Positions 1 to 64,000 of a stretch of 64,000 nt of DNA are shown one piece after another (position 1 is the first letter of the stretch; the number at the start of each line of letters is the position of its first letter). This DNA comes from Patescibacteria group bacterium (GTDB taxonomy: Bacteria > Patescibacteriota > Minisyncoccia > UBA6257 > JAAZHW01). The position numbers were made by a program, and so were the translations under genes. The stretch spans positions 111,057 to 175,056 of the forward strand of contig JAOAGL010000001.1 of the NCBI GenBank assembly GCA_026415775.1. Direction: 5' to 3'. A model generated the notes under the pieces. It did not search any database. It was not told the DNA's origin and worked only from the letters and a program-made list of their open reading frames with translations.

Positions 1-368
1 TAGATATTGAGCAACAAACAGCTAATAAAGGATTATTATCAGGTATTTCTTCTGCTTGTGCCGAATCGGGTCAATGCACCTTGGTTGATTTTATGGTTGT
101 TGTAAAAAATATCTTTCTTTTATTGCGACAAATCGCTTTTTGGGCAGCGGTTGGATTTGGAATTTATGGTGGTATTACATTGATAATTTCTCAAGGCAAC
201 CCTTCAAAAATTAAAAGTGGTAAAAATATTATTTTGGCAGCTTTTGTTGGATTAATGATTGTTTATGGCGTGAGCTTAATTATAAATATAATTCTTTTGG
301 CTATAAATAAGCAACCGATTAATTTGGAGCAAATTTGGAATCCTCAAATAATATTTGTAAATGAATAA
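1..368 (+). CDS. VirB2/TrbC-like type IV secretion pilin family protein (5' partial; frame is open to the window start)
   Basis: No stop upstream of the tool-listed Met at 81 in this frame back to nt 3, so the ORF enters from outside the window. Has a Cys-x4-Cys pair (SACAESGQC), then a hydrophobic hairpin with a G-NPSKIKSGKNIIL motif that is also found in the next three ORFs. Small size fits a pilin. Confidence 0.5.
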   Translation, partial: DIEQQTANKGLLSGISSACAESGQCTLVDFMVVVKNIFLLLRQIAFWAAVGFGIYGGITLIISQGNPSKIKSGKNIILAAFVGLMIVYGVSLIINIILLAINKQPINLEQIWNPQIIFVNE

Positions 369-945
369 AAATATGATTTTTTACAAATTATTGACCAAAT
401 TTTTTATTTTTTCTATATTGTTAATAGCAGTATTTTTAACAAATTATGCGTTTGCTCAAGAAGGACTTCCTGATCCTTTGGGAGGTAAAACTCTTTTAGG
501 ATTAGCTGAAACGATTGTTAAATGGCTAATGCAGATTGCTGTGCCGTTAACTGCGATTATGACAATCTGGGGTGCAATTTTGATGATGACAGCAATGGGC
601 AATCCTCAAAAAATTAAACAAGCCCAAGGCGCTTTAACTTGGGCGGTAGCTGGATTAGTGGTAATCATTATTTTGCAAGGTTTATTTGAGTTTGGGCAGA
701 CCACTATTTCTGAAGCAGAAGGATTATCCGATTTATTAAATACTATTCAGCAATATTTACTTTTTATTGGAGGCCCATTATCAATAGTTATATTTTTATA
801 CGGCTCCTATTTATTAGGAACTGCTAAACCCGAAAATGTTAAAACAGGAAAAAATATTTTAATTTGGACTTCGGTTGCTTTGGCAATTATTAGTATTTTT
901 ACCGTCGCCAATCTTATCAATATTATTAATCAATTGGCAAAATAA
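361..945 (+). CDS. VirB2/TrbC-like T4SS pilin paralog, internally duplicated (two pilin modules fused)
   Basis: Signal peptide (MNKNMIFYKLLTKFFIFSILLIAVFLTNYAFAQE). Two copies of the TM-hairpin plus motif: GNPQKIKQAQGALTWAVAGLVVIIIL and AKPENVKTGKNILIWTSVALAIISIF. Confidence 0.55.
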   Translation: MNKNMIFYKLLTKFFIFSILLIAVFLTNYAFAQEGLPDPLGGKTLLGLAETIVKWLMQIAVPLTAIMTIWGAILMMTAMGNPQKIKQAQGALTWAVAGLVVIIILQGLFEFGQTTISEAEGLSDLLNTIQQYLLFIGGPLSIVIFLYGSYLLGTAKPENVKTGKNILIWTSVALAIISIFTVANLINIINQLAK

Positions 946-947
946 AT

Positions 948-1298
948 ATGAAGAAAAAAATTGTATTACCATTTTTAATTATTGTTGGTTTAATGCCGAC
1001 AATTTTAATAATGGCCCAAACGAATGAGGCTTTACCCACAATTCAAGTGAAAAATGTAGATGATGTAATTAAAATAATTAACAATGTTGCTGCCTGGATG
1101 TATAGAATTATTTTGGCAATAGCCGGCATTTTTGTTTTAATGGCTGCTTTCACCTTCTTTTCAGCTGGCGAAAAAACAGAAAATGTGAAAAAAGCCAGAA
1201 ATCAAATTTATTATGCGGTAGTGGCTTTAGTGGTAGCTGTTTTAGCTTTTAGTATTAAAGAAATTGTGATTAAAATTTTAACAACGACAACAAAATAA
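948..1298 (+). CDS. VirB2/TrbC-like T4SS pilin paralog
   Basis: Signal peptide, then two TM helices separated by the GEKTENVKKARNQIYYAVVALVVAVLAFSI motif. The 116-aa length and topology are typical of VirB2/TrbC pilins. Confidence 0.55.
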   Translation: MKKKIVLPFLIIVGLMPTILIMAQTNEALPTIQVKNVDDVIKIINNVAAWMYRIILAIAGIFVLMAAFTFFSAGEKTENVKKARNQIYYAVVALVVAVLAFSIKEIVIKILTTTTK

Positions 1299-1345
1299 TA
1301 AAAAATAAAAGGTCGTTTAAATAAAATAATTAAAACAAATTTAAT

Positions 1346-1708
1346 ATGAAAAAAATAAAAGAAATTGGTTTGTGGGTTATAACATTGAGCTTAGTTTTAG
1401 GTCCAGCAGTTTCAGTTTTTGCTCAAACCGTAGCTACAGCCAATACGCCACAACCCAAGGACTTAGGTACTTGGTTGGGCGTCGTAAAAACCGTCTTTCG
1501 ATGGATTTATACTATTATTTTAGTTATATCAGTTGGTCTGGGTCTTTATGCCGCATTTTTATATCTTACTTCTGGAGGAGATGCTGGTAAAGTAAAACAA
1601 GCTAGTAAATATTTGATTTATGCTATTATTGGTTTAGTAGTAGCAGTATTAGCCTTTAGTATTACAAGTATTGTAGGCAGTTTAATTAACGAGCAGATGA
1701 ATGTTTAA
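1346..1708 (+). CDS. VirB2/TrbC-like T4SS pilin paralog
   Basis: Signal peptide ending AQT. Motif GGDAGKVKQASKYLIYAIIGLVVAVLAFSI is almost identical to the preceding paralog. 120 aa. Confidence 0.55.
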   Translation: MKKIKEIGLWVITLSLVLGPAVSVFAQTVATANTPQPKDLGTWLGVVKTVFRWIYTIILVISVGLGLYAAFLYLTSGGDAGKVKQASKYLIYAIIGLVVAVLAFSITSIVGSLINEQMNV

Positions 1709-1736
1709 TAAGAAGAAATATGTCAATTTTAAATCA

Positions 1737-1762
1737 AGGCCAGTTTTTAAAACTGGCCTTGA
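1737..1762 (+). terminator. Rho-independent terminator closing the pilin array
   Basis: Hairpin aggccagtttttaaaactggcct followed by a T-run (tgattttttt). Confidence 0.5.
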
Positions 1763-1807
1763 TTTTTTTATCAAAAAATCTGTTAGAAAATTATTGTATT
1801 AATTGAG

Positions 1808-1890
1808 TGCCGAGGGAGGGATTCGAACCCTCAACCCCAAATGGGACTAGGTCCTAAGCCTAGCGCGTCTGCCAATTCCGCCACCTCGGC
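1808..1890 (-). tRNA. tRNA-Leu (anticodon TAG), class II with long variable arm
   Basis: Reverse complement reads GCCGAGGTGGCGGAATTGGCAGACGC...GGCTTAGGACC... with long variable arm ...GGTTCGAATCCCTCCCTCGGCA. Acceptor and T-arm are canonical. Anticodon loop is CTTAGGA. Confidence 0.8.
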
Positions 1891-1894
1891 CAAT

Positions 1895-2821
1895 TTATTT
1901 TATTAAAATCAAATCCAAAATTTTTTCAAATGCTTTTTGGCTGGTAGCAACAATAAAATACTCATTGTAAAAACCATAATAAAATTCATTGCCGGTTGAA
2001 AATTTAATGTACTGAGCTTTTATTGGTCCGATTTCTTTGGGTAAAAATGGTTGGGTTGGACTTCCAATATTTTCCAGATATTGAGAGGTTAATAAATCAG
2101 GATTTTGTTCAATCATTTTTTCAAAAGCTAAACCAAATTTTGATTTTAAGTTTGACAAAGCAAAAACTGATAAGCCCGAGGCATTGATTTTACTAACATA
2201 AGCGATTGATTTTTTGCTTAATTCATCGGAATAAACAATAAATGAAAAGTTAGCAAAAAACTTCGGTTGTTCACTAGAAGCTATGCCTGAAAAATTATTA
2301 TAGAGCAAACGAAGAAATTCGTCGGTTGTAATAAAATCTCCCGTGGATTTTGTAAAAATAATTTCTTGGATATTTTGAGGACCAAGCAGATGCTTTTTAA
2401 TAAGAATCTTTTCAAAGTCATCCAAGGACAAATCCATTAATTCATAAACAGACTGACCGGAGAAATTTATTAATAGCGAAACGTATTGGGCTTTTGGAGT
2501 TGGTGTAATAGAGGTTTTAGGAGTCTGGGGTTTGTGAGACAGAAAATAAATTAGGCCGACAATTACTGCTAATCCCAAAATTGTTCCGCCAATAATAAAA
2601 AGTAAATTTTTTTTCTGAGGTTTAATTTCTTGATCAGCGGTATCAGTAGGGAAAAAAGTAATAACCTGTTCCTGATTAATTTTCTGGCTTATTTCTTCAA
2701 AATCTCTTCCAAGAATTTTTCCACTAACTAATCCTCCACCACTTTTGCGAAGGTCTTCAACATCAGTTTCAAGTGTGCGGATTTTAATTTGAGATGGTGG
2801 TTTTTTAAGAATTTCCGCCAT
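1895..2821 (-). CDS. hypothetical membrane-anchored protein
   Basis: 308-aa ORF with a single TM (LLFIIGGTILGLAVIVGLIYF) after an N-terminal cytoplasmic segment. No family recognised. Confidence 0.4.
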   Translation of the reverse strand: MAEILKKPPSQIKIRTLETDVEDLRKSGGGLVSGKILGRDFEEISQKINQEQVITFFPTDTADQEIKPQKKNLLFIIGGTILGLAVIVGLIYFLSHKPQTPKTSITPTPKAQYVSLLINFSGQSVYELMDLSLDDFEKILIKKHLLGPQNIQEIIFTKSTGDFITTDEFLRLLYNNFSGIASSEQPKFFANFSFIVYSDELSKKSIAYVSKINASGLSVFALSNLKSKFGLAFEKMIEQNPDLLTSQYLENIGSPTQPFLPKEIGPIKAQYIKFSTGNEFYYGFYNEYFIVATSQKAFEKILDLILIK

Positions 2822-2851
2822 ATTTTTATTATAATTAAATTTTTCAAATAA

Positions 2852-4018
2852 TTAAAAACTGTGAATTATTTCAAAAATAGCTCCTCCAATTAAAAGAAAA
2901 ATGAGAATAATTCTTATAAATTGTGGAATTTTTATAATGTAAGGTGGAATTTGATTTCCTTTTTGTTGAGCTTTTTTATGAATGAGAAAATTTAATAAAC
3001 TTTCAATTCCTAATATAGAAGCGCCTAAAAATCCAATGACTTTAATAAAATTATGAATGCCTAATTGATAAAGAAGGAGAGGTAAGATTACAGGAACGAA
3101 CCATGCCCATTTTTTATTGATTCGGAGATCAAAAATTAGAGCATTTTTGAAGTTAAAAGCCAGAATAAAATAAGAGGTAATAATTAAAAGGAGTCCAAGC
3201 AAATCAGTCGTGATGCCCAAAATGGGATTTTTGGAAATTAGTTGAGGCACTACATCCCATTGAATATTGCCATTGCCTAATATTCCCAAAATACCTAGTG
3301 CAAAAATTAAATATAAAAAAGCGGGGACGATGCTACCTAAAATAATAGGTTTTTTAAAATTAATTTCATGGGGTGTTAGAGATTTTTTACGGAAATAATT
3401 AAAAATTTCCGGCACGGCTGAACCACCAGATAAAGCAAAAAGTAAAACGCCATAAGGCAAGAAAAAATCTTTAAAATTCATTAAAGGAACGCTTGCTAAA
3501 TTTAGATGGGGTGCCCCTAGAATAAAAAATCCAAAAATTAAAATTAAAATTAAAATAGCTCCAATAGCTTCGCCAAAACTGATAAATCTAATGCCTAGAA
3601 TTACCCCCAAAGAACCAAACAACCAGAGCAGCAAAACAGCTAAGTTTAAATCTATTGGTTGGCCAATAATATTGAAAAAATTGTAAATAAATTGACCGCC
3701 TAAAATCAAATAAGCCAAAAGACAACCTCCAACGCTAATAAAAGTGGTCAATGTGACTAATTTTTTCGCCCAAGGGCCTAAATAAATTTCTGCCAATCCA
3801 ATAAAGCGATGTTCCTCTTTTGTTCTTAGAAGAGATTCACCGAAAATTAAATGAGTAATTGTGCAGATTAGCGTTGCTAAAATGAGATAAAATAAAAAAA
3901 TTAAAATACCTGATTGTGAAAAGACATAAGGCAAAGAAAAAATTCCGGCACCTAAAATAGTGCCAGCTAAAATTGTTGAAGCGGCAAAATAAATTTCAAT
4001 CTTTTTAAATTGACTCAT
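2852..4018 (-). CDS. polytopic membrane transporter, amino-acid permease-like (Trp/Tyr permease/HAAAP-like)
   Basis: About 11 predicted TM helices. N-terminal FAASTILAGTILGAGIFSLPYVF resembles the HAAAP/aromatic amino acid permease signature. Confidence 0.45.
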   Translation of the reverse strand: MSQFKKIEIYFAASTILAGTILGAGIFSLPYVFSQSGILIFLFYLILATLICTITHLIFGESLLRTKEEHRFIGLAEIYLGPWAKKLVTLTTFISVGGCLLAYLILGGQFIYNFFNIIGQPIDLNLAVLLLWLFGSLGVILGIRFISFGEAIGAILILILIFGFFILGAPHLNLASVPLMNFKDFFLPYGVLLFALSGGSAVPEIFNYFRKKSLTPHEINFKKPIILGSIVPAFLYLIFALGILGILGNGNIQWDVVPQLISKNPILGITTDLLGLLLIITSYFILAFNFKNALIFDLRINKKWAWFVPVILPLLLYQLGIHNFIKVIGFLGASILGIESLLNFLIHKKAQQKGNQIPPYIIKIPQFIRIILIFLLIGGAIFEIIHSF

Positions 4019-4475
4019 CGGAAGATTTTTTAATTTTTCTAGTTAAACTTTTTTCGACAAAATAAAAAATAATCAAAACAATTAAAACTAGACAAGTAGC
4101 AATAATAGCTAAACTGTATAGTTTAAAACCAACAGCCATACCTATGGCTGCCGAAACCCATAAACTGGCGGCAGTGGTGATGCCATAAATTTTGGAACGA
4201 TGAAAAATAATAACGCCAGCGCCGAGGAATCCAATGCCAACAATAATTTGTGAAGCTAAGCGTGATGGATCAAAAGATAATCCATTGCCACCAATGGCTT
4301 TATACTTTAAAGCCATTGTTTCGGAGATAATAGTAAATAAAGTAGCACCTAAACAAACAAGCGAATAAGTTCTAAATCCTGCTGGTTTTTGGGCTAATTG
4401 TCTTTCTAATCCAATAAGAGAACCCAATAATAAAGATAAAAGAAGTTGTCCGAGAATGATTAAATCTCCACTCAT
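4005..4475 (-). CDS. MgtC/SapB family membrane protein
   Basis: LLGSLIGLERQ...GFRTYSLVCLGATLFTI matches the MgtC N-terminal domain consensus. Four TM helices. Confidence 0.6.
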   Translation of the reverse strand: MSGDLIILGQLLLSLLLGSLIGLERQLAQKPAGFRTYSLVCLGATLFTIISETMALKYKAIGGNGLSFDPSRLASQIIVGIGFLGAGVIIFHRSKIYGITTAASLWVSAAIGMAVGFKLYSLAIIATCLVLIVLIIFYFVEKSLTRKIKKSSDESI

Positions 4476-4497
4476 TAAAGTTGATTTTTATAAAAGG

Positions 4498-4848
4498 TTA
4501 TTCGACTAAATAAATCTCATTTCCTTCGTGTACTTTTTGAATAACTTTAATTCCAACCTCATCGCCTTTTTTGGCTTTTTTAACTGGTTCGTGTTCAATT
4601 TGCATTGAGGTAACTTCTTGTTCAAATAAATCTCCTAAATGACTGCGGAAGAGAATTTTATCACCTATAGATAAAGGGGCTTTTAATTTTAAAGCCGCTA
4701 CACTAATTTTGTCAAAATAATGTGTAACAACACCTACTAATTTTTCTTTTTTCTGGGTTTTTGCTTTGGATTTTACAATTTTGGTCTTGCTTTTAGATTT
4801 TTTGTTTGATTTTTTGCTTTTTGATGTGGTTTTGGTTTTTTTAGGCAT
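4498..4848 (-). CDS. hypothetical basic (Lys-rich) protein with C-terminal beta-barrel-like domain
   Basis: About 40-aa N-terminal K/S/T-rich tail, then a compact domain. No confident family assignment. Confidence 0.35.
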   Translation of the reverse strand: MPKKTKTTSKSKKSNKKSKSKTKIVKSKAKTQKKEKLVGVVTHYFDKISVAALKLKAPLSIGDKILFRSHLGDLFEQEVTSMQIEHEPVKKAKKGDEVGIKVIQKVHEGNEIYLVE

Positions 4849-4872
4849 TTTTTTTATTTTAAAAATCGACCT

Positions 4873-5445
4873 TTAAAAATGATTGTTTGTTTTCTTTTCT
4901 TTATGGATAGCTTCAATTAATTGTTCTACTAATTCTTTCGGGTTACTATTAAAAATTACTTTGCCGGGTCCGCGACGTGCTTTTTCAATAATTTCTTTAA
5001 GCATATCTGAAATACCACCTGTTCCTTCTAGAACTCCTGTGAGTTTGTTTTCTTCAAATGCGACAGTAAATTCGTTTAATGTACCAATACGACCGCAAAT
5101 AGTTATAACAGCATCAGCAGCGCGGGTTAAAAGTAAATTGCGTCCTGCGTATCCCGACCCAGTATAGATAATTAAATCGTGATAATCAATTGGAAGATGA
5201 TATTTTTTAACATGTTCTTGTTCGGAAATAGCAGGTGATAAACCTATAACAATTCCCCCTGCTTCTTTGGCGGCTTTAGCCACCCAATAAGGAGCACCTG
5301 TTGTGGCACCTGTTACAACAACACAATCATGTTTAACTAATTCCCGTCCCAATTCCATAGACATTTCCATTGCTTGGGGACTACAAAGACCAGTTTCGGC
5401 AGCGCCGGAAATGGCAATTTTGATTTTTGGTTTAAAAATTTCCAT
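4873..5445 (-). CDS. LOG/TIGR00725-family Rossmann-fold protein (lysine decarboxylase-like/SLOG)
   Basis: VVTGATTGAPYWVAKAAKEAGGIVIGL and CGRIGTLNEF fit the LOG/DprA-like Rossmann motifs GGGxGxM and PGGxGTxxE. Confidence 0.5.
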   Translation of the reverse strand: MEIFKPKIKIAISGAAETGLCSPQAMEMSMELGRELVKHDCVVVTGATTGAPYWVAKAAKEAGGIVIGLSPAISEQEHVKKYHLPIDYHDLIIYTGSGYAGRNLLLTRAADAVITICGRIGTLNEFTVAFEENKLTGVLEGTGGISDMLKEIIEKARRGPGKVIFNSNPKELVEQLIEAIHKEKKTNNHF

Positions 5446-5492
5446 ATAGAATAATTATAATTAAAAAATTTTAAAAATAAAAATTTAATCAG

Positions 5493-5565
5493 TCCGCCCA
5501 GCAGGACTCGAACCTGCAACCGTTTGCTTAAGAGGCAACTGCTCTGCCAATTGAGCTATGGGCGG
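5493..5565 (-). tRNA. tRNA-Lys (anticodon CTT)
   Basis: Reverse complement CCGCCCATAGCTCAATTGGCAGAGCAGTTGCCTCTTAAGCAACGGTTGCAGGTTCGAGTCCTGCTGGGCGGA folds as a cloverleaf. Anticodon loop CTCTTAA. Confidence 0.75.
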
Positions 5566-5602
5566 ATATTTATATATTAAGGAAATTTTGGATTTCTTCA
5601 AG

Positions 5603-5625
5603 AAAAAAAAGGTCCTTAAAAAAGG
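5603..5625. terminator. bidirectional hairpin terminator
   Basis: aggtcctt-aaaaa-aggacct stem-loop flanked by A-run and T-run between convergent or adjacent units. Confidence 0.4.
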
Positions 5626-6293
5626 ACCTGTTGATATGTTTTATTTGCTACTTTTGCAATTTCAGTCATTATCCGATTGGTAGCTTCAATTAAAAACTGG
5701 GGATTTTCATCAATTTCTTTTTGATTTTTTATTTCGAGTTGAAATGGTTTGCCAATTCGAATTTCTTTTTTCGCAAAGAATCCGATAACACCCTCTTTAA
5801 ATCCATAAGTGCTCGGTCCAAAACATCCGATAGGAATAATCTGACAACCACTTATTAAAGCTATTACCGCCGCCCCCCTTTTTCCTTTTTTTAAAGAGGA
5901 AAAGGGATTTCGATGGCCTTCTGGGAAAATAACCACTATATTTCCTTCGTTAATTAATTTAACAGCCTTGATTAAACTTTCGCGCGCTGCTGGCAAATAG
6001 CCAATACTATCCATTCCGAGCGTTAATATTGTGCTTATTACATGATATTTAAGAAAATTTTTCTGGAGATGCTTGGCACCAATAAAGAAAACCTTTTTCT
6101 TTTTAGGTAAAAGATACATTTTAAAGTAGGCATAAAGAGCAGCAGCTATTATTGGCGGATCATAATTATTCTGATGATTAGCAATAATTAAAAATCCTCC
6201 GTCTTTTGGTAAATTTTCCAATCCCTCAATTTTTTCTAATCTCGGTCTGATTAAGGAATAAACAAAAAAATAGAGTAGTTTATAGAATAACAT
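5616..6293 (-). CDS. plsC: 1-acyl-sn-glycerol-3-phosphate acyltransferase
   Basis: H(x4)D acyltransferase motif (IIANHQNNYDP) and FPEGHRN (FPEGTR motif). Confidence 0.75.
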   Translation of the reverse strand: MLFYKLLYFFVYSLIRPRLEKIEGLENLPKDGGFLIIANHQNNYDPPIIAAALYAYFKMYLLPKKKKVFFIGAKHLQKNFLKYHVISTILTLGMDSIGYLPAARESLIKAVKLINEGNIVVIFPEGHRNPFSSLKKGKRGAAVIALISGCQIIPIGCFGPSTYGFKEGVIGFFAKKEIRIGKPFQLEIKNQKEIDENPQFLIEATNRIMTEIAKVANKTYQQVLF

Positions 6294-6363
6294 TCTAAAC
6301 CTCCTTCTAATAAAAATTTTTAAAAACCCACTTTATTTTATTAGTTTTTTTAATTTTTTCAAT

Positions 6364-6543
6364 TGTGCCCTCGGAGGGATTCGCCTACAAGTAATCTGCC
6401 TGACGGCAGATTCTCGCAGGCCGCCCCTCGCGGTGCTCGCCTTTTCCGCTTGCGCGGAAAAACTCGCACATCGCTGCGGGCTTCGAATCCTCCACGCAAG
6501 CAAAGCAGTTTGCTTGCTCGAGGTCACTCTCGCTTTGCTCGAG
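6364..6543. repeat. GC-rich, hairpin-dense tRNA-derived element containing a degenerate copy of the tRNA-Arg 3' end
   Basis: tgccctcggagggattcg (6366-6383) matches the tRNA-Arg 3' end tgccctcgggaggattcg (6544-6561) at 16 of 18 positions. Between them is about 160 nt at roughly 60% GC with perfect hairpins: ctgcc/ggcag, ttttccgc/gcggaaaa, gcaagcaaa/tttgcttgc. It does not fold as a cloverleaf. Confidence 0.5.
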
Positions 6544-6615
6544 TGCCCTCGGGAGGATTCGAACCCCCAATTCCAGTTCCGAAGACTGGCGTGATATCCG
6601 TTTCACCACGAGGGC
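6544..6615 (-). tRNA. tRNA-Arg (anticodon TCG)
   Basis: Reverse complement GCCCTCGTGGTGAAACGGATATCACGCCAGTCTTCGGAACTGGAATTGGGGGTTCGAATCCTCCCGAGGGCA. Canonical arms, anticodon loop CTTCGGA. Confidence 0.8.
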
Positions 6616-6755
6616 TAGAAATTGCAAGTTCTTTTTTAAATTTAATACTTTTCTTTTAAAAATCAACCCCATTGCATATTAAAAGAAAAATTGAAAGAAA
6701 AAATTATGTAAGTTATAATATCCAAAATAGTCAATTTGCCCCTCCTATTCCCCTT

Positions 6756-8279
6756 ATGCGATTTACTATTAAAGATAAGCGAATAGTAATCAAGAGATTT
6801 TTTCTCACTAAAACCTCTTCTTCTTTCACCCTCATTGAACTTTTAATTGTTATCGCTATTTTAGCTGTGTTAATGTCTGTGATTGTTGTTAGCTTGAATC
6901 CCGCAGAAATGTTGAAAAGAACCAGAGATGTGAGACGCCAGGCAGATTTAAAAGCTATTAACTCAGCTTTATTAATTTATTCTGTTTCCAATCCTAATGG
7001 TTTTTTTGGTTCTTCCACCATTGTTTATATCTCCATCCCTTCTAACTATTCTAATTGTTCTGATTTGGGCTTACCGCCACTTCCCTCAGGTTGGTCTTAT
7101 CATTGTTCAAACGCTGATAATTACCGAAAAATTGATGGCAGCGGTTGGATTCCAGTTAACTTTAATTCTTTAGATGTTGGCGCTCCTATTTCTGCTTTGC
7201 CCATTGACCCCATTAATTCAACCACTTCAGGCAATTATTATACTTATGTTACCGGTGGTTCTTGGGAATTAACCGCTCTTTTTGAATCACAAAAATATCG
7301 CCAAGAAAGCGCTCCCGCTGATGGCGGAGATGTGGTGAATGGTTTTGAGGTCGGCAATAATTTAACCCTCACTCCCATTATCTTTCCTCACAACTGGATT
7401 AAAGTGCCGGGCAGTTCTCTTTACGGCACCAATGATTTCTGGGTGATGCAATTTGAAGCTAAATACTCTAAAACCGGTTCTGGCGCTGATGATGCTGGAG
7501 CTTGTTATTATACTTCTGGCTACGATACCTGGGATTGGGGCAAAACCGGAACCGACTGTCCGTCTTCTTGGTCAAACACTAATGTCGTTTCCTCTCCTTA
7601 TGGTTCGCCGATTGCCGGTGTTAGTCATAATGAAGCCAAAGCCATTTGTCAATCATTAGGCGGTCATCTGATAACTAATCAAGAATGGATGACCATTGTC
7701 AGAAATGCTGAGCAAGTGGAAGAGAATTGGTCAGGTGGTTCGGTTGGTTCTGGCTGTCTTTTTCGGGGTAATGTCGGTTCTAACGATGCCTGCGGCTATG
7801 ATGGCGCTAACCCGGAAAAGGGAATTAATCGCAATCCCAAAGCCAAATTAATTCTTTCCAATAATGAAGAAATCTGGGATATGGCGGGCAATGTTTGGGA
7901 ACATGTAATGAAAGATTTAAATGATACTCTGGTCAATAACCATCCTACCATTCTTTCCGACAACACCTGGAAGTGGTCAGAACATACAGCCAGCTGGACT
8001 AGTTATGGTGATCTTTCTTACAATGAAATCAGACCTTCCAATTCTTCTTGGAACGTCAATCAAGGAATGGGCAGGATTTATCATTATGATGGTTATTACA
8101 GCGGCCGTGTTCTGCTTCGCGGCGGGTATTGGGATGGTGGTGACAGTGCCGGGGCGTTGACGCTGTACTTGATATTGGGACGCGACGACTCAGAGCAGCC
8201 CTGTGGGGTTTCGCTGCGCCCGCTGATCCCCGTGAGATACCTCCGTATCTCACGGGGTGAAGGGGTTTTGGTAATTTAA
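6756..8279 (+). CDS. DGR target protein: N-terminal type IV pilin-like methylation motif fused to a C-terminal FGE-sulfatase/C-type-lectin-fold domain carrying the VR. The 3' end as annotated is probably frameshifted.
   Basis: SFTLIELLIVIAILAVLMSV is a prepilin-type N-terminal domain. HNEAKAICQSLGGHLITNQEWM...GNVWEHV matches the FGE/sulfatase-modifying-factor fold. The VR occupies the last codons. ATG at 6756 is the first in-frame Met (the tool's 6672 start is TTG). In the frame set by TR the protein would end ...WDATTQSSPVGFRCAR-TGA at 8226. Confidence 0.7.
   Translation: MRFTIKDKRIVIKRFFLTKTSSSFTLIELLIVIAILAVLMSVIVVSLNPAEMLKRTRDVRRQADLKAINSALLIYSVSNPNGFFGSSTIVYISIPSNYSNCSDLGLPPLPSGWSYHCSNADNYRKIDGSGWIPVNFNSLDVGAPISALPIDPINSTTSGNYYTYVTGGSWELTALFESQKYRQESAPADGGDVVNGFEVGNNLTLTPIIFPHNWIKVPGSSLYGTNDFWVMQFEAKYSKTGSGADDAGACYYTSGYDTWDWGKTGTDCPSSWSNTNVVSSPYGSPIAGVSHNEAKAICQSLGGHLITNQEWMTIVRNAEQVEENWSGGSVGSGCLFRGNVGSNDACGYDGANPEKGINRNPKAKLILSNNEEIWDMAGNVWEHVMKDLNDTLVNNHPTILSDNTWKWSEHTASWTSYGDLSYNEIRPSNSSWNVNQGMGRIYHYDGYYSGRVLLRGGYWDGGDSAGALTLYLILGRDDSEQPCGVSLRPLIPVRYLRISRGEGVLVI
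8100..8224 (+). repeat. DGR variable repeat (VR)
   Basis: Aligns to TR 8742-8865. It differs at TR positions a>t, aa>gg, a>g, t>g, a>t, a>ta (1-nt indel), a>g, a>g, a>g, aa>cc. The last 24 nt (gtggggtttcgctgcgcccgct) are identical and GC-rich, like an initiation-of-mutagenic-homing (IMH) element. Confidence 0.85.
8228..8257 (+). promoter_or_regulatory. Perfect 12-bp stem / 6-nt loop hairpin 4 nt downstream of VR (DGR homing-associated hairpin/cruciform)
   Basis: ccccgtgagata-cctccg-tatctcacgggg. The position immediately 3' of the VR/IMH mirrors the hairpin that enhances retrohoming in the Bordetella phage BPP-1 DGR. Confidence 0.6.
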
Positions 8280-8307
8280 TCTAAAATCTAAAATTTAAAA
8301 AACTTTC

Positions 8308-8667
8308 ATGTTAAACGATTTGATTGTTTTTCAAAAGACCTATGATTTTTACGTTTGGCAAAAAACTATTATTCTTCATCTAGCCAAAGTTCATAAATAT
8401 AGTTTGGGTATCCAATTAGAAAACGAAACATTAAATCTTTTAAAACAGATAGTCAAAGCAAATTTAAGCCGAACAGCCAAAAAAGAAGAAATAGAAAATT
8501 GTTTAGTATCTTTGGAAATTATTAAAGTTTTGATAAGGGTCGGCCACGAATTTAACAGAGAAGGCGGGATTAGTTTGAAAAATTATCAACTAGCATCAGA
8601 GAAACTTGCAGAAATCGGAAAATTGTTGGGTGGCTGGTTGAAAAATTTCAGCGGCCGGGCGCTTTAA
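8308..8667 (+). CDS. avd: Avd-like accessory variability determinant (four-helix-bundle protein family)
   Basis: 119 aa. LIVFQKTYDFYVWQK near the N-terminus and ISLKNYQLASEKLAEIGKLLGGWLKN at the C-terminus resemble the four-helix-bundle (23S rRNA intervening-sequence protein) family to which Avd belongs. Sits between the target and TR. Confidence 0.7.
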   Translation: MLNDLIVFQKTYDFYVWQKTIILHLAKVHKYSLGIQLENETLNLLKQIVKANLSRTAKKEEIENCLVSLEIIKVLIRVGHEFNREGGISLKNYQLASEKLAEIGKLLGGWLKNFSGRAL

Positions 8668-8741
8668 TGGCATTATAAGCCGTAGAGAATCCGGCCGCCC
8701 CGTTCTGTTTTTTACAGGACGGGCGGGGGATAAAATCAATA

Positions 8742-8865
8742 AGCGGCCGTGTTCTGCTTCGCGGCGGGAATTGGGATAATGGTGACAATGCCGGGGCGTT
8801 TACGCTGAACTTGAATTGGGACACGACGACTCAGAACAACAATGTGGGGTTTCGCTGCGCCCGCT
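8742..8865 (+). repeat. DGR template repeat (TR)
   Basis: Invariant donor copy of the VR. In the frame matching the VR it carries 8 AAY (Asn) codons (aat, aat, aat, aac, aat, aac, aac, aat) and encodes ...NNNVGFRCAR. Lies in the avd-RT intergenic region. Confidence 0.85.
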
Positions 8866-8989
8866 TCAGTGGTTATAATTTGCCAGAACTTTGCCTTTTC
8901 TTTGGAAAGGCGAAGGTGTGCTTTACAAAACCCCAGATTTTATTCCCTCCCGATATGATTTTATCATAGGGAAAATATTAGGCTTTTAC

Positions 8990-9037
8990 CCCGAGGCAGT
9001 GAAAGTAGTTAAATTATTACGAAATTTCTGCCTCGGG
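8990..9037 (+). other. 10-bp stem hairpin within the structured TR-RT spacer
   Basis: cccgaggcag...ctgcctcggg with a 28-nt loop. Additional small hairpins nearby: atgat-ttt-atcat and acgtc-ttgcgat-gacgt. DGR TR-spacer RNAs are known to be structured and needed for cDNA priming. Confidence 0.4.
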
Positions 9038-9080
9038 CCATTAAGCCCCCTTTTAATATAACGTCTTGCGATGACGTAAA

Positions 9081-9103
9081 TATAGATATAGATATAGATA
9101 TAT
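9081..9103 (+). repeat. hexanucleotide microsatellite (TATAGA/ATAGAT, about 3.5 units) abutting the RT start codon
   Basis: tatagatatagatatagatat directly precedes and overlaps the ATG at 9102. Confidence 0.6.
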
Positions 9104-10142
9104 GTTTGATAAAATCTGCTCTTTTCAAAATTTATACTCAGCTTATTTAAAAGCGCGAAAAGCCAAAAGATATCGGCCTTATATTTTAGAATTCAATTTT
9201 AATTTAGAAGAAAATTTACTGAATCTCCAAAAAGATTTATTAAACTTGACTTATCAGCCAGGACCATATCGTCAATTCACTGTTTGTGATTCTAAAAAGC
9301 GGCTCATTAAGGCGCCGGCGTTTCGTGACCGCATCATCCATCACGCTTTATGCAATGTCATTGAGCCGATTTTTGACCGAGGATTTATTTTCGACAGTTA
9401 TGCTTGCAGGAAAAATAAAGGCACCCATCGGGCAGTTAAAAGATTGGGGAATTTCATTAAATCATTAAAAACGCGTTTGGGGGAAAGTACGACCAGTGTC
9501 GAAACTTATTGCCTTAAATGCGATGTTTCCAAATATTTTGAAAATATAGACCATAATCTTTTGTTAGGTTTTATTGCAAAGAAAATTAAAGATAAGAGAG
9601 TTTTCTGGTTGATTAAACGAATTATTGAAAGCGATTCGCCGGGGATACCCATTGGCAATTTAACCAGCCAGCTTTTCGCCAATATTTATTTGAACGAATT
9701 AGACCAGTTCATAAAACATTATTTAAGAGAAAAGTATTATCTTCGCTATATGGACGATTTTTTAATTTTAGATATCAATAAAAAGCGATTGCATCAAATT
9801 AAGCGCCAAATTCAAAAATTTTTAAGAGATAAATTAAGATTAGAATTACACCCCAAAAAAGCCAATATTTTTCCGATAAATAAAGGAATTGATTTTTTGG
9901 GTTATAAAATATTTTTTAATTATCGTTTGCTGCGCAAAAATACCGTTAAACGTTTTATTAGAAGATTAAAAAAACATCAACAACAATTAAAAAATAATTT
10001 AATAAAAATTAATGATTTTAAAAAAACATTTTACTCTTGGTTGGTTTATGCTCAATTTGGAAAATCTTGGCGATTAATAAAAGATTTAAAGTTTAAAGAA
10101 AGACTTTGTTCAATACATAATGCCAGATATATATTATATTAG
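9102..10142 (+). CDS. DGR reverse transcriptase
   Basis: 346 aa. RT motifs include PGIPIGNLTSQLFANIYL (the DGR-RT-specific motif 4, as in Bordetella Brt IGNLTSQ) and the catalytic YMDD (RYMDDFLIL). Confidence 0.85.
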   Translation: MFDKICSFQNLYSAYLKARKAKRYRPYILEFNFNLEENLLNLQKDLLNLTYQPGPYRQFTVCDSKKRLIKAPAFRDRIIHHALCNVIEPIFDRGFIFDSYACRKNKGTHRAVKRLGNFIKSLKTRLGESTTSVETYCLKCDVSKYFENIDHNLLLGFIAKKIKDKRVFWLIKRIIESDSPGIPIGNLTSQLFANIYLNELDQFIKHYLREKYYLRYMDDFLILDINKKRLHQIKRQIQKFLRDKLRLELHPKKANIFPINKGIDFLGYKIFFNYRLLRKNTVKRFIRRLKKHQQQLKNNLIKINDFKKTFYSWLVYAQFGKSWRLIKDLKFKERLCSIHNARYILY

Positions 10143-10221
10143 ATTTTGTTAAACTTCAATCTCAGGGCATTTTTAATCATCGGCATTGTCAATTTAATGG
10201 ATTTAAGATAAGATAAGAAAG

Positions 10222-11712
10222 ATGAAAATTCCCCAAGAAATTTTAGCCATTATTAAAAAGTTTGAAGAAAGCCCTCAAAAATTTGAGGTTTATTTGGTTG
10301 GTGGCTGTGTGAGGGATTTGTTGCTTTCGCGCGAGCCAAAAGATTGGGATTTAACAACGAATGCCACACCTTCTGAGATCCAAAAATTATTTCCAAAAAG
10401 TTTTTATGAAAATCAATTTGGCACGGTTTCAGTGATTACTGATTCGGAAAAAGAAAGTTTAAAAATTGTTGAGATTACTCCCTTTCGTTTGGAAGGAAAA
10501 TATTCTGATAAACGCCATCCTGATGAAATTAAATTTGCTAAAACTTTGAAGGAGGATTTAGCGCGCCGCGATTTTACAATTAATGCAATGGCGCTTCAGG
10601 TTAATACTTCGACATTAAAAACAAAATTGATTGATTATTTTGGCGGCGAGAAGGATTTAAAAGATAAAATTATTCGAGCCGTAGGCGATCCAGAAAAAAG
10701 ATTTAATGAGGATGCTTTAAGGTTAATGAGGGCAGTGCGTTGCGCTGTTGAGTTAGATTTTGAAATTGAAGAAAAAACTCAAAGAGCGATTGTGGAATTA
10801 GCCAATAATTTAGCTTATATTTCTCGCGAAAGAATTCGTGATGAATTAATAAAGATTTTAATGTGCGAAAATGCAGCCAAAGGGATTCAATTGCTTTATG
10901 AATTAAAATTATTGCCTTATGTAATAAAGGAATTAGAAGAAGGAGTTAATAGTATCGGAGTAACAAAAAAACTAAAAGAGCATATTAAATACGAAAAATT
11001 AACGACCTTTGAACATTTATTAAAGACTTTAGATTATGCCGCAAAAAATAATTTTAATTTAGAGACTCGTTTAGCAGCTTTGCTCCATGATATTGCCAAA
11101 CCTCGGACTAAAGAAGGAGAAGGATTAGAAGCGACTTTTAAAGGACACGAACGATTGGGGGCAAAAATGGTAAAAGAAATTTTAATGCGATTGCATTTTT
11201 CAAATAAAGTTATTGATAAAGTAGTAAAATTAGTACGTTGGCATTTCTTCTTTTATGATGTAGACAAAGTAACGCCAGCTGGTGTAAGGCGATTGATTAG
11301 AAATGTTGGCGCAGAAAATATTGATGATTTATTAAAATTACGCGAAGCTGATCGGAGCGGATCGGGATTGCCAAAAATTTCTTCATATCGGCTCAGGCAT
11401 TTGCGTTATATGATTGAAAAAGTAAAAAAAGACCCGATTGAACCAAAAATGTTAGAAGTAAAAGGTAATGATGTAATGGAAATTTTAAATATTCCGCCAT
11501 CACCCAAAGTTGGTTGGGTTTTAAATATTCTTTTAGAAGAAGTTTTGGAAGATCCTCAAAAAAATAAAAGAGATTATTTATTAAAACGGATAGAAGAATT
11601 AAAAGAAAAAGATGAAGGGGAATTACAAAAAATGGCTGAAGAGGCAAAACGGCGGATTGAAGCAATAGAAGAAGATGTTGACCAGCAAATAAGAAAAAAA
11701 TACAATGTTTAA
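10222..11712 (+). CDS. cca: CCA-adding enzyme (tRNA nucleotidyltransferase) with HD domain
   Basis: Pol-beta head motif GGCVRDLLL...D.D and HD domain LAALLHDIAKP. C-terminal K/E-rich extension. Confidence 0.8.
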   Translation: MKIPQEILAIIKKFEESPQKFEVYLVGGCVRDLLLSREPKDWDLTTNATPSEIQKLFPKSFYENQFGTVSVITDSEKESLKIVEITPFRLEGKYSDKRHPDEIKFAKTLKEDLARRDFTINAMALQVNTSTLKTKLIDYFGGEKDLKDKIIRAVGDPEKRFNEDALRLMRAVRCAVELDFEIEEKTQRAIVELANNLAYISRERIRDELIKILMCENAAKGIQLLYELKLLPYVIKELEEGVNSIGVTKKLKEHIKYEKLTTFEHLLKTLDYAAKNNFNLETRLAALLHDIAKPRTKEGEGLEATFKGHERLGAKMVKEILMRLHFSNKVIDKVVKLVRWHFFFYDVDKVTPAGVRRLIRNVGAENIDDLLKLREADRSGSGLPKISSYRLRHLRYMIEKVKKDPIEPKMLEVKGNDVMEILNIPPSPKVGWVLNILLEEVLEDPQKNKRDYLLKRIEELKEKDEGELQKMAEEAKRRIEAIEEDVDQQIRKKYNV

Positions 11713-11715
11713 AAG

Positions 11716-11786
11716 CGGGGTGTAGTATAACGGTAGTACGCTGGGTTCGGGACTCAGTGGCCCGGGTTCAACTCCCGGCACCCCGA
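11716..11786 (+). tRNA. tRNA-Pro (anticodon CGG)
   Basis: CGGGGTGTAGTATAACGGTAGTACGCTGGGTTCGGGACTCAGTGGCCCGGGTTCAACTCCCGGCACCCCGA. Anticodon loop TTCGGGA. Confidence 0.7.
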
Positions 11787-11796
11787 CACCACAAAT

Positions 11797-12003
11797 ATGA
11801 ATTGTCAAAAAGAGAAAAATTTAAAAGATTGCCCGTGTAGTTATCCTTCTTGTCCGAGAAAGGGGATTTGTTGCGAATGTATCAGGCATCATCGGGAAAA
11901 CAATGAGTTGCCAGCTTGTTATTTTTCAGAAGAAGCAGAGAAGAGTTATGACCGCTCTATTGAAAGGTTTATTGAAGATATTAAAAAACTAGGTCATTAT
12001 TAG
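11797..12003 (+). CDS. small cysteine-rich (zinc-ribbon-like) protein
   Basis: CPCSYPSCPRKGICCECIRHH provides a dense Cys/His cluster. 68 aa. Confidence 0.4.
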   Translation: MNCQKEKNLKDCPCSYPSCPRKGICCECIRHHRENNELPACYFSEEAEKSYDRSIERFIEDIKKLGHY

Positions 12004-12011
12004 ATAATTTT

Positions 12012-12983
12012 ATGGCGGAAATTCTTAATGGTTATTCTTCAAAAAATATCAAAAAAGCTGCTCAATTATTAAAAAAAGGAGAGCCAGTAGTTTTTCCAAC
12101 GGAAACGGTTTATGGTTTGGGAGCGATTGCTTATCATAAAAAATCAGTGGCGAAAATTTTTGAAATAAAAGAAAGACCATTTTTTGACCCAATTATTGTT
12201 CATATTGCTAATTTAAAACAATTGGAAGAGGTGGCTGAGGTAAAAGATGAAAGAGTAAATATTTTAATTCAACATTTTTGGCCAGGTCCTTTAACTTTAA
12301 TTTTGCCTAAAAAGAAAAAAATTCCTTATTTAGTAACAGCAGGTTTAGAAACAGTGGGAGTAAGAATGCCACAGAATATTATGGCTTTGTCTTTGATTGA
12401 AGAAGTGGGAATGCCTATTGCAGCGCCAAGCGCTAACAAATTTTCTCAATTAAGTCCAACGCGCGCGGAACACGTTGAAAAACAAATCGGCGATAGAGTT
12501 AAAATTATTTTAGATGGCGGAAAAACAATTTTTGGCGTTGAGTCAACAATTTTATTAATGGAAGAAACGCCTGTTGTTTTGCGCGCAGGTGGATTAGCGA
12601 TTGAGGAAATTAAAAAAGTTATTGGCCCAGTTTTAATGAAAAAAAAGTTAGACGATAAAGTATTGGCGCCAGGGAATTTAAAAACGCATTACGCTCCGCA
12701 AAAGCCGCTTGTTATTGTTAATAACGAAGAAGAAATTCAGCAATTTAAAGAAAAAAGAAAAATAGGATTTTTGGCTTTTCAAAAAATAAAGAATAAAAAA
12801 TTATTTGTAGATTATAAAATTTTATCGCCAAAAGGAGATTTGAAAGAAGCAGCGAGTAATTTTTTTGATTGTCTTCATCAATTAGACGAAGGGCCGTCTG
12901 AAATAATTTTTGCTGAAAAAGTAGAAGAAGTTGGGTTGGGTAAAGCAATTATGGAAAGATTAATCAAAGCAGCCCACAAGTGA
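12012..12983 (+). CDS. L-threonylcarbamoyladenylate synthase (Sua5/YrdC/TsaC family, with Sua5 C-terminal domain)
   Basis: YrdC signature VVFPTETVYGLGA. 323 aa, consistent with the long Sua5 form. Confidence 0.8.
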   Translation: MAEILNGYSSKNIKKAAQLLKKGEPVVFPTETVYGLGAIAYHKKSVAKIFEIKERPFFDPIIVHIANLKQLEEVAEVKDERVNILIQHFWPGPLTLILPKKKKIPYLVTAGLETVGVRMPQNIMALSLIEEVGMPIAAPSANKFSQLSPTRAEHVEKQIGDRVKIILDGGKTIFGVESTILLMEETPVVLRAGGLAIEEIKKVIGPVLMKKKLDDKVLAPGNLKTHYAPQKPLVIVNNEEEIQQFKEKRKIGFLAFQKIKNKKLFVDYKILSPKGDLKEAASNFFDCLHQLDEGPSEIIFAEKVEEVGLGKAIMERLIKAAHK

Positions 12984-12984
12984 T

Positions 12985-13440
12985 ATGTTTCAATCAAAAA
13001 CAATGATTATTCTTGCTATTGTTTTAATAATTTTATTAATTATTGGCGTTTATTTTGTTTTAAAAAAAGAAGTTGTTGAAATAAATTTTGGAAAGAAAAA
13101 TTTAACAGTGAAAGCGGAGGTGGCGGAAACATTATGGGAACAAACGAGGGGGTTGATGGGAAGAAAACATTTGGGAGAATTTGAAGGAATGCTTTTTGTT
13201 TTTACTGATGAAGCGCCAAGAAGTTTTTGGATGAAAAACACTTATATTCCATTGGATTTAATTTTTATTTCTCAAGAGAAAAAAATAGTAGAAATTAAGC
13301 GGAATTTTGAGCCTTGTCAGGAAAGTAATTGTCCTGTCTATCGCTCGCAAGCTTCAGCAAAATATGTTTTGGAGGTGAATGGTGGTTTTTGTGAAAAGCA
13401 TCAGATTGAGGTTGGCGACGAATTAGATTTTTCATTTTAG
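12985..13440 (+). CDS. DUF192 (COG1430) family protein
   Basis: TRGLMGR...GMLFVF...FWMKNTYIPLDLIF matches the DUF192 consensus. N-terminal TM anchor. Confidence 0.65.
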   Translation: MFQSKTMIILAIVLIILLIIGVYFVLKKEVVEINFGKKNLTVKAEVAETLWEQTRGLMGRKHLGEFEGMLFVFTDEAPRSFWMKNTYIPLDLIFISQEKKIVEIKRNFEPCQESNCPVYRSQASAKYVLEVNGGFCEKHQIEVGDELDFSF

Positions 13441-13491
13441 AGTTTTGAAAAAATTTTTTGGAAAAATTTTTGGTAAAAAGTTATCCACATA

Positions 13492-13519
13492 TTGCATGAG
13501 GTTCAATTTGTGTTAGAAT
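13492..13519 (+). promoter_or_regulatory. sigma70-like promoter upstream of the radical SAM gene
   Basis: TTGCAT (13492-13497), 16-nt spacer, extended -10 tgtTAGAAT (13511-13519). Confidence 0.35.
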
Positions 13520-13572
13520 GAAAGTGGAAAATAAAAACGAGTATAAAAAATTTTCTAAAAAATAAGAAAGAG

Positions 13573-14505
13573 ATGCTCGCAGAAAAAATTTCAGACCACC
13601 TAAAAAAATTAGCGACAACGAGTTCAGCAATCAAGAAACAGTTTTTTATCTCGAAATGGGAACTTCATGCTAAAGAAGATAAATTAAGCTCGTCCGATCC
13701 TTTATTAGAAGATGAATATACAAAAATACGCGGCCTGATTTACAAGTATTCGGGTCGCGTTTTGATTTTATTAACGCTTTCTTGCGCTTCTTATTGCCGT
13801 TTTTGCACGCGGCGACGTTGTGTTTCAGAAATTGAGAAGGGGATTTTAACAAAAGAAGATATAAATCGAATGGCTGATTATATTCAAAAACATCAGGAAA
13901 TTAAAGAAGTTATTTTGTCTGGCGGCGATCCTTTAACAGTCCCCGAGCTTTTAAAATATGCATTAAAAGTTTTTTCGGCTTTGCCGCAAATAAAAATTAT
14001 TCGGATTGGGACGCGGGCACCAGTTTCTAATCCAAAATTAGTTAACGATTCGCTAATAAGAGTTATTAAAAAAATAAAACAACCAGTTTATATTGGAATT
14101 CATTTTGAGCACCCTGATGAATTAACCAAAGAAACAATTGAGGCTTGCGAAAAATTACGCAAAGCGGGCGCGATTTTGTATAGTCAGAGTGTTTTTCTTA
14201 AAGGCGTTAATGATTCTTATAAAGTTTTGTATGAATTGTTTTCGCGTTTGATAGAAATTGGAGTGAAACCTTATTATTTGTATCGCTGCGATCCAGTAAA
14301 AGGCATTGAACATTTTCGGGTGCCGTTTGAAAAAGAAATTAAAATTGCCACGAAGTTGAGAAAAAATTTATCGGGGTTGGCTTGGCCAACTTATGTTATT
14401 GATACGCCGAACGGCAGCGGAAAAATTCCTGTGCCTTTGGAGTTTTGGGAATTTAATAAAAAAGAATTTAGAGATTTTTTGGGGGAAAGGCATAAGGTTA
14501 TTTAA
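13573..14505 (+). CDS. KamA-family radical SAM protein (lysine 2,3-aminomutase / EpmB-like)
   Basis: CASYCRFCTRR (CxxxCxxC radical SAM cluster) and the SGGDPL motif typical of the KamA family. 310 aa. Confidence 0.7.
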   Translation: MLAEKISDHLKKLATTSSAIKKQFFISKWELHAKEDKLSSSDPLLEDEYTKIRGLIYKYSGRVLILLTLSCASYCRFCTRRRCVSEIEKGILTKEDINRMADYIQKHQEIKEVILSGGDPLTVPELLKYALKVFSALPQIKIIRIGTRAPVSNPKLVNDSLIRVIKKIKQPVYIGIHFEHPDELTKETIEACEKLRKAGAILYSQSVFLKGVNDSYKVLYELFSRLIEIGVKPYYLYRCDPVKGIEHFRVPFEKEIKIATKLRKNLSGLAWPTYVIDTPNGSGKIPVPLEFWEFNKKEFRDFLGERHKVI

Positions 14506-14530
14506 TTGCAAAGATTTTTTAGGGTAAAAA

Positions 14531-14555
14531 GCAGGCGAAGCAGAGCTTCGCCTGC
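14531..14555 (+). terminator. Rho-independent terminator
   Basis: gcaggcgaagcagagcttcgcctgc hairpin followed by aattatttt. Confidence 0.5.
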
Positions 14556-14656
14556 AATTATTTTCAAAAACCCCTTTCCTTGACAAAATATAAAAATAAA
14601 GTAGAATTTAGGCAGCTTTTTGAAAAAGAAAATTTTTTTTAAAAGGAGGTTTTACA

Positions 14657-16074
14657 TGAAAAAAAATTTAGGAGTGTTTGTGGTACTGCTGCTGCTGGCA
14701 ACAGCGGCAGCTGGGCAAGAAATTGAGTTGAAGGAGCTGGGAAGGGCTCCTTTGAGTCCATATCTCCAGTCCCCAGCGGAGGTAAGAACTCTTCTCGGTC
14801 GCGTGAATGAAGAGCTGGGCAGGGCTTTGGATTTTTTCCCTGGTGGAGGGCTCGGCGAACAAGTTTATGCCTCTCTCTATGAACAGTTGCAGAATTTGAA
14901 AATGGAAGTAGTAGATATTCATCCAAACCAAAAAATGGTTTGGATGATGTACTCGAAGGGACGTCTCCTGAAGTCGGTGGTTTGGAAAGGCAATGAGTCT
15001 TTCCAAGCGTACAAGTTCCGGCTGGAAGTGGAGGGAAAAATTTTTACATTTATAGTTCCAATTCGTTGCGGCAACATCGCGCTTCTCGAAATGCGAGAAG
15101 CGCCGGTAGCTCCACAACCACCAGCTCCAGTTCCACCGGCTCCTCAACCGCCAACTTCGCAACCACCAGCTCCTACTCCGCAGCCAATCCCAGTTCCGCA
15201 ACCGCCAGCTCCTCAGCCAACATCGGTGACTCCGGTCATGGTTCATTGGACTCCCACTATAAAAATAAAAGTGGGAGGGGGATGGGCAGGAATAAAATTT
15301 CCCGCACCAGTAGATTTTTCCAGCTCACGCGTTGACTTCTTCTCTCTTATTCCCGCTGATTCCTCCGTCTTCTATTGCGAAGACGGGGTAGCCTTCTGGT
15401 ACTACAGTCCTAGAAACTCCATTCCCTTTGCCGTCGGCCAGAGCGTACCGCTCTGGCGGCACGAGGTGGTAGAAATTCAGAAGGGAAAGAATTTTCCCTT
15501 CTACGCGCAGATAGAAATCGAGTTCGCGCGTAATTTATTCATTACCGGATCCTTTTTCGAACTCGGAAAATACTCTTCTTTCCAATACGAAGGAAAGGAG
15601 AGTATGGTATTGGACGAGGTACGTCTCCTCGGCCAATACCAGGGACAAGAAGGGCAGACCTGCCCCCCCACGTACGTCTATTACGTGGGGTTACACCGGG
15701 ACTGGCATGAAATCCTGGTCCGGGAGAACATCCGGATTCAGGAGTTTTCAGCTGGTATTTCATACCAGCTGAAGGTGGTGAGGAATGTTTTTGTCACCCC
15801 GCAGGGTGGGGTGACGTGGCAGACCCGGCGGGGTACCCGAGTGACGGATACCACTATTAGCAAGTGGTATCCGTTTAAGGAGGCCCCTCTCGAGAAAGAG
15901 AGGGTAACCGAGGTGGTGGAAAAGGTAAAATCCACCACAACCCACCCTTATGTGGGGATTGGGTTGGAAATCGGTCCCTTCTTTCTCGAAGGTCGCCGTC
16001 TGTTCGGCGACCAGCCGGGACCAATGAAAATCTCTCCCTGGCGTGTCCAGGGAGGGATCCTCCTAAAAATTTAA
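14657..16074 (+). CDS. secreted Pro-rich-linker protein with C-terminal beta-rich (barrel-like) domain, encoded in a compositionally foreign GC-rich island
   Basis: Strong SD (aaggagg) 7 nt before the ATG at 14657. Signal peptide MKKNLGVFVVLLLLATAAAGQE. APVAPQPPAPVPPAPQPP linker. C-terminal half has alternating hydrophobic beta-strand periodicity. Codon usage is GC3-rich (ctg, ggc, ccg), unlike its neighbours. Confidence 0.6.
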
Positions 16075-16083
16075 AAAAAATAA

Positions 16084-16108
16084 GCCCCGAGACCGAAGGT
16101 CGAGGGGC
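16084..16108 (+). terminator. terminator after GC-island gene
   Basis: gccccgagaccgaaggtcgaggggc imperfect GC stem followed by ttttctttttc. Confidence 0.4.
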
Positions 16109-16137
16109 TTTTCTTTTTCTTAAAATTTTTTTTCAAA

Positions 16138-16329
16138 TTATTTTTTCTCAACTTCAATGGCTTCAACTGGGCAAGATTCAATAGCTTCTTTTAATTTTTC
16201 CTCGTCAATTTTTTCAATTTTTTTAACTTCTGCTTTACCCTCATTATTTATTTCAAACATTTCTGGATAAATAAAAGTGCACGTGCCGCAACCCAAACAT
16301 TTTTTTTGATTTATTTTTATCTTTTTCAT
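16138..16329 (-). CDS. 4Fe-4S ferredoxin (single-cluster, small)
   Basis: CLGCGTC...CP motif. 63 aa. Confidence 0.65.
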   Translation of the reverse strand: MKKIKINQKKCLGCGTCTFIYPEMFEINNEGKAEVKKIEKIDEEKLKEAIESCPVEAIEVEKK

Positions 16330-16348
16330 AAGAAACTTTTTAAGCGAC

Positions 16349-17008
16349 CTATAAATTGTATTTTTCTTTGTAAAAACGAATAAGTTCTTTAACTAAAGGA
16401 AGACATTTTGAATCACCTAATCCAACTTTGGTTTTTGCTTGTACTTCTTCCAAAGTTGTAGCGCCTTCAAGAACTGCTTTTTCAATATCGCGTTCGGTAA
16501 TTTTTAAAACTTTATCAACAATGCGGCTGCCTTCTGGTTCAATTTTATCGTATTGTTTTGTTCGGCGGTAATAATCATTAATAGCATCGCGCAAAGCTTT
16601 ATCACCCAAAACTGAGCAGTGATATTTAATAGCGGGCAAACCTCCTAATTCTTTAATTATATCATCAGGCGTGATTTTGCGCGCTTCCTCAATTTTCATT
16701 CCGCCGTTTTTGGTAATCATTTCTGATAAAACCGAAGTTGAAGCAATAGCTGAAGCGCAGCCAAAAGTTCGCCAGCGGCATTTTTTAATTTTTTCTGTTT
16801 TTGGGTCAATCCATAACCAAAATTTCATTACATCGCCGCAAGCGGGACTACCCACCATTCCTAAAGCGTTATATTTAAATTTTTCTTCTTCTCCGAATTT
16901 CATAAAATTTTTTGGGCGGAGAAAATGTTGGCGAACTTTTTTGCTGTAAACCCAAGGTGCGCCGCTTAAAATATCAATTTCTTTTTTTTGTTTCTTTTTG
17001 TTTGTCAT
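16349..17008 (-). CDS. NifU/IscU-like Fe-S cluster scaffold protein
   Basis: SPACGDVM...FGCASAIAS matches the IscU/NifU N-domain cysteines. Confidence 0.75.
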   Translation of the reverse strand: MTNKKKQKKEIDILSGAPWVYSKKVRQHFLRPKNFMKFGEEEKFKYNALGMVGSPACGDVMKFWLWIDPKTEKIKKCRWRTFGCASAIASTSVLSEMITKNGGMKIEEARKITPDDIIKELGGLPAIKYHCSVLGDKALRDAINDYYRRTKQYDKIEPEGSRIVDKVLKITERDIEKAVLEGATTLEEVQAKTKVGLGDSKCLPLVKELIRFYKEKYNL

Positions 17009-18198
17009 TTTATTTGAAGAGAGAGCGGAGATAATTCTCTTAATTTTTTAACGACTTTTTCCAATGATTGAATTAGATAATCAATATCTTTTTTGGTGGT
17101 ATATTTGCCGAGTGTGATTCTAATGCTTCCATGGATGAATTCAGGAGGTAAACCAATGGCTTTTAAAACATGTGAAGGTTGAAGGCTTTTGGAATGGCAA
17201 GCTGAGCCAGTGGAAACCGCAATGCCTAATTCGTCTAATTTTAAAACCAACGCTTCGCCTTCAACATCTAAAACTGAGACATTGATATTATTCGGTAAAC
17301 GATTTTTTAAATCGCCGTTAATAATAATTTTTGGGATGCGTTTTTTTAAATTTTCAACCAGATATTTTTGTAATTTTTTGAGCCGCACGCTTTCTTTTGT
17401 TTTTTCTTTTTGAGCTAATTCTAAAGCTTTGGCAAAACCAATCAGACCAGCCACATTTTCTGTGCCAGAACGATAACCAAATTCTTGGCCGCCGCCGAAA
17501 ATAATAGGCGTTAGTTCAATACCACTTTTTTTATAAAGCATACCAGTTGCTTTTGGGCCATAAATTTTACTGCCATTTAAACTCATTAAATCCACTCCTA
17601 ATTGTTTTGGTTGAATATTTAAATAACCAGCTGCTTGGCAGGCATCGGTATGAAAAAAAGGAAAGATGGTTTTATTTTTCACGCGAAAATTTTTGAGATA
17701 TTGAGCAATTTTTTTAATTGGTTGAACAATGCCAATTTCATTGTTGGCGTACATTATAGAAATTAAAAGCGTATTTTTATTGATTTGCTTTTTTAATTTT
17801 TCTAAATCAACAATGCCGTTTGGCAAAACATTTAAGTAAGTAATTTTAATCCCATTTTTTTCAAGAAATTTTGCTGTTTCCAGCACTGCTGGATGTTCAA
17901 TTTGAGAGATAATAATTTCTGGTTGAGAGAAATTTTTTCGGTAATAATTTACAGCGCCTAAAAGAGCTAAATTAACTGATTCGCTGCCGCCATTGGTAAA
18001 AATAATTTCTTCGGGTTTAATCTTTAAAATTTGCGCAATTTTTTGACGGGCTTTTTCAAGGAAAAATTTGGCCATTCTTCCTTCATAATAAATTGCTGAA
18101 GGATTGCCAAAATATTTTTGCCAAAAAATCTCCATTTCTTTAATGACTTCTTTTCTAACTGGTGTGGTGGCGGCGTAGTCAAAATAGTAGCGTTTCAT
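17005..18198 (-). CDS. cysteine desulfurase (NifS/IscS, class V aminotransferase)
   Basis: HTDACQAAG and the PLP-lysine region SLNGSKIYGPKATG. 397 aa. 4-nt overlap with nifU. Confidence 0.75.
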   Translation of the reverse strand: MKRYYFDYAATTPVRKEVIKEMEIFWQKYFGNPSAIYYEGRMAKFFLEKARQKIAQILKIKPEEIIFTNGGSESVNLALLGAVNYYRKNFSQPEIIISQIEHPAVLETAKFLEKNGIKITYLNVLPNGIVDLEKLKKQINKNTLLISIMYANNEIGIVQPIKKIAQYLKNFRVKNKTIFPFFHTDACQAAGYLNIQPKQLGVDLMSLNGSKIYGPKATGMLYKKSGIELTPIIFGGGQEFGYRSGTENVAGLIGFAKALELAQKEKTKESVRLKKLQKYLVENLKKRIPKIIINGDLKNRLPNNINVSVLDVEGEALVLKLDELGIAVSTGSACHSKSLQPSHVLKAIGLPPEFIHGSIRITLGKYTTKKDIDYLIQSLEKVVKKLRELSPLSLQIK

Positions 18199-18199
18199 A

Positions 18200-18601
18200 T
18201 TATTTTAAAAATTGATTTAGTTTTATTTTGGCCAATTTTTTAGCTAAATCTTTGTTTAAAGTTTGCCAGCAGTTTTTAAGGGCGCATGTTTGAGAAGTAC
18301 AAAAGGGTGAGCAATAAACTAAAGAGATTGGTCCTTCAAGAGTTTCAATAATAGAAAGTAATGAAATTTGCTGAGGCGATTTTTTAAGACGATAACCGCC
18401 AGTTTTGCCTTTTTGCGATTCAATTAATCCAGCTTTGACTAATTGGCGATTGATTTTTTGAAGATGATAAAAAGAAACTCTTTTTTCATTACAAAAAGAG
18501 CGCAAATTAATAAAATCGCTTGTTTTATTTTGGGCTAAGAATAAAAGCCAGCGGAGAGCCAATTCGATTTGTTTGGAGATTTTGATACTTTTGAAATTCA
18601 T
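18200..18601 (-). CDS. Rrf2-family transcriptional regulator (IscR-like)
   Basis: N-terminal wHTH (ALRWLLFLAQNK) and a C-terminal cysteine cluster (CSPFCTSQTC). Heads the nifS-nifU-fdx operon. Confidence 0.65.
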   Translation of the reverse strand: MNFKSIKISKQIELALRWLLFLAQNKTSDFINLRSFCNEKRVSFYHLQKINRQLVKAGLIESQKGKTGGYRLKKSPQQISLLSIIETLEGPISLVYCSPFCTSQTCALKNCWQTLNKDLAKKLAKIKLNQFLK

Positions 18602-18701
18602 ACTAATGAATACTCAATTAGTATAAAAAAACAAAATTAATTGTCAACAAAAAGAAAAAAGGACCCTAAGGGCCCTTTTTTCTTAAGAAGCAAATTATTT
18701 G

Positions 18702-19208
18702 CTAGCGATGCAAGATGTAATCAACCTCCACTTTCAATCCTAAGCCAGTTTGGTCAAAGCGCATTCGGATATTAATGTCCTCTTTTGCTCTTCGAGCGTA
18801 CAAATTATAAATTTCACCGCTTGAAGTATCATTAATAATCGTCCAGTTGTTTTTGGTTAAATAGTTTTTGAAAGTAGTAATTAATTCTCCTATCGGTTTT
18901 TTAGAATAATAAGCAAGATGAGCTGTTACATCTCCACTATCTTTGTATTGGGTTTTTGTCGATTCAATTAAGCGCGTTCCGGATTCAAACGGAAAATCTT
19001 TTGGGAAAATTTCAGCTGGGATATCGCTGTAATCCCAAGTTTCTAAACTAGCTTCAGATTGAATAGAAGTAGTAACAGTTGCTTGTTGCTTAACTCCGCT
19101 CTGTTTGCCGTATAAATAGCCACCGATACCAATTAAAACCATTAGAACAATAATGATAATCCATAAAAGAGCTTTATTTGATTTTTTTGTGATGGTAATC
19201 TCAGCCAT
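18702..19208 (-). CDS. hypothetical membrane-anchored protein
   Basis: N-terminal TM (LLWIIIIVLMVLIGIGGYLY) and a 130-aa extracytoplasmic domain. A further unlisted mini-ORF of about 38 aa (MDELNQAPMQETKPKKKLTWLWIVLAIIIILAIVYFAL) lies at 19210-19329 on the minus strand. Confidence 0.4.
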   Translation of the reverse strand: MAEITITKKSNKALLWIIIIVLMVLIGIGGYLYGKQSGVKQQATVTTSIQSEASLETWDYSDIPAEIFPKDFPFESGTRLIESTKTQYKDSGDVTAHLAYYSKKPIGELITTFKNYLTKNNWTIINDTSSGEIYNLYARRAKEDINIRMRFDQTGLGLKVEVDYILHR

Positions 19209-19437
19209 ATTTTACAAAGCGAAATAAACAATCGCTAAAATAATAATAATAGCAAGAACAATCCAAAGCCAAGTTAATTTTTTCTTTGGTTTTGTTTCTT
19301 GCATTGGAGCTTGATTTAGTTCGTCCATAAAAGAATGAATGTTAAATTAAATTCGACCTTGGCACATTTTTATTATAACTCAAAAAAGGACGTCAAACAA
19401 ATTGCTTGTGGATAAAAAATAGGGTAAAATAAAAATA

Positions 19438-19971
19438 ATGAAAAATAGAGGGTATACTTTGGTGGAAATTTTAGTGGTTTTGGGAGTGACGGCTTTATTA
19501 AGCGGCCTTTTGTTTGTTTATAGTCGACAAGGTGAAAAAATCGGTGAAATTATGAGGGTGCGAGCGCAGGTTGTATCAGATATTAATCGAGTAAAAAATT
19601 TAGCTATTACAGCTGCCACTTGGCAAGGGCAATTAACTTGTGGTTATGGTATTTATTTTGATATCCCAAACAATCAATATATTATTTTTACTGATATTTC
19701 TGCTGATTGTAAATCATCGAATCATTTACGCAACCAAGCACAAACTCAGGATGTAGAAAGAATAAAAACGCCTCAGCGATTTACGTTGGTTAATACTAAT
19801 GTTCAACAAGTATTTTTTATGCCACCTCAACCATTTGTTTTTTTTGATGGTCAAGCAGCTGAGAAGCAAAGTGCAATTGAAGAAGTTGAGATTACATTTG
19901 GTTATTTGTCTGATATAGACCCAGCCTTTAAAGTTTATATTAATTCCATTGGTCAAACTTGGGCTTATTAA
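19438..19971 (+). CDS. type IV pilin / pseudopilin (prepilin-type N-terminal methylation domain)
   Basis: MKNRGYTLVEILVVLGVTALL is a class III signal peptide (G-[FY]TL[IV]E). Confidence 0.7.
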   Translation: MKNRGYTLVEILVVLGVTALLSGLLFVYSRQGEKIGEIMRVRAQVVSDINRVKNLAITAATWQGQLTCGYGIYFDIPNNQYIIFTDISADCKSSNHLRNQAQTQDVERIKTPQRFTLVNTNVQQVFFMPPQPFVFFDGQAAEKQSAIEEVEITFGYLSDIDPAFKVYINSIGQTWAY

Positions 19972-20467
19972 AATGAAAAAAAAGATTCAAACAACAAAAA
20001 ATGGTTTTAGCATTATTGAGGTAGTAGTAGCAATTGGTGTTATTTTAATTGCCTTTACAGGCATGCTCACTTTAATTAATCGTTCTTTAGCTTTTCATGA
20101 TTTGGCTTATAGTCGCCTAATTGCTTCTTATTTAGCACAGGAAGGCATAGAAATTATTAGAAATATCCGCGATAATAATATTTTGCAAAATAAAAATTGG
20201 AATGCTGGATTATCAACGGGCACTTATCAAGTGCAGTATAATGATTTAGCGTTAAGAAATTATACTGGCGAGCCATTAAAGCTGGATACAGTAAATGGTA
20301 TTTATAATTATGATTCGGGTTCGATTACGCGTTATATAAGGCAGGTTGATATAACAACCATTTCTTCTGACCATATTTTTGTTAAATCAATTGTTACATG
20401 GAAAAATCGCGGCGGCTCTTTTGATATTGTGGTCGAAGATCATTTATATAATTGGCTTGGCGATTAA
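19949..20467 (+). CDS. pseudopilin (prepilin-type N-terminal domain)
   Basis: KNGFSIIEVVVAIGVILIAF. Confidence 0.65.
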   Translation: MVKLGLIKMKKKIQTTKNGFSIIEVVVAIGVILIAFTGMLTLINRSLAFHDLAYSRLIASYLAQEGIEIIRNIRDNNILQNKNWNAGLSTGTYQVQYNDLALRNYTGEPLKLDTVNGIYNYDSGSITRYIRQVDITTISSDHIFVKSIVTWKNRGGSFDIVVEDHLYNWLGD

Positions 20468-20976
20468 TGAAAAAAAATAATCCTCAATTAACGGGTTTTA
20501 CTTTAATTGAAATATTGGTGGCTACAGCAGTGTTTTTAACGGTGATTAGCATTACAACTGCTACATTTTTAACCAGTTTGCGTACCCAGCGTTATCTTTT
20601 GGCTTCAATTAATGGTACAGCCAACCTTGCTTATGCTTTGGAAGTAATGGGACGAGAAATTCGTATGGGTAAAAGTTTTTTTGCTCCAACTGAAGACACT
20701 CTAAATTTTCTAAATGTTGATAATGATGCCATTGTTTATCGTTTGAATTCGGTTACTCAACAGATTGAAAGGTCAATCGGAGGCGGGCCATTTAAAACTT
20801 TAACGTCGCCAGATGTTCGCGTTTTATCTTTAAGATTTATTATTAGTGGCGCCGAGCGCCAAGATGGACAACAGGTAAAAGTAACGATTTTGCTAAAAGT
20901 AGCTTCATATGCTGGTCGAAGACAAATTGAAAGCAATATCCAAACAACCATCAGTAGTCGTCAACCAGAAACATAA
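20452..20976 (+). CDS. pseudopilin (GspJ/PilW-like)
   Basis: LTGFTLIEILVATAVFLTVI. Confidence 0.65.
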   Translation: MAWRLMKKNNPQLTGFTLIEILVATAVFLTVISITTATFLTSLRTQRYLLASINGTANLAYALEVMGREIRMGKSFFAPTEDTLNFLNVDNDAIVYRLNSVTQQIERSIGGGPFKTLTSPDVRVLSLRFIISGAERQDGQQVKVTILLKVASYAGRRQIESNIQTTISSRQPET

Positions 20977-20977
20977 A

Positions 20978-21319
20978 ATGAATAAAAAAATTTTAAACAA
21001 TAAAGGTCAGGCAATGCTCATTACACTTTTGATTTTGAGCGCTTCATTTTTAATTGCGATGGCTTTGGGTAGTTTGGTTTTATACGAATTAAGATCAATG
21101 ATTTTTACTGGTGAATCAATTAAAGCTTTGTATGCTGCCGAGAGTGGTTTAGAGTGGAAATTATTTGAAAATATAAAGGGTGTTTTAATTGAAGCGCCGA
21201 CAATGACTAATAATTCTTCGTTTGAAGTTTCTGTTTCTAATCCGCCTGCTGGTGGGACACTGATAAAATCAATAGGACAAAGTGGAAACAACTTTAGAGC
21301 TTTGGAAGCATCTTTTTAA
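20978..21319 (+). CDS. minor pilin-like protein (PilX-like)
   Basis: ATG at 20978 is in frame with the tool ORF. NKGQAMLITLLILSASFLIAMALG is a hydrophobic N-terminus lacking the conserved Glu5, as in PilX-type minor pilins. Confidence 0.5.
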   Translation: MNKKILNNKGQAMLITLLILSASFLIAMALGSLVLYELRSMIFTGESIKALYAAESGLEWKLFENIKGVLIEAPTMTNNSSFEVSVSNPPAGGTLIKSIGQSGNNFRALEASF

Positions 21320-21323
21320 TTAA

Positions 21324-23429
<2,106 letters not shown>

Positions 23430-23462
23430 AATTTAAGCAATTTTTGTGTTAAAATAAAAAAC

Positions 23463-23762
23463 ATGAGCGGAGAAAATCTTATTAATCAAAAGATAGTTGA
23501 CTATTTATTAGATTTGAGTCGTTTGCAAATTTCAGAAAAAGAAAAGGAGAAAATTGAAAAAGATTTAAACCTCATTCTTGATTATGTGAAACAATTACAG
23601 GAAATTAATACAGGGGGGATTGATTTAGAAAAAATACTTTTTCAAACAAAAAACTCAGACAACAAAGAAGTGGATGATGATTTGTTATTTGTGCGTGATG
23701 ATTTGTTAGATGGTTTTTATCAGAGGAAAGATAATTGGTTGGAAATTCCGCCAATTTTTTAA
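23463..23762 (+). CDS. gatC: Asp/Glu-tRNA amidotransferase subunit C
   Basis: 99 aa. LSRLQISEKEKEKIEKDLNLILDYVKQL is the GatC pattern. Immediately precedes gatA. Confidence 0.7.
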   Translation: MSGENLINQKIVDYLLDLSRLQISEKEKEKIEKDLNLILDYVKQLQEINTGGIDLEKILFQTKNSDNKEVDDDLLFVRDDLLDGFYQRKDNWLEIPPIF

Positions 23763-23769
23763 CTTTTTT

Positions 23770-25221
23770 ATGATTACTTTACATGATTTAACAATCAAAA
23801 AAATTCACAACCTTCTTTTGAACAAAGAAGTTTGTTCTTTTGATTTAACAAAAGAATTTTTTGACTATATTGAAAAAAAAGACAGAAACATTGATGCCTA
23901 TCTATCCCTTTTGAAAGAAGAAGCATTAAAACAGGCTAATGAGGTTGATAGAAAAATTGCAGCTGGTGAAAATATCCCTATTTTAGCTGGTGTGCCATTG
24001 GCTATTAAAGATAATATTTTAATTAGAGATACTATTACAACAGCTGGCTCAAAAATATTGAAAGATTATAAAGCAACATATGACGCGACGGTAATAAAAA
24101 AATTAAAAAAACAATTGGCAATTTTTTTGGGGAAGACCAATCTTGATGAGTTTGCAATGGGTTCTTCAACGGAAACATCCGCTTTTAAATTAACTAGAAA
24201 TCCTTTGGATGAAGAGCGAGTGCCAGGTGGGTCAAGTGGTGGTTCAGCTGCAGCAGTGGCAGCTCATGAAGCAGTCGCGGCTTTAGGATCTGATACTGGG
24301 GGATCTGTAAGACAACCAGCTAGTTTTTGCGGTTTGGTTGGTTTAAAACCAACTTATGGCGCGGTGTCACGATTTGGCTTAATTGCGATGGCTTCTTCGT
24401 TAGATCAGATTGGCCCTATTACTAAAAACGTTGAGGATGCCGCTCTTTTGTTAGAAGCAATTTGCGGCAAAGATAAATTTGATAACACAACGGAAAATTT
24501 TAGTTTTGACGCTCAATCAATTTATGAACGAAAAGATTTAAAAAATTTAAAAATAGGCATTATTAAAGAAATTGATTTAACTCAATTCGATGCTAATTTG
24601 GCGGAGATTTTTCAAAAAAGTCTTTCTTTATTAAAAGAATTGGGAGCAGAAATTAAAGAAATTTCTATTCCTCATGTTAATTTAAGTTTGGCGTGTTATT
24701 ATGTTTTAATGCCAGCAGAAGTAAGTAGTAATTTGGCGCGTTTTGATGGTTTGCGTTATTCTCCTTCTGAAGAAAGTGGAATATTAAAAGATTTATATTT
24801 TAAAACTCGCGGTAAATTGTTTGGTCAAGAGGTGAGGCGAAGAATTCTTTTGGGCACGTTTGTTTTATCAAGCGGTTATTATGAGGCGTATTATAAAAAA
24901 GCTCGTTTAATCCAGGCCTTAATTAAAAAAGAATTTGAGAATATTTTTAAAGAGGTTGATTTAGTTGTTTTACCGACAACTCCCACCCCTGCTTTTAAAA
25001 TCGGTGAAAAAACCAGCAATCCTTTAGAAATGTATCTTTCGGATATTTTCACAGTGCCTGCTAATATTGCTGGAATCCCAGCTATTTCTTTGCCTCTCTG
25101 GTCTTCTAAAAACAAATTACCTTATGGTCTACAATTTTTTGGAAAACATTTTGAAGAGCCATTAATCTTAAACGCCGCTTATTTATTTGAGCAAAATTCA
25201 AATTATGGAAGATTTTATTAG
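23770..25221 (+). CDS. gatA: Asp/Glu-tRNA amidotransferase subunit A
   Basis: Amidase signature GGSSGGSAAAVA. ATG at 23770 (MITLHDLTIKKIH...) is in frame with the tool ORF. Confidence 0.85.
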   Translation: MITLHDLTIKKIHNLLLNKEVCSFDLTKEFFDYIEKKDRNIDAYLSLLKEEALKQANEVDRKIAAGENIPILAGVPLAIKDNILIRDTITTAGSKILKDYKATYDATVIKKLKKQLAIFLGKTNLDEFAMGSSTETSAFKLTRNPLDEERVPGGSSGGSAAAVAAHEAVAALGSDTGGSVRQPASFCGLVGLKPTYGAVSRFGLIAMASSLDQIGPITKNVEDAALLLEAICGKDKFDNTTENFSFDAQSIYERKDLKNLKIGIIKEIDLTQFDANLAEIFQKSLSLLKELGAEIKEISIPHVNLSLACYYVLMPAEVSSNLARFDGLRYSPSEESGILKDLYFKTRGKLFGQEVRRRILLGTFVLSSGYYEAYYKKARLIQALIKKEFENIFKEVDLVVLPTTPTPAFKIGEKTSNPLEMYLSDIFTVPANIAGIPAISLPLWSSKNKLPYGLQFFGKHFEEPLILNAAYLFEQNSNYGRFY

Positions 25222-25777
25222 TGCAACTACTTCTATTATTAATACTATTGTTGGTGTTTTTCAGGCGATCATAAATGTTGCTATTTTTATCTTTAATCTG
25301 CCAATTATAAAAATATTACGTTTAATTGGAGGCATTCTCTCGCTTGTTTTGTTTATTTTCTGGATTTATTTAATTATTAAAACAAATAAAATCACTGATG
25401 TCATTGAAAAATATAAAACCATCTGGGTTGGAGGTCATTATGAAAAAAGAAGAGTGTTAAGAGCATGGAAAGAAATTCACGATTTATTAAAAGAGGATGA
25501 CATCCAATCTTATAAGCTCGCTTTTTCGTTGCTTAATGAATTGTTGGAAGAGGTGATTAATCGTTTAAATCCCAAAGGAAAAAATTTATTAGAGAAAATT
25601 AAATCTTTAAAAATTGCCGAACTAAACGAAATTGAAAAAAGCAAATTGTTGGTGGGTGTTTATGCTTATGATAAATTAAAAAGCGACCCAACTTTTAATT
25701 TAGAACCAAAAGAGGTAAAATATTTTGTAAAGCTTTATAAAGAATTCTTTGAGCGATTACATATTTTGGGTGATTAA
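25205..25777 (+). CDS. hypothetical membrane protein
   Basis: Two N-terminal TM helices. ATG at 25205. Confidence 0.4.
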   Translation: MEDFISATTSIINTIVGVFQAIINVAIFIFNLPIIKILRLIGGILSLVLFIFWIYLIIKTNKITDVIEKYKTIWVGGHYEKRRVLRAWKEIHDLLKEDDIQSYKLAFSLLNELLEEVINRLNPKGKNLLEKIKSLKIAELNEIEKSKLLVGVYAYDKLKSDPTFNLEPKEVKYFVKLYKEFFERLHILGD

Positions 25778-25780
25778 ATT

Positions 25781-27964
25781 ATGGCTAAAAAAGAAAATAA
25801 AAACAATAAAAAAACAGAACGATTGCCGAAGATGAATTTGAAAGAAGAAACGAAGCAAACGGTTATAGGAATTATCTGTTTTGGTTTGGCTATTTTATTG
25901 GTTTTAAGTTTTTTTAAATTGGCAGGTCCTTTTGGTATTTTTGTTTATGATGTTTTTCATTTTTTATTTGGTTGGATTTATTTCTTTCTGCCAATAATTT
26001 TTATTATTGCCGGCGGTATTTTTATTGGTTCGTTGAGAAAAAATATTTATTTATCAACCATTATCGGTCTTTTATTGTTTAGTTTGGGTATACTGGGTTT
26101 TTCTGATATTTTGAAACCGTTTTCAGGGGGATGGTTGGGTGATAAGGTTGGATTGGTTGATAAGGTGTTTGGTTTTTGGGGTGGTTTAGTTTTTTGTTTA
26201 ATTTTAATTTTTGTTGGTTTGGTAATTGTTTTTGAGTGGTCTTTGAAAAAACCCAAAGAAGAAGAAAAAGAAATAAAATCAATCATTGAACCGACGCCAA
26301 TAAAGGAAGTTAAAATTAAAACCAATGGCGCTGAAAAAGAAACAAGCGTTGTTAAGGAAAAAATTAAAAACGTTATTGAAGAAGAATTGGAAAAGGTAGA
26401 GAAGAAAAAAACTGAAAAAAAGACGTGGCAGAAAGAGAGAATTGTGACTAATTGGAATTTCCCACCTTTGGATTTATTGGAAAAAGAATCTGGCAAACCA
26501 ACAAGTGGAGATATTAAAGCCAATGTAAATATTATTCAGAGGACATTGGCTAATTTTGGAATTCCTGTCGAGATGGGTGAGGTTTATGTTGGTCCAACAG
26601 TTACCCGATACACTTTAAAACCAGCTGAGGGCGTCAAATTATCAAAAATTGTTGCTTTGCAAAATGATTTATCTTTAGCTTTGGCAGCTCACCCCATCCG
26701 CATTGAAGCTCCAATTCCCGGTCAATCGCTTGTTGGCATTGAAGTACCTAACAAACAAAAAATGACCGTTCGTTTAAGAAACATGATTGAACTTGATAAA
26801 TTTTTAGAAAGCGATTTATTAACTTTTCCTTTAGGACGCGACGTGGCGGGCGAACCGGTTTTTGCTGATTTGGCTAAAATGCCTCATTTACTAATTGCTG
26901 GCAGCACGGGTTCAGGGAAATCAATAACCATTCATTCTATTTTGTGCAGTTTGCTTTATAAGAATACTCCGGAAACATTGCGTTTCATTTTAATTGATCC
27001 AAAAAGAGTTGAATTATCGGCTTATAATCGTTTACCCCATTTAATTTCCGAAGTGATAATTAATCCTAAAAAAACAATTCTAGCTTTGCGATGGGCGGTC
27101 AATGAAATGGATGAGCGCTACAATCGTTTATTAGCTGCGAATGCGCGCGATATTAATAGTTTCAACCAAAAAATGATGAAAGAGGGCAAACCATTAATGC
27201 CGTTTATAGTCATTGTAATTGATGAATTGGCCGATTTAATGGTGGCCTATGGACGAGAAATTGAAGCGGCAATTGTGCGATTGGCGCAGATGGCAAGAGC
27301 TACAGGTTTACATTTAATTGTTTCTACGCAAAGGCCATCGGTGGAAGTTGTGACAGGATTAATTAAAGCTAATATTACTTCGCGCATTGCTTTGCAGGTA
27401 GCTAGTCAAGTTGATTCAAGAACAATTTTGGATATGGCTGGCGCAGAAAGATTATTAGGTAGGGGTGATATGCTTTATTTGGCAGGAGACACATTCAAAC
27501 CAAAAAGAATCCAGGGTATTTATATTTCTGAACCAGAAGTTCAAAAGATTATTAAATATATTATAGAAGAAAACAAAGATTATGAGATTTCTGGCGAAGA
27601 AGAAATGGATTTTGAAAAAGAATTAGAGAAACAAATGCAAGAAATTTCGTTGGATAGCGCTGGGTCTTTTGAAAATTTAGATGCTGATGAATTGTATCCA
27701 GAAGCTTATAAAATAGTAGTTCAAACCGGTAAAGCTTCAGCGTCATTTTTGCAAAGAAGGTTGCGGGTAGGTTATGCGAGGGCAGCGCGACTCCTGGATT
27801 TATTGGAAGAAAGGGGGATAATTGGGCCAGCAGATGGCGCCAAACCCCGAGAAGTTTTGGTAAAAGGAGATAATATAAATAATGAAAATGGAGATATAAA
27901 TGTGGAGGATGAAAATATTGAAAAGGATAATATTTTAACCGAGGAAGAAATTGAGCGGGAATAA
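25781..27964 (+). CDS. ftsK: DNA translocase FtsK/SpoIIIE
   Basis: N-terminal TM domain. Walker A LIAGSTGSGKS. C-terminal gamma wHTH domain (VVQTGKASASFLQRRLRVGYARAARLLDLLE). Confidence 0.9.
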   Translation: MAKKENKNNKKTERLPKMNLKEETKQTVIGIICFGLAILLVLSFFKLAGPFGIFVYDVFHFLFGWIYFFLPIIFIIAGGIFIGSLRKNIYLSTIIGLLLFSLGILGFSDILKPFSGGWLGDKVGLVDKVFGFWGGLVFCLILIFVGLVIVFEWSLKKPKEEEKEIKSIIEPTPIKEVKIKTNGAEKETSVVKEKIKNVIEEELEKVEKKKTEKKTWQKERIVTNWNFPPLDLLEKESGKPTSGDIKANVNIIQRTLANFGIPVEMGEVYVGPTVTRYTLKPAEGVKLSKIVALQNDLSLALAAHPIRIEAPIPGQSLVGIEVPNKQKMTVRLRNMIELDKFLESDLLTFPLGRDVAGEPVFADLAKMPHLLIAGSTGSGKSITIHSILCSLLYKNTPETLRFILIDPKRVELSAYNRLPHLISEVIINPKKTILALRWAVNEMDERYNRLLAANARDINSFNQKMMKEGKPLMPFIVIVIDELADLMVAYGREIEAAIVRLAQMARATGLHLIVSTQRPSVEVVTGLIKANITSRIALQVASQVDSRTILDMAGAERLLGRGDMLYLAGDTFKPKRIQGIYISEPEVQKIIKYIIEENKDYEISGEEEMDFEKELEKQMQEISLDSAGSFENLDADELYPEAYKIVVQTGKASASFLQRRLRVGYARAARLLDLLEERGIIGPADGAKPREVLVKGDNINNENGDINVEDENIEKDNILTEEEIERE

Positions 27965-27972
27965 TAAATATT

Positions 27973-28746
27973 ATGTTTCAAGAATATTTCAATCAAAGAA
28001 TGGATGATAAAAATTTTACCGCTGAAGATATTGAGCGGTTAACAAAAGTGCCATTGAAAAATATTATCGCTTTAAAAGAAGGCAAATTTGAGCAGTTGCC
28101 AGCCAATGTTTTCGTAAAAGGATATTTACAAAAAATTGCTAAAATTTTGGATATTGATTTTGAAGAGTTTTGGAACATGTATCTTGAAGAATACAATTTG
28201 AGAATGCCACCAAAACCAGATTTATTGCCATCAAATCGTTTTGAATCAAACAAAGAAATTACTCACCACATTCTAAAAATTTTACGTTACATTCCCATTG
28301 TGGCAATTATTATTACCGCTATTGGTTTTATTCTTTTTCAAAGCAAAAATCTTTTTGGTGAACCAAAATTAAAGATAATTAGTCCAGCTTTCGAGACGAT
28401 TGAAACTTCAGAAAATCCATTTGTAATCGAGGGTGAAGGTCAGCCTCATAGTTACATCACCATTAATAATAAAGAAATTTATCTTGGAGATGATGGAAAA
28501 TTTAGTGAAGCGATTAATTTAAGGGAAGGATTAAACGAAATTATTATTGAGTCAGTTAATCGAACAGGCAAAAAGAAGACCATTGAAAGAAAGATATATT
28601 TTAATAACCCAACCCAAGTTTCTTCTACACCGACCCCAATTAAGACACCGTCAGTCTCTATCACGCCGAAAATTTTAAATTCTTCGCCAAATTCTTCTTT
28701 AGAAATTAATACTCCCACTCCAACTTTGCCTATAATAAACTATTGA
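27973..28746 (+). CDS. HTH (XRE-like) membrane protein, RodZ-like
   Basis: N-terminal HTH (LTKVPLKNIIALKEG...), a central TM and a Ser/Thr/Pro-rich C-terminus. Confidence 0.45.
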   Translation: MFQEYFNQRMDDKNFTAEDIERLTKVPLKNIIALKEGKFEQLPANVFVKGYLQKIAKILDIDFEEFWNMYLEEYNLRMPPKPDLLPSNRFESNKEITHHILKILRYIPIVAIIITAIGFILFQSKNLFGEPKLKIISPAFETIETSENPFVIEGEGQPHSYITINNKEIYLGDDGKFSEAINLREGLNEIIIESVNRTGKKKTIERKIYFNNPTQVSSTPTPIKTPSVSITPKILNSSPNSSLEINTPTPTLPIINY

Positions 28747-28782
28747 TTTTTTTGAAAATCAAAGTAAAATCTTTAACAGTTT

Positions 28783-29175
28783 CTTCAATAAGTAGGCAAC
28801 TGCTGTTAATGCTTTGAGATTTTTTCAATAATAAGCATTAACAGAGGAAAGTCCGAACACCCTGCTGTTTTCTTTTGAAGACAGTAGAAGCAGGAAGTTG
28901 CTAACAGCAACCGGTCACATTAACTGTGATTAGGGAAAGTGCCACAGAAACTATACCGGCCGTCTTTTAAGGCGACCAAGGGTGAAAAGAGTGGAGGTAA
29001 GAGCTCCCAACTCTAATTGGTGACAATTAGAGGTGGCAAACCCTTCCTGGTGCAAGATCAAGTTGTCGCGCAAGCGACAGGTAGATCGCTCTGAACTTGG
29101 TAGCAATACCAAGTCAAGATAAATAGTTGCCGCCCATTTTTAATGGGTACAGAATTCGGCTTATTCTTATTGAAG
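28783..29175 (+). ncRNA. rnpB: RNase P RNA (bacterial type A)
   Basis: P1 pairing cttcaataag/cttattgaag. Conserved AGAGGAAAGTCCGAACAC (P4), AGGGTGAAAAGAGTGGAGGTAAGAGCTCCC, and 3' ACAGAATTCGGCTTA. Confidence 0.85.
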
Positions 29176-29183
29176 AAACAAGA

Positions 29184-29219
29184 ATCAGAAAATCCTGCCC
29201 AACGGCAGGGTTTTCTGAT
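29184..29219 (+). terminator. Rho-independent terminator after rnpB
   Basis: atcagaaaatcctgcc-caac-ggcagggttttctgat, 16-bp stem. Confidence 0.6.
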
Positions 29220-29270
29220 TTAATAGTGACTCTTTTATTTTTTTAAAAATTGAGTTAGAATAAAAATACC

Positions 29271-29852
29271 ATGAGTAAAAACACAAAATTAATAATTATT
29301 ATTGTTATTTTAATTATTTTAGTTGTTGGTGGTTTAATTTTTATTTTAAAGATTAATAAGTCAGGAGAGCAAACACCAACTATTGTTAAAGAGGTGAAAA
29401 CTGGCAGCAATGAGTTAGTTTCTTTGATAGAAAAAAACCAAAACAATCTCAAAGCCGCCAAAGAAAAATATGACCAGAAACAATTAAAAGAAGCGCTTGA
29501 TATTGCTATTGTGATTAGTAATGATATTCCAAAAATTTCTGATGAATTGCTTAAATTATCCGAACAAATTAAACAACTTTTAACGCGCAATGATAGCTTA
29601 GCTGGTGACCAAAAGGCGATTATTTTACAATTAGCCCAATATCAAATTAATGCTTTGAATAATTTGAAAGATTATTGTACTTATGCGGATTTATTAAAAC
29701 AGGGTATTGCGGCAGAGTATGAGGCGGAATTAGACAAAAAAGGAATTGATTTAAATATTAATCCTGCTGGTTTACTTCAAGAGATGGAAAATAATCTAAC
29801 TTTGGCAAAGCAAAATTTAACCGAAGCAGATAAGATAATGGCAGATTTGTAA
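29271..29852 (+). CDS. hypothetical membrane-anchored coiled-coil protein
   Basis: N-terminal TM (LIIIIVILIILVVGGLIFIL) and an alpha-helical remainder. Confidence 0.4.
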   Translation: MSKNTKLIIIIVILIILVVGGLIFILKINKSGEQTPTIVKEVKTGSNELVSLIEKNQNNLKAAKEKYDQKQLKEALDIAIVISNDIPKISDELLKLSEQIKQLLTRNDSLAGDQKAIILQLAQYQINALNNLKDYCTYADLLKQGIAAEYEAELDKKGIDLNINPAGLLQEMENNLTLAKQNLTEADKIMADL

Positions 29853-29855
29853 TTT

Positions 29856-31442
29856 ATGAGAAAAAATTTAGTCTTAATTATTTTAGATGGCTGGGGGATT
29901 GGAGCTCGAGATGATTCCAATCCCATTTATAAAGTAAAACCAGAAATTATTGAGAATTTTAAATACAACTATCCGGCGACTTCTTTGCAAGCCAGCGGCA
30001 TTGCTGTTGGTTTGCCGTGGGGAGAAGCGGGTAATAGTGAAGTTGGTCATTTAACAATGGGCATTGGAAAAATCATCTATCAGTATTATCCGCGCATTAG
30101 TTTGGAAATTCGCAATGGTAATTTTTATAAAAATGAAGCAATAAATAAAGCTTTTGATTTTGCTTTAAAAAATAATTCAACCCTTCATTGTCTTGGATTA
30201 TTATCAGAATCTCACGCCCACAGTGCGTATGAACATATTTTAGCGTTATTACAATTTGCCGCAAAGAAACAATTAAAAAAAATAATTTTTCATTTTTTTA
30301 CTGATGGTCGCGATAGTCGGCCAAAATCAGGAAAGGAATTAGTAGAAAGATTTTTGACTGATGCCCAAAAAATTGGAGTGGGTAAATTGGGTAGTTTATC
30401 CGGGCGTTATTATGCGTTAGATCGTTCAAAAAACTGGGATTTAACTGCTCGCGTTTATAATTTGTTAGTTAATGGTGAAGGGCGGAAAGCAAAAAATTAT
30501 CAGGAAGTTTTTGATTATTTTTATAATGAAAAAAAATTGAGCGATCCATACATTGAACCAACGATAATTATTGAAGAAAATTCTCAAGATTTACCCCTTA
30601 TTAAGGATGGCGATAGTATAATCTTTTTTGATTTTCGCGAAGACAGCGTTCGACAATTGAGCAGCGCTTTCGCTCTTTCAGAATTTAGTTTTTTCCCAAG
30701 AAAGAAATTGAATATTCACGTTACAACAATGACTCAATATGATAAAAATTTTAAAGTTGATGTTGCTTATTATCCAGAAAAAATAGAAACATCTTTAACA
30801 GCTGAATTAAGCAGACACAACTTGAAGCAATTAAAAATTGCCGAGACAGAAAAATATTACCATCTAACCTACTTTTTTAATGGTTTAACAGATAAAGTTT
30901 TCCCTGATGAATTTAGAGTTTTAATTCCTTCTAAAGAAATACCACATCCGGATGAATATCCAGCCATGCGCGCGCCAGAAATTACTGAAAGATTAATCGC
31001 GGCTATGATGGAAGGGGTTTATGATTTTATTGCCGTAAATTATGCTAATCCAGATACTATCGCCCATACGGGGAATTATAATGCAGTGATGGAGGCTATT
31101 AAAGTTTTAAATCAACAATTAACAAAAGTTTATGAAGTCGCTCAAAAAATTGGCGCTACTTTAATTGTTACTTCTGATCATGGCAACGCAGAGAGATTAT
31201 ATGATCCCTTAACTGGCGAAAAAGAGACACACCACGATAGCAATCCCGTACCATTTTATTTAATTGATGAAAGATTTAAGTTAAAAATTCCCAGAACCGA
31301 AGAGCAGATTAAAGAAATGGAGGGTATGACGACAGGTTCATTGTGTGATATTGCGCCGACAATTTTGGAATTGATGGGGTTGCCAATTCCGATAGAGATG
31401 AGCGGTGTTAGTTTGTTAACCAACTTGATTTCTTATCAATAA
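29856..31442 (+). CDS. gpmI: 2,3-bisphosphoglycerate-independent phosphoglycerate mutase
   Basis: LVLIILDGWGIG...SEVGHLTMG matches the iPGM N-terminus. 528 aa. Confidence 0.85.
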   Translation: MRKNLVLIILDGWGIGARDDSNPIYKVKPEIIENFKYNYPATSLQASGIAVGLPWGEAGNSEVGHLTMGIGKIIYQYYPRISLEIRNGNFYKNEAINKAFDFALKNNSTLHCLGLLSESHAHSAYEHILALLQFAAKKQLKKIIFHFFTDGRDSRPKSGKELVERFLTDAQKIGVGKLGSLSGRYYALDRSKNWDLTARVYNLLVNGEGRKAKNYQEVFDYFYNEKKLSDPYIEPTIIIEENSQDLPLIKDGDSIIFFDFREDSVRQLSSAFALSEFSFFPRKKLNIHVTTMTQYDKNFKVDVAYYPEKIETSLTAELSRHNLKQLKIAETEKYYHLTYFFNGLTDKVFPDEFRVLIPSKEIPHPDEYPAMRAPEITERLIAAMMEGVYDFIAVNYANPDTIAHTGNYNAVMEAIKVLNQQLTKVYEVAQKIGATLIVTSDHGNAERLYDPLTGEKETHHDSNPVPFYLIDERFKLKIPRTEEQIKEMEGMTTGSLCDIAPTILELMGLPIPIEMSGVSLLTNLISYQ

Positions 31443-31488
31443 ATTTTATACTTTTTTATAATAGTCATTAAACTTTTATTTTGTAAGT

Positions 31489-33924
31489 ATGAAAGTTTTT
31501 AAATATCCTTTTCAAAAAATTGAGAATAAATGGTTAAAAAATTGGGAAAGAAAAAATTTTAAAACTTATCAGGTAAGTGATTATCCCAAAAAGAAATTTT
31601 ATGTTTTAGATATGTTTCCATATCCTTCTGGTCAAGGATTGCATTTGGGACATGTTGAAAATTATACGGCGAGTGATATTTATGCGCGATATAAAAAGAT
31701 GCAAGGATATGAAGTGCTTCATCCAATGGGGTGGGATGCTTTTGGTTTGCCAGCCGAAAATTACGCTATTAAAGTAAAAAAACATCCAGCTGAAATTGTA
31801 GCAAAAAATATCAAAATTTTTAAAAAACAATTATTAAGAATGGGGTTTGCTTATGATTGGAAGCGTGAAATTAATACAACAGACCCGAAATATTATAAAT
31901 GGACACAGTGGATATTTTTAAAACTTTTTGAAAAAGGTTTGGCTTATGAAAAAGAAGCACCAATTAATTTTTGTCCTTCTTGTAAAACAGGTCTTGCTAA
32001 TGAAGAGGTAACAGCGGAGGGGAATTGTGATCGGTGTGGTGCTCCCGTTCAAAGAAAAATGCTTCGTCAGTGGTGGCTTAAAATTACTACCTATGCTGAA
32101 AAATTATTAAAAGATATTCCATTACTTGATTGGCCTGAAGATATAAAAGAAATGCAAAAAAATTGGATAGGAAAATCTGTTGGTCATCAAATTAAATTTG
32201 TATTAAAAGATAAAAATAATTACAAAATTGGAGAGATTGAAGTTTTTACTACTCGCATTGATACCTTATTTGGTGCTACTTATTTGGTTGTCGCACCAGA
32301 ACATTCAATAATTAATGAATTAAAAGATTACATTGAGAATGTTTATGAAGTTGAAAAATATATTCAAGATGCAATGCAAAAATCAGAATTAGAGCGAACA
32401 GATTTAGCAAAGACAAAAACGGGTGTTGAGTTAAAAGGTATTTGGGCAATTAATCCAACAAATCAAAAATTAATTCCTGTTTGGATTTCGGATTATGTTT
32501 TAATTCATTATGGCACAGGAGCAATTATGGCTGTGCCAGCTCACGATGAAAGAGATTTTGAGTTTGCTAAAAAATTTAAACTTGAAATTGTAGAAGTCAT
32601 TAGTTCTGATGGGAGTGAACATAATTTAGAAAATGCTTATACCGGAGATGGCTATTTAATTAACTCCGGACCATTTAATGGCTTGGATAATCGTAGCGCT
32701 CAGGAGAAAATTGCTAATTATGTTGGCGCGAAAAAAGTAACGAATTACAAAATGCGAGATTGGATTTTTTCTCGTCAGCGTTACTGGGGTGAACCTATTC
32801 CAATTGTTCATTGTCAAAAGTGTGGTATTGTTCCAATTCCAGAAAAAGATTTACCTTTAACTCTGCCCAAAGTGAAATCATATGAACCAACTGGCACTGG
32901 TGAATCTCCTTTAGCGGCTATTGAAAATTGGGTAAATACGAAATGTCCAAAATGCGGTGGACCAGCTAAAAGAGAAACCAACACCATGCCTCAGTGGGCT
33001 GGTTCTTGTTGGTATTATTTGCGTTATATTGATCCAAAAAATTCTAAAAGGTTTGTTGATTTGAAAAAAGAAAAAAAATGGATGCCAGTTGATTTGTATA
33101 TTGGCGGGAAAGAACATGCAGTTTTACATTTGCTTTATGCTCGTTTTTGGCACAAGTTTCTTTATGATTTAGGTTTAGTTTCTACCCCCGAGCCATTTAA
33201 AAAACTTGTTAATCAAGGTATTATTTTGGGATCTGATAATCGGAAAATGTCTAAATCTTTTGGAAATGTTGTTAATCCTGATGATATTGTAAAACAATAC
33301 GGCGCTGATACTTTACGAATGTATCTTATGTTTATGGGGCCACTTGAAGATATGAAGCCATGGAATTCAGAGGGCATCAATGGCATTTTCCGATTTATTA
33401 ATCGCATTTGGAATTTTTATCAAAATCAAATGCGATTAAAAATGAAAGAGACAAAAGATAATGAGATTGAAACAATCATTCATCGCACAATTAAGAAAGT
33501 AACAGAAGATATCGAAGTTTTGCGGTATAATACGGCAATTAGTGCATTGATGGAATGTTTGAATAAAATGCAGGATAAAAATATTAAACTTTCTAAAAAG
33601 CATCTGGAAATTTATATAAAACTTGTGGCACCATTTGCGCCATTTATAGCAGAAGAAATCTGGCAATTACTTGGACATAAAAATTCTGTTCATGATGAAA
33701 AATGGCCAAAGTATGAGGAGGGATATTTACAACAAAAGCAATTTGAATTATTAGTGCAAATCAATGGTAAATTAAGAGCAAAAATTACTGTTCCATTTAA
33801 TATTTCTCAACGCGAAGCAGAAAAAATTGTTTTAGCCAATGATAAAATTGCCGAATTTTTGAAGGGCAGTAAAATTAAAAAGATAATTTTTGTCCCCAAT
33901 CGTTTGATTAATGTGGTAATATAG
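31489..33924 (+). CDS. leuS: leucyl-tRNA synthetase
   Basis: HLGH (HIGH) and KMSKS motifs, CP1 editing domain. 811 aa. Confidence 0.9.
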   Translation: MKVFKYPFQKIENKWLKNWERKNFKTYQVSDYPKKKFYVLDMFPYPSGQGLHLGHVENYTASDIYARYKKMQGYEVLHPMGWDAFGLPAENYAIKVKKHPAEIVAKNIKIFKKQLLRMGFAYDWKREINTTDPKYYKWTQWIFLKLFEKGLAYEKEAPINFCPSCKTGLANEEVTAEGNCDRCGAPVQRKMLRQWWLKITTYAEKLLKDIPLLDWPEDIKEMQKNWIGKSVGHQIKFVLKDKNNYKIGEIEVFTTRIDTLFGATYLVVAPEHSIINELKDYIENVYEVEKYIQDAMQKSELERTDLAKTKTGVELKGIWAINPTNQKLIPVWISDYVLIHYGTGAIMAVPAHDERDFEFAKKFKLEIVEVISSDGSEHNLENAYTGDGYLINSGPFNGLDNRSAQEKIANYVGAKKVTNYKMRDWIFSRQRYWGEPIPIVHCQKCGIVPIPEKDLPLTLPKVKSYEPTGTGESPLAAIENWVNTKCPKCGGPAKRETNTMPQWAGSCWYYLRYIDPKNSKRFVDLKKEKKWMPVDLYIGGKEHAVLHLLYARFWHKFLYDLGLVSTPEPFKKLVNQGIILGSDNRKMSKSFGNVVNPDDIVKQYGADTLRMYLMFMGPLEDMKPWNSEGINGIFRFINRIWNFYQNQMRLKMKETKDNEIETIIHRTIKKVTEDIEVLRYNTAISALMECLNKMQDKNIKLSKKHLEIYIKLVAPFAPFIAEEIWQLLGHKNSVHDEKWPKYEEGYLQQKQFELLVQINGKLRAKITVPFNISQREAEKIVLANDKIAEFLKGSKIKKIIFVPNRLINVVI

Positions 33925-34005
33925 AAATATAAAAATTTTCTCTTTTCCCAATTTAAATTGGTTTTTTTGAAGATATGGTCGATTAAAAATCATAAATTTT
34001 AAAAA

Positions 34006-34557
34006 ATGACAAACAATCAAAATCTACAAAAACTGCCAAAAAGAAAAAAATTTTTATTAATCATCTCAATAAGTTTATTAATGATTATTTTGATTTTATT
34101 TGCACTTGGCGGTGGATTCGGTTTATTGCGAGAGAGAATCCAATTAGTTATTGATACATATCGCTTTAGAAAAGCTTCGGAACAATTTTATCAAGGGTTA
34201 GAACAATATTATCAAGCATTTCGAGAAGATACTTATGGCGGGAAAACACCTCAAGAAACATTAAATATGTTTATTGAGGCATTAGAAAAAGGTGATATAG
34301 AATTAGCTTCTAAATATTTTGCTATGGATGATAATTTAAGTCGGGAAAAGTGGGAGAATGGTTTAAGACAAGCACAAACAGAAGGGAGAATATCAGAAAT
34401 AATTGCTTTGTGTTATCAATTTAAGCCTGACCGAATACAATCGTGGGATACTACAACGTATGATTTTGTTATTATTGGCGATGATAATTTAGTTCAGCAT
34501 ACTTTAAGAATGAAATTTAATGAATATTCTGGTGTTTGGAAAATAGTTAGTATGTAA
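34006..34557 (+). CDS. hypothetical membrane-anchored protein
   Basis: Single TM after the basic N-terminus. Confidence 0.4.
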   Translation: MTNNQNLQKLPKRKKFLLIISISLLMIILILFALGGGFGLLRERIQLVIDTYRFRKASEQFYQGLEQYYQAFREDTYGGKTPQETLNMFIEALEKGDIELASKYFAMDDNLSREKWENGLRQAQTEGRISEIIALCYQFKPDRIQSWDTTTYDFVIIGDDNLVQHTLRMKFNEYSGVWKIVSM

Positions 34558-34597
34558 AATAAAAAAAATTCAAAGTCGTTTTTTAAACTTTTTAAAT

Positions 34598-37500
34598 ATG
34601 TTTAAAAAAAGATTTTGGATTATTTTATTTTTACTAATTTTTCCTTTTAAATCATTTGCTTATGATAATTTAACTACTCATCCAGCCCTAACTTCAGAAA
34701 TTGTAAAATTTTATAATAATTTTTATACCCCAAAAATAAATGAAGAAGAAAGAAATTGGTTAATAAATGGAAGTACAAAAGAAGATGAACCCATTTCAAG
34801 AACATTAAATCATTTTTTTGACCCAGTTTACAATAGAGGTTTAAACAATGAAATTAATGCCGGCGCCTTAGCGCCATTTTTAAGAATTTTAAAGCCCTTT
34901 ATTCAAACCGCCAAAGAATGGGCGCAAAATTCTTATAAGCAAGCCATGTTTTTAGGAGAAGCTTACAAAAATGCCGCTTTAAATCCATATGCTCAATTAA
35001 CCAAAAGCGCAGTAGAAATTTTAAGTGTTCATACTTGGGAAAAGGCTATTTATAACTATATTATTGGTAATAAAAAACAAGCTTTTGAGGATTTAGGACA
35101 TGTTTTGCATCTATTGGAAGATATGGGTGTGCCAGCGCATACGCGGAATGATCATCATTTAAGAGGTGATGATTATGAAAAATATACTTCGCAATTTACA
35201 AAAGAAAATATTAATATTATCTCTCAATTAAAAGATAAAAAACCTTTAGTATTTAATAAGTTAAATGATTACTTTAATGATCTAGCTTCATATACTAATA
35301 GTCATTTTTATAGCCAAGATACTATTGGTATTCAAAGTGGTTATAATCAACCAGAATGGAATTATTTAGAAACAAAGAGTATAAACAATAAAATATATAG
35401 TTTCTCTGAAGACGAATTTGGTTTTTATTATCTATTAAGAAAAGATATAAATCAAGGAATTATTATCTCAACCCAGCCCACTTTAATTTTAGATGCACTA
35501 ATCCACGAATCCTACTGGTCTCATTTATCAAAAAAAATAGTTTTATCGGGCGCCGGCGTTTTAAGATTATTTTTTGAGGAAGTAGAAAAATATCGTGATG
35601 ATCAAGAATTTTTGAAAAAAATGCGAAAAACGTTATTTGCGATAATGATTGATAATTTTAAAAAGAATTTGGGTTTAATTAATGAGGATGAGCAAAATTT
35701 TAATCAAAATGAGAATCAGACAAAAGTAGGTTTATCAATAGAATCTGATTTATCGCCAACAACTCAAGAAATCTCACAACCCGTTATTTTATCATCACCA
35801 GTACCACAAAATCAGGAACAATTTCAAGAAATTGAGATTTTGCAAAATCAAATTACACCAAGCCCAATTATTACGCCAACCCCAATCGTTACTCCTTCGC
35901 CTACTTTTCCTCTTTCAATCACACCAACTCCTTTTTCTAATTCAGTAAGCCAAATAATTTCTGCAAATTCAACTATTATTGCTTCTTCAGAAACACCATC
36001 TCCATCACCTTCTTCATCTCCCTTCTTAACACCAACCATTACCCCCTCTCCTACTCCACCTTCAAAAATTTTAATTTCCGAAATTTTATATGATGCGGGT
36101 CATGGAGATGAGGGTAAAGAATTTATTGAATTATATAATCCCAATGATTTTGCGGTAGATTTGAGTGGGTGGTCACTGAGGATTATTAAAAATAATAGCA
36201 CAAGTTCAAATTCACTGGCTACTATTAAAACAACAGATAAAAATAATACTATTCCAGCCAGAGGTTTTTATTTAATTGGCTTAAACGATTATGACGCAAC
36301 AAATTATAATGGAGTAGTTGCTGATATTATTCGTTCTTATAGTTTGCCCGATGCATCAGATGATAACGTTTATACTATTTATTTAATTAAAGATAATGAA
36401 ATAATAGATTCAATTACTTATGATAAAAATATGGCTGTACCAAGCAAAAGCTTAGAAAGAAAAGCAAAAGAAAATTCTACGTCAGAATCAATGAGTATCG
36501 GGGAGGATAAATTTTTAGGTAATGGCTATGATAGTGATTCAATGGATGATTTTGTTATTCGTGATCCTCAACCACAAAATTCTTTAAATCTATCTGAACC
36601 ACGTTCAAAACCTACATCCCCAAAACCTATTGAGAATAAAAACAACATTGTTTTTTATGAGACTCAAACTAACAGTTTAATATTTCAATGGCTACCATCT
36701 TACGATGCAAAAAATTCATCAGAAGGAATTATTTACAGCATTTTTGTAAAAAAAGAAGACAATTTTTTGCTTTTAACTTCCACTTCTGCTTTAGAGTTTA
36801 TTTATCCTCTGAATAATGAAGAAGAAAAAACTTTTGATTTTAAAATGATAGCATATGACAGAGACCAATTGGCATCAGATCCAATTTATTTTAGCGCAAA
36901 TATAGAAGGATTAATTTTTGTGCAGGATGTTGATTCTGAACAATCTATGGCCAGTTGGTATTCTGATAATTGGTATCGTTTAGGACGAGGCTTTTCCGGC
37001 ATTCTTAAATCTTTAACTTTGAAAGGATATGTTAATGATAATGAGCCATATGAATCAATTATTACTTTGAAAGAATTTGAGGATGAAAATTATACTATTG
37101 AGTTGGCTTCATATTTAATTTTATCAGATGGAATATCTTTTGCTTCAACAGCAAAAGAAGTGAAAATTAATAATCTAAACATTCCCTTAAATCCTTATTC
37201 TTATTATCGTTTAGATGTTTACCAAAGTCGACAAAATCGAAGCGTGATTTTATTAGGCACAACAGCAACGGGCACTGCAATGTATAATGATCATGTATTT
37301 GGAGTAGGCAAAAAAGAATTTATTTATGTATTTTATCCTTTTATAAAAATGGAGGGAATTTTAGGATCAAAGGTTGACTTTTCTATACCCCAACCTCCAA
37401 CGATGCCGGAATTGAAATCTGTTAGCTTTGATAATCTAGCTGAAACTATTTATCTTGAATGGTCATCATCAACCGATCTTGATTCATTGGATTCAGAAAT

Positions 37501-38176
37501 TGTTTATGAGTATAATGTTAGTTTGAAAGATTCTGATTTTGATGAGACAAAATGGCGATCTGTTGGGAAAAATTTAAACGCAATTATTCCCGTGAAATTC
37601 CCTAATCAATATAAAATTGGCGTGAGAGCAGTAGATAATTTTGGGATGCATTCGGATGTAAGAATTCTTGAATGGCAATTTCCGTCAGATTTTGTCATTA
37701 TTCAAGAACAGCGCGAGATGGAAGATAAAGAATTTAACCCCAATCCTTATGTTTTAGCTCAGATTTTTGTAGCTAATCAATCGGGTTATGTAAAAGGTTT
37801 AAAATTATTTGCTCAACAATTTTTTGGTCAATCAACAGGAGATATGCAGGTGTTTTTGTATAATACTGATAATTATGAAAATATTTCAGAGAATAATTTG
37901 ATTGCATCATCTGATAAGATTGTATTATATGGCGGTCAGCAAGGAGGCGAGATAATAGTTAGGTTTAATCAGTCACCATTTTTAGAAAAGGATCATAAAT
38001 ATTTATGGGCAGTTTATTTTAATAAAGTAACTTCTAATTTTAAAGGAACATGTACTGATAATTTATCAGAAGGTTTTGCTTCGGCAAGATTCGGAAGCAA
38101 TAACTGGGTTGTAGGTGATTGCTATGTGGCTCCATTAGATTATTATTTTGTCTTAATTGGTTCAACAAATGAATAA
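34598..38176 (+). CDS. large secreted multidomain surface protein (Zn-dependent phospholipase C/S1-P1-nuclease-like N-domain, P/S/T-rich linker, lamin-tail domain, FN3-like repeats)
   Basis: Signal peptide. W..H...GHVLHLLEDMGVPAHTRNDHH (Zn-PLC-like His/Asp ligands). TPSPIITPTPIVTPSP linker. ILISEILYDAGHGDEGKEFIELYNPNDFAVDLSGWSL is a lamin-tail (LTD) signature. Confidence 0.5.
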   Translation: MFKKRFWIILFLLIFPFKSFAYDNLTTHPALTSEIVKFYNNFYTPKINEEERNWLINGSTKEDEPISRTLNHFFDPVYNRGLNNEINAGALAPFLRILKPFIQTAKEWAQNSYKQAMFLGEAYKNAALNPYAQLTKSAVEILSVHTWEKAIYNYIIGNKKQAFEDLGHVLHLLEDMGVPAHTRNDHHLRGDDYEKYTSQFTKENINIISQLKDKKPLVFNKLNDYFNDLASYTNSHFYSQDTIGIQSGYNQPEWNYLETKSINNKIYSFSEDEFGFYYLLRKDINQGIIISTQPTLILDALIHESYWSHLSKKIVLSGAGVLRLFFEEVEKYRDDQEFLKKMRKTLFAIMIDNFKKNLGLINEDEQNFNQNENQTKVGLSIESDLSPTTQEISQPVILSSPVPQNQEQFQEIEILQNQITPSPIITPTPIVTPSPTFPLSITPTPFSNSVSQIISANSTIIASSETPSPSPSSSPFLTPTITPSPTPPSKILISEILYDAGHGDEGKEFIELYNPNDFAVDLSGWSLRIIKNNSTSSNSLATIKTTDKNNTIPARGFYLIGLNDYDATNYNGVVADIIRSYSLPDASDDNVYTIYLIKDNEIIDSITYDKNMAVPSKSLERKAKENSTSESMSIGEDKFLGNGYDSDSMDDFVIRDPQPQNSLNLSEPRSKPTSPKPIENKNNIVFYETQTNSLIFQWLPSYDAKNSSEGIIYSIFVKKEDNFLLLTSTSALEFIYPLNNEEEKTFDFKMIAYDRDQLASDPIYFSANIEGLIFVQDVDSEQSMASWYSDNWYRLGRGFSGILKSLTLKGYVNDNEPYESIITLKEFEDENYTIELASYLILSDGISFASTAKEVKINNLNIPLNPYSYYRLDVYQSRQNRSVILLGTTATGTAMYNDHVFGVGKKEFIYVFYPFIKMEGILGSKVDFSIPQPPTMPELKSVSFDNLAETIYLEWSSSTDLDSLDSEIVYEYNVSLKDSDFDETKWRSVGKNLNAIIPVKFPNQYKIGVRAVDNFGMHSDVRILEWQFPSDFVIIQEQREMEDKEFNPNPYVLAQIFVANQSGYVKGLKLFAQQFFGQSTGDMQVFLYNTDNYENISENNLIASSDKIVLYGGQQGGEIIVRFNQSPFLEKDHKYLWAVYFNKVTSNFKGTCTDNLSEGFASARFGSNNWVVGDCYVAPLDYYFVLIGSTNE

Positions 38177-38193
38177 TTTTAGATGAAAAAAAT

Positions 38194-38220
38194 AAAATCC
38201 CTGGCGTAAGCCGGGGATTT
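38194..38220 (+). terminator. Rho-independent terminator
   Basis: aaatccctggcgtaagccggggattt hairpin followed by ttattgttttttt. Confidence 0.45.
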
Positions 38221-38299
38221 TTATTGTTTTTTTGGTAAGAATATGCTAAAATGAATATCACTAATTTAATAATCAAAAGGTAATTAAATTAAAATCACT

Positions 38300-40120
38300 A
38301 TGAAAAACTTATTCAAAAACTTAGCTTTAGGCATTATTATTTTTTTGCTTTTAAGTTCGATTTTTTCCTATTTGTTTAGCGGTGGTATTACGGTTAAAGA
38401 AAAAAAAGTTTCTTTAAATGAGTTGGCTTCTAAAATCCAAAAAGAAGAAATAAAAGAAATAACGGTGCAGAGTAATGAGATAATAGCTAAAAGTATTAAT
38501 GATGAGATTTTTAAGACGAATAAAGAGGAGGGAGTAAGCATTGTTGAAACATTAAAAAATCTCGGCGTAAATAGTGAGCAATTAGCCAAGGTAAATATCA
38601 ATATTAAAACTTCTTCTGATTGGTTATTTTGGGGGGCATTGCTGCTTCAAACGATTTTGCCACTTGGTTTAATTTTGCTCTTTTTCCTTTGGATGAACAA
38701 ACAGGCTCAAAAAGGAGTTGGGCAAGCTTTTTCTTTTGGAAGAGTTAATTTGAAAATTTCTTCGCCAAAAGATAAAGTAACTTTTAAGGATGTTGCGGGC
38801 TTGGAAGAAGCAAAACAAGAATTAAAAGAAGTTGTTGAATTTTTAAAAAATCCTAAAAAATTTTTGGATTTAGGCGCTAAAATTCCGCGCGGGGTTTTAT
38901 TGATGGGTCCTCCAGGCTCTGGTAAAACTTTATTGGCGCGGGCAGTGGCTGGTGAAGCTAATGTTCCTTTTTTCCATATTTCTGGTGCTGAGTTTGTGGA
39001 GCTTTTTGTTGGTGTTGGTGCCAGTCGAGTGCGCGATGCTTTTGCTACTGCTAAAAAAGCCGCTCCTTCTATTTTGTTTATTGATGAGATTGATGCGGTT
39101 GGCCGTGAGCGGGGAGCTGGTTTGGGTGGCGGCCATGATGAACGAGAGCAAACTTTAAATCAAATTCTTGTTGAAATGGACGGCTTTGATAGAGATACAA
39201 ATGTAATTGTAATAGCCGCGACTAATAGACCCGATATTCTAGACCCAGCTCTTTTGAGACCTGGTCGATTTGATCGCCGAATTGTTTTAGATTTGCCTGA
39301 TTTAAAAGAAAGAGAAGAAATTCTAAAAATTCATTGTCGGGACAAAATTTTAGGTAAAGATGTATTTTTACGAAGGATTGCTGAAAGAACTCCCGGATTT
39401 TCTGGCGCTGATCTGGCTAATTTAGTAAATGAAGCAGCAATTTTAGCAGCGCGAAGAAATAAAAAAGAAATTACCCAAAGTGAACTTTTAGAATCAATTG
39501 AAAAAGTTGTTTTGGGGCCAGAAAGAAGGAGTAGAGTTATTTCAGAAAAAGAGAAACAAATTATTGCTTACCATGAAGCAGGTCATGCTTTGGTGACTTA
39601 TCATTTGCCCGACGCTGATCCAGTTCAAAAAATTTCAATTATTGCGCGTGGCCAAGCGGGTGGTTATACATTAAAAATGCCATTGGAAGATAGGAGATTA
39701 CAAACAAAAAAACAATTTTTGGCTGAATTAGGAGTATTGATGGGAGGATATGTTGCTGAGAAAATTTATTTAGGTGATATTTCAACGGGAGCAGCCAATG
39801 ATTTAAGAGAAGCTTCTGAATTAGCTAGAAAAATGATTGTTAAATTTGGGATGTCTGAGAAGTTAGGCCCGATTACTTTTGGGAAAACTGAGGAATTAAT
39901 CTTTTTGGGTCGGGAAATTACTGCCGAAAAGAATTATTCGGAAAAAACAGCTGTTGAAATTGATAATGAAGTTAAAAGATTGATTAATGAAGCGGTTAAA
40001 CAAGCAGAAAAAATAATAAAAACTCATAAAAAACAGATGGATGTTCTAGTGAAAACCTTATTAGAAAAAGAAATCATAGAGAAAGAAGAGTTTGAGGAAT
40101 TAATGAAAAACTCAAAATAA
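38300..40120 (+). CDS. ftsH: ATP-dependent zinc metalloprotease FtsH
   Basis: GPPGSGKT Walker A, SRH region, HEAGHAL zinc site. N-terminal two-TM region. Confidence 0.9.
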
Positions 40121-40183
40121 CACAGTTTGAAAAAAATTAAAAAATAAATAAACTAAAAAGAGATATTAATTCTTTTTAGTTTG

Positions 40184-40256
40184 GGGCGCATAGCTCAGCG
40201 GTTAGAGCACAGACCTTATAAGTCTGGGGTCGATGGTTCGAATCCATCTGCGCCCA
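40184..40256 (+). tRNA. tRNA-Ile with UAU anticodon (AUA decoder)
   Basis: GGGCGCATAGCTCAGCGGTTAGAGCACAGACCTTATAAGTCTGGGGTCGATGGTTCGAATCCATCTGCGCCCA. Anticodon loop CTTATAA, so positions 34-36 read TAT. Confidence 0.7.
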
Positions 40257-40382
40257 CACTTTTTTTATTTTTTTATTGTTTTATAATCAATAAAAGAACC
40301 GCCTAAAACTTTGGCGGAAGACTCTTGCAAATTTTTAGTTTTTCTGGTATAATTAAAGTGTTGTCGATAAACAATAAAAAAT

Positions 40383-41684
40383 ATGGCTAATAAATTTGAA
40401 AAAATGGAACAATCCATTTCCCAAGAAATGGCAGAGGCGCAGAAAAAATTAATAGAAAAATCATTTAGCAAACGACCAGTTGAAATTAATCTACTTCAAG
40501 TTTTAACCAATGACAGCAAACCGATATTTGAAAAGTTAACGGATAAGGCAAAGGATATTGCAAGAAAAACTTATGAAAAAATTTATAATACAGAGGGCGT
40601 CAATCGTTTAGCTGGAAAATTAGAAACCGCTTTAAGCCAAAAAAGAGTTAATGTTTATGAAGAAAAATTGTTAACCTTTAAAAACGCTATTGACCAGATT
40701 GATTATCGCATCAATTTATTTAATCAAGCTGAAAAGGAATTAACAGATTACAAAGAAAATTTTTTGAAAAGCAATATACCAGGATTAGAAGGAATTGATA
40801 ATCAATTAAAGAAAATCAGAGAAGAAAGGGAAAAGCTTTTGAATAAAAAAGATAAAATTGCTTCAAAATTTGAAATTGAAAAAAACAAAAGAGATGTTTA
40901 TGTTGAAAAAAGAAATATTATTGCTCAAAGACTAATAGATTATTATAACCAGAAAATTAAACCGTTTGAGCAGAAAATGGAAATTTTGAATCAACGCAAG
41001 AATGATTTAGAAAACAAATGGAAGGAAACAACCAAGCAGTACGAAGAGCGAATAATGGTTTTGGAGAAGCAAAAAAATGATTTATATCAAATTTTGACAA
41101 AAATTGGTTTGTCAGAAAGAAAAATTAATAATGATTCTACAATAAAAACTTTGGAAAAATTAATTAACGATACAAAGAAGCAATTAAATTCTCAAAGAAT
41201 TGCCATAGAAAAGCAAATCTTAGAAGCAGAAAAAAGAATAGAAAAAATAAATAATAGAATGCGACCGCAAGTAGAAAAGAGAAATGAATTTTTAAGAATA
41301 ATTGAGCGAGCGCCCTTAGATGTTTCAATTAATAAAGAAGAAGATAATAAAGAAGAAGAAAAAGAAGAAAAAAAGGAAGAAGTCGTTAAAATGGAAGAGA
41401 CAGAAGAAAAAGAAAAAGCAATAGAAATGAGAATAGAAGAATTTCTTAAATACTGGGATAATTATTTAAAAGCGAGTTCTCGTAAGGATTTCGAAAATTA
41501 TCAATTTTCCGAAAAACAATTTATTGAAAAATTTAATATTTCGCCTAAAAAACCAATGGATATTAAGAATTTTGTTGTATTGTTAAAAAATTTTTATGAT
41601 GATTATCCCAAAAATCAACAAGACAGGGTTAGAATGCTCATTGACGATTTTATTATTCAATTACCCAAAGAAAAAGGCGAGTAA
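40383..41684 (+). CDS. hypothetical coiled-coil protein
   Basis: 433 aa, K/E-rich heptad-like repeats throughout. Confidence 0.4.
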   Translation: MANKFEKMEQSISQEMAEAQKKLIEKSFSKRPVEINLLQVLTNDSKPIFEKLTDKAKDIARKTYEKIYNTEGVNRLAGKLETALSQKRVNVYEEKLLTFKNAIDQIDYRINLFNQAEKELTDYKENFLKSNIPGLEGIDNQLKKIREEREKLLNKKDKIASKFEIEKNKRDVYVEKRNIIAQRLIDYYNQKIKPFEQKMEILNQRKNDLENKWKETTKQYEERIMVLEKQKNDLYQILTKIGLSERKINNDSTIKTLEKLINDTKKQLNSQRIAIEKQILEAEKRIEKINNRMRPQVEKRNEFLRIIERAPLDVSINKEEDNKEEEKEEKKEEVVKMEETEEKEKAIEMRIEEFLKYWDNYLKASSRKDFENYQFSEKQFIEKFNISPKKPMDIKNFVVLLKNFYDDYPKNQQDRVRMLIDDFIIQLPKEKGE

Positions 41685-41698
41685 TAAATTTTAAAAAT

Positions 41699-41968
41699 AT
41701 GACCAATTATAACGACGAGCAAGTTCAAAATAAAAAAAAGGAGATTGAAGAAATTGCTCAAAAAACCAAAGAAGAAATTAAAAAAATCAGCGAAAATTAT
41801 AAAGAAATTCAAAAAGGTTTTGAAAAACTAATTAAGGATCTTGATGAAATGTTAAAAGATTCTGAGAGGGAGGAAAGAGAAATTGGTAAAGCCGAAAGCG
41901 ATTTTGAGGAAGAACTTGATAAGTTAATTTTACAAAACGCTCAAGACGAAGCCGAAGAGGCGGAATAA
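41699..41968 (+). CDS. hypothetical small acidic coiled-coil protein
   Basis: 89 aa, E/K-rich. Confidence 0.35.
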   Translation: MTNYNDEQVQNKKKEIEEIAQKTKEEIKKISENYKEIQKGFEKLIKDLDEMLKDSEREEREIGKAESDFEEELDKLILQNAQDEAEEAE

Positions 41969-42097
41969 AATTTTTCGAAAACTTTTAACTGAGAATCGCT
42001 AAAAATTGTCGAGTTAAATAAACTTGATAAAATTTAAATTTTTAGTATAATTAAATAAATCAAGGGATTGTGCGGTCCTTTTTTATTTATTAAAGAT

Positions 42098-43090
42098 ATG
42101 ATTACTTTAATTCGTCATTTGCCATTATTAAAGCCAAAGAGGTTGAGAAGAGGAGATAAGGTTATTGTTGTCTCTCCTTCTCAGCCCATAACCAATGAGA
42201 AACATTTTAAAAGAGGGCTTAAAACCTTAGAAAGCCTTGGTTTTGTGGTTGAAACTTCGAAAAACGTAGATATGGTTTATGGTATGTATAAAGCAGGTAC
42301 GCCAGAAGAAAGAGCGCAGGATTTAAATGAAGCGTTTGCCAGAAAGGATATAAAGGCAATTTTTATGAGTGTTGGTGGTTATCTTGCTAATCAAGTTTTG
42401 CCGTTGCTGGATTATAATTTGATTCGTAAAAACCCTAAAATTTTAATTGGTTTTTCTGATGGAACAACTTTATTAAATGCGATTTATCGCCGAAGTAGAA
42501 TTGTAACCTTTCATGGTTTTAATATCGAACACTTTTTTATGAAGGCAAATAGTTACACAATTAATTCTTTTAAAAATATTTGTTTTGAAGGAGGAACTAC
42601 TTTTTTAAGAAGAAGCAAATGGCAAGTATTAAAGCCTGGTCGAGCGCGTGGTAAGTTAGTTGGTGGTAATTTAATTAGTTTTGCAAATTTATTGGGTACT
42701 CGTTATTTCCCCGATGTTTCCAATAGTATTTTATTTTTTGAAGAACATGGTGATTATTCTGAAGACGTTGAATGCGCATTAACTCGTTTAATTAACGCAG
42801 GATTATTCGTAGAAGGTGGCGTTAGAGGAATTATTTTTGGGAAAATGATAAATGTAACTGTGGGTTCAGCCGATAAAGAATTGGAGAAAAAATTCGGCCG
42901 TCCAAAATATTTTACGCTCAATACTATTTTTAAGGAGATTTTGAAACCATATAAAATTCCGGTGGTAACTAATGTTGATTTCGGTGATATTTATTATCCG
43001 ATGACTATCCCCATTGGCGTAGAGGCGGAATTAGACGCAACAAAAAGAGGGGAAGTAATAATTCGTTTATTAGAGCCAGCAGTTCGATAG
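42098..43090 (+). CDS. LD-carboxypeptidase (peptidase S66, LdcA-like)
   Basis: GDKVIVVSPS N-terminus and the catalytic Ser motif GFSDGT. ATG at 42098 (the tool's 42068 is TTG). Confidence 0.65.
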   Translation: MITLIRHLPLLKPKRLRRGDKVIVVSPSQPITNEKHFKRGLKTLESLGFVVETSKNVDMVYGMYKAGTPEERAQDLNEAFARKDIKAIFMSVGGYLANQVLPLLDYNLIRKNPKILIGFSDGTTLLNAIYRRSRIVTFHGFNIEHFFMKANSYTINSFKNICFEGGTTFLRRSKWQVLKPGRARGKLVGGNLISFANLLGTRYFPDVSNSILFFEEHGDYSEDVECALTRLINAGLFVEGGVRGIIFGKMINVTVGSADKELEKKFGRPKYFTLNTIFKEILKPYKIPVVTNVDFGDIYYPMTIPIGVEAELDATKRGEVIIRLLEPAVR

Positions 43091-43139
43091 TAAAAACTTG
43101 GCTAAATTTTAAATTTGAATTAAAGTATTTAAAGAAGGA

Positions 43140-43212
43140 GCGCCTGTAGCTTAACGGATAAAGCGTCGGCCTCCGGAGCCGAAGACTGCGCGTTCGATTC
43201 GCGCCAGGCGCA
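43140..43212 (+). tRNA. tRNA-Arg (anticodon CCG)
   Basis: GCGCCTGTAGCTTAACGGATAAAGCGTCGGCCTCCGGAGCCGAAGACTGCGCGTTCGATTCGCGCCAGGCGCA. Anticodon loop CTCCGGA. Confidence 0.75.
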
Positions 43213-43217
43213 CTTAT

Positions 43218-44795
43218 ATGCTTTCTCCAGAGTTATATTATCTTAAAATAGGCAAAGCAGATGAATTATCTAATAGAACAGAAAAAACAATATTTCGCTT
43301 TTTTGAAATTTTTCCGGGTTTGTTGTCATGGATAACTTTAATTTTAGTTTTTATTGTGGCGTGGCGATTACCGGTTGTGGCCGCTATTTTTATTATTGTT
43401 TTTGATGTTTTTTGGTTAATAAAAACAATTTATTTTAGTATTCACGCTTTTTATAGTTTTAAAATTCTCAGAAAAAATTTAGCAAAAAATTGGTTGGTTG
43501 AATTGAAAAATTTACCAAAGGAAAATTATCAACTAAACATCAGTGATTGGCGAGAAATATATCATTTAGTAATTTTACCGATGGTAAGTGAATCTTATGA
43601 AATTATATCTTCCACTTTAAATGCATTATCTAATGTTAATTATCCAACTGATCGTTTAATTGTAGTTTTAGCGACAGAAGAAAGAGTTCAAGAACAAATT
43701 CAAGAGACTATCACAAAGGTTAAAGAACAATTTGGGAATGTTTTTAAATATTTTTTAATAACGGTTCATCCTAAAGATATTGAAGGAGAAATTGCTGGTA
43801 AGGGCGCAAATGCAACATGGGCAGCGCGAGAAGCGAAAAAAAATATAATTGATCCTCTACATATTCCTTATGAAAATATTTTAGTTTCTAATTTTGATAT
43901 TGATACCGTTATACCAGCAGATTATTTTGGTTGTCTTACATACCATTTTTTAACAGCTAACAAGCCTTTAAATTCTAGTTATCAACCTGTGCCACTTTTT
44001 ACTAATAATATCTGGGAGGCGCCGGCATTAGCGAGAGTCATTTCTTTTTCGGCAACTTTTTTTCAATTAATTCAACAAGCTCGACCAGAACGAATGACAA
44101 CTTTTTCCTCCCATTCAATGCCATTTAAGGCTTTGGTTGATATTGATTTTTGGCAAACTAATGTTGTTTCGGAGGATTCACGAATTTTTTGGCAATGTTT
44201 TTTGTATTATGATGGCAATTGGGAAATTGTGCCGTTATTTTATCCTGTTTCAATGGATGCAAATGTGGACGCTAAATTTATTAAAACAATGATTAATCAA
44301 TATAAACAACAAAGACGTTGGGCTTATGGCGTTTTTGATATTGCTTATGCCTTTTTTGGTTTTTTAAAGAACAAAAAAATTCCTTTAAAAAAGAAATTAA
44401 CCTATGGGTTTTTCCTTTTTGATGGATTTTATTCGTGGGCGACAACCAGTTTAATAATTTTCTTTTTGGGGTGGCTGCCTTTGGTTTTGGGAGGACCAAA
44501 ATTTAATTTTACCATCCTCTCATTTTATTTACCGAAGATGACATCATATATTCTAACGGTTGCGAATATAGGTATTATTACTTGTGCGATTTTAAATTTT
44601 TGGTTCTTGCCGCCACGCCCACCATATTATGGCAAGTGGCGTTATGTTTATTTTGTTTTACAATGGTTTTTAACTCCAATAAATTTAATTTTCTTTGGGA
44701 GCATACCAGCGTTAGACGCTCAAACAAGATTAATGATTAAGAAATATATGGGTTTTTGGGTGACACCAAAACATCGTAAGCTCAAAATCAATTAA
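43218..44795 (+). CDS. family-2 processive glycosyltransferase, polytopic (cellulose/chitin-synthase-like)
   Basis: QQRRW motif (QxxRW), cytoplasmic GT-A region between the N- and C-terminal TM bundles. Confidence 0.6.
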   Translation: MLSPELYYLKIGKADELSNRTEKTIFRFFEIFPGLLSWITLILVFIVAWRLPVVAAIFIIVFDVFWLIKTIYFSIHAFYSFKILRKNLAKNWLVELKNLPKENYQLNISDWREIYHLVILPMVSESYEIISSTLNALSNVNYPTDRLIVVLATEERVQEQIQETITKVKEQFGNVFKYFLITVHPKDIEGEIAGKGANATWAAREAKKNIIDPLHIPYENILVSNFDIDTVIPADYFGCLTYHFLTANKPLNSSYQPVPLFTNNIWEAPALARVISFSATFFQLIQQARPERMTTFSSHSMPFKALVDIDFWQTNVVSEDSRIFWQCFLYYDGNWEIVPLFYPVSMDANVDAKFIKTMINQYKQQRRWAYGVFDIAYAFFGFLKNKKIPLKKKLTYGFFLFDGFYSWATTSLIIFFLGWLPLVLGGPKFNFTILSFYLPKMTSYILTVANIGIITCAILNFWFLPPRPPYYGKWRYVYFVLQWFLTPINLIFFGSIPALDAQTRLMIKKYMGFWVTPKHRKLKIN

Positions 44796-44836
44796 TTTTT
44801 AATTTCTAAAAATAAAGTTATAATAAAAATGTTTTT

Positions 44837-46276
44837 ATGAATAAAAACGATTTTATTAAAATTAAAGATTATTTGTGGGAGATTCCAAAAACATTCAGAG
44901 ATGATATGCGTGTTTCTGCAAGAGTTTATGCGAGTGAAAAATTAATTGATGAATCAATGCGCGATCGTTCTATTCATCAATTAATCAATGTGGCAACCTT
45001 GCCGGGAATTATTAATTATAGTTTAGCAATGCCTGATATTCACGAAGGTTACGGTTTTCCTATTGGGGGTGTTGCGGCTATTGATGCAAAAGAAGGCGTA
45101 ATTTCACCCGGTGGAGTCGGTTATGATATTAATTGTGGGATGCGTATTTTATTGTCTGATTATTCAAAAATTGATTTAGAACCATATTTAGATAGATTAG
45201 CAACAGCCATTGCTAAGGCAGTACCGTCAGGTCTTGGGAGAGGACATAAAGAAGGATTAAGCATTATAGATTTGGATAAAATTTTAAATGGCGGCGCAAA
45301 AAAATTAGTGGCAGATGGATATGGAGAGAAGGAGGATATTGAACTTTGTGAATCAAATGGATGTTTGGATTTTGCCGATGCAAAACTAGTTTCGTATAAA
45401 GCTAAAGATCGAGGTAGAGATCAGCTAGGAACTTTAGGGAGCGGGAATCATTTTTTAGAAATTCTTAAGGTAGCAGAAATTTTTGATGAGAGGCTTGCTC
45501 AAGTAATGGGATTTTTTCATGATCAAGTAGTTGTTATGATTCATACTGGTTCAAGAGGGCTGGGGCATCAGGTGGCAACCGATTATATTCAACAAATGAT
45601 GAAGTCAATGAAAAAATATAATATAAATGTTCCTGATAGAGAATTGGTTTGCGCGCCATTCCAAAGTGAGGAAGGACAAAGTTATTTTAGAGCAATGAGT
45701 GCGGCTGCCAATTTTGCTTGGGCTAATCGCCAAATGATTACTTTTTATATTCGGGAGGCTTGGGAGAAAATTTTGGGTAGAGATAAAAAATTAAAAATGT
45801 TGTATGATGTGGCGCATAACATTGCTAAATTAGAGGAGTATGAAATAGAAGGAGAAAAAAAGAAACTTCTAATTCATCGCAAAGGTTCAACGCGTGCTTT
45901 TCCGCCATTTCATCCAGAAATTCCCAAAAAATATCAAGCCATTGGTCAACCGGTATTGATTCCGGGCAGTATGGGGACAGCTTCATATATTTTGGTTGGG
46001 ACAGAAAAAGGATTAGAAAGTTGGTATTCCACTTGTCATGGTGCTGGTCGAAGGATGTCGCGTATGGCAGCAGTTAAAAATCTTTCTCCGAAAGAAATTA
46101 TTAAATATTTAGAAAATAAAGGGATTTTAGTTAAATGTGAAAGTTTGAAGGGTTTAGCCGAAGAAGCCCCAGAGGCATATAAAGACATAAATGAAGTGGT
46201 TAATATTGTTCACCAGAGCGATTTATCATTAAAAGTGGCTAAACTAGTGCCTTTGTCGGTAATAAAAGGAGAGTGA
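44837..46276 (+). CDS. rtcB: RNA ligase RtcB
   Basis: PDIHEGYGFPIGG, GYDINCG, GSGNHF and CHGAGR motifs. Confidence 0.9.
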   Translation: MNKNDFIKIKDYLWEIPKTFRDDMRVSARVYASEKLIDESMRDRSIHQLINVATLPGIINYSLAMPDIHEGYGFPIGGVAAIDAKEGVISPGGVGYDINCGMRILLSDYSKIDLEPYLDRLATAIAKAVPSGLGRGHKEGLSIIDLDKILNGGAKKLVADGYGEKEDIELCESNGCLDFADAKLVSYKAKDRGRDQLGTLGSGNHFLEILKVAEIFDERLAQVMGFFHDQVVVMIHTGSRGLGHQVATDYIQQMMKSMKKYNINVPDRELVCAPFQSEEGQSYFRAMSAAANFAWANRQMITFYIREAWEKILGRDKKLKMLYDVAHNIAKLEEYEIEGEKKKLLIHRKGSTRAFPPFHPEIPKKYQAIGQPVLIPGSMGTASYILVGTEKGLESWYSTCHGAGRRMSRMAAVKNLSPKEIIKYLENKGILVKCESLKGLAEEAPEAYKDINEVVNIVHQSDLSLKVAKLVPLSVIKGE

Positions 46277-46731
46277 TTATGAAAATTTTAGCCAAAAATA
46301 GCAAAGCGGAATTTAATTATGAAATTTTAGAAAGAATTGAAGCAGGAATCCAATTGCTTGGATGTGAGGTTAAATCTGTAAAAAATGGCAATGTTAATTT
46401 AACTGGTTCATTTGCCCAAATTTATGGTAATGAAATTTATTTAATCAATGCTAAAATTCCAGCTTGGCAGCCCCAAAATGCCCCTTTTAACTATCAAGAT
46501 GATCGGAGCCGCAAGTTATTGCTTCATAGAGAAGAAATTAAGCGATTAATTGGCAAAATGAAAACCGAGCGTTTATTGCTTATTCCCCTGGCGGTTTACT
46601 TGAAAAAAAATAAAATTAAAGTAGAATTAGGACTTGGTAGAAGCAGACATAAAATTGATAAAAGAGATATAATAAAACAACGCGAAGTAGAAAGAGAGAT
46701 AGCCCGCAACTTTAAAAATTATCAATTTTAG
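46273..46731 (+). CDS. smpB: SsrA-binding protein
   Basis: 152 aa, C-terminal basic tail. Immediately upstream of tmRNA. Confidence 0.85.
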   Translation: MIMKILAKNSKAEFNYEILERIEAGIQLLGCEVKSVKNGNVNLTGSFAQIYGNEIYLINAKIPAWQPQNAPFNYQDDRSRKLLLHREEIKRLIGKMKTERLLLIPLAVYLKKNKIKVELGLGRSRHKIDKRDIIKQREVEREIARNFKNYQF

Positions 46732-46738
46732 TCAAAAG

Positions 46739-47085
46739 GGGGATGATCGGCCTCGAGACGGAAAAGCATTTTCGAGTCAGGCCGAGGAGCCGTTACCTCG
46801 TAAATCAACGGGAAACAAAAAACTGCCAATTTTAGCAGAAATTTGGCTTTTGCTTTAGCATAAGCCCATCCAATTAGCTGATGCTCGATAGGCTAAAAGG
46901 GTGTCAAATTATCGAGCTTGGCTCTTTCTAGGCGTCTTTGGCTAGAAGAGCAACCTAACTCCAAAGACAGGGACTAATAATTTTGCCGATTTTAGATATT
47001 AGTCCTTAAGAAAAATCGGCTGATTGTCTGGAAAGCTCGAAAATCAACTTTTTCGTCCACGCGGGTTCGATTCCCGCCATCTCCA
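46739..47085 (+). ncRNA. ssrA: tmRNA (SsrA)
   Basis: 5' GGGGATG pairs with 3' CATCTCC. T-arm GCGGGTTCGATTCCCGC. Internal tag reading frame GCC AAT TTT AGC AGA AAT TTG GCT TTT GCT TTA GCA TAA gives ANFSRNLAFALA. Confidence 0.85.
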
Positions 47086-47122
47086 CTAAATTATCCGGTC
47101 GGTCGATTTTTAAAATTCTAAG

Positions 47123-47623
47123 ATAAAAAGATTTAACATCAACAACCAAATAAGAGCGAGAGAAGTTAGAGTAATTGATGAGAATGGTCAAAATTTGGGG
47201 GTAATGTCATTGGAAGAAGCTTTACGTTTGGCGCAGTCAAGAAATTTAGATGTGGTTGAAATTACAAGCAAAGCTAATCCTGTCGTGGTGAAAATTTGCG
47301 ATTTTGGCAAATTTTTATATCAACAAGAGAAAGAAGAAAGGAAAAAGAGGATGAAAGAACGCAGTGATGAAATGAAGCATGTTCGATTGGGTTTTAATAT
47401 TGGCAGACATGATATGGAAGTAAAAGCGCGGCAAGCTGAGGAATTTTTGAAGGATGGTTTAAAAATCCAAATTGAACTCATACTTAGAGGTCGAGAAAAA
47501 AGCCATAAGGATTTAGCGGAGAAGAAATTAAAAGAATTTTTGACTTTTATTAATCATCCATATAAAATCATTCAAGATATAAAAAGCGCTCCGCGAGGGT
47601 TAATTATAACAATCTCTTCTTAA
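47123..47623 (+). CDS. infC: translation initiation factor IF-3, probable non-AUG (ATA/ATC) start
   Basis: The tool ORF (47195) begins mid-domain. The in-frame upstream codons IKRFNINNQIRAREVRVIDENGQNLGVMSLEEALRLA are the conserved IF-3 N-terminus. The frame is closed by TAA at 47111 with no ATG before 47195. infC classically uses AUU/AUA starts. Confidence 0.7.
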   Translation: MKRFNINNQIRAREVRVIDENGQNLGVMSLEEALRLAQSRNLDVVEITSKANPVVVKICDFGKFLYQQEKEERKKRMKERSDEMKHVRLGFNIGRHDMEVKARQAEEFLKDGLKIQIELILRGREKSHKDLAEKKLKEFLTFINHPYKIIQDIKSAPRGLIITISS

Positions 47624-47633
47624 AATAAAAAAT

Positions 47634-47831
47634 ATGCTAAAAACAAAAAAGGCTGTTCAAAAAAGAATAAAAATTACCAAAAACAAAAAATCACTTCACC
47701 GTCCAATAAAACAGAATCACTTTAAATCAAAATTAACAGGTCGAGATAATCAAAAAAAGAGACATTATAAAGGTTTTTATAAGGCGGATGAAAAGGTAAT
47801 TAAAAAATTTTTGCCTTATAATATCAAATAA
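47634..47831 (+). CDS. rpmI: 50S ribosomal protein L35
   Basis: 65 aa, very basic, MLKTKKAVQKRIKITKNKK. Positioned between infC and rplT. Confidence 0.7.
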   Translation: MLKTKKAVQKRIKITKNKKSLHRPIKQNHFKSKLTGRDNQKKRHYKGFYKADEKVIKKFLPYNIK

Positions 47832-47906
47832 AAATTTTTATTAAGGTTTCTGTTTAATTTTTTATAAAAATTAAATGGAAACTATTTTTTATAAATTTTT
47901 AAAACT

Positions 47907-48251
47907 ATGGTCAGAGTCAAAAGAGGAAAAATTGCTCATAAGAAAAGAGAAAAAATTTTACGTTATACAAAAGGATTTAAATGGGGTCGCAAATCAAAAG
48001 AGCGATTGGCTAAAGAAGCTCTTCTTCATGCGTGGACCCATGCTTTTGAGGGAAGAAAATTAAAAAAGCGTGATTTTCGTCGTCTTTGGCAAACTAAAAT
48101 TAAGGCTGCGGTTAATCAGGGTGGATTGAAGTATAACGAGTTTATTAACTTATTAAAGAAAAATAATGTAAAAATTAATAGAAAAATCCTTGCTCAATTA
48201 GCCGAATTTTATCCGGAAGTTTTCAGCCAAATTGTTTCAGCGGTCAAATAA
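47907..48251 (+). CDS. rplT: 50S ribosomal protein L20
   Basis: MVRVKRGKIAHKKREKILRYTKGFKWGRKS...KKRDFRRLW. Confidence 0.9.
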   Translation: MVRVKRGKIAHKKREKILRYTKGFKWGRKSKERLAKEALLHAWTHAFEGRKLKKRDFRRLWQTKIKAAVNQGGLKYNEFINLLKKNNVKINRKILAQLAEFYPEVFSQIVSAVK

Positions 48252-48262
48252 AAAATTTCACT

Positions 48263-48655
48263 ATGATTATTTTTAAACGAAAAAAATACGATAAGAAAAT
48301 TTTGAAAGAGTTAAAAGAATTATTGGATAAAGAAAAAAAGGAACTTCAAGAAAAAGTAGAAGAATTGAACTTAAAAGAGAAAGACATGGCAATAAAAATG
48401 CCCGATTTTATGGCATCCGAAGATGCTTCAATTGAAGCTGATGAAGTAGAAGAATTAAACAACCTTCTTTCCTTAAAAATGGAATGGGAAAACGAAATTG
48501 ATAGAATTAATCAAGCATTAGAAAGAATGGAAAAGGGGAGTTATGGCATTTGTGCTGAATGCGGTAATTTAATTGAAATTGCGCGTTTAAAAATTGAACC
48601 GACAGCGCAAATTTGTATGACTTGCGTTAAGAAAAAAAATCGTCAAACACCTTAA
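48263..48655 (+). CDS. DksA/TraR-family C4 zinc-finger protein
   Basis: Coiled-coil N-terminus and CAECGNLIEIARLKIEPTAQICMTC. Confidence 0.65.
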   Translation: MIIFKRKKYDKKILKELKELLDKEKKELQEKVEELNLKEKDMAIKMPDFMASEDASIEADEVEELNNLLSLKMEWENEIDRINQALERMEKGSYGICAECGNLIEIARLKIEPTAQICMTCVKKKNRQTP

Positions 48656-48675
48656 TTATAAAATATTTCTTTACA

Positions 48676-50211
48676 ATGACTGCCAAAGTTTTTTCTTCGG
48701 CTGTTGTTGGAATAAAAGCTCAAATAATTGAAGTAGAAGTTGATTTAGCACCTGGTCTTCATGCTTTTAATATTGTGGGTTTGGCTGATAAAGCTGTTAG
48801 TGAGGCAAGGGACAGAGTTTCGTCGGCTATAAAAAATAGTGGCGCTGTGGCGCCTCAACGCTTAAATAAAAGAATCACTGTTAATTTAGCGCCGGCTGAT
48901 TTAAAAAAAGAGGGTTCGGCTTATGATTTGGCTATTGCGGTTGGTTGTCTTTTAGCCTCCAAACAAATCAAAATTTTTAATACTCAAAATAAAATTTTTT
49001 TAGGTGAATTAGCGTTGGATGGTAGTTTAAGGCCTGTGGCTGGTGTTTTACCAATTGTTTTAATGGCCAAAAAATTTTCTTTTGAAGAAGTAATTATTCC
49101 CAAACAGAATGTTAATGAAGCAGGTCTGGTTGAGGGATTAAAAGTGGTTGGTTGTGAAAATTTAGCAGAAGTAATCGATTATTTAGAAGGAAGAAAGGAT
49201 ATATCTTTTATAAGCAAAGGAGATTTTAATCGGCAAAAATTAAATGATTATTCTGTAGACTTTTCTGATATTAAAGGTCAATATCAAGCAAAAAGAGCTT
49301 TAGAAATAGCAGCGGCTGGCGGACACAATGTGTTAATGATTGGATCGCCCGGGGCTGGTAAAAGTATGTTAGCTAAGGCGTTACCTTCGATTTTACCACC
49401 TTTATCTTTAGAAGAAGCTTTGGATGTAAGTAAAATTTATAGTGTTTGCGGTTTGCTTTCCAATGAAAATCCTTTGATAACTACAAGACCATTTCGCTCG
49501 CCCCATCATACAGCTTCAAAAATTGCTTTAGTTGGGGGAGGATCCTGGCCAAAACCCGGTGAAATTAGTTTGGCTCATCGTGGAGTTTTGTTTATGGATG
49601 AAATTCCTGAATTCGCCCGTGATGTTTTAGAAAGTTTAAGGCAACCATTGGAAGATGGCGAAATTACCGTTAGTCGTGTTCAGGGAAGTTTAACTTTTCC
49701 AGCGCGATTTATTTTGGTGGCTGCTATGAATCCCTGTCCGTGTGGTTATTATGGCGATTCAGAAAAAGAATGCCGTTGTTCACCTTCGGAAATTTTAAGA
49801 TATCAAAAGAAAATCTCTGGTCCTTTACTTGACCGTATTGATTTACAAATTGAAGTGCCAAGAGTTAAATATGAGGAGCTCAAGCAGGAAAAAAATGGTG
49901 ATTCATCAGAGGTAATTAGAAAACGAATTGAAAAAGCACGCGAGATTCAAAAACAAAGATTTGCTCAGTTGGAAAGAAATATTTTCACCAATGCGGAAAT
50001 GACTTCTAAAGATGTTGAAAAGTTTTGCCGATTGGAAGAGGCAGCAGAAAAATTATTAAAACAAGCCATTGAAAATTGGTATTTATCAGCCAGAAGTTAT
50101 TATCGGATTCTTAAAGTTGCCCGCACAATTGCTGATTTATCAGAATCAGAAGTGATAAAAAATGAACATATAGCTGAAGCTTTAAGGTATCGGATTAAGA
50201 ACGAAAATTAA
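48676..50211 (+). CDS. Mg-chelatase-like AAA+ ATPase YifB/ComM
   Basis: Lon-like N-domain, Walker A MIGSPGAGKSML, CxxC pair (CPCGYYGDSEKECRC). Confidence 0.85.
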   Translation: MTAKVFSSAVVGIKAQIIEVEVDLAPGLHAFNIVGLADKAVSEARDRVSSAIKNSGAVAPQRLNKRITVNLAPADLKKEGSAYDLAIAVGCLLASKQIKIFNTQNKIFLGELALDGSLRPVAGVLPIVLMAKKFSFEEVIIPKQNVNEAGLVEGLKVVGCENLAEVIDYLEGRKDISFISKGDFNRQKLNDYSVDFSDIKGQYQAKRALEIAAAGGHNVLMIGSPGAGKSMLAKALPSILPPLSLEEALDVSKIYSVCGLLSNENPLITTRPFRSPHHTASKIALVGGGSWPKPGEISLAHRGVLFMDEIPEFARDVLESLRQPLEDGEITVSRVQGSLTFPARFILVAAMNPCPCGYYGDSEKECRCSPSEILRYQKKISGPLLDRIDLQIEVPRVKYEELKQEKNGDSSEVIRKRIEKAREIQKQRFAQLERNIFTNAEMTSKDVEKFCRLEEAAEKLLKQAIENWYLSARSYYRILKVARTIADLSESEVIKNEHIAEALRYRIKNEN

Positions 50212-50230
50212 AGAAAAAGATAAAACAAAA

Positions 50231-50250
50231 AATCGAGTTAAAACTCGATT
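50231..50250. terminator. bidirectional terminator between convergent genes
   Basis: aatcgagtt-aa-aactcgatt perfect 9-bp stem flanked by A-run and T-run. Confidence 0.55.
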
Positions 50251-50277
50251 TTTTGTTTTTGGATAAGATTGTAAACT

Positions 50278-51438
50278 TTATCTGGCAAAGGGATTTTTAG
50301 CGCCGCGGACTTCAAAATGAAGATGACACCCTGGCGAACCGATAACATAACCGCTATTGCCCATTAATCCGATTAATTGTCCCTGCATCACATAATCGCC
50401 TTCTTTAACTTGAACTTGATTTAAGTGAGCGTATAGGGTTTCAGTATTGTTGGGATGTTGAATTTTTATATATTTGCCGTAGCTATTGTCATAAGATGCC
50501 GTTTCTACCAATCCCTCGGCCGCTGCTAAAACCGGAGTATCGCAGCGATTAGCAATATCAACAGCATTTACATTGTGGAGAATGCCCCAATTAAAACCAG
50601 CGACGGGGATGATGTAGTAATATGGATATTCAGGCAAAGAAGAGGTTGCAGCGAATACTTTATAAGTTCTGGGCATTCGGCCATCGGGTATAATAATTTT
50701 TTGTCCTGGTATTAAAGAAGAGCTAGTTAAATTATTGTAAGCAATAATTTTGTCAGTTGCGACAGAGTATAATTCCGCAATTTTTTCTATTGTGTCACCG
50801 GGTTTGATTTCATGCAGAACGCCAGATACTGGTAAAATAATTAATTCTTCGCCGGGAGTGATTCTTTCACTTTTCAAATTATTAGCCCATTTTATAGTAT
50901 CCAAACTTATACCAAATTCAGAGGCAAGACTTAATAACGTATCACCCTTTTGAACTTTATAAATCAAGACACCATTTTTATCCGTTTTAATACTTGTAAG
51001 AATGGGGCTGGGATTTTGTAAGCTATTGTTGTCAATAAGATAATAAATATTGGAGTCGGCGATAGATGAAAACCCCAAACCTTTATTTTCATTAAAACTC
51101 TGATTAACGGCGAGAGCAAAAACGGCTGTATTGTTATTATTTGATGCTAAATTTGTGGTAATTAATTTTGGACCGCCTAAAATTCCTCTGTCCGACTCTT
51201 TGTAAGCTAAAAGTTTATTTTCGTTTGTGTAATTAATGACTATTAAAACAATTCCTAAAATAAACAAAAAGACAACCGTTGGGAGTGGCTGTCTAAAGAA
51301 AAAGAACTTCTCTTTTAACGAAAAGAGGTTTTTTGAATTAAAAATGATAACTTTCAGTTCAATCGTGATCTTTCGAATCAATCGCTTAAAATTGGTGAAA
51401 AGCGTACAAATAAGCTTGTTTAATTGTTTTCTCCTCAA
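50278..51438 (-). CDS. LysM-domain M23 family peptidase
   Basis: Two LysM repeats (YKVQKGDTLLSLASEFGISLDTIKWAN, HEIKPGDTIEKIAELYSV). M23 HxH region GNSGYVIGSPGCHLHFEV. Confidence 0.75.
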   Translation of the reverse strand: MRRKQLNKLICTLFTNFKRLIRKITIELKVIIFNSKNLFSLKEKFFFFRQPLPTVVFLFILGIVLIVINYTNENKLLAYKESDRGILGGPKLITTNLASNNNNTAVFALAVNQSFNENKGLGFSSIADSNIYYLIDNNSLQNPSPILTSIKTDKNGVLIYKVQKGDTLLSLASEFGISLDTIKWANNLKSERITPGEELIILPVSGVLHEIKPGDTIEKIAELYSVATDKIIAYNNLTSSSLIPGQKIIIPDGRMPRTYKVFAATSSLPEYPYYYIIPVAGFNWGILHNVNAVDIANRCDTPVLAAAEGLVETASYDNSYGKYIKIQHPNNTETLYAHLNQVQVKEGDYVMQGQLIGLMGNSGYVIGSPGCHLHFEVRGAKNPFAR

Positions 51439-51591
51439 AAGACAGGGGTCTTTTTAAGGATTACTCTAAATTATAAACAAAGAGGAAAACAAGTCAAGTT
51501 TTTGTTAATCGAGAAAAAATCAGTTTAAAAATCTAAAAATTATAATAATTTTTGCTGGAAAAAACGAAGAAAAAATGTTAAACTTAGTTTT

Positions 51592-53562
51592 ATGATTGAT
51601 AAGTTTGAAATTCTGGAGAATTTAAATGAGGATCAGAAAGAGGCGGTGCTTTTTACAGAAGGGCCGCTTTTAATTGTGGCTGGTGCTGGGTCGGGCAAAA
51701 CGAAAACTTTATCTCATCGGGTGGCCTATCTTTTGGCTACTGGTATAAAACCCGAAAATATTTTAGCTATTACTTTTACTAATAAAGCTGCCGAAGAGAT
51801 GCGTGAACGAATTAAAAAAATTTTGGGCGCTAATAATTTTTCTCATAAACTTTTTATAGGGACTTTTCATAAATTAGGCTTAAATATTCTAAAGGATTTA
51901 TTAAGAATAGTGCGCCGCAATAAAAATTTTGTAATTTTTGATGAAGACGATTCATTAAAAATTATTAAAGATTGTTTACGAGAACTAAATTTGCCGAAAG
52001 AACAATTTTTACCAAGTATTGTTCGCAATGAAATTTCTCGAGCCAAGAGTGAATTAATTGATGTGATTAACTATGAAAAAAACGTTGAAAATTTTTTTCA
52101 AGAAAAAGTAGCAAAAGTTTATCGATTATATGAGGAAAAATTAATTCAAAACAATGCTTTTGATTTTGACGATTTGATTAAATTGCCAGTAGAAATTTTT
52201 CAAAAAAATCCAGAAATTTTGGAAAAATATCAAAACAAATGGAAATATATTTTAGTTGATGAATATCAGGATACAAACACTTCCCAATATCAATTAATAA
52301 AACTTCTTGCTTCGAAATATCGCAATTTATGTGTGGTGGGCGATGAAGACCAGTCAATTTATACTTGGCGACAAGCTGATTTTCGCAATTTTTTAAATTT
52401 TGAAAAAGATTGGCCAGATGCAAAGGTGGTAGTATTGCGAACCAGTTATCGGTTAACAAAGAATATTTTGAGAGCAGCCCAAGAGATAATAAAAAACAAT
52501 AGATTGCGTCGAGAAAAAGAATTGATATCGGTTAACAAAGAAGGAAAGCCAGTTTTTGTTGTGAGGACACTTGATGAAATTGAAGAAGCAGAATTTGTAG
52601 CCTCGATGATTTTAAATTTAATCGAACAATATCATTATCAATATAAAAATTTCGCTGTGCTTTATAGAATCAATGCCCAATCCCGTGTTTTGGAGGAGGT
52701 TTTTTTAAAAGCAGGCATCCCTTATCAAATTTTTGCTGGCATTAAATTTTATCAAAGAAAAGAAATAAAAGATATTATTGCTTATTTAAGGATTTTAGTT
52801 AATCCAAAAGATTTGGCTAGTTTAGAGCGGATTATTAATATTCCGCCGCGCCAAATTGGAGCAAAGAAAACGGCAATTATTTTTCAAGAGGATAATTATG
52901 AAAAAGTTTGGGAAAATATTAAAAAAATTGCCGAAGCAAAAAATTTTTTAAAAATTTATAATGAATTAAAGAATTTAGTTGATAAAATTCCAATAGCCCA
53001 ATTATTGCGAGAATTATTAAATAGAATTAATTATGAGCAGTATCTGAAGGAAACAGTTAAAGATCCTATAGAAAAATGGCAAAATGTTTTGGAGTTGGTG
53101 CGATTAGCAGAGGATTTTGATGCTTATGAAAAAGGCACATTGACAGAATTTTTAGAAAAAATCACTTTATTTCAGGAGGGTGATGAAAAAACAGAGGATA
53201 GAAACTATGTTTCTTTAATGACTTTACATAGCGCTAAAGGATTAGAATTTGATGTTGTTTTTATTGTCGGGGCGGAAGAAGGAATTTTGCCGCATATTCA
53301 GTCTCAGTATTCAGAAGAAGAACTTGAGGAGGAGAGGAGATTAATGTATGTTGGGATGACGCGAGCTAAAGAAGAGGTTTATTTGATCTGGTCATCGCGA
53401 CGCAAAATGTTTGGTCAATTGAAAATCAGTGAGAGCTCTCGTTTTGTTGAAGAAATTCCAAAAGAGCTAAAAGAAGAAATAGAATTAGAACCATATAAAG
53501 AAATAATTGATCCGGATTATCCAGAAATCGAATTAATTGATGATGATAATTATGAAATATAA
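51592..53562 (+). CDS. pcrA: ATP-dependent DNA helicase PcrA/UvrD
   Basis: Walker A AGAGSGKTKTL, motif II VDEYQDTN, motif VI. Confidence 0.9.
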   Translation: MIDKFEILENLNEDQKEAVLFTEGPLLIVAGAGSGKTKTLSHRVAYLLATGIKPENILAITFTNKAAEEMRERIKKILGANNFSHKLFIGTFHKLGLNILKDLLRIVRRNKNFVIFDEDDSLKIIKDCLRELNLPKEQFLPSIVRNEISRAKSELIDVINYEKNVENFFQEKVAKVYRLYEEKLIQNNAFDFDDLIKLPVEIFQKNPEILEKYQNKWKYILVDEYQDTNTSQYQLIKLLASKYRNLCVVGDEDQSIYTWRQADFRNFLNFEKDWPDAKVVVLRTSYRLTKNILRAAQEIIKNNRLRREKELISVNKEGKPVFVVRTLDEIEEAEFVASMILNLIEQYHYQYKNFAVLYRINAQSRVLEEVFLKAGIPYQIFAGIKFYQRKEIKDIIAYLRILVNPKDLASLERIINIPPRQIGAKKTAIIFQEDNYEKVWENIKKIAEAKNFLKIYNELKNLVDKIPIAQLLRELLNRINYEQYLKETVKDPIEKWQNVLELVRLAEDFDAYEKGTLTEFLEKITLFQEGDEKTEDRNYVSLMTLHSAKGLEFDVVFIVGAEEGILPHIQSQYSEEELEEERRLMYVGMTRAKEEVYLIWSSRRKMFGQLKISESSRFVEEIPKELKEEIELEPYKEIIDPDYPEIELIDDDNYEI

Positions 53563-54331
53563 AAAAAGATTAGGACAAAATTTTTTGATTAATAAATCAG
53601 CATTAAAAAAAATTGTCGATGCTTTGGAAATTAAAAAAGATGATATTGTTGTTGAAATTGGCGCTGGCAGTGGCAATTTAACCAGTGAGATTTTTAGAAA
53701 AACTCCTTTTGTTATTGCGGTTGAAAAAGATAAAGAATGGATTGAAATTCTAAAAAAACGTTTAGGAGTTTTTAAAAATGAATGGCCGAAAATTATTGAA
53801 GCAGATATTCGTGATGTTTTAGAAGAAATTTCAAAAACTTATAAAAATTATAAAATCATTGGTAATATCCCTTATTACTTGACTGGTCAACTTTTGCGCA
53901 TTTTTCAGAAATTAAGAAACCCACCCCAATTAATTGTTTTGATGCTCCAAAAAGAAGTGGCTCAAAAAATTTTGGCCAGCCCACCAAACGCTAATTTATT
54001 ATCGAATATAGTTAATCTTTGGTCTAAACCCCGATTGGTTTTTAATTTAAAATCAAAAGATTTTTATCCGCCGCCTAAAGTGTCATCAGCGGTAATTAAA
54101 TTGGAAGTTTTGTCTACTGGTAAAAGATTAAAAAATGAGGAAGAAATAATAGAATTATTAAAAATTGCTTTTAAACAACCACGAAAAACGCTTTTGAATA
54201 ATTTGTCAAGTAAATTTGATAAAGAAAAAATTAGAAAAATCTTAGCGGAATTAAATTTGTCTGAAAAATTAAGACCTTCTGAATTATCGCTTCAATTGTG
54301 GATAACTTTGGCAGAAAAACTTAATAAATAA
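53552..54331 (+). CDS. rsmA: 16S rRNA (adenine1518/1519-N6)-dimethyltransferase
   Basis: KKRLGQNFLIN and VVEIGAGSGNLT SAM motif. ATG at 53552 overlaps the pcrA stop by 11 nt. Confidence 0.85.
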   Translation: MKYKKRLGQNFLINKSALKKIVDALEIKKDDIVVEIGAGSGNLTSEIFRKTPFVIAVEKDKEWIEILKKRLGVFKNEWPKIIEADIRDVLEEISKTYKNYKIIGNIPYYLTGQLLRIFQKLRNPPQLIVLMLQKEVAQKILASPPNANLLSNIVNLWSKPRLVFNLKSKDFYPPPKVSSAVIKLEVLSTGKRLKNEEEIIELLKIAFKQPRKTLLNNLSSKFDKEKIRKILAELNLSEKLRPSELSLQLWITLAEKLNK

Positions 54332-54374
54332 TAATTTTTGCAGTATAATATTAAAGAAGCAAAGAATTTTTAAT

Positions 54375-55193
54375 ATGAAGAGCAAATATTTACAATTAAG
54401 CATAGGAATTTTTATCTTTGCGATTTTTATTTCTTTTTTGATTTTGCAAAACAATAAAACAAATAGTTTAAATGAAAACAACTTAGCTGTGGTTAATTCA
54501 GCTAAAATTAATGCCCCTTCTTCTTTTTCGTTGGAAAAATTAAATCAAAAATTAGCAGCGGATATAGAATCGTTGGATATTAAAGATGAAGATAACCTAA
54601 CTTTAAAAGTGGCTAATGAACTAGCCTCACAAATTATTTCTTTAAACGCCAATAACGATTTGTCCTCGGGAGAATTAATGGTGCCGAACGAGGAATTATT
54701 TAGCGCTGAAATGATTGAGAAATACAAGAATTATTTTTTGGAAAACTTACCTATTACCACTTTTGCTGAATTAAAATTTATCTCAAATGAACAGCCGCCA
54801 TTCACCTCTTTTAAATATTTTGTTGAAACAATAAAAATTTTATATGACAACAAATTAACTGATGATATCTTCCAAGAAAAAATCCAGAGTTTTCTTGATA
54901 ATGAAAATCCAACCTTTTTTAGCGACACAATTAATGATTTAAATTTAGCAATTACCGATTTGAAAAACTTGCCTATTCCCACCTCTTATGCCAATTTGCA
55001 TTTGGACTTGATTAATCTTTTAAACACAAAACTTTCAATACTAAAGGCGCTTTATAATTACCAAAAGGATCCAGTGAGCGCCTTGGTTGCCTCTCAACTG
55101 CTTGAGGATTTGGATACTGCCTATCAGCAATGGATGGCGGCAATGATGCGGAAAATGGAAAGCGATGGTTCGATTAAATATTTTAAGTTTTAA
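54375..55193 (+). CDS. hypothetical membrane-anchored protein
   Basis: N-terminal TM and extracytoplasmic domain. Starts the T4SS-like cluster. Confidence 0.4.
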   Translation: MKSKYLQLSIGIFIFAIFISFLILQNNKTNSLNENNLAVVNSAKINAPSSFSLEKLNQKLAADIESLDIKDEDNLTLKVANELASQIISLNANNDLSSGELMVPNEELFSAEMIEKYKNYFLENLPITTFAELKFISNEQPPFTSFKYFVETIKILYDNKLTDDIFQEKIQSFLDNENPTFFSDTINDLNLAITDLKNLPIPTSYANLHLDLINLLNTKLSILKALYNYQKDPVSALVASQLLEDLDTAYQQWMAAMMRKMESDGSIKYFKF

Positions 55194-56741
55194 ATGAGCA
55201 AAAAAACATTTGCCATTATCACTTTAATTGCTATTTTACTCCTTAATTTAGAAGGGGTTATTGAGGTTAAAAAGGCCAATGCCCAAGTTTCCCTTCCTAC
55301 TGTTGAAAGATCTCTGCCCCCCATACAAGATATGGAACCAGTTATAGAATCAGCACCAGAAGTATACGATGCCGAAAATTGGGGCGAGGTGATGGTTTGT
55401 TCCACGGGGATTTACCAGAGGATTAGTAGTTGGATAAATACCGCATTATCAGTTGTTCTTAATCCAGTTTGTCAGATGTTGGGTCGCGCTTTTAGTTTTT
55501 TGGGGATTGGGGGTACAGCTGTTTCAGGAGAGTGTATTATAAATACTGGTGGCGCTGATACAACCCAGCAATGTAAAGAATGGGTAGCGAAAAAGAAAGC
55601 TTCTTTAAAGGCGAAAATGGCAGAAATGACAAAGTTGTTGTTAAGAATTACGGTTAAAACATTTATGGATCGTCTAGTTTCTAATGCTGTTGACTGGATT
55701 AGCGGTAGAACAACAGGAGATCCTCAGTTTGTTACCAATTGGAGACAATTTTTTAGTGATGTAGTTAATGAAGCATTTGGATTCTTCATTGAAAACTCCC
55801 CATTTTCTCAATTATGCGAACCATTTCGTTATACAGTGCGAGTTGGGACTACTTTGCCTGGTAAGCCACCATTCCCAACTTGTACTTTATCTAGAGTGGT
55901 AAGCAATATTGAATCTTTTTATGATAATTTTTCTAATGGCGGATGGTTGGCGTTTGAGGAATCGTTTTATCCTTGGAATAATGCTTTTGGGGCATACTTG
56001 ATGACCCAAGAATCTTTAAATGCGGAATTGACCGAGGCTCGCGAAGAAGCAGAGAAAAAGACACAAAGCGGATATAAGCCGACTGAGTGGTGTATTAAAA
56101 CCAAAAAAGATCCTGCTACTGGGCAAGAGATATGTGTAGAAAAAGTGGTAAGTATTCCTGGCGAAGCAAAATCCGATGTAACCTCAAAAGTTTTAACCAA
56201 TCAACTTGATAAAGCAGATACATATTTCTTAACCTCAGCTGATCTTAAAGGTTATGCTGAAATGATTGCCCAAGCCATAATGAGTCGTTTGATAAAATCA
56301 GCTAAAGAATTATTGATTGGTGGCAAATGGTATGGTAAGGGGTTATTGAATTTGCCGGAAAAGGGTGATTCAGGTCCATCTTTAAATTTGCGTTATGCGT
56401 GTAAAACATATGGAGGTTCAAAGGTTTGTGAGATTGATGCAGATGGGCCCTATTTTTCCAAGGAGAGTTGTGAAGCGGTTTGTAGTGGTTCATCAATACG
56501 ATTTAAATGCGACGCCCAATTACAAATTTGTGTAGCTGATCCAAACGGCAATTATAGTGATTATGATTCTTGTAATCGAGTTTGTTATCCTACAATAACT
56601 ACCCCTCCGCCATCAGAAAATCGTTATAGCTGTAATGAAACCGAAGGGCTTTGCGAATTAGACCCCAATGGTGATTTTACCAGCCTGACTAGTTGTCAAA
56701 AATATTGTGGTAGCGAACCACCTCCACCGCCGCAGTATTAA
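55194..56741 (+). CDS. secreted cysteine-rich protein with three tandem C-terminal Cys4 modules and a poly-Pro tail
   Basis: Signal peptide. C-terminal YACKTYGGSKVCEIDADGPYFSKESCEAVC, FKCDAQLQICVADPNGNYSDYDSCNRVC, YSCNETEGLCELDPNGDFTSLTSCQKYC. Ends EPPPPPQY. Confidence 0.5.
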   Translation: MSKKTFAIITLIAILLLNLEGVIEVKKANAQVSLPTVERSLPPIQDMEPVIESAPEVYDAENWGEVMVCSTGIYQRISSWINTALSVVLNPVCQMLGRAFSFLGIGGTAVSGECIINTGGADTTQQCKEWVAKKKASLKAKMAEMTKLLLRITVKTFMDRLVSNAVDWISGRTTGDPQFVTNWRQFFSDVVNEAFGFFIENSPFSQLCEPFRYTVRVGTTLPGKPPFPTCTLSRVVSNIESFYDNFSNGGWLAFEESFYPWNNAFGAYLMTQESLNAELTEAREEAEKKTQSGYKPTEWCIKTKKDPATGQEICVEKVVSIPGEAKSDVTSKVLTNQLDKADTYFLTSADLKGYAEMIAQAIMSRLIKSAKELLIGGKWYGKGLLNLPEKGDSGPSLNLRYACKTYGGSKVCEIDADGPYFSKESCEAVCSGSSIRFKCDAQLQICVADPNGNYSDYDSCNRVCYPTITTPPPSENRYSCNETEGLCELDPNGDFTSLTSCQKYCGSEPPPPPQY

Positions 56742-56754
56742 AATTTACTGAAAT

Positions 56755-58707
56755 ATGCTAAGAAAGATAAAAAATATACTTAAAAAAATTAAATTGAGAA
56801 AATTGTCTTTGACTCAAGGGGTGGTTTTGGGTTTGTTTATAAATTTTATAGCAGTTTTTAAAACCCATGCACAAACCTCCTATATTACTTCAAAAGTCAT
56901 TTATGGTATTTTTAGTTGGATTTCACATCTAATTGCTATTATTGCTTCTCAAATCATTATTTTAGAAGCAAAACTCTTGGCTTTAATTATTAATGCTTCC
57001 GTCTTTACAAAAATGCCCGTTGTTCAAACAGGATGGCGAATCGCGCGCGATTTCACCAACATCTTATTTATAATAATTTTAATTTACATTGCTTTTTCTT
57101 ATATTTTGAGAGTGCAATCAAGAGCAACAAAAGGTTTATTGGTCAAAATGATTATTATGGCTATTTTGATTAATTTTAGTTTGATGATTGGCGGAGTTAT
57201 TATAGATTTTTCAAATATGTTTTTCAGATATTTTATTTTCGGTTCTTTGGGCGGAGATTCGAGTGGTTTAAGTGGTGTCAGATTTACTAATGCACTAGCT
57301 GATGCTTTATCATTGCAAACATTTATGAAAAGTCAGTCTGTTCAAGAACCTACAGCTACCTCTACACCAGCAGAGTGGCAAACATGGGTAGAATCACAAA
57401 TGGCGGGTGCTCAAGAAAAAACTGCTTTGATGGGGATTGCAAAATTAATGTTTACCATTATCTTTAGCTTTTTAATGATTATAATTTTTGGCGCTCTCGT
57501 GGGTATTTTATTTGTTCGTCTTTTCTGGTTGTGGATTTTATTAATTTTTGCTCCTCTGGCGTGGGTGATATCGTTAATTTCAATTCCCGGCACGCCGGGC
57601 AATATTGCTAAGCAGTGGTGGGATAAATTTTTGCAGTGGTGTTTTGTAGCTCCAGTAATGGGATTTTTCATTTATTTAGCTTTAGAGACAGCGGGTCATG
57701 TTAAACAACTGACCATTCCTGATAGAATAGTAACTGGAATGAGTTCTGTAATGTATAACCTTCAAGAAATAATGCAAATGTTTTTAGTGGCTGGTTTTAT
57801 TGTTGCGGGGTTGATAGCAGGGGAGAAAATGGGAGCAAAAATTGCTGCTAAGGCGCATGGTATTGTAACCTCGGCTGGCAATAAAGTAAAAGGAGCTGTT
57901 AAAAATAAAGCTTCTTTATGGGCATTGCGAGCTGCTAATGCTCCGGCCACTGGTTTGGAAAAAGCCGCTAGTAAATCCGATGTAGCAAAAGCGCTAATCG
58001 GAATCACTGGATTGGGCATGGCTAGTCGTTATGTTTCCCGCAAAGCCGAGGAGGCTGAAAGTAAGGATTGGAATGAGAGAAAGAAGAAGTACGAATCTGT
58101 TGGCGTTGATCAATTAAAGAAAATGGCTAATTCAGCTTTGATGCCGGCCGAAAGAGCGGCAATGTTCTCGGTTTTAGCTCAAAAAGGAGGAATTGATGAT
58201 TCTAACAAAGATCAAGCTATATCATTGTTAAATAGGTATGATAAAGATTCTTATAAGAAAGTTTTAAGTGAACACCCTGAATGGCATCCTGCTGTTCAAA
58301 CAGCGGTCAAGAGTAATGATATACAACAAGTAAAAAATGTTATTAAATCAAATTCTGACATTGATATAAATAAATTTAATATTAGCAAAATTAAAGATGA
58401 AACTATTCTTTCAGCTGTTGTTGAGCTAAAGATTGATTTGGATCCAGAAAAAGCAGCATTAGAATTAAGAAATCTTGATTTAGATTTGTTAAATAAATTA
58501 ACCACGCATATTAAGGAAAGATTCAAAGGTTTAGATATTGAAAGCAAAAAAGAATTTGCCAAAAAGATGAAAAGTGGTTATACCGGTCGACAATGGTTTA
58601 ATGCAAATTTAAACGCTGATTTAGAAGCAGCATTAGAAGAAGAAGCATTAAAAGAACAAAAACAAAAAGAAGAAAAAGAAGAACCGAAAGTTAAATTGTA
58701 TAAATAA
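56755..58707 (+). CDS. polytopic membrane protein, possible VirB6/TrbL-like T4SS channel component
   Basis: At least 8 TM helices in the N-terminal two-thirds, then a hydrophilic K/E-rich C-terminal domain. Sits in a cluster with a VirB4 ATPase. Confidence 0.4.
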   Translation: MLRKIKNILKKIKLRKLSLTQGVVLGLFINFIAVFKTHAQTSYITSKVIYGIFSWISHLIAIIASQIIILEAKLLALIINASVFTKMPVVQTGWRIARDFTNILFIIILIYIAFSYILRVQSRATKGLLVKMIIMAILINFSLMIGGVIIDFSNMFFRYFIFGSLGGDSSGLSGVRFTNALADALSLQTFMKSQSVQEPTATSTPAEWQTWVESQMAGAQEKTALMGIAKLMFTIIFSFLMIIIFGALVGILFVRLFWLWILLIFAPLAWVISLISIPGTPGNIAKQWWDKFLQWCFVAPVMGFFIYLALETAGHVKQLTIPDRIVTGMSSVMYNLQEIMQMFLVAGFIVAGLIAGEKMGAKIAAKAHGIVTSAGNKVKGAVKNKASLWALRAANAPATGLEKAASKSDVAKALIGITGLGMASRYVSRKAEEAESKDWNERKKKYESVGVDQLKKMANSALMPAERAAMFSVLAQKGGIDDSNKDQAISLLNRYDKDSYKKVLSEHPEWHPAVQTAVKSNDIQQVKNVIKSNSDIDINKFNISKIKDETILSAVVELKIDLDPEKAALELRNLDLDLLNKLTTHIKERFKGLDIESKKEFAKKMKSGYTGRQWFNANLNADLEAALEEEALKEQKQKEEKEEPKVKLYK

Positions 58708-58743
58708 AATAAAAAACAGAAAATTTTTTAAACAAATAAAATT

Positions 58744-59919
58744 ATGAATAATAATACATTAATTAATTCAGAAGAAACAATAGAAAATATTAGAAAAAGA
58801 ATGGATAAATTACCTGATAACATTCAGAAGATTCTTATTAGTAATGAGTTGGCCGATTATTTTTTAGAATTAGATCGTCAAAACTATTTGACGATGGAAC
58901 AATTTGATGTAATGGTAGAGACAACACATCAAGTTTTTTTGGGCATGATTAATCCGAGTGTTTTTCTCCCGTTATTGTCCGGCAAATTAATAGATAAAGG
59001 ACTTCATCCTGTCATTGCCAAGGAAATTGCTCAAAAAATCGAAAGTAAACTCATTGCTCCAATAAGAGATGATTTAGAAAAAATTTATCATCGTTTTTCA
59101 GCGATGGAAAAATTAGAAGGAAAAACCCAAGAAGAAGTCCAAAAACAAAAAGAAGAAATATCGAAACCTTTAGAAGCGCAAGAAACACCCCCCACCTCAT
59201 TAATTATTGAAAGTCAAAAATTGCCACAAGAAACTTCTGGGGGAGAGATTAAGTCAATGGACACGATTATTAAGCCCAAATCAGAAGAAATTGCTCCACC
59301 CATTCAACCATCAGAAGAGAAGCCAAGGCGTTCCTTTTTGTCATTTTTGAAATTCAAACAACCAACTGAAGAAAAACCTGCGGAAAAAGTAATTATTGGG
59401 AAAGAAGAAGAATCCAAACCAGTTTTGGAGGAATCTTCACCATGGCGAATTAGCTTTGAGGATGTTCAACCAGCCAAAGAAAAAGTAGTTTCAGAAATTG
59501 AGTTAAAACACGAGGAAGAAATTAAACCAATTGGAAAGATAGAAAAACCAGTTTTTGAAAAAGAGGAAATAATTCAGAAAGAAGGAACTCCCACCATACC
59601 CGCTGAAACCATACCAGCAATGCAAGCAGCCGCACCTCCCCTAGAGAAAAAGTTAGAACCCCCCATTCCTGAAATGAAAACAGCCGAACCAATGATAGAA
59701 AAAGAAATTTTCCCAAGCGCTAAGCCGCTATCAGAACCCCCAGAGATAAAACATGAAACAATAAACTTAACACAAAATAAACCTTCGTTAGAAGAGCAAG
59801 CGCCAGAATCGGCCACGATTAAGGAATCCCCCAAAGAAGAACCAGAAAAGATTAAAGAAGGAGATTCACAGAATGTTCCCGCTGAGAATGTAATTGATTT
59901 AAGAAAACTGAAATTCTAA
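58744..59919 (+). CDS. hypothetical E/K/P-rich protein
   Basis: Low-complexity acidic or proline-rich C-terminal half. Confidence 0.35.
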   Translation: MNNNTLINSEETIENIRKRMDKLPDNIQKILISNELADYFLELDRQNYLTMEQFDVMVETTHQVFLGMINPSVFLPLLSGKLIDKGLHPVIAKEIAQKIESKLIAPIRDDLEKIYHRFSAMEKLEGKTQEEVQKQKEEISKPLEAQETPPTSLIIESQKLPQETSGGEIKSMDTIIKPKSEEIAPPIQPSEEKPRRSFLSFLKFKQPTEEKPAEKVIIGKEEESKPVLEESSPWRISFEDVQPAKEKVVSEIELKHEEEIKPIGKIEKPVFEKEEIIQKEGTPTIPAETIPAMQAAAPPLEKKLEPPIPEMKTAEPMIEKEIFPSAKPLSEPPEIKHETINLTQNKPSLEEQAPESATIKESPKEEPEKIKEGDSQNVPAENVIDLRKLKF

Positions 59920-59931
59920 AAATTAAATAAT

Positions 59932-60336
59932 ATGCCGACAACACAAGTTCCACAATTTATTAATTTAGAAAGCAAAATTGTTGGGCCGTTAACCCTTCGT
60001 CAATTTTTATTTCTGGGGGGCGGAGGAGTTTTAATTTTTATTTTAAATTCTATTTTAACAACAGGTCTATGGATTTTAGTAAGCATTGTTATTGGTTTAA
60101 TTTCAATTGCTTTGGCTTTTGTGAAAATTAACGAGCAGCCGCTTCATAAAATCCTAATCAACGCTTTAAAATTTTATATTAATCCTCGTTTATATACTTG
60201 GAAAAAACCACAAGCAACAAAGCCATTATTAAAAGAAACAAAACCAATTGTTGCTAAAAAAGAAGAAAAAAAGCGATTAACCGTCGAAGAATTAGAAGCA
60301 ATAGCTAAACAATTAGAAGAAAAAAATAATCAATAA
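59932..60336 (+). CDS. PrgI/VirB3-like small membrane protein
   Basis: 134 aa. INLESKIVGPLTLRQFLFLGGGGVLIFIL then a second TM. Directly upstream of the VirB4-like ATPase cluster, as in Gram-positive PrgI-PrgJ arrangements. Confidence 0.5.
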   Translation: MPTTQVPQFINLESKIVGPLTLRQFLFLGGGGVLIFILNSILTTGLWILVSIVIGLISIALAFVKINEQPLHKILINALKFYINPRLYTWKKPQATKPLLKETKPIVAKKEEKKRLTVEELEAIAKQLEEKNNQ

Positions 60337-60338
60337 TT

Positions 60339-61043
60339 ATGATAGGAGGCGCTTCTACAGAAAAATTCATAGATATTGAGACAATCAAAGACGATTGCGT
60401 TATTTTAAAAGACGGCTCTTTAAGGGCGGTTTTAATGGTTTCTGGCATTAACTTTGATTTATTGTCGGAAACTGAACAAGAGATAGTGTTAAATGCTTAC
60501 CAGAATTTATTAAATTCTTTAGATTTTCCACTGCAAATTCTTGTTCATTCTCGAAAAATCAATCTTGATAATTATTTGCAAAAGATTAAAGAAATTGAAA
60601 AAAACGAGCAGAACGAACTTTTGAAATTGCAAATTCAAGAATACCGCAATTTTATCGATGAATTAATAAAAAGCACCAATATTATGACAAAAAGATTTTA
60701 TGTTGTTATTCCTTATTCGCCATCACTTATTTCCGCAAGTAGCTCGGCTAATCCATTAACGCAAATTTTTCAAAAATTACCTTTTGGCAAGCAAAAAGCA
60801 AATATTCAACAACAAGAAATTGATGCCGAAACACAATTTGTTAATAATAAAATGCAATTATATCATCGCGTCAGCGCTGTTATTTCTGCTTTGAAGCCAA
60901 TGGGTTTAAATGCCATCCGTCTTAAAACGCCGGAGTTAATTGAATTATATTACAACTTTTATAATCCCGAAAAACAAGAAAGGGTCGGTTTGGCTATTAC
61001 AGCCGAACTAGAACAATTAGAAGAAGAACCATTAATAGAGTAA
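60339..61043 (+). CDS. hypothetical protein in T4SS-like cluster
   Basis: 234 aa, no TM. Start overlaps the upstream stop closely, suggesting translational coupling. Confidence 0.35.
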   Translation: MIGGASTEKFIDIETIKDDCVILKDGSLRAVLMVSGINFDLLSETEQEIVLNAYQNLLNSLDFPLQILVHSRKINLDNYLQKIKEIEKNEQNELLKLQIQEYRNFIDELIKSTNIMTKRFYVVIPYSPSLISASSSANPLTQIFQKLPFGKQKANIQQQEIDAETQFVNNKMQLYHRVSAVISALKPMGLNAIRLKTPELIELYYNFYNPEKQERVGLAITAELEQLEEEPLIE

Positions 61044-61047
61044 AAAT

Positions 61048-62850
61048 ATGCCATTTTTACCTTTTTCATCAAAAAAAGACGAAGAAATAAAAATTCCGAA
61101 ACCATCGCGAACGGGCTTGCAAACCATTAGAGAAATTTTAACCCCACCCGCTTTGGAGATAGAGTCAACATATGTACGCCTGGGCGATTTGTATACCAAA
61201 ACTTACTATATTATTTCGTATCCGCGCTATCTTACTTCTGGTTGGTTTTCGCCTGTCCTCAATATTGACCAAACAGTTGATGTTTCTATTTTTGTTCAGC
61301 CAGTTGATACAGGAGTAGCCTTAAAACAATTACGAAGAAAAGTAGCTCAAGTAGAAGCTCAACTTTTAGAAAGAGAAGAAAAGGGATTGGTGAGAGATCC
61401 AGTGTTAGAAACCGCTTATCAAGATTTAGAAAACTTACGTGACGCCTTGCAGCAAGCAAGAGAAAAACTTTTTGAAGTCGGTGTTTATATTGCTATTTAC
61501 GCCTCTAATCTCAAAGAATTGGAAGAAATTGAGCAGAAAATTATAAGTTTCTTGGAGGGGAGAATGGTCTATATAAAACCAGCACTTTTTCAACAATCGG
61601 AGGGGTTATTATCTTGCTTTCCTTTGAATAAGGATTATTTGAGCGTTCATTCAACATTGAATTCTTCGCCTGTTTCTACTTTTTTCCCTTTTATTTCTTT
61701 GGATTTAACTTCAGATAAAGGAATTTTTTACGGCATTAATCGACATAATAATAGTTTGATTATTTTTGATAGGTTCTCTTTAGAAAATGGTAATATGGTA
61801 ATTTTTGCTAAATCCGGTAGCGGTAAATCTTATTTTTGTAAATTGGAGGTTTTGCGTTCTTTAATGATGGGAACCGATGTAATTATTATTGATCCCGAGA
61901 AAGAATACCAGCATTTAGCAGAAACAGTTGGAGGTTCATTTATAAATATTTCTTTAACTTCAGAGCACCATATTAATCCTTTTGATTTGCCACCGCCTCG
62001 TCCTGATGAAAAACCCGAAGAGGTTTTGAAATCAAACATTTTAAATCTTACGGGTTTATTAAGAATTATGCTTGGTGAATTAACTTCTGAACAAATTGGA
62101 ATTTTGGATAGAGCGATTGCTGAAACTTATGCCTCCCGCGATATTACTCCAGAAAGCGATTTTACCAAATTAACTCCCCCATTAATGGAGGATTTGCAAG
62201 CGGTGTTGGAAAATATGGAGGGTGGTGCTGAATTGGCTGATAGATTATTTAAATTTACGCGAGGCACTTTCGCTGGTTTTCTCAATAAACCCACTAATGT
62301 TGATATTGATAATCGTTTGGTTGTTTTTGCCATTCGTGATTTAGAAGATGAGCTGCGGCCAATTGCAATGTATATGGTTTTGAATTTTATTTGGAATTTA
62401 ATTCGTTCGCAACTAAAAAGAAGAATTTTGATTGTTGATGAAGCATGGTGGATGATGAAATATCCAGCAGGCGCAGATTTCTTGTTTGGATTAGTAAAGC
62501 GTTGTCGAAAATATCATATGGGCGTGACAACAATTACCCAAGATGTTGAAGATTTTATAAGAACGCCGCAAGGGAAACCAATTATCACAAATTCCGCGTT
62601 GCAATTGCTTTTAAAGCAATCGCCTGCTTCTATTGAGGTGGTAGCCGAAACATTTAATTTAACTGAAGCAGAGAAACAATTGCTTTTAAGCGCTAATGTA
62701 GGAGAGGGGATATTTTTTGCGGGTGCAAAACATGTGGCTATTAAAGTAATTGCCTCTTATACCGAGGATCAGATAATTACTACCAATCCAGCTCAAATGC
62801 TTCAAATTGAAAAAGCCAAAGAAATGTTTGATAAAAGCTTTGGGGCATAG
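61048..62850 (+). CDS. VirB4/TraE/PrgJ-family type IV secretion ATPase
   Basis: Walker A FAKSGSGKSYFCK and Walker B ILIVDEAWWMM. About 600-aa size and domain order match the VirB4 C-terminal ATPase. Confidence 0.75.
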   Translation: MPFLPFSSKKDEEIKIPKPSRTGLQTIREILTPPALEIESTYVRLGDLYTKTYYIISYPRYLTSGWFSPVLNIDQTVDVSIFVQPVDTGVALKQLRRKVAQVEAQLLEREEKGLVRDPVLETAYQDLENLRDALQQAREKLFEVGVYIAIYASNLKELEEIEQKIISFLEGRMVYIKPALFQQSEGLLSCFPLNKDYLSVHSTLNSSPVSTFFPFISLDLTSDKGIFYGINRHNNSLIIFDRFSLENGNMVIFAKSGSGKSYFCKLEVLRSLMMGTDVIIIDPEKEYQHLAETVGGSFINISLTSEHHINPFDLPPPRPDEKPEEVLKSNILNLTGLLRIMLGELTSEQIGILDRAIAETYASRDITPESDFTKLTPPLMEDLQAVLENMEGGAELADRLFKFTRGTFAGFLNKPTNVDIDNRLVVFAIRDLEDELRPIAMYMVLNFIWNLIRSQLKRRILIVDEAWWMMKYPAGADFLFGLVKRCRKYHMGVTTITQDVEDFIRTPQGKPIITNSALQLLLKQSPASIEVVAETFNLTEAEKQLLLSANVGEGIFFAGAKHVAIKVIASYTEDQIITTNPAQMLQIEKAKEMFDKSFGA

Positions 62851-62884
62851 CTTAATTTTTTAATAAAATTTATTTATAATATAT

Positions 62885-63376
62885 ATGGAGCAAGAAAATG
62901 AAGATTTACAATTGAATCAAGAAGAAGAGGATACAGAATTAAAAGAAGAAGCTGAAGAAACTCCGGCGGGGCCTAAAATTTCTTCAATTGAATTTTTTAT
63001 TTGGCCTTTACCTGCGGCGGTTTTATCTGATTTGGTTGATTTACTTCAGTTAACGGGGGTTGGTGTGATTATTAGCTGGGCAGTTAATATTTTGTGCGGC
63101 GGTTCATTGACATTATGGTTATTTATGAAAGGGCTGAGGGGGGAATTTATGTTGCTGGGTAGTGTTATCGATATGATTCCCGTTGTAGGTTCATTACCGA
63201 CAAAAACAACTATAATGATTTGGATATATGTTCAACAGAAACATCCAGAGAAATTAAAGATGGCGGCAAAAGGATTAGAGGTTGCTGGGAAAGTAAAACC
63301 TGAATTGGCTGCTGCTGGCAAAGCATTAGAAGCGGCGAATAATATGACCTCACAAAAAAATGAAGAATCTCAATAA
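62885..63376 (+). CDS. hypothetical membrane protein
   Basis: Acidic N-terminus, 3 TM helices. Confidence 0.35.
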   Translation: MEQENEDLQLNQEEEDTELKEEAEETPAGPKISSIEFFIWPLPAAVLSDLVDLLQLTGVGVIISWAVNILCGGSLTLWLFMKGLRGEFMLLGSVIDMIPVVGSLPTKTTIMIWIYVQQKHPEKLKMAAKGLEVAGKVKPELAAAGKALEAANNMTSQKNEESQ

Positions 63377-64000
63377 ACAAAAAATTTTAGTTCTTTTGAT
63401 AATGACACTTTTGATAATTAAAGGAGATTTTGTGTTTGGGCAAACTTTGAAAAACCCCGAAAGTTTTCTTTATTTAACTTGGGAGAGCGATGGAATGATT
63501 CCGATTGAATATCAAGGCAAGGCATTGCCAGCGCGTTTCGCGGTAATAAAGGTTTCGGTTCAACCTCTAATTTATTCTGCAAAAAATGGTAATTATTTAA
63601 ATTCCGATCAGTGGAGTTATCGCTGGTATGTAAACGATAATTTAATAAATGAAGGAGTAGGATTAAAATCAATTAGATTTCGACCAAAAGATTTCAATAA
63701 AAATTCTTATAATGTAAAAGTTTCAATTTTAACATCCGCATCAAGTCAGCCCGTTGAAAAAACCATAACAATTAATTTGGCTCAGCCAGCCGTATTTTTC
63801 CGAATATTCGGGGAAAAGAAAATTGTTCAAGGTCAGTATTCGAGTAGTGGATCATTATTGCAATTAGAAGCAGTTCCATTTTTCTTTGGCGGCGACGACC
63901 CAAAACAACTTCATTATATGTGGCGAATTAATAATGAAAGGGTAAGTAATCTGGATAATGAACGCATATTGATATTGCCTAAAGCCGAGGAGGGAGAAAA
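63360..64000 (+). CDS. secreted hypothetical protein (3' partial, runs off the window)
   Basis: ATG at 63360. Signal peptide MKNLNKQKILVLLIMTLLIIKGDFVFGQ. Stop-free by manual translation to nt 64000. Not in the ORF track because it is unterminated. Confidence 0.5.
   Translation, partial: MKNLNKQKILVLLIMTLLIIKGDFVFGQTLKNPESFLYLTWESDGMIPIEYQGKALPARFAVIKVSVQPLIYSAKNGNYLNSDQWSYRWYVNDNLINEGVGLKSIRFRPKDFNKNSYNVKVSILTSASSQPVEKTITINLAQPAVFFRIFGEKKIVQGQYSSSGSLLQLEAVPFFFGGDDPKQLHYMWRINNERVSNLDNERILILPKAEEGE

Follow-up and report, generated by a model that had tools for sequence, protein, structure and literature searches.

Pilin arrays of Patescibacteria and related systems

Classical conjugative systems have one major pilin, whereas four or five paralogues are encoded at the locus analysed here. 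Patescibacteria are ultrasmall epibionts. The role of their type IV secretion system (T4SS) has been termed "completely unknown" (PMC11665869), and the pilin series in the T4SS locus of Southlakia epibionticum ML1 is essential (Wang et al. 2023, PMC10633639; PMC12857230). In this phylum, 441 VirB2 arrays of 2-11 genes with a mean identity of ~25% have been described (Quinonero-Coronel et al. 2025, PMC12102498), an array being defined as 2-11 pilin genes in tandem or with one non-pilin gene between them. In about 40% of the assemblies of the same study, the pilins were found apart from virB4, and the authors reported difficulties in detecting VirB6 in some classes (PMC12102498).

The array found at the start of the window (the whole stretch of 64 kb of DNA that was analysed) is largely an ordinary instance of these described arrays. 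It consists of four adjacent genes, within the published definition, and its relatives come from Minisyncoccia, Paceibacterota or "Patescibacteria group" MAGs, which bears out the attribution to Patescibacteria made in the original prediction and agrees with the arrays published for the phylum (PMC12102498). Like them, it presents the PF18895 domain, an array size in the same range and a comparable divergence (17-40% identity between members here versus a mean of ~25%), and the genome also encodes an MPF-FATA-like core (VirB4, PrgI, TrsD) with no relaxase or coupling protein seen. On the other hand, this array is located ~53 kb from the T4SS core instead of inside it, it belongs to a block formed by gyrA, a methyltransferase gene, a solute-binding protein (SBP) gene and the pilins, and one of its members is a two-module fusion.

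Concerning other known systems, the proteins of the array resemble VirB2 (Agrobacterium T-pilus), TrbC (RP4) and TraA (F) in being small, with a long signal peptide, two hydrophobic helices, a basic loop and a predicted N-out/C-out topology, and a weak profile similarity was detected (E = 1.4e-4 for the second gene, g2). Nevertheless, the four products (g1-g4) are under the cut-off of PF04956, the host is a monoderm and the VirB5, VirB7, VirB9 and VirB10 partners are missing; there is no evidence here of cyclisation or acetylation, and the solved structures are not detectably related. The Mbov_0395 family pilin-like protein of Mycoplasma ICEs (NF045849) shares the monoderm host and the hairpin module of ~80 residues, but its genes are part of a mobile conjugative element, whereas the array is found among chromosomal housekeeping genes. 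Tandem sets of several divergent VirB2 copies also occur in the animal pathogens Bartonella and Anaplasma, for which a function in antigenic variation has been proposed; in contrast, the copies described here are ancient, retain their orthologues and evolve under purifying selection.

Organization of the array

ORF calling revealed four consecutive small ORFs on the + strand within positions 1-1708, as originally predicted, with a total of five T4SS pilin modules. The genes and the terminator that closes the operon are the following:

1..368, + strand: g1, pilin paralogue 1; the part in the window is open from position 3 and the full gene encodes 149 aa
361..945, + strand: g2, tandem two-module pilin of 194 aa
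948..1298, + strand: g3, pilin paralogue of 116 aa with a signal peptide and one hairpin
1346..1708, + strand: g4, pilin paralogue of 120 aa with a signal peptide and one hairpin
1731..1772, + strand: strong intrinsic terminator, a 17-bp perfect inverted repeat followed by a T run, which ends the operon

The proposed continuation of g1 beyond the window start was located in the parent contig (JGI 3300038743 Ga0417229_000033, 242,645 bp), where 28 codons including the signal peptide precede position 1. This protein also has an extended N-terminus, in which a CxxxGxC pair is conserved, and a single helical hairpin. The g1 stop and the g2 start overlap by 8 nt. The g2 product starts with a signal peptide, after which hairpin 1 (~aa 45-118) is connected to hairpin 2 (~aa 122-193) by an acidic linker. 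A protein with 99% identity to g4 is present in an NCBI Patescibacteria MAG. Two custom HMMs detected no more pilin genes besides g1-g4 among all 464 window ORFs of at least 40 aa.

A mobile-element origin of the array was rejected because its neighbours are housekeeping genes (gyrA, tRNAs, ligA, ftsK, leuS, ftsH, RNase P RNA and tmRNA) and its GC content is 31% versus 34% in the window.

Membership of the pilin family

Two Pfam profiles had been proposed to check the original prediction: T4SS_pilin (PF18895) and TrbC/VirB2 (PF04956), with curated gathering cut-offs of 26.6 and 27.9 bits, respectively. The first one was passed by g2 (60.1 bits in two stretches), g3 (35.7 bits) and g4 (34.2 bits). 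The g1 product remained just under the cut-off (21.8 bits at full length and 23.1 bits for the partial protein), but its orthologues in loci L003 and L005 do carry PF18895, and g1 itself was matched by a custom HMM derived from the homologues of g4 (E = 2.8e-9). PF04956 gave only sub-threshold matches, with 22.4 bits for g2 and 12.8 bits for g3, while g1 and g4 were unlisted. Relatives encoded in other genomes did exceed its cut-off (for instance, P0154 with 33.7 bits and P0169 with 55.3 bits), and several g4 homologues carry PF18895 and PF04956 together. Furthermore, NF045849 matched g2, g3 and g4 with E-values from 4e-5 to 2e-7 (4.2e-7 for g3) and scores of 23-30 bits, under its equivalog cut-off of 40. 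Regarding these profile matches, g1-g4 are classified as VirB2-like T4SS_pilin modules, a classification that is already in the literature. This family comprises 7,935 clusters.

Topology and predicted structure

The topology initially suggested, a signal peptide followed by a transmembrane hairpin, was supported by hydropathy and by the secondary structure of AlphaFold models. Hydropathy showed a signal peptide and two hydrophobic helices in g3 and g4, a signal peptide and four helices in g2, and two helices in the part of g1 inside the window; the models of g2 and g4 match this layout. The inter-helix loops are GNPSKIK, GNPQKIK, KPENVK, EKTENVK and GDAGKVK. These hairpin loops are rich in Lys, with 2-3 Lys per loop in g2, where the linker is acidic.

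The g4 model (pLDDT 74) presents the hairpin at H40-75 / H80-119. The g2 model, obtained from a 14-sequence alignment, has low confidence (pLDDT 53, pTM 0.31), which was too poor for a fold search, and therefore only its secondary structure was used. Foldseek comparison of the g4 model with the PDB gave no match at E <= 0.001, the hits being generic helical hairpins (chemoreceptors, FadA). The two-helix hairpin is a non-discriminating fold. The family HMMs of g2 and g4 did not reveal any significant match among all PDB sequences, solved pilins included.

The two-module pilin g2

The 194-aa gene had been described as containing the module twice, and this was correct: when scored singly against PF18895, both halves pass the cut-off (44.8 bits for the N half and 34.1 bits for the C half), and they share 37% identity over 60 aa. 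The two modules are kept in all 13 homologues of g2 (175-201 aa, 54-95% identity). This gene is a genuine internal duplication that is conserved in relatives. Multi-module pilins are not rare, with family members that reach up to 8 modules, and head-to-tail fused pilins are a recurrent and conserved architecture.

Two other explanations for g2 were discarded. An origin of g2 as an artefact of assembly or of a frameshift was ruled out because the length and both modules are the same in 13 independent homologues. The cleavage of g2 as a polyprotein by signal peptidase between the modules was rejected as unsupported, judging from the homologue alignment, in which the linker shows Ala at -1 in most homologues and mostly Glu at -3, and a conserved AxA site is absent.

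Age and selection of the paralogues

Pairwise local alignments of the five modules scored from 2.8 to 16.2 sd over composition-preserving shuffles, and g3 and g4 share 40% identity over 103 aa. Only three columns are invariant across the five modules. What they have in common is the loop G-x-x-x-K-[IV]-K and a general helix pattern, which constitute a family-wide signature and are not specific to this array. The "near-identical motif" of the original prediction is thus valid for g3 versus g4 (ALVVAVLAFSI / GLVVAVLAFSI) but not across all five modules.

The five modules were distributed in five orthologue clades across four genomes, and one-to-one orthologues for every module were found in the same order in relatives down to ~55% identity. 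The dN/dS of the modules was 0.076-0.18 versus 0.04-0.08 for gyrA, the methyltransferase gene and the SBP gene, these values being approximate, with dS near 1 between L001 and L007. Conservation reached 53-65% in helices and loops, except for the g1 loop (38%), and 10-42% in the N-terminal extensions, the C-tails and the linker; such low conservation of the termini is expected if they are exposed. As judged from these alignments, the modules are ancient paralogues under purifying selection that form a fixed set, which favours distinct structural roles over antigenic switching.

Repeats of >25 nt were not detected in the DNA of positions 1-1800. Together with the orthologue clades, this result led to the rejection of a recent amplification in tandem and of gene conversion.

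It has been raised for Patescibacteria VirB2 arrays that they could act as variation cassettes (PMC12102498), and antigenic diversification had also been suggested for this one. The genes would then encode interchangeable surface subunits whose alternating expression or recombination would provide antigenic variation or a switch of host range. The strong divergence of the paralogues (21-40% local identity) and the higher variability of the termini predicted to be exposed would fit this explanation, as would the recent additional g4 copy of L009 (92/117 residues identical) and the split g4 of L003. However, every module keeps its one-to-one orthologue and its position down to ~55% identity, dN/dS values are 0.08-0.18, and there are no DNA repeats >25 nt between the genes able to drive recombination. 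Moreover, the genes overlap or abut without internal terminators, which implies co-expression and not switching. With paralogues that are old, have stable orthologues and are under purifying selection, antigenic diversification is not favoured, and a cassette of this kind seems highly improbable.

T4SS core in the same genome

A check for VirB4, VirB6 or VirD4 upstream of the array had been proposed, and none of them was found in the 10 kb upstream. Instead, a monoderm-type T4SS core is located at 54.4-63.4 kb, ~53-61 kb downstream of the array, with the following genes:

56755..58707, + strand: polytopic membrane protein of 650 aa, whose position and architecture alone make it a VirB6/PrgH-like candidate
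59932..60336, + strand: PrgI family protein (VirB3-like), PF12666 with 43.9 bits versus a cut-off of 27
60339..61043, + strand: TrsD-like / VirB4 N-terminal domain-like protein of 234 aa
61048..62850, + strand: VirB4-like T4SS ATPase of 600 aa, PF19044 P-loop_TraG with 96.9 bits and PF12846 AAA_10 with 51 bits

The VirB4-like protein presents the Walker A motif AKSGSGKS, read from the translation, and the Walker B motif ILIVDE. The 234-aa protein matched NF041427 TrsD (E = 1.9e-11) and VirB4_plasma (E = 1.4e-13), both under their curated cut-offs, and its best match is the Mycoplasma ICE VirB4 model. The 650-aa protein has ~7 hydrophobic segments and a long hydrophilic tail according to hydropathy; it gave no Pfam or NCBIfam match and is not a recognisable VirB6/PrgH homologue. 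Relaxase or coupling protein (T4CP) domains were absent from the ORFs scanned, which were the large ORFs of the window and part of the small ones. With VirB4 and PrgI above the cut-off, TrsD-like under it, and neither relaxase nor T4CP in those ORFs, the core is MPF-FATA-like.

In locus L016, a homologous array of five genes adjoins a core composed of a polytopic protein, PrgI, a TraC-like protein and VirB4, and the protein at the position equivalent to the 650-aa one has 785 aa and no Pfam match on record. One protein of L012 combines a pilin module with a lytic transglycosylase (SLT) domain like that of VirB1.

Linkage to a solute-binding protein gene

The pilin array is the distal part of an operon with the order SBP gene, g1, g2, g3, g4 and terminator, embedded in a conserved block of gyrA, methyltransferase, SBP and pilin genes. 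The SBP is membrane-anchored and of the CUT1 sugar-binding type, and its gene overlaps or abuts the first pilin gene. When loci were retrieved with the SBP (35-48% identity), a pilin gene was directly 3' of the SBP homologue in all five, including L015, which has different upstream genes and keeps the SBP-pilin pair. The linkage is also present in the pilin-retrieved loci L003, L005, L007, L009, L010 (Magasanikbacteria) and L017. No ABC permease or ATPase partner was found beside the SBP gene. Neither this linkage nor multi-module pilins are mentioned in PMC12102498, and the linkage of the array to an SBP is possibly an unreported point.

These data could be read in another way: the hairpin proteins would stay in the membrane without forming a pilus, as an oligomeric pore or docking platform that takes up host-derived sugars or oligosaccharides together with the SBP, with or without the T4SS. 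The overlapping or abutting genes, the SBP-then-pilin order in 5/5 SBP-retrieved loci and six pilin-retrieved ones, the sugar-binding type of the SBP and the lack of an adjacent ABC partner are in line with this, and most building blocks must be imported by Patescibacteria (PMC11665869). Nevertheless, two-helix hairpins have no precedent as SBP-dependent transporters, the profiles link the family to conjugative pilins, and the array of L016 adjoins VirB4/PrgI with no SBP in view. In addition, these small genomes have a high gene density throughout, which makes adjacency alone weak evidence, and the view covers 64 kb plus 10 kb of the 242-kb contig, so that ABC partners may sit elsewhere. An uptake device without a pilus is considered unlikely.

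Proposed function of the array

It seems fairly likely that the array is the pilin part of a conserved chromosomal operon of Patescibacteria (Paceibacteria/Minisyncoccia-type) that feeds a separately encoded T4SS. The analysis establishes the family of the proteins, their topology, the order and conservation of the genes, the purifying selection on them and the occurrence of a T4SS core both in this genome and beside homologous arrays elsewhere, whereas the filament, its dependence on the T4SS and the biological role are inferred. The array is tied to the SBP gene and does not adjoin the T4SS core, an observation that was counted against this pilus model. Also counted against it were the lack of significant matches to solved structures, the low confidence of the g2 model, the sub-threshold scores of g1 and of the TrbC profile, the absence of a relaxase or coupling protein among the large ORFs and the approximate nature of the dN/dS values.

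According to this model, each pilin would be exported by Sec and cleaved by signal peptidase I at the predicted A|Q site. The mature pilin would be a membrane hairpin with both ends outside and the Lys-rich loop inside. Since its two termini face the same side, a hairpin can be followed head to tail by a second one and the topology is preserved; g2 would be a covalent pilin dimer of this kind. The T4SS located 53-61 kb away (VirB6-like, PrgI/VirB3, TrsD-like and VirB4 ATPase) could draw on this membrane pool of pilins, and the product may be a short pilus or conduit for contact or exchange with the host cell. A pilus of this type has not been observed in any Patescibacterium (PMC12857230, PMC11665869). 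In this model, the five modules are non-interchangeable and most likely occupy distinct positions, as major, minor, base or tip subunits, rather than being alternative antigenic forms.

According to a further proposal, the pilus or conduit of the Patescibacterial T4SS would have the SBP as its own accessory component, in the form of a glycan-recognising adhesin or receptor or of a loader of host-derived saccharides, and pilins with 2 to 8 modules would be covalently pre-assembled blocks of that structure. This is rather doubtful at present.

The basic classification of these pilins in the literature is not changed by these results, and one of the things that they add is an array type that is consistently preceded by a sugar-type SBP gene. 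In the only species examined in this respect, the T4SS and its series of pilins proved essential, and this locus provides a well-resolved example from the Paceibacteria side. If the linkage between SBP and array is confirmed by a systematic survey, it would offer a handle on what the pili bind or carry. Moreover, if the SBP is indeed an accessory of the T4SS, this essential Patescibacterial system would gain a concrete function, recognising the host or capturing nutrients, that could be tested.

Organization of the pilin gene array

The four small open reading frames at the window start are co-directional, lie within its first 1.8 kb and end at an intrinsic terminator:

3 to 368, + strand, g1, ORF open at the window start
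361..945, + strand, g2, ORF of 194 aa
948..1298, + strand, g3, ORF of 116 aa
1346..1708, + strand, g4, ORF of 120 aa
1731-1772, terminator at the end of the unit, a perfect inverted repeat of 17 bp and then a T run

The g1 and g2 ORFs share 8 nt, and gaps of 2 nt and 47 nt separate g2 from g3 and g3 from g4. A tRNA-Leu gene comes next, on the opposite strand. Directly downstream of both the array and this tRNA gene, a 308-aa ORF (1895-2821, - strand) without a Pfam match, for which a single membrane helix is predicted, keeps its position in relatives (L009, 318 aa; L011, 315 aa).

An identical g2 protein is recorded on a 242,645-bp JGI metagenome contig (3300038743, Ga0417229_000033), which made 10 kb upstream of the window readable. 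As the original prediction had supposed, g1 continues beyond the window start: on this contig it is a complete gene of 149 aa with its own signal peptide, and it begins with an ATG that overlaps the stop of a gene for a 427-aa SBP_bac_1 / SBP_bac_8 protein. The array of four adjacent ORFs is real, expressed-looking and conserved in relatives.

Family membership and topology of the pilins

Against the PF18895 (T4SS_pilin) cut-off of 26.6 bits, g2 (60.1 bits, in two stretches), g3 (35.7 bits) and g4 (34.2 bits) are members of the family. The g1 score is sub-threshold (21.8-23.1 bits); in two relatives, however, the g1 orthologue has the domain, and an HMM made from g4 homologues found g1 at E 2.8e-9. 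The description of these genes as VirB2/TrbC-like stands as regards PF18895, but the classical TrbC/VirB2 profile gave sub-threshold matches only (g2, 22.4 bits), although some relatives' proteins match both profiles. The NCBIfam "Mbov_0395 family pilin-like conjugal transfer protein", known from Mycoplasma ICEs, also matches g2-g4 below its cut-off (E 4e-5 to 2e-7). The five modules of the array, counting g2 as two, resemble one another well beyond composition-matched shuffles (z 2.8 to 16.2), the nearest pairs being g3/g4 (40% identity) and the two halves of g2 (37%).

Hydropathy and AlphaFold secondary structure agree with the proposed signal peptide and hairpin topology, with one helical hairpin in g3 and g4 and two in g2; hydropathy gives one hairpin in the g1 portion within the window. 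The hairpin loops are rich in Lys and the linker of g2 is acidic, in keeping with an N-out/C-out topology that would let hairpins be concatenated with their orientation unchanged. The predicted signal-peptidase sites of g1-g4 all fall between Ala and Gln (VFA/Q, AFA/Q, IMA/Q and VFA/Q), so every mature pilin would begin with Gln. The orthologues of g1 keep, in their N-terminal extension, a CxxxGxC pair that is absent from the other paralogues. The comparison with solved pilin structures was uninformative: the AlphaFold model of g2 is poor (pLDDT 53), that of g4 (pLDDT 74) matched generic hairpins only, and sequence-profile searches of the PDB for solved pilins gave no significant match.

The internal duplication proposed for g2 is borne out, since each half alone passes the PF18895 cut-off (44.8 bits for the N half, 34.1 bits for the C half) and both modules with a conserved junction occur in 13/13 database homologues (54-95% identity, 175-201 aa). 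When 1.84 billion representative proteins were searched with a profile, 7,935 clusters of the family came up at E <= 1e-3. Of the best 150, about 50 have at least two matched stretches, although the two-module query profile pushes proteins with several modules up this ranking. Proteins with 3, 4, 6, 7 and 8 PF18895 modules are confirmed by Pfam. Polypeptides with 3 to 8 tandem modules include the family proteins P0158 (820 aa), P0152 (606 aa), P0170 (552 aa), P0173, P0162 and P0169. The g2 fusion is thus real and selected, but it is not peculiar to g2, as joined pilin hairpins recur across the family.

Conservation of the array

The order gyrA, methyltransferase, SBP (the solute-binding protein gene), g1, g2, g3, g4 is common to contigs with 56-86% identical g2. 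This gene is also found in two GTDB genomes named Minisyncoccia and Paceibacterota (86% and 59% identical), and the ORFs read in the Paceibacterota genome (L009) follow the same gyrA-to-g4 order. In a neighbour-joining tree, the modules of four genomes form five clean orthologue clades. Comparison with the 86%-identical relative gave dN/dS of 0.076 for g2, 0.149 for g3, 0.151 for g4 and 0.180 for g1, versus 0.04-0.08 for gyrA, the methyltransferase gene and the SBP gene, all values being approximate because dS is about 1. Across six genomes, helices and loops are 53-65% identical, with the exception of the g1 loop (38%); identity falls to only 10-42% in the extension after the signal peptide, in the C-tail and in the linker of g2.

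Paralogy had also been read as a sign of antigenic or functional diversification. There is minor turnover at g4: L009 (8956-9715) has a recent second copy with 92/117 residues identical. In the homologous locus L003 (7037-7399), g4 is broken into a 36-aa ORF for the signal peptide and a 76-aa ORF for the mature part, suggestive of a frameshift, a pseudogene or a sequencing error. An antigenic-variation cassette is improbable given the orthologue clades, the low dN/dS and the lack of any DNA-level repeat >25 nt in the array. Taken together with the conserved order, these features point to an old, fixed set of specialised subunits and not to a switching cassette.

Linkage to a solute-binding protein gene

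The SBP gene (8276-9559 of the parent contig L001, just upstream of window position 1) encodes a membrane-anchored CUT1-type sugar-binding protein, matched best in the PDB by binders of family 1 sugars, maltose and oligosaccharides (E to 4e-20). In 5/5 loci retrieved through SBP homologues (35-48% identity), a PF18895 gene lies immediately downstream, even in L015, where the upstream neighbours are different. Most pilin-retrieved loci likewise present SBP then pilin (L003, L005, L007, L009, L010 and L017); in L010, from Magasanikbacteria, an SBP 27% identical is followed by at least nine pilin-like genes. A literature full-text search for this combination found nothing, and solute- or substrate-binding proteins go unmentioned in PMC12102498, the key paper on the T4SS of Patescibacteria. 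Since the sample is small and partly non-independent, the linkage is treated as a lead.

In the distant relative L012 (6401-7528), the gene next after the SBP gene encodes a 375-aa protein in which a PF18895 pilin module is joined to an SLT lytic transglycosylase domain, like that of VirB1.

The main rival explanation is a membrane-resident, SBP-coupled function with no filament. The linkage would suit it, as would the lack of an ABC permease or ATPase gene adjoining the SBP gene; against it, other members of the pilin family neighbour secretion genes. We consider it rather unlikely.

Type IV secretion genes

A check of the upstream sequence for VirB4, VirB6 or VirD4 had been proposed; the 10 kb there (RecG, S1 protein, GyrA, methyltransferase, SBP) hold nothing T4SS-like. 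The core lies instead in a co-directional cluster at 54.4-63.4 kb of the window, preceded by a KsgA gene, as reported for Paceibacteria (PMC12102498):

272-aa signal-anchored protein
55194-56741, 515-aa secreted protein, 20 Cys, Pro-rich C-terminus, no family match
650-aa polytopic protein, no family match
391-aa acidic protein
PrgI (VirB3-like)
234-aa TrsD / VirB4-N-domain-like protein
600-aa VirB4-like ATPase, Walker A and B motifs
163-aa membrane protein

The large ORFs of the window gave no match to a coupling protein or relaxase, and the window has no further pilin gene beyond g1-g4. On an unrelated contig (L016, 1-6876), a five-gene PF18895 array divergently adjoins genes for a 785-aa polytopic protein with no Pfam match on record, PrgI, a TraC-like protein and VirB4; this neighbourhood ties the pilin family to the PrgI/VirB4 machinery. 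L016 represents a T4SS-linked type of array, the window an SBP-linked type.

Other features of the window

The window also contains a complete diversity-generating retroelement (DGR, 6672-10142) and several other features:

6672..8279, DGR target gene, 535 aa, type-IV-pilin-like N_methyl N-terminus and FGE-sulfatase/C-type-lectin C-terminus
8100-8224, DGR variable repeat
8308..8667, DGR bAvd accessory gene
8742-8865, DGR template repeat, 90-92% identical to the variable repeat, with differences at template adenines
9102..10142, DGR reverse transcriptase gene
28784-29178, RNase P RNA (class A, 199 bits)
34598-38176, 1192-aa protein, sole match Lamin Tail Domain
40184-40257, tRNA-Ile, anticodon TAT (UAU)
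46739-47088, tmRNA (130 bits)

The RNase P RNA and tmRNA confirm an ordinary chromosomal context. A UAU tRNA is an uncommon bacterial route for AUA, whose usual decoder is a lysidine-modified CAU tRNA.

Relation to known systems and proposed function

With PF18895, PF04956 and profiles related to them, Quinonero-Coronel et al. (2025, PMC12102498) screened 3,035 genomes of Patescibacteria and found VirB2-like pilins in 1,948 assemblies also having VirB4, with a pilin gene near virB4 in 1,135 of them, and 441 arrays of 2-11 pilin genes (mean identity 25%). Wang et al. (2023, PMC10633639) found that Southlakia cannot do without the pilin series of its T4SS locus, and a 2025 review singles these systems out as the sole monoderm T4SSs to have VirB2-like pilins, with speculation on a conduit formed by a pilus (PMC12857230). 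The original prediction is right in what it observed and in its main reading, and the window locus belongs to this already described class of Patescibacterial arrays, differing in its distance from the core, its fused member and its SBP linkage. Regarding function, the most likely mechanism, which we favour with moderate confidence, is that Sec would export the hairpin pilins and the distal monoderm-type T4SS would build them into a structure for contact or a conduit, where the paralogues may have distinct structural roles.

Follow-up and report, generated by a model that had tools for sequence, protein, structure and literature searches.

The tRNA-Arg locus and its relatives with an empty site

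The window analysed here is a 64,000-nt stretch of a Patescibacteria group bacterium (assembly GCA_026415775.1, contig JAOAGL010000001.1, positions 111,057 to 175,056), a 33.7% G+C genome of the Minisyncoccia. It carries a tRNA-Arg(TCG) gene on its minus strand, and on that strand the tRNA is followed by a GC-rich block, an AT-rich spacer with a promoter-like site, and a PlsC-type acyltransferase gene (Table 1). The block is 60% G+C against 31% in its flanks. An earlier note, made from the sequence alone, had described it as packed with hairpins and ending in a near-copy (16/18) of the tRNA 3' end, and that description is correct. The direct repeat is in fact 19 nt with 17 identical positions; a search allowing up to 3 mismatches found exactly these two sites, with 0 in 100 shuffles. 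The tRNA-sense strand folds at -97.5 kcal/mol (z = -7.5) and the opposite strand at -80.6 (z = -4.7). One feature not in the note is an inverted copy of the T-arm within the block. The neighbouring diversity-generating retroelement (DGR), with its VR, TR, bAvd and RT, is real, but T4SS-like genes are also present, so that the DGR is not the only mobile-looking system in the window as the note had supposed.

Table 1. Coordinates of features in the window, with the observations that support them
Position	Strand	Feature	Support
361-1708 and 59932-62850		T4SS-like genes: three T4SS_pilin ORFs, a PrgI-family protein and a VirB4/TraG-like ATPase	
5616-6293		PlsC-type acyltransferase gene	
6363-6659	+	Spurious ORF, runs through the tRNA	
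6385-6672	-	Spurious ORF, runs through the tRNA	
6365-6383	-	Displaced native 3' end of tRNA-Arg (CGAATCCCTCCGAGGGCAC), the insertion scar	Identical to the tRNA 3' end of the empty-site relatives L001 and L002 and followed by the same flank, AATTGAAAAAATT
6384-6561	-	Inserted 178-nt unit, from C56' of the tRNA to the end of the P6 arm (...ACTTGTAGG)	Single 178-nt gap against L001 at position 2910; covariance model R1 scores 151 bits at 6373-6517
6384-6421	-	P6 arm of the core, a 17-bp hairpin with loop CGUCAG	Loop invariant in the 16-sequence alignment; 13 of 17 pairs with compensatory changes; two conserved G·U pairs
6425-6480	-	P2-P5 arm of the core: CCC/GGG, GCG/CGC, GUGC/GCAC, a tandem G·A/A·G and a terminal hairpin	Two alignments and pair counts; sequence nearly invariant across phyla
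6478-6493	-	Antisense T-arm (GGAGGATTCGAAGCCC), complementary to tRNA positions 50-65 and so spanning the insertion point between 55 and 56	15/16 (94%) complementary to 6552-6567; co-varies with six different T-stems across the family
6496-6517	-	H2 hairpin, 9 bp with a CUGC loop	All 9 pairs with compensatory changes
6519-6527	-	Antisense copy of the acceptor 3' strand plus discriminator (GTGACCTCG against GTGCCCTCG expected, 8/9)	Read directly from the sequence; pairs with the proximal copy in the whole-transcript fold; 12/12 equivalent in L021
6528-6542	-	Apical loop / H1 motif TCGAGCAAAGCGAGA, at the top of the long arm formed by the sense and antisense tRNA copies	Predicted folds; the same motif, TCGAGCGAAAGCGAGAG, occurs in the E. 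coli tyrT-tyrV spacer unit
6543-6561	-	Element-borne copy of tRNA segment C56-C74 (CGAATCCTCCCGAGGGCAC), the present 3' end of the tRNA	Carries the CCTCCC variant of L008, L009 and L018; relatives without the element have CCCTCC
6544-6615	-	tRNA-Arg(TCG) (called at 6543/6544-6615); its last 18 nt (C56 to A73) are now supplied by the element	ARAGORN; Rfam tRNA, 63.7 bits
8100-8224		DGR VR	
8742-8865		DGR TR	
14620-16074	+	484-aa ORF with a signal peptide and a proline-rich linker	57-65% G+C; no Pfam match
40184-40257	+	tRNA-Ile with anticodon TAT (UAU)	
44837-46276	+	RtcB RNA ligase	E = 4e-169
46273-46731		SmpB	
46739-47088		tmRNA	

Relatives of the locus were reached through homologues of the acyltransferase; these and the other loci are designated here by L numbers. 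L001, from a JGI metagenome, has 98% protein identity and the same gene order, including the DGR, and it differs by one 178-nt gap at this spot with only one mismatch in the surrounding 1.25 kb. Its tRNA ends ..GGGGGTTCGAATCCCTCCGAGGGCAC followed by AATTGAAAAAATT, which is exactly the distal repeat of the window and its flank. L002, which is 78-83% identical and has no DGR, has the same empty site. The distal repeat is therefore the displaced original 3' end, and the proximal copy, whose CCTCCC variant is typical of other elements of the family described below, came in with the insert; the exchange must lie between C56 and C62, in the shared CGAATCC. Precise loss by recombination between the two 19-nt repeats would leave the same empty site, so gain in the window lineage rests on parsimony with L002 as outgroup, but either way the event is very recent. 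L001 3300-5500 is a 2.2-kb tract that is 5-10% diverged from the window (about 4800-6000 and beyond) between two otherwise 99-100% identical strains, and it starts inside plsC about 400 nt from the insertion. We considered import of the element together with this tract, but the 350 nt next to the insert are identical, so the tract is a separate event, probably a homologous-recombination import.

The interpretation offered in the note is partly supported. The duplicated tRNA 3' end does mark an insertion at the tRNA gene, as it proposed, and its two alternatives, a structured RNA and a displaced original tRNA end, also hold in that the block is a conserved structured RNA-like element and the distal repeat is the native end. 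A link with the DGR is not supported, since L001 has the DGR without the element, and L008, L018 and L009 carry the element at the orthologous tRNA-Arg, next to the CCA-adding enzyme gene, with no DGR. The note had named two observations that would count against it: a clean Rfam match, of which there is none, and presence of the element at this tRNA in DGR-free relatives without evidence of insertion; the element is indeed present in DGR-free relatives, but there it shows clear evidence of insertion. That an integrase was responsible is unproven.

The unit has no coding capacity, and the two ORFs that cross it are mechanical. Among the 59 ORFs of at least 90 aa picked from the window there is no integrase, transposase, HUH enzyme or RT other than that of the DGR, although the window does encode FtsK with a gamma domain and RtcB, the latter directly upstream of smpB and ssrA in a very small genome, which bears on any RNA cleavage-and-sealing or RNA-circle model for the element. 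The GC-rich 484-aa ORF is probably a recently acquired foreign gene, and the tRNA-Ile(TAT) is an uncommon way for bacteria to read AUA.

A family of tRNA-associated elements and its predicted fold

A 20-mer from the centre of the block found 24 metagenome contigs, about 19 of which are true relatives. A looser two-block pattern returned at least 120 stretches from genomes, nearly all of them chance hits in GC-rich genomes; only five were real, and the covariance model described below rejected 98 of the others. These five are in genomes named Patescibacteria group bacterium (two), Candidatus Campbellbacteria, Candidatus Omnitrophota and Elusimicrobiales, so that the family is known from about 25 loci in Patescibacteria, Omnitrophota and Elusimicrobia. 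Members lie 3' of tRNA-Arg(TCG), Leu(TAA), Leu(TAG), Leu(GAG), Ser(CGA), Ser(TGA), Tyr(GTA) and initiator Met genes, always in the orientation of the tRNA, and one sits at a rearranged site beside tRNA-Phe. In L118 the proximal tRNA-Ser ends at the discriminator and is followed by the element, whereas the distal copy is followed by CCA and the native flank; the duplicated segment therefore runs from C56 to N73. BLAST of the element against phage and plasmid records, and three pattern scans of viral contigs, found nothing, and literature searches, including searches for the core sequence as text, found no description of such a family.

Short forms (about 160-183 nt) and long forms (about 327 nt; L007, L011, L013, L020 and L029) exist. 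The long forms carry in the H2 loop an extra, AT-richer domain of about 146 nt (UGUCCCGAAAUUG ... UUUUCGGGAC), which is also present in the second unit of L008. This domain replaces the loop in two different 5'-module lineages and differs between L028 and L029, two almost identical strains with a short and a long form, respectively, at the same site; it is either a nested insertion or a module exchanged between elements.

Alignments of 17 and of 16 members give a consensus of 50 predicted pairs, 32 of them with compensatory changes. In this consensus 97.4% of cells are paired, against 82% after shuffling and about 44% when the partner is slid, and three pairs are conserved as G·U on the tRNA-sense strand. 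The core, of about 105 nt, is a three-way junction in which one helix joins an antisense T-stem to the tRNA copy, the second arm, P2-P5, is almost invariant in sequence (CCGCAGCGAUGUGCGAGUU ... AGGCGAGCACCGCGAGG) with tandem G·A pairs that explain the five GCGAG motifs, and the third is the P6 hairpin. A K-turn reading of the GA motifs does not fit, as the bulge is 1 nt and not 3. A tRNA-like acceptor stem was dropped as a defining feature, because the stretch before H2 pairs in different registers in different subfamilies and the discriminator base is paired. The covariance model built from the alignment (R1) scores 118-162 bits on typical members, finds partial extra copies in L008 and L015, finds exactly one copy in the window, and gives no hits in 738 kb of unrelated genomes.

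Upstream of the core each element carries a segment complementary to the T-arm of the tRNA that it follows. This segment extends across the 55|56 insertion point, by 12+3 nt in the window and by 14 contiguous nt in L013, and in L021 it matches an aberrant T-loop. Further upstream lies the antisense copy of the acceptor 3' strand. The antisense segment fits the proximal copy better than the distal one in the window, L023, L027, L028 and L109, and distal copies are often decayed (L010b, L025, L106, L109). The natural unit is therefore sense C56-C74, loop, antisense acceptor, H2, antisense T-arm, P2-P5 and P6, opened between P6 and C56 on integration; folding of the whole transcript, or of the DNA strand, gives this long arm with the proximal copy.

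Several features suggest mobility. Tandem units have the intact one next to the tRNA and the older, decayed or truncated one further away (L010, L008, L009), and L015 has two copies on a 3.8-kb contig. L010 and L025 share a downstream flank but follow different tRNAs, which implies recombination between copies, and modules are shuffled, in that the P6 variants and the short or long H2 occur in different combinations. The element is 97-98% identical between genomes whose flanking genes are 73-83% identical. In L023 and L027 (segments of about 660 nt, positions about 190-360) a truncated 5' fragment of a tRNA (GCCTCGGTAGCTCAGTGGTAGAGCGCC) is followed by a whole tRNA-Phe, a chimeric tRNA 3' fragment and then the element, whose distal copy (..CCGAGGCA) matches the truncated fragment, a compound rearrangement at one tRNA site.

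No recombinase, transposase, RT or nuclease recurs among 100 ORFs around 19 members, where the recurrent Pfam families are housekeeping ones and T4SS pilins. An 83-aa GIY-YIG ORF (L071 261-509, plus strand; L118 3222-3470, minus strand; 62% identical between the two) lies 120-180 nt downstream of the distal copy, with a hairpin between them that is conserved by compensatory changes, but it is seen only in these two related Patescibacteria.

Comparison with RtT repeats and other systems

The closest known object is the E. coli tyrT-tyrV locus, whose 178-bp repeats and their product, RtT RNA (rttR; Rfam RF00391), were described in 1978-1991 (Egan & Landy; Rossi et al.; Bösl & Kersten). This locus holds four RtT units, three after tyrV that are spaced 178 nt start to start and a fourth between tyrT and tyrV. 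As in the new family, the repeats lie directly 3' of a tRNA gene in its orientation, and each unit ends in a 19-nt copy of the tRNA-Tyr 3' end and is closed by a helix between that copy and an upstream antisense T-stem followed by GAGAA; GGAUGAGAA is identical in the RtT consensus and in L071, L109 and L118. Both have an internal hairpin of the type UCGAGC-N3/4-GCGAGA with a tandem G·A and a hairpin with a GUCA loop, and neither has a known function. RtT is annotated as a processed 171-nt sRNA; no expression data are available for the new element, the only indirect point being the absence of a terminator between the tRNA and the element. RtT units are present in 4726 of 5426 complete E. coli genomes, at 1-9 places per genome, and one preprint reports raised mobilome coverage of the tyrT-rttR region under stress (10.1101/2024.07.17.603846).

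The differences are nevertheless substantial. RF00391, with a membership threshold of 45 bits, gave no hit on window 6250-6700 at E up to 10, nor on L118, L109, L071 and L029 at E up to 5, whereas the same scan gave 133-138 bits on the four E. coli units; at the gathering threshold and in these relaxed Rfam searches only tRNAs were found, sub-threshold sX4 hits being the tRNA-Ser itself. The P2-P5 arm that dominates the new family has no counterpart in RtT, the copied tRNA segment is C56-C74 here and A58-A76 (with CCA) in E. coli, and the new family sits at eight or more tRNAs and shows an empty site in a near-identical strain. Model R1 gives only 2.6-3.9 bits (E about 2-4, not significant) on E. 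coli K-12 (NC_000913 1285800-1288300). These weak hits include 921-1039, 1099-1232 and 1277-1410 of that segment, which overlap the three units after tyrV, and 1574-1632 in the tyrT-tyrV spacer unit, which also contains CCACAGCGAUGUG, 12/13 identical to the invariant CCGCAGCGAUGUG of the new family's core. We therefore call this a resemblance in architecture and a possible distant homology, not membership.

Integrase-mediated islands and prophages at tRNA genes, and their integrase-less derivatives (CIMEs), likewise insert in or near the T-loop, carry the 3' part of the tRNA so that the gene stays intact, leave the displaced native end as a direct repeat, and accrete in tandem at the same site. 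The present unit, however, is 178 nt with no gene and no integrase nearby (there is no room for a recombinase gene, no tyrosine or serine recombinase family was found among the 59 ORFs of the window, and none recurs among the 100 ORFs around 19 members), its boundaries and fold are conserved across phyla, and the element and the tRNA are alike only to the right of the exchange point. Integron attC sites and the CTX phage attP used by XerCD offer an analogy only, that of a site-specific exchange in which one partner is a strand-specific folded hairpin imitating a duplex site, with structure conserved more than sequence and an integrated form that is a circular permutation of the free form; the target here is a tRNA T-loop and not attI or dif, and no IntI or Xer protein was tested. 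The group I introns described in Patescibacteria tRNAs are also structured, protein-less insertions with an internal guide that pairs with both sides of the insertion point, but those lie in the anticodon loop (35/36), interrupt the tRNA and self-splice, whereas here ARAGORN and Rfam find a complete tRNA that uses the proximal copy, and the Rfam group I model does not match at E up to 10.

Proposed mode of movement and alternatives

We think it most likely (with a probability of roughly 0.55) that the block is one copy of a non-coding, non-autonomous mobile element of about 160-330 nt that targets the T-loop of tRNA genes. The analysis itself shows that the unit is inserted between tRNA positions 55 and 56, that at its 5' end it carries its own copy of segment C56-N73(+1), which becomes the working 3' end of the tRNA, and that the native end is pushed 178 nt downstream as a scar that later decays; it also shows the family, its covariation-supported fold on the tRNA-sense strand, and the antisense anatomy, in which the sense copy pairs with antisense copies of the acceptor 3' strand and the T-arm, H2 branches off, and this arm meets P2-P5 and P6 at the three-way junction. 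The rest is inference from end products, as no circular form, enzyme or transcript has been observed. In this view the mobile form is the circularly closed unit, which integrates by a single crossover inside the short identity with the T-loop (CGAATCC in this window), between the end of P6 and C56; the reaction is catalysed in trans by an enzyme encoded elsewhere, with a tyrosine-type recombinase acting on a duplex or folded single strand our first choice and a HUH-type single-strand transposase the second; the conserved core is the cis-acting recognition structure; and the antisense T-arm chooses or holds the target by base pairing. Since the element lies inside the tRNA transcription unit, it is also expected to be made as an RNA released by tRNA 3' processing, as is annotated for E. 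coli RtT RNA.

Some observations fit this model poorly. To the left of C56 the element (..GTAGG) and the tRNA (..GGGTT) are not alike and the element lacks two bases relative to the tRNA, which does not look like a symmetric core site of a tyrosine recombinase, and the conserved G·U pairs and invariant internal loops point to a functional RNA or single strand rather than duplex DNA. In L028 and L029 the distal copy does not match the local tRNA-Leu, which needs additional events to explain, and co-variation of the antisense segment could come from gene conversion between inverted repeats rather than from a guide function.

An unlikely but not negligible alternative is that the block is an RtT-like small RNA gene that serves the host, a processed 3'-trailer RNA with a tRNA-like closing helix that spreads and varies only through homologous recombination, unequal crossing-over and transformation between strains. 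Its position within the tRNA transcription unit, with the native terminator following the distal copy in several loci, the RtT architecture and the near-invariance of the core across phyla all fit this view. Against it are the occurrence at eight or more tRNAs with ends and antisense segment adapted to each, the presence or absence between near-identical strains, the decay of old copies, the high identity of elements between genomes with diverged flanks, and the arrangement of proximal and distal variants in the window, which needs an exchange inside 7 nt. Movement at the RNA level is somewhat less likely still: the transcript, or an RNA circle sealed by a ligase such as RtcB, would use the antisense T-arm to insert into a tRNA or the tRNA-sense DNA strand between 55 and 56 and would then be copied back into DNA, the core being a ribozyme or the binding site of a reverse transcriptase. 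The guide-like segment across the insertion point, the strand-specific folding with conserved G·U pairs and invariant internal loops, the RtcB gene in the window, the DGR-type RTs in this lineage, and a whole-transcript minimum-energy fold in which the element sits as an insertion in the T-loop of a tRNA closed by the distal copy are in its favour, but no known ribozyme or intron family matches even at E up to 10, most carriers show no RT nearby, the tRNA is complete without splicing and distal copies decay so that splicing is not needed, and there are no CCA or poly-A footprints at the junctions of tandem units.

A single-stranded DNA element of the IS200/IS605 (PATE) kind, moved by a HUH Y1 transposase encoded elsewhere that recognises the hairpins as end structures, is likewise doubtful. 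There is no target-site duplication in the strict sense, there are no terminal inverted repeats, the hairpins are strand-specific and insertion is always 3' of the T-loop ..GGTT; moreover, the tRNA-sense strand is expected to be the lagging-strand template if tRNA genes are co-oriented with replication, an inference from the negative GC skew on the plus strand. Neither a Y1 transposase nor TnpB was found in the 64-kb window or near any member, but the rest of the genome was not seen, so this comparison does not decide the matter either way; Rfam's IS605-associated RNA motifs do not match, and carrying an 18-nt copy of the target is not a known feature of these elements. That the block is the degraded attL plus attR remnant of a larger integrase-bearing island or prophage, of which direct repeats of the tRNA 3' end are the classical footprint, is already contradicted, since the same unit of about 180 nt with the same boundaries recurs at many tRNAs and in several phyla, its structure is conserved by compensatory changes, and it has no similarity to the phage, plasmid or viral sequences searched. 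A more radical possibility, not excluded but improbable, is that target choice and possibly the chemistry lie in the fold itself: a closed RNA or single-stranded unit of about 178 nt would pair through its internal guide across positions 50-65 of a tRNA or tRNA gene and swap its own copy of the 3' segment for that of the target, with the P2-P5 and P6 core acting as a ribozyme or as the handle for a still unknown guided recombinase, and the E. coli RtT repeats would then be a decayed relative of such elements.

The 178-bp repeats behind E. coli tRNA-Tyr and their RtT RNA have been known for decades without a clear origin or function. The window shows a much wider and more informative set of look-alikes in candidate-phyla bacteria, with an empty site in a near-identical strain, many tRNA targets, tandem accretion, a covariation-supported fold and a guide-like antisense T-arm, which together turn a curiosity into a testable hypothesis of a protein-less, structure-driven element that lives in tRNA transcription units and repairs the gene it splits. 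If the mechanism is guided by base pairing it would be of interest for programmable insertion, and if it depends on a trans-acting recombinase the covariance model offers a way to find that enzyme by phylogenetic profiling. These blocks also matter for annotation, as they create spurious ORFs and tRNA 3' fragments in small genomes. We note that downstream of the elements in L013, L015, L106 and L109 other short GC-rich stretches rich in CTCGC/GCGAG (for example GGTCGCCTCGCCTTCGGCTCGGCTCGC) lie in AT-rich intergenic DNA, and these may be a second kind of small GC-rich element in these genomes.

Follow-up and report, generated by a model that had tools for sequence, protein, structure and literature searches.

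Does the locus that carries a near-identical repeat pair beside a reverse transcriptase (RT) gene in this uncultivated, ultra-small bacterium of the Patescibacteria (CPR) form a working diversity-generating retroelement (DGR), and what kind of protein would such an element diversify? We analysed the locus within a window of 64 kb (the whole stretch of DNA under study, part of a 492-kb contig). The element is a complete DGR and a clear case of the known mechanism: its parts, their order, the adenine-specific differences between template repeat (TR) and variable repeat (VR) and the natural variation of the VR are all observed. Taking the evidence as a whole, we consider it very likely that this chromosomal Patescibacteria DGR diversifies a modular type IV pilin that is probably a hypervariable adhesin, and that the allele found in this genome is probably null.

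Components of the retroelement

The cassette consists of five parts:

6756-8226, + strand: target gene of the DGR, 489 aa when read in the functional frame; encodes a modular type IV pilin whose C-terminal module has the C-type-lectin fold
8100-8224, + strand: VR, 125 nt
8308-8667, + strand: avd (accessory variability determinant), 119 aa, Pfam bAvd PF22296
8742-8865, + strand: TR, 124 nt, with 25 adenines and 8 AAY codons
9102-10142, + strand: DGR reverse transcriptase, 346 aa, RVT_1, with IGNLTSQ in motif 4 and YMDD

The avd and DGR-type RT genes that had been proposed from the sequence, in the order target-avd-TR-RT, are both present and intact. Avd matches Pfam bAvd (E 7.5e-18, 65.4 bits against a cut-off of 40) and the PHROG family 'Avd protein of DGR' (E 5.5e-17), and scores 72.4 bits with NCBIfam DivGenRetAVD, below the cut-off of 80. 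The sequence [ILV]GxxxSQ in motif 4 is diagnostic of DGR RTs, and the GxPIGNLTSQ and Y.DD columns are invariant in our RT alignment. The RT matches PHROG 1423 with 426 bits, and a comparison of E-values against PDB structures places it closest to the Bordetella phage bRT (8ub7, E 1.7e-58) rather than to group II intron RTs (4.7e-24 or weaker) or retron RTs, in line with the grouping that had been anticipated.

Three further elements lie in the DNA around the two repeats:

8202-8224, + strand: IMH-like, G+C-rich 3' end of the VR, TGTGGGGTTTCGCTGCGCCCGCT, 23 nt
8228-8257, + strand: inverted repeat of 13 bp without mismatches, around a CTCC loop; candidate hairpin or cruciform for target recognition
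8942-8977, + strand: conserved spacer element between TR and RT, ATTCCCTCCC-hairpin-GGGAAAATA

The IMH-like end (for the IMH concept, see PMC5758913) is invariant: it matches TR positions 8843-8865 exactly, and all mutated adenines lie upstream of it. The inverted repeat, 3 nt past the VR and with no counterpart after the TR, is predicted to form a hairpin of −17 kcal/mol (z −5.2) whose stability was equalled in 0 of 200 shuffles. Hairpins downstream of the VR occur in 34% of DGRs (PMC5758913); the one found here is not conserved across the family, a comparable one being present in some relatives only. The strict spacer pattern occurs once in the window against 0.02 expected occurrences, and once in each of 19 related loci, where it invariably precedes the RT gene on that gene's strand, with a conserved base stem and varying distal stems. 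The spacer element is probably part of the DGR RNA recognised by the RT-Avd complex. By homology with the Bordetella phage BPP-1 element, an RNA spanning the TR and the downstream spacer would be reverse-transcribed by the RT-Avd complex, misincorporation would occur opposite template adenines, and the cDNA would then replace the VR, with the IMH-like end and the hairpin just 3' of the VR marking the recipient.

Adenine-specific differences and activity in nature

Base-by-base alignment of VR and TR gave 11 substitutions, ten of them at TR adenines (A>G six times, A>T and A>C twice each); the only other substitution is T>G (TR 8801, VR 8159). Given 25 adenines in 124 nt, the probability of at least 10 of 11 substitutions falling at adenines is 1.9e-7 (hypergeometric), so that tabulating mismatches by TR base bears out the predicted enrichment. 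The repeat coordinates and the 8 in-frame AAY codons proposed at the outset also agree with our alignment. The original prediction was right about the 11 substitution sites and incomplete in treating the repeats as otherwise identical, because the VR also carries a 1-nt insertion (T at 8173). No A-containing codon of the in-frame TR can mutate to a stop, and about 6.7e14 protein variants, on the order of 1e14, are reachable from it. A second VR-like copy of the TR was not found within the 64-kb window.

We compared six alleles of the target gene from seven samples. Outside the VR these alleles differ by 1-7 of 1,344 nt (0.07-0.5%), whereas inside the VR they differ by 8-17%, at TR-adenine positions, and the other five alleles show likewise adenine-biased differences between TR and VR. 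Across samples the TRs are nearly invariant, their few differences being confined to one or two wobble positions of AAY codons, and the identity of RT and Avd is about 100%. This VR-specific hypervariation, for which a search in population data had been suggested and which we examined as a between-sample comparison, indicates that the element is active in nature.

These results also bear on the idea that the locus holds no working DGR but a decaying remnant of one, now inactive, or that its RT is of group II intron or retron origin and the repeats are an ordinary duplication. Such a reading could draw on the frameshift in the VR of this genome and on the RT's best NCBIfam match, which is a group II intron RT model, at 157 bits far under the cut-off of 300. 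Nevertheless, a remnant is hard to reconcile with RT and Avd that stay intact and identical across samples, or with a conserved TR beside VRs that diverge in otherwise 99.5-99.9% identical genes. An intron origin conflicts with the much stronger match to bRT, with the lack of any maturase or endonuclease domain in the 346-aa RT, and with mismatches that are adenine-specific. This reading is therefore not supported by the VR variation, the RT match and the adenine-specific mismatches, and we give it almost no probability.

A frameshift in the variable repeat

Two features bear on how the target gene of this genome is read:

6691-6719, + strand: promoter-like site lying 37 nt before ATG 6756; TTGAAA-17-TATAAT, matching the consensus at 11 of 12 positions
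8173, + strand: extra T relative to the TR, inside the TR codon AAT 8814-8816, shifting the VR frame by +1

Without the extra base, the target ORF ends in ...NWDATTQSSPVGFRCAR (VGFRCAR*), with its TGA at 8224-8226. Because the insertion shifts the frame, the ORF as deposited reads on to 8279 and its last 35 residues are out of frame; it measures 507 aa if counted from ATG 6756, or 535 aa from a TTG at 6672 in GenBank MCX8015812.1. The original prediction left the insertion uninterpreted, and the end of the ORF was mis-assigned: in the functional frame it is 8226, not 8279. At the other end of the gene, the promoter-like site overlaps the extension from TTG 6672, which argues for ATG 6756 as the true start; this site is a consensus match only, of a kind no commoner in the region than expected from shuffles.

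Owing to the frameshift, the invariant C-terminal strand (GFRCAR) is missing from the product of the deposited allele; its lectin module is probably non-functional and the allele probably null. Across the six natural alleles, two are null and one is compensated: four indels were found in three alleles, every one inside AAY codons, and one allele, independently assembled from two runs, carries a −1 indel compensated by a +1 some 12 nt away, so that it is back in frame. The indels differ between alleles, and they appear to be a side effect of the error-prone reverse transcription that diversifies the VR. TR/VR length differences have been reported in 7% of 372 surveyed DGRs, mostly adjoining AAC (PMC5758913). 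A new round of retrohoming from the intact TR could later return the deposited allele to the correct frame.

Alternatively, the T at 8173 might be an error of sequencing or assembly, in a region that is hypervariable and heterogeneous in the population, and the gene would then in reality be in frame. Natural populations do have heterogeneous VRs, with which metagenome assemblers cope badly, and four of the six alleles of this lineage are in frame. However, mixtures of variants that differ by substitutions alone produce no length change by themselves, indels occur in three independent alleles and always within AAY codons, the compensated pair is identical in two runs, and about 8% of the family likewise has an aberrant C-terminus in the protein database. 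An artefact is possible, though we doubt it.

A pilin module joined to a lectin module

The target protein divides into the following regions:

6816-6884, + strand: prepilin (class III signal peptide) motif, residues 21-43, SSS/FTLIELLIVIAILAVLMSVIV (slash, predicted cleavage)
6825-7379, + strand: pilin module, mature residues about 24-208 (~185 aa)
7383-8223, + strand: C-type-lectin/FGE-fold ligand-binding module, residues about 210-489 (~280 aa)

The prepilin motif scores above the curated cut-offs of both Pfam N_methyl (25.8 bits, cut-off 21.2) and TIGR02532 (19.0 bits, cut-off 16.3), with predicted cleavage between Ser23 and Phe24 and a glutamate at +5 (E28). Behind it, the long, hydrophobic alpha-1 helix (26-78) packs on an antiparallel beta-sheet in the model, as in the pilin fold, and Cys101 and Cys117 are invariant. 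An AF2 model of the in-frame allele P0125 (pLDDT 90.8, pTM 0.86) contains two confidently modelled modules, and the closest fold match of the second is the Thermus aquaticus variable protein TaqVP (PDB 5vf4). The VR codes for the last 41 residues of this lectin module. Motif, fold and family evidence therefore uphold the proposed architecture of a pilin part fused to a C-type-lectin/FGE-fold part.

The protein family, with hundreds of members in Patescibacteria, is represented by 804 homologues in our search. Nearly all full-length homologues carry [GAS]/F-T-L-[IV]-E-L and end in RC[AVS][RK]; Phe at +1 (F24) and Glu at +5 (E28) are invariant, and the residue at −1 is always small (S 54, G 30, A 18). 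Target, avd, TR and RT, with adenine-biased repeats, are kept together in about 22 other species-level genomes. Sister proteins share the pilin module and bear a ConA-like/Laminin_G_3 lectin module as their head. The target thus combines a pilin module with an independent domain not specific to pilus biology, as modular pilins do.

Because the lectin module matches Pfam FGE-sulfatase, and NCBI names several homologues accordingly, one might take the target for a formylglycine-generating or SUMF1-EgtB-type enzyme. That match extends over no more than positions 65-203 of the 255 in the profile, the score with the EgtB model is 15.5 bits where 360 would be needed, and the C-terminal part of the module is the hypervariable region; an enzyme identity was rejected as extremely improbable.

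Filament display, surface anchoring or evasion

One neighbouring locus is relevant to where the target would be displayed:

19438-21319, + strand: four-gene minor-pilin-like operon, ComGD/GspH-like, PilV-like and GspJ/ComGF-like ORFs and a fourth ORF without the motif

This downstream operon, 11 kb from the cassette, is present as had been described, with three of its four ORFs passing TIGR02532 and all three motif-bearing ORFs having Gly at −1. We treat it as a candidate partner of the target, outside the DGR proper. A scan of the ~48 ORFs of the 64-kb window found no PilB, PilC, PilD or PilM: genes for the assembly ATPase, the platform and the prepilin peptidase are all missing from it. Neither here nor in relatives does the cassette sit within a pilin cluster.

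The most likely function of the target is that of a hypervariable adhesin, carried at a type IV filament tip or otherwise anchored at the cell surface by its pilin helix. Such an adhesin would allow a cell that is ultra-small and probably episymbiotic to attach to changing ligands on hosts or particles. Of the two placements we lean, from the features of the protein, towards display on a type IV filament. If the pilin-like helix were instead an uncleaved signal anchor, the target would be a membrane-anchored surface lectin that never polymerises, and the DGR would diversify a receptor, not a pilus tip. The residue at −1 is Ser in the target and in about half of the family, not the canonical Gly seen in the three pilin-like ORFs of the same genome, and this counts against assured processing. 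Together with the lack of pilus assembly genes near the cassette, it makes an anchor conceivable. Moreover, eight of the 12 complete targets in the same RT clade have ordinary N-terminal signal or transmembrane anchors before the lectin fold, which suggests that the common theme is surface anchoring generally, and not pilus display specifically. Nevertheless, the above-cut-off motif with its invariant Phe and Glu and its restriction to G, A or S at −1, the complete pilin-fold module that follows the helix, and the occurrence of the same module under other lectin heads, as in characterised modular pilins, all speak for a pilin, and we consider an uncleaved anchor unlikely. Still less probable, in our judgement, is that diversification serves evasion rather than binding, with the target acting as a phage or predator receptor that the DGR alters to escape, and null frameshifts selected likewise. 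The two null alleles of six would fit such a scenario, and Roux et al. (PMC8144416) have raised the possibility of an arms race for cellular DGR targets, but the variable residues occupy the position of the ligand-binding surface in the lectin fold of DGR variable proteins (TaqVP being closest), the sister proteins have conventional lectin modules, and evidence for a phage is absent.

Relation to known systems

The DGR described here closely resembles that of BPP-1 (mtd-avd-TR-brt). Both have the gene order target-avd-TR-RT, adenine-specific differences from TR to VR with AAY codon design, a C-type-lectin-fold gene with the VR at its very 3' end, and a G+C-rich IMH-like end followed by an inverted repeat; bRT is also the closest solved relative of the RT. 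Unlike the phage-borne BPP-1 element, with its tail-fibre target, the present element is chromosomal, lies amid housekeeping genes of a Patescibacteria genome and has a pilin-type cell protein as its target. In addition, IMH and IMH* are identical here, so that donor and recipient are distinguishable only by downstream sequence, and the spacer element is specific to this clade. With respect to TaqVP, the pilin module is an N-terminal addition.

Paul et al. (2017) reportedly dealt with CPR/Patescibacteria DGRs of the same host group and cassette kind, and may mention pilin-like targets. The 'CPR set' of Wu et al. 2018 (PMC5758913) and clade 2 of Roux et al. 2021 (PMC8144416) likewise share host group and cassette kind with our element. 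Non-adenine substitutions and indels are common in the CPR DGRs of Wu et al. (PMC5758913), and we find both here; the abundance of DGRs in Patescibacteria and VR indels at AAC codons were already known. CPR targets mostly lack recognisable domains in these surveys (PMC5758913, PMC8144416), whereas the N-terminal part of the present target is identifiable as a type IV pilin module.

PilB and PilC of Streptococcus sanguinis are modular pilins with a binding module on the C-terminus (Raynaud et al. 2021, PMC8179133). In them, as in our target, a functional module is grafted C-terminally onto a pilin module, and PilC has the same ConA-like lectin type as the heads of the sister proteins (PMC8179133). 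The domain architecture itself was previously listed in that pilin survey, whose Dataset S1 holds eight proteins with IPR012902-IPR005532 (prepilin motif and SUMF domain; PMC8179133), and was hinted at in a DGR survey. The modular pilins of PMC8179133 are given no link there to DGRs or hypervariation, whereas in the present target a retroelement rewrites the grafted module. In Bacteroides, a DGR likewise diversifies the adhesive component of a pilus, namely the Type V pilus tip adhesins (bioRxiv 10.1101/2024.11.15.621889); those pili differ in being assembled by strand exchange in a diderm of another phylum, with another target family.

We tentatively raise a broader reading, which we hold to be possible rather than probable: that this family is the first case of DGR hypervariation on a type IV filament, that the lectin head is the episymbionts' adhesin for hosts or particles, and that indels in AAY codons act as a reversible off/on switch reset by the intact TR. 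If this is true, the DGR would double as a phase-variation device, in a family of hundreds of members that spans Paceibacteria-type Patescibacteria.

The cassette and its adenine-biased repeats

The cassette is ordered target-avd-TR-RT. The two copies of its repeat, the variable repeat (VR) and the template repeat (TR), were located with a repeat finder and by direct alignment.

Features of the diversity-generating retroelement (DGR)
6691-6719: promoter-like site, near-consensus
8100-8224: VR, 125-nt copy
8228-8257: perfect 13-bp hairpin, 3 nt after the VR and absent after the TR (-17 kcal/mol, z -5.2)
8308-8667: avd ORF (accessory variability determinant, Avd); Pfam bAvd E 7.5e-18, PHROG 'Avd protein of DGR'
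8742-8865: TR, 124-nt copy
8942-8977: spacer element, ATTCCCTCCC-hairpin-GGGAAAATA, between TR and RT
9102-10142: reverse transcriptase (RT) ORF, 346 aa, with IGNLTSQ and YMDD

Base-by-base comparison of TR and VR revealed 11 substitutions, ten of them at TR adenines (A>T twice, A>G six times and A>C twice) and the remaining one T>G. Given 25 adenines among the 124 nt of the TR, chance alone would place at least 10 of 11 substitutions on A with P = 1.9e-7, and the adenine-biased repeat pair is thus real, far beyond chance. The mismatches are therefore concentrated where the original prediction placed them, but its statement that the copies are identical except at 11 substitution sites holds only for substitutions, as the VR also carries an extra T at 8173. 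The in-frame translation of the TR is SGRVLLRGGNWDNGDNAGAFTLNLNWDTTTQNNNVGFRCAR, with eight AAY codons. Stop codons are unreachable from any A-containing TR codon, and the reachable protein variants number about 6.7e14. Neither a further TR copy nor a second target of the TR was found on either strand of the window.

The enzymes were also of the predicted kinds and in the predicted order, both of which, like the adenine-specific pattern, were observed directly. Among solved structures, the RT matched that of the Bordetella phage DGR (8ub7) at E 1.7e-58, whereas matches to group II intron RTs (E 4.7e-24 or weaker) and a retron RT (2.1e-09) were much weaker, and we rejected both of the latter readings. 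The Avd sequence had no meaningful match in the PDB. Rfam searches (at the gathering threshold over the whole window, and by E-value over 6250-10200) left the DGR region empty except for the neighbouring tRNA.

The final 23 nt of VR and TR are identical and G+C-rich (IMH-like). The hairpin after the VR sits where the Bordetella and Legionella elements have the inverted repeat that supports their retrohoming (PMC5758913); it is not conserved across relatives, only a minority of which have one. By homology with the BPP-1 element, the TR plus spacer would be transcribed, RT-Avd would reverse-transcribe this RNA while misincorporating opposite adenines, and the VR would be replaced under guidance of the IMH-like end and the downstream hairpin. 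The promoter-like site makes ATG 6756 the preferred start codon of the target gene.

A conserved element in the spacer

The strict pattern of the spacer element occurs once in the window against 0.02 expected, and once per locus, on the RT strand every time, in 19 related loci (L001, L005-L007, L010, L017, L019, L020, L088, L089, L092, L094-L096, L102, L112, L118, L121 and L147). Where both coordinates are available, it lies about 90-130 nt upstream of the RT start. Over the window and these loci it reads ATTCCYTY-variable hairpin-GGGAAAATA, and with looser matches the element is found in about 24 of 42 related DGRs. Its base stem (UUCCC/GGGAA) is kept in sequence and so offers little covariation; the distal stem differs in sequence between loci, is too variable in length to be aligned reliably, and has shrunk to a GAAA loop in two loci. 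This element probably forms a clade-specific portion of the spacer in the DGR RNA; the analogous BPP-1 spacer points to a probable role in which RT-Avd would recognise it. The TR-to-RT spacer, about 200 nt in most relatives, spans 680-1,234 nt in two related loci, L029 (8336-9569) and L027 (4180-4859), which suggests insertions into those cassettes.

Variation among natural alleles

A 90% identity cluster of the target comprises six alleles from seven samples, with DNA loci L001-L006. Outside the VR, the target gene differs between alleles at only 1-7 of 1,344 positions (0.07-0.5%), whereas VRs of equal length diverge by 8-17%, at TR-adenine positions. The sole TR differences lie at one or two wobble bases of AAY codons, with RT and Avd identity at about 100%. 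This directly observed, VR-restricted variation between samples agrees with the predicted hypervariation in populations and supports activity of the element in nature; the near-constancy of TR, RT and Avd beside it led us to reject the reading as an inactive remnant. The between-sample comparison is direct evidence of activity, whose errors include frameshifts that inactivate the target.

Frameshifts in the variable repeat

The extra T at 8173 lies inside a codon that is AAT in the TR, explains the lengths of 125 versus 124 nt and shifts the frame. The deposited target ORF (GenBank MCX8015812.1) reads on to 8279, where it closes with ...YLILGRDDSEQPCGVSLRPLIPVRYLRISRGEGVLVI; removing the extra base would give the terminus ...YLNWDATTQSSPVGFRCAR and TGA at 8224-8226, the ending found in about 94 of the 120 closest homologues. 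As R486 and C487 of the in-frame ending are invariant in the target family, the deposited allele probably encodes a misfolded lectin module.

Other alleles also carry indels. The L001 VR has a 1-nt deletion in codon AAC-16 and is out of frame, and L002 and L003, from two runs, share an identical VR that has lost 1 nt in AAT-13 and gained 1 nt in AAC-16, a pair of changes that restores the frame and replaces WDNGDNAG with WGMVTYAG. Together with the insertion in AAT-25 of the window allele, all four indels seen (4/4) are housed in AAY codons. VR indels as a phenomenon are already described: TR and VR differ in length in 7% of 372 DGRs, and 74% of the indels adjoin AAC, with RT slippage the likely cause (PMC5758913). 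An assembly artefact at 8173 would account for the lost frame of the deposited allele, but the placement of the indels inside AAY codons, matching the published pattern, makes this the less likely explanation, and we consider the frameshift probably real. Out-of-frame alleles would be null, and a further round of retrohoming could reset them.

A family of putative pilin-borne lectins

Residues 21-43 of the target match the prepilin N-methylation motif above the cut-offs of both Pfam (25.8 against 21.2) and TIGR02532 (19.0 against 16.3), with the junction SSS/FTLIELL, bearing out the predicted prepilin-type N-terminus. Searched against the PDB, the target sequence gave at most weak pilin and SUMF2 matches, and fold comparison was used instead. 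AlphaFold2 modelled P0125, a natural allele that is in frame, with confidence (pLDDT 90.8, pTM 0.86). An enzyme reading (formylglycine-generating or SUMF1-EgtB) was considered and rejected.

A database search returned 804 homologues, from sources named Parcubacteria, Paceibacterota, Wolfebacteria, Minisyncoccia or plain Patescibacteria, and nearly all full-length members have the prepilin motif. The prepilin peptidase site requires a small residue at -1, and in this family that residue is small without exception (S 54, G 30, A 18). Three pilin-like ORFs of the same genome have the canonical -1 Gly, unlike the target.

In species-representative genomes, about 22 loci keep the order target-avd-TR-RT and adenine-biased repeats, and for about 12 full-length target copies neither a TR nor an RT lies within 6 kb. 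Many more genes share the N-terminal module alone, encoding proteins of about 400 aa with a Laminin_G_3/ConA-like lectin domain instead (L040, L045, L064, L068 and about 40 other loci in L039-L084). We class these as non-DGR sister 'modular pilins'. An N-terminal pilin module joined to a lectin domain is the 'modular pilin' design of Streptococcus sanguinis PilB/PilC (PMC8179133), and the dataset of that study records the prepilin-plus-SUMF architecture for 8 proteins with no DGR link made. In the sister proteins, the 190-aa pilin module recurs several times per genome, with five loci on the 805-kb chromosome OY970216.1.

Viewed from the RT side, 80 metagenome loci retrieved with an RT profile yielded 12 targets that were both complete and adenine-biased. 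The prepilin motif is present in four of them, and the other eight (L092, L094, L106, L109, L117, L125, L144 and L146) combine other N-terminal signal or transmembrane anchors with the lectin fold. What the targets of this RT clade have in common is thus a lectin anchored at the surface, for which the pilin module is one anchor among several. Such anchors conflict with surveys in which Patescibacteria DGR targets lack recognisable membrane features.

Genomic context and possible pilus display

Housekeeping genes surround the cassette (acyltransferase, tRNA-Arg, CCA-adding enzyme, tRNA-Pro and Sua5); the same neighbours occur in L001 and L006, and no phage genes were found around it. Just downstream of the tRNA-Arg (6543-6615), about 180 nt on the minus strand (6363-6542) are G+C-rich in an A+T-rich genome. 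They have a T-arm-like segment, and 6365-6383 repeats the tRNA 3' end (6543-6561) at 89% identity. ARAGORN and Rfam made no call in 6363-6542; possible origins of this stretch are decay of a tRNA copy, a scar left by an old integration event or an unknown RNA.

Pilin-like genes in the window
19438-21319: minor-pilin-like operon of ComGD/GspH-like, PilV-like and GspJ/ComGF-like types; three proteins pass TIGR02532

This operon resembles a minor-pilin set; the predicted four pseudopilin genes are upheld for three, but the fourth lacks the motif. Pfam scans of the larger ORFs found no PilB, PilC, PilD or PilM in the window, and essentially no pilin genes adjoin the cassette in 33 related loci, so the case for pilus display rests on features of the protein. 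Drawing on fold and family, we somewhat favour an adhesin that would use its pilin module to present the lectin head at a type IV filament tip. A membrane-anchored protein with a pilin-borne lectin head away from any filament tip would share those features, and the position of the cassettes outside pilin clusters would suit it, but we regard it as fairly improbable.

At the far window end, 59932-62850 encodes a protein of the PrgI family together with a P-loop ATPase of VirB4/TraG-like type, preceded by several large ORFs without a Pfam match (54375-59919). As a group these genes resemble a cluster for type IV secretion or a conjugation-like process; the scans for pilus assembly genes picked up the PrgI/VirB4-like genes, which are unrelated to pilus assembly. 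A GC spike (14620-16074; 52% against about 32%) coincides with an ORF that encodes a signal peptide, then a long Pro-rich linker (PQPPAPVPPAPQPP...) and a C-terminal region rich in beta structure. Its product, unmatched in Pfam, is probably located at the surface. Beyond a Lamin Tail Domain at residues 486-609, no domain is recognisable in a 1,192-aa ORF (34598-38176). A tRNA-Ile at 40184-40257 has the anticodon UAU, uncommon in bacteria, where AUA is usually read by a lysidine-modified CAU tRNA.

Implications

The known DGR mechanism is unchanged by these findings. DGR diversification of pilus adhesins is known from the Type V pili of Bacteroides (bioRxiv 2024.11.15.621889), and a 'GspG-type pilin' is among the rare domains listed as holding a VR in a recent survey of DGRs (PMC11661182). 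Our literature search, which did not extend to Paul et al. 2017, found no match pairing a DGR with a prepilin or pseudopilin and no paper stating that the large Patescibacteria target family consists of modular type IV pilins; the family-level insight is modest.

DGRs are enriched in Patescibacteria, where their targets are reported mostly to lack recognisable domains (PMC8144416), and large surveys left open what these abundant elements diversify. A large target family can now be read as a pilin-borne lectin, and this family and the ordinary surface anchors in the RT clade both point to cell-surface recognition. Type IV pili have been implicated in how cultivated Saccharibacteria attach to their hosts (PMC11623550), and a hypervariable adhesin at the pilus tip would therefore offer a concrete, testable hypothesis for how their uncultivated relatives may find partners.

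Follow-up and report, generated by a model that had tools for sequence, protein, structure and literature searches.

In a diversity-generating retroelement (DGR), the reverse transcriptase (RT) and Avd reverse-transcribe the RNA of the template repeat (TR), misincorporating opposite adenines, and the resulting cDNA replaces the variable repeat (VR). DGRs with targets of the FGE-sulfatase/CLec type have reportedly been described for CPR/Patescibacteria and DPANN, in work of Paul and co-workers from 2017. In the DGR of Bordetella phage BPP-1, which comprises Mtd, bAvd, TR and bRT as well as an IMH and a hairpin, indels have been described as negligible (10.64898/2026.07.21.739853), and cDNAs made in vitro by bRT-Avd carry single-base insertions or deletions at a level of ~0.1% (PMC6182149). 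When the BPP-1 DGR was reconstituted, an 18-nt deletion in a VR reporter was restored from TR (PMC12875486), which means that defects in length are repairable by homing. Differences in length between TR and VR were reported by Wu et al. (2018; Nucleic Acids Res 46:11; PMC5758913) for 25 of 372 DGRs, 11 of them frameshifting; 74% adjoined AAC and were ascribed to template slippage, and a lower RT fidelity was noted for CPR.

A complete DGR in a Patescibacteria MAG

The window, i.e. the whole stretch of 64,000 nucleotides that was analysed, contains a complete and intact DGR of a Patescibacteria MAG, made up of a pilin-like FGE-sulfatase/CLec surface protein as the target, bAvd, TR and RT (Table 1). 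As in BPP-1, the VR is found at the 3' end of a CLec-type target and is accompanied by bAvd, TR and RT, the VR/TR differences are adenine-specific, a GC-rich block is identical in VR and TR, and a hairpin lies just downstream of the VR only. Unlike in BPP-1, the target is a pilin-like protein with an N-methylation motif and an FGE-sulfatase-type domain instead of a phage tail-fibre protein, the hairpin stem measures 13 bp, the element resides on a Patescibacteria chromosome, and indels, reported to be rare or negligible in the phage system, are carried by three of the six alleles known here. The window RT shares 39-64% identity with those from MAGs of Patescibacteria, Saccharibacteria, Wolfebacteria and DPANN. 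The closest relatives among the CPR/Patescibacteria and DPANN DGRs share the TR design and the ...GFRCAR-stop ending, and no essential difference separates the window from this group, to which it adds a member whose deposited assembly contains a frameshifted VR allele.

Table 1. Features of the DGR locus, in coordinates of the window.
Feature	Position	Strand	Description
DGR target gene	6672..8279	+	535 aa as assembled; same sequence as cluster member P0005; deposited at NCBI as MCX8015812.1 with the annotation 'type II secretion system GspH family protein'
VR	8100..8224	+	125 nt; 3' end of target gene; 10 TR-adenine substitutions, 1 T-to-G and 1 inserted base relative to TR
Non-adenine substitution	8159..8159	+	TR T8801 to VR G; TTT Phe to TTG Leu
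Out-of-frame tail	8172..8279	+	35 codons (ILGRDD...GVLVI) and stop TAA 8277-8279; displaces 17 native residues (N/Y)WDATTQSSPVGFRCAR; common to no sister allele
Extra base T in VR	8173..8173	+	between the two adenines of TR codon AAT (TR 8815-8817), AAT to ATAT; frame shifted from codon 8172 on; placement with fewest mismatches
Native-frame stop TGA	8224..8226	+	directly at end of TR/VR homology (last homologous base 8224); same stop used in L001, L002, L004, L005 and L166
GC-rich hairpin/cruciform element	8228..8257	+	4 nt downstream of VR; 13-bp stem, 4-nt loop CTCC; absent downstream of TR
avd accessory gene	8308..8667	+	119 aa; Pfam bAvd PF22296, E = 7.5e-18, 65.4 bits (cut-off 40)
TR	8742..8865	+	124 nt; 25 adenines, 8 AA doublets, all of them AAY codons in the target frame
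DGR reverse transcriptase	9102..10142	+	346 aa, intact; Pfam RVT_1 E = 9.2e-22; IGNLTSQ and YMDD motifs in translation

The target carries a prepilin N-methylation motif at aa 49-71 (nt 6816-6884, SSSFTLIELLIVIAILAVL; Pfam N_methyl, 25.7 bits with a cut-off of 21.2), by which it is predicted to be type IV pilin- or pseudopilin-like, and an FGE-sulfatase/CLec-type domain at aa 285-424 (nt 7524-7943; Pfam, 33.2 bits with a cut-off of 23.3). Only two copies of the TR/VR repeat are present in the window, where a search for a second VR or target found none. Both copies contain the same 23-nt GC-rich, IMH-like block, TGTGGGGTTTCGCTGCGCCCGCT, a candidate target-recognition element. Folding of the hairpin as DNA gave a centroid of -15.3 kcal/mol (MFE of the 86-nt stretch, -17.4) and a z-score of -4.3, none of 200 shuffles being as stable.

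Related loci were collected by scanning with the RT protein in place of exact-pattern scans; those made of genome contigs and metagenome contigs with the 3' junction of the VR, GCGCCCGCTGATCCCCGTGAGATA, yielded no match. A-biased TR/VR pairs were detected in 110 of the 166 sequences searched (160 RT-related loci, five sister loci and the window).

The extra base and the reading frame of the target

Alignment of the two repeats bore out the original prediction of one additional base in the VR, which was placed at T8173, the start-to-start spacing of VR and TR dropping from 642 to 641 across the indel. Removal of T8173 leaves 11 mismatches, as compared with 12 upon removal of A8172 or A8174. At this point TR reads 'cttgAATtggg' and VR 'cttgATATtggg', the assembled VR around the extra T being ...TTGATATTGGG...; the insertion is within an AA doublet and outside any homopolymer. 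T8173 is missing in the VRs of L001, L002, L003, L004, L005 and L166 and in all TRs. A deletion in TR instead of an insertion in VR was rejected, because all four complete TRs and all three indel-free VRs are 124 nt long.

The VR differs from TR by 11 substitutions, 10 of which fall on TR adenines, as do all five differences 3' of the insertion. The remaining one is the t>g change that had been pointed out as lying off adenine. Its TTT codon is also altered in L003 (T-to-A, giving ATT), and is kept in the other sister alleles. The allele states of the assembled VR on either side of the extra base include T8127, GG8136-7, G8146, G8159, T8166 and G8182.

A generally indel-prone assembly was ruled out by the coding coverage of the window and by alignments to L001 and L002. 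Of the window, 89% is taken up by ORFs of 100 aa or more, with RNA genes or TR in most of the gaps, and the VR base is the only frame-breaking indel inside a native coding frame over the 5.2 kb aligned to L001 and the 3.7 kb aligned to L002. Only two further differences from these loci are not multiples of three, one being a gap of 8 nt where cca ends and the other a spacer-repeat unit of 7 nt whose overlap is confined to the out-of-frame tail.

As assembled, the ORF terminates in ...YLILGRDDSEQPCGVSLRPLIPVRYLRISRGEGVLVI, whereas deletion of base 8173 in silico gives a protein of 517 aa that ends in ...LYLNWDATTQSSPVGFRCAR, i.e. ...VGFRCAR, and is followed by TGA at 8224-8226, the VR making up the last 125 nt ahead of this stop. 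The retranslation agrees with what had been proposed from the letters, namely that the TR frame encodes ...NNNVGFRCAR, that the native TGA coincides exactly with the end of TR/VR homology, and that the last ~35 residues (codons 8172-8276) run out of frame through the downstream hairpin to 8279. The tail is what the conserved GTGGGGTTTCGCTGCGCCCGC block and the hairpin give when read in the wrong frame, and contains the peptide ...CGVSLRPLIPVRY..., to which the 'CWVSLRP' yielded by a -2 shift in the distantly related L088 is analogous.

Comparison with related proteins indicates that GFRCAR belongs to the native frame. The DGRs most closely related to this one outside the sister loci (L089-L096, L099 and L140) end in [IVF]GFRC[AVS]R-stop, 0-11 nt from the end of VR/TR homology, and G[FLWYIV]R is found within the last 14 residues of 57 of the 104 related VR-bearing ORFs. 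The end of the Pfam FGE-sulfatase profile (255/255) aligns with the last residue of P0002. Scores with PF03781 range from 33 to 38 bits (cut-off 23.3), and the window allele possesses the VR-formed end of the domain with the GFR[CAL]xx motif only after removal of base 8173; the corrected protein scores 36.8 bits as compared with 33.2 bits as assembled, a gain of only 3.6 bits that is weak when taken alone. A phmmer search of the PDB with the corrected C-terminal domain found no match.

VR alleles of the sister assemblies

The same cassette, 99.6-100% identical outside the VR, was found in five other assemblies, which together with the window contain six VR alleles, all different. The runs of the sister loci are SRR31392928 (L003), SRR25293641 and SRR25293831 (L004 and L005), SRR16606022 and SRR26992862. 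Among these six assemblies, the target outside its VR is conserved at 99.6-99.9% identity (2-6 sites in 1,428 nt differ from the sister loci) and avd, TR and RT are 99-100% identical, L001 and L002 encoding an RT protein identical to that of the window, whereas the VR is only 84-90% identical, with the differences located at TR-adenine positions. With VR alleles this variable next to a near-invariant TR, the DGR appears to be currently active. The TRs of L001, L002 and L003 have the length of the window TR and differ from it at one or two non-adenine sites that are tracked by their own VRs; for instance, the window has T in both TR (T8789) and VR (T8147), and the other assemblies have C in both. 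In L002, TR reads ...AAT AAC and VR ...AGT AAC. The stretch 8225-8307 is 100% conserved in L001, L003, L004, L005 and L166, and the distance from the native stop to avd is 82-89 nt in L001, L002, L004, L005 and L166, the 89 nt of L002 being due to one additional 7-nt spacer unit. Exact-protein look-ups of the window target, cca and acyltransferase did not turn up the strain of the window in any further assembly.

Besides the +1 allele of the window, the series comprises three in-frame alleles, one -1 frameshift and one compensated -1/+1 pair. L003 has lost one base of an AAC codon and encodes a frameshifted product of 528 aa. In L004 and L005, an AAT codon lacks one base and an AAC codon nine bases further on has become ATAC, by which the frame is restored and, in L004, DNGDN is recoded to GMVTY. 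All four indels are found at AA doublets of AAY codons, which occupy 16 of the 124 TR positions (P ~3e-4 under random placement), and both +1 events take the single form AAY to ATAY. More distant relatives behave likewise, with a -2 shift in L088, where an AAT codon is hit, and a +1 shift in L038, located between AAC codons.

The present locus resembles the cases of Wu et al. (2018) in a VR/TR length difference that is not a multiple of three, an indel at an AAY codon, an accompanying non-adenine substitution and a CPR host. It differs from them in offering six natural alleles of one cassette (two net frameshifts, one compensated pair and three canonical) and in that the codon affected in the window is AAT and not an AAC repeat, with both +1 events converting AAY to ATAY. 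Frameshifting TR/VR length differences occur in ~5 of 99 related VRs (~5%), a count from which gaps of the relatives' TR/VR BLAST alignments were left out when they fell in the 3' IMH/IMH* flank or were multiples of 3, and this matches the 11 of 372 of Wu et al. As such cases have been reported before and ~5% of the related loci are alike, the frameshift is real but ordinary for its class.

Origin and consequences of the frameshift

A generic sequencing error is less well supported by the comparative sequence data than a real frameshift allele that was made by the DGR and may be reversible. We consider the VR indel to be probably a non-canonical product of adenine-mutagenic reverse transcription that the next homing could overwrite. 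During reverse transcription, one base would have been inserted within the AA doublet of the AAT codon, when the polymerase either slipped or copied again at a mis-paired adenine. The shift puts the final 17 codons of the native gene out of frame, among them those of the invariant scaffold strand VGFRCAR, together with the native TGA, and the ORF runs on through the putative target-recognition hairpin, adding 35 codons without meaning. Such an allele most likely encodes a non-functional protein. A later retrohoming event would overwrite the VR and restore the frame, which should be possible because TR, avd, RT, the 3' block of VR/TR identity and the hairpin are all intact. The frameshifted allele is the one that was assembled and presumably represents the dominant haplotype, which is unexpected if the protein is under selection.

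Alternatively, the extra base may be an assembly or consensus artefact in which in-frame VR haplotypes of a mixed population were merged or joined, so that no real molecule carries a net frameshift, a possibility that we regard as somewhat doubtful. ATAT is the union of the alleles AAT and TAT at this codon, the latter being seen in L002 and L003, and could have arisen by merging them, e.g. from a mix of the 124-nt haplotypes TTGAATTGG and TTGTATTGG. It could also stem from a join of haplotype halves that kept only the +1 half of an L004-like -1/+1 haplotype, a type of allele that does exist in the lineage (L004 and L005). Hypervariability of the VRs of the cassette from sample to sample makes a mixture of alleles within any one sample likely, and the short Logan contigs break in or near TR or VR (L004 and L005 end inside TR), which shows that assemblers struggle at the repeat. 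However, the same double-indel allele was recovered in L004 and L005, from two sequencing runs that were assembled apart, and indel-bearing VR molecules therefore appear to exist in the lineage. Contigs built from exact read k-mers should moreover be unable to invent an indel, and the indels of L003, L088 and L038 come from other pipelines and likewise affect AAY codons. The rest of the window is free of frameshift-type damage, and one would not expect an AA doublet to be hit by a random sequencing error.

Frameshifts do inactivate genes in reduced genomes, and the T-to-G change at 8159 accompanies the indel. A spontaneous replication error independent of the DGR, by which a decaying target copy gained the base after homing, is nevertheless very unlikely, given that the insertion sits exactly in an AA doublet and not in a homopolymer, like the three other indels of the lineage, and that the T-to-G is the sole non-adenine substitution in 125 nt. 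At least one such substitution is present in five of the six alleles, L003 and in-frame ones included, and they are reported to be frequent in CPR DGRs (PMC5758913). Decay is also made less likely by the few differences in the non-VR part of the target and by the state of RT, avd, TR and hairpin, all of them undamaged and identical to their counterparts in active sister loci.

It is hardly credible that the extended frame is functional, as an alternative C-terminus or with the frame restored by programmed ribosomal frameshifting: the 535-aa product stands as a normal CDS in the NCBI annotation, but the extended C-terminus is not conserved in relatives, as four of the six alleles end in GFRCAR-stop, the tail, itself only a misread conserved block and hairpin, is in no sister allele, and the indel is absent from the five other assemblies. 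L003, the only other extended allele, has an unrelated tail in a different frame, and the two tails are therefore not functional extensions.

The deposited MCX8015812.1 carries an artefactual C-terminus of 35 residues and has gone unrecognised as a DGR target. P0003, which represents the 90% cluster of the target, is likewise a frameshifted allele, and searches or structure predictions that start from frameshifted sequences miss the ligand-binding end of the domain. The six alleles are a compact natural example of frameshifted and frame-restored VRs within a single DGR, whose target is a pilin-like protein from a lineage of episymbionts; they support the idea of Wu et al. (2018) of slippage, here at AAY codons, and leave the current understanding of DGRs unchanged. 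With four events in three of the six alleles, single-base indels at AA doublets might even be a frequent RT-made outcome of retrohoming in this Patescibacteria lineage and not a rare error, though we think this unlikely. If it were true, net frameshifts would provide the pilin-like adhesin with reversible OFF alleles resembling phase variation, and compensated -1/+1 alleles would recode several codons at non-adenine positions, a diversity beyond that of adenine mutagenesis.

Reading frame and C-terminus of the DGR target

The locus is a complete diversity-generating retroelement (DGR), arranged in the order target gene, bAvd, template repeat (TR) and RVT_1 reverse transcriptase (RT), and its target gene carries a prepilin N-methylation motif together with an FGE-sulfatase domain. 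The product of this gene is identical to an entry from a Patescibacteria MAG (492-kb contig), NCBI MCX8015812.1, which is listed as a GspH-family protein, and relatives of the RT (39-64% identity) derive overwhelmingly from Patescibacteria and DPANN MAGs. The variable repeat (VR) and the TR are the sole copies within the window of a GC-rich repeat (64% GC versus 34% for the window). A hairpin begins 4 nt past the VR and has no counterpart after the TR.

Positions of the DGR components and neighbouring features in the window
Feature	Position	Description
Acyltransferase gene	5616-6293	
GC-rich segment	6363-6542	~180 nt
tRNA-Arg(tcg)	6543-6615	minus strand
Target ORF	6672-8279	as assembled
VR	8100-8224	125 nt; repeat alignment to TR
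Hairpin	8228-8257	13-bp stem, 4-nt loop; z = -4.3
AT-rich spacer, hairpin to avd	8262-8300	tandem AATCTAA units
bAvd	8308-8667	3' of target gene
TR	8742-8865	124 nt; repeat alignment to VR
RVT_1 RT	9102-10142	IGNLTSQ and YMDD motifs
cca	10222-11712	
RNase P RNA gene	28784-29178	class A; ordinary
tmRNA gene	46739-47088	ordinary

The two repeats lie 642 nt apart up to position 8173 and 641 nt apart beyond it; at this point the VR reads ttg ATAT tgg opposite ttg AAT tgg in the TR. In a one-gap alignment, removal of T8173 gave the fewest mismatches (11, as compared with 12 upon removal of 8172 or 8174), and the single extra VR base of the original prediction proved accurate to the base in both alignment and translation. 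Ten of the 11 substitutions lie at TR adenines; the remaining one, T8801 in the TR to G8159 in the VR, is the t>g change that had also been noted. All five differences 3' of the insertion are at TR adenines, indicating that the VR has not decayed.

In the frame of the target ORF the TR encodes SGRVLLRGGNWDNGDNAGAFTLNLNWDTTTQNNNVGFRCAR, and the VR as assembled encodes ...YLILGRDDSEQPCGVSLRPLIPVRYLRISRGEGVLVI, reading on in the wrong frame to a stop at 8279 as had been described. Retranslation with 8173 removed gave ...YLNWDATTQSSPVGFRCAR followed by TGA at 8224-8226, exactly as anticipated. The GFRCAR frame is the native frame. Conservation of the extended C-terminus, which according to the original prediction would speak against it, was not seen in the sister alleles: these end in GFRCAR-stop or in a differently shifted tail; [IVF]GFRC[AVS]R-stop also marks the end of VR/TR homology in the closest other DGRs (loci L089-L096, L099 and L140), and the last residue of P0002, a member of the target protein cluster, aligns to the last position of the Pfam FGE-sulfatase profile. 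The observation is confirmed, and its interpretation is supported. The frameshift would cost the protein its final 17 native residues, among them the invariant VGFRCAR stretch at the close of the FGE-sulfatase/CLec domain, and an unrelated tail of 35 residues would be read from the IMH-like block (the GC-rich 3' stretch common to VR and TR) and the hairpin, so that the product of this allele is probably non-functional.

Sister alleles and possible exchange of the cassette

Searching for exact matches to the RT and Avd proteins brought up the same cassette in five other assemblies. Outside the VR these were 99.6-100% identical to the window, whereas their VRs were only 84-90% identical, with the differences at TR-adenine positions. 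The TR measured 124 nt in all four complete copies. In L004 (VR 1755-1878) and L005 (VR 1663-1786) a -1/+1 pair restores the frame and converts DNGDN to GMVTY.

VR alleles of the cassette
Allele	Source	VR length	Indels relative to TR	C-terminus
Window		125 nt	+1 in AAT (AAT to ATAT)	shifted tail, 535 aa
L001	JGI 3300038743	124 nt	none	GFRCAR-stop
L002	SRR16606022	124 nt	none	GFRCAR-stop
L166	SRR26992862	124 nt	none	GFRCAR-stop
L003	SRR31392928	123 nt	AAC codon minus one base	shifted tail, different frame, 528 aa
L004 / L005 (identical VR)	SRR25293641 / SRR25293831	124 nt	-1 in AAT, +1 (AAC to ATAC) nine bases later	GFRCAR-stop; three intervening codons recoded

Non-adenine TR polymorphisms were mirrored in the respective VR: the window carries T8789 in the TR and T8147 in the VR (AAT), with C in both elsewhere (AAC), and the AAT AAC of the L002 TR, as opposed to AAC AAC elsewhere, recurs in the L002 VR. 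As the VRs follow their own TR at these positions, each lineage has homed recently, and the mirrored polymorphisms are direct evidence that sequence has passed from TR to VR since the lineages split.

The cassette (tRNA-Arg, target, avd, TR and RT; 6543-10221) is 99.6-100% identical to that of L001, L002 and L003, whereas the flanking genes of the same genomes are far more diverged (acyltransferase, 97% identity in L001 and 70.7% in L003; cca, 79-84%), with identity on the right dropping in the interval from the RT stop to the start of cca. The pattern suggests that diverged Patescibacteria have recently exchanged the cassette horizontally or that it has undergone a recombination sweep among them. 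The GC-rich segment between the acyltransferase gene and tRNA-Arg, for which no Rfam match was found, is present in L004 and L005 and absent from L001 and L003; at its start, positions 6366-6384 nearly repeat the 19 nt at the 3' end of the tRNA (6545-6563), much as in an att-site duplication. The spacer of L002 (1589-1617) holds one AATCTAA unit (7 nt) more than that of the window.

Source of the inserted base

All four indel events of this lineage lie inside AA doublets, which account for 16 of the 124 TR positions (P ~3e-4 for four random hits). The pattern extends to more distant relatives: L088 is short of 2 nt at an AAT codon, and in L038 one base has been inserted between AAC codons. L088 (2937-3055 of CAYVGF010000001.1, a GTDB representative MAG contig with a 60% identical RT) has a homologous TR, and its out-of-frame tail ...ARQCWVSLRPVVVEI, where GFRCAR is expected, is analogous to that of the window. 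Both VRs of the related locus L126 (3471-3592 and 7186-7307) look dead, one having TAA opposite AAA in the TR and the other a +1 leading to an immediate TGA. Across other related DGRs, ~5 of 99 distinct VRs had internal non-3n indels, as against two of five alleles of this lineage with the window left out (Fisher p = 0.035). The double-indel allele emerged from separate assemblies of two runs (L004 and L005), which suggests that VR molecules with indels do exist in this lineage.

ORF coverage and alignments to L001 and L002 gave no sign of a general indel error within the window. ORFs with a minimum length of 100 aa take up 89% of the window, most uncovered stretches being RNase P RNA, tmRNA, tRNAs (six, ordinary) or the TR, and the VR base is the sole frame-breaking indel inside a native coding frame (5.2 kb versus L001, 3.7 kb versus L002); elsewhere, non-3n differences are limited to a gap of 8 nt right where cca ends and to the 7-nt spacer-repeat unit, which overlaps the out-of-frame tail only. 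The most economical reading is that adenine-mutagenic reverse transcription would have yielded a non-canonical product with the extra base, which homing would have carried into the VR. Alternatively, a haplotype-merging consensus, or a chimeric path keeping half of an L004-like compensated haplotype, might have produced the base in assembly with no real frameshifted molecule behind it. ATAT equals an AAT allele plus a TAT allele, and TAT occurs at the same codon in L002 and L003, so that a merged consensus could create a net +1; exact-protein look-ups of the target, cca and acyltransferase found no second assembly of the window's strain. We consider such an artefact rather unlikely, though worth weighing against the reverse-transcription origin.

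The TR, avd, RT, 3' identity block and hairpin are all intact, and they are the same as in sister loci whose VRs are in frame and diversified; another round of homing should therefore restore the frame. A reconstituted BPP-1 DGR mends a VR reporter that lacks 18 nt (PMC12875486), and the same route is proposed for the window VR.

Frameshifted variable repeats among known DGRs

Wu et al. (2018; PMC5758913) found that TR and VR differ in length in 25 of 372 DGRs, with a frameshift in 11 and with 74% adjacent to AAC, gave template slippage as the cause, and reported non-adenine substitutions in 23% of DGRs, frequently in those of CPR. The cDNA made by bRT-Avd carries ~0.1% single-base indels (Handa et al., 2018; PMC6182149), indels of BPP-1 in E. 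coli are negligible according to a 2026 preprint (10.64898/2026.07.21.739853), and pilin-type DGR targets are mentioned as rare (PMC11661182). The frameshifted VR is a well-documented new instance of an already known phenomenon and element class, to which it adds a natural series of six alleles, the observation that the +1 events repeatedly take the form AAY to ATAY (AAY, AAC or AAT), and a corrected public annotation of the target protein. NCBI lists the frameshifted allele of the window (535 aa), and P0003, the frameshifted L003 allele (528 aa), represents the 90% cluster (P0001-P0006) in a large protein collection; both most visible sequences of this protein carry artefactual C-termini. It is conceivable, although we hold it to be quite improbable, that an unusually indel-prone RT provides this pilin-like adhesin with reversible OFF alleles and compensated recoding alleles.
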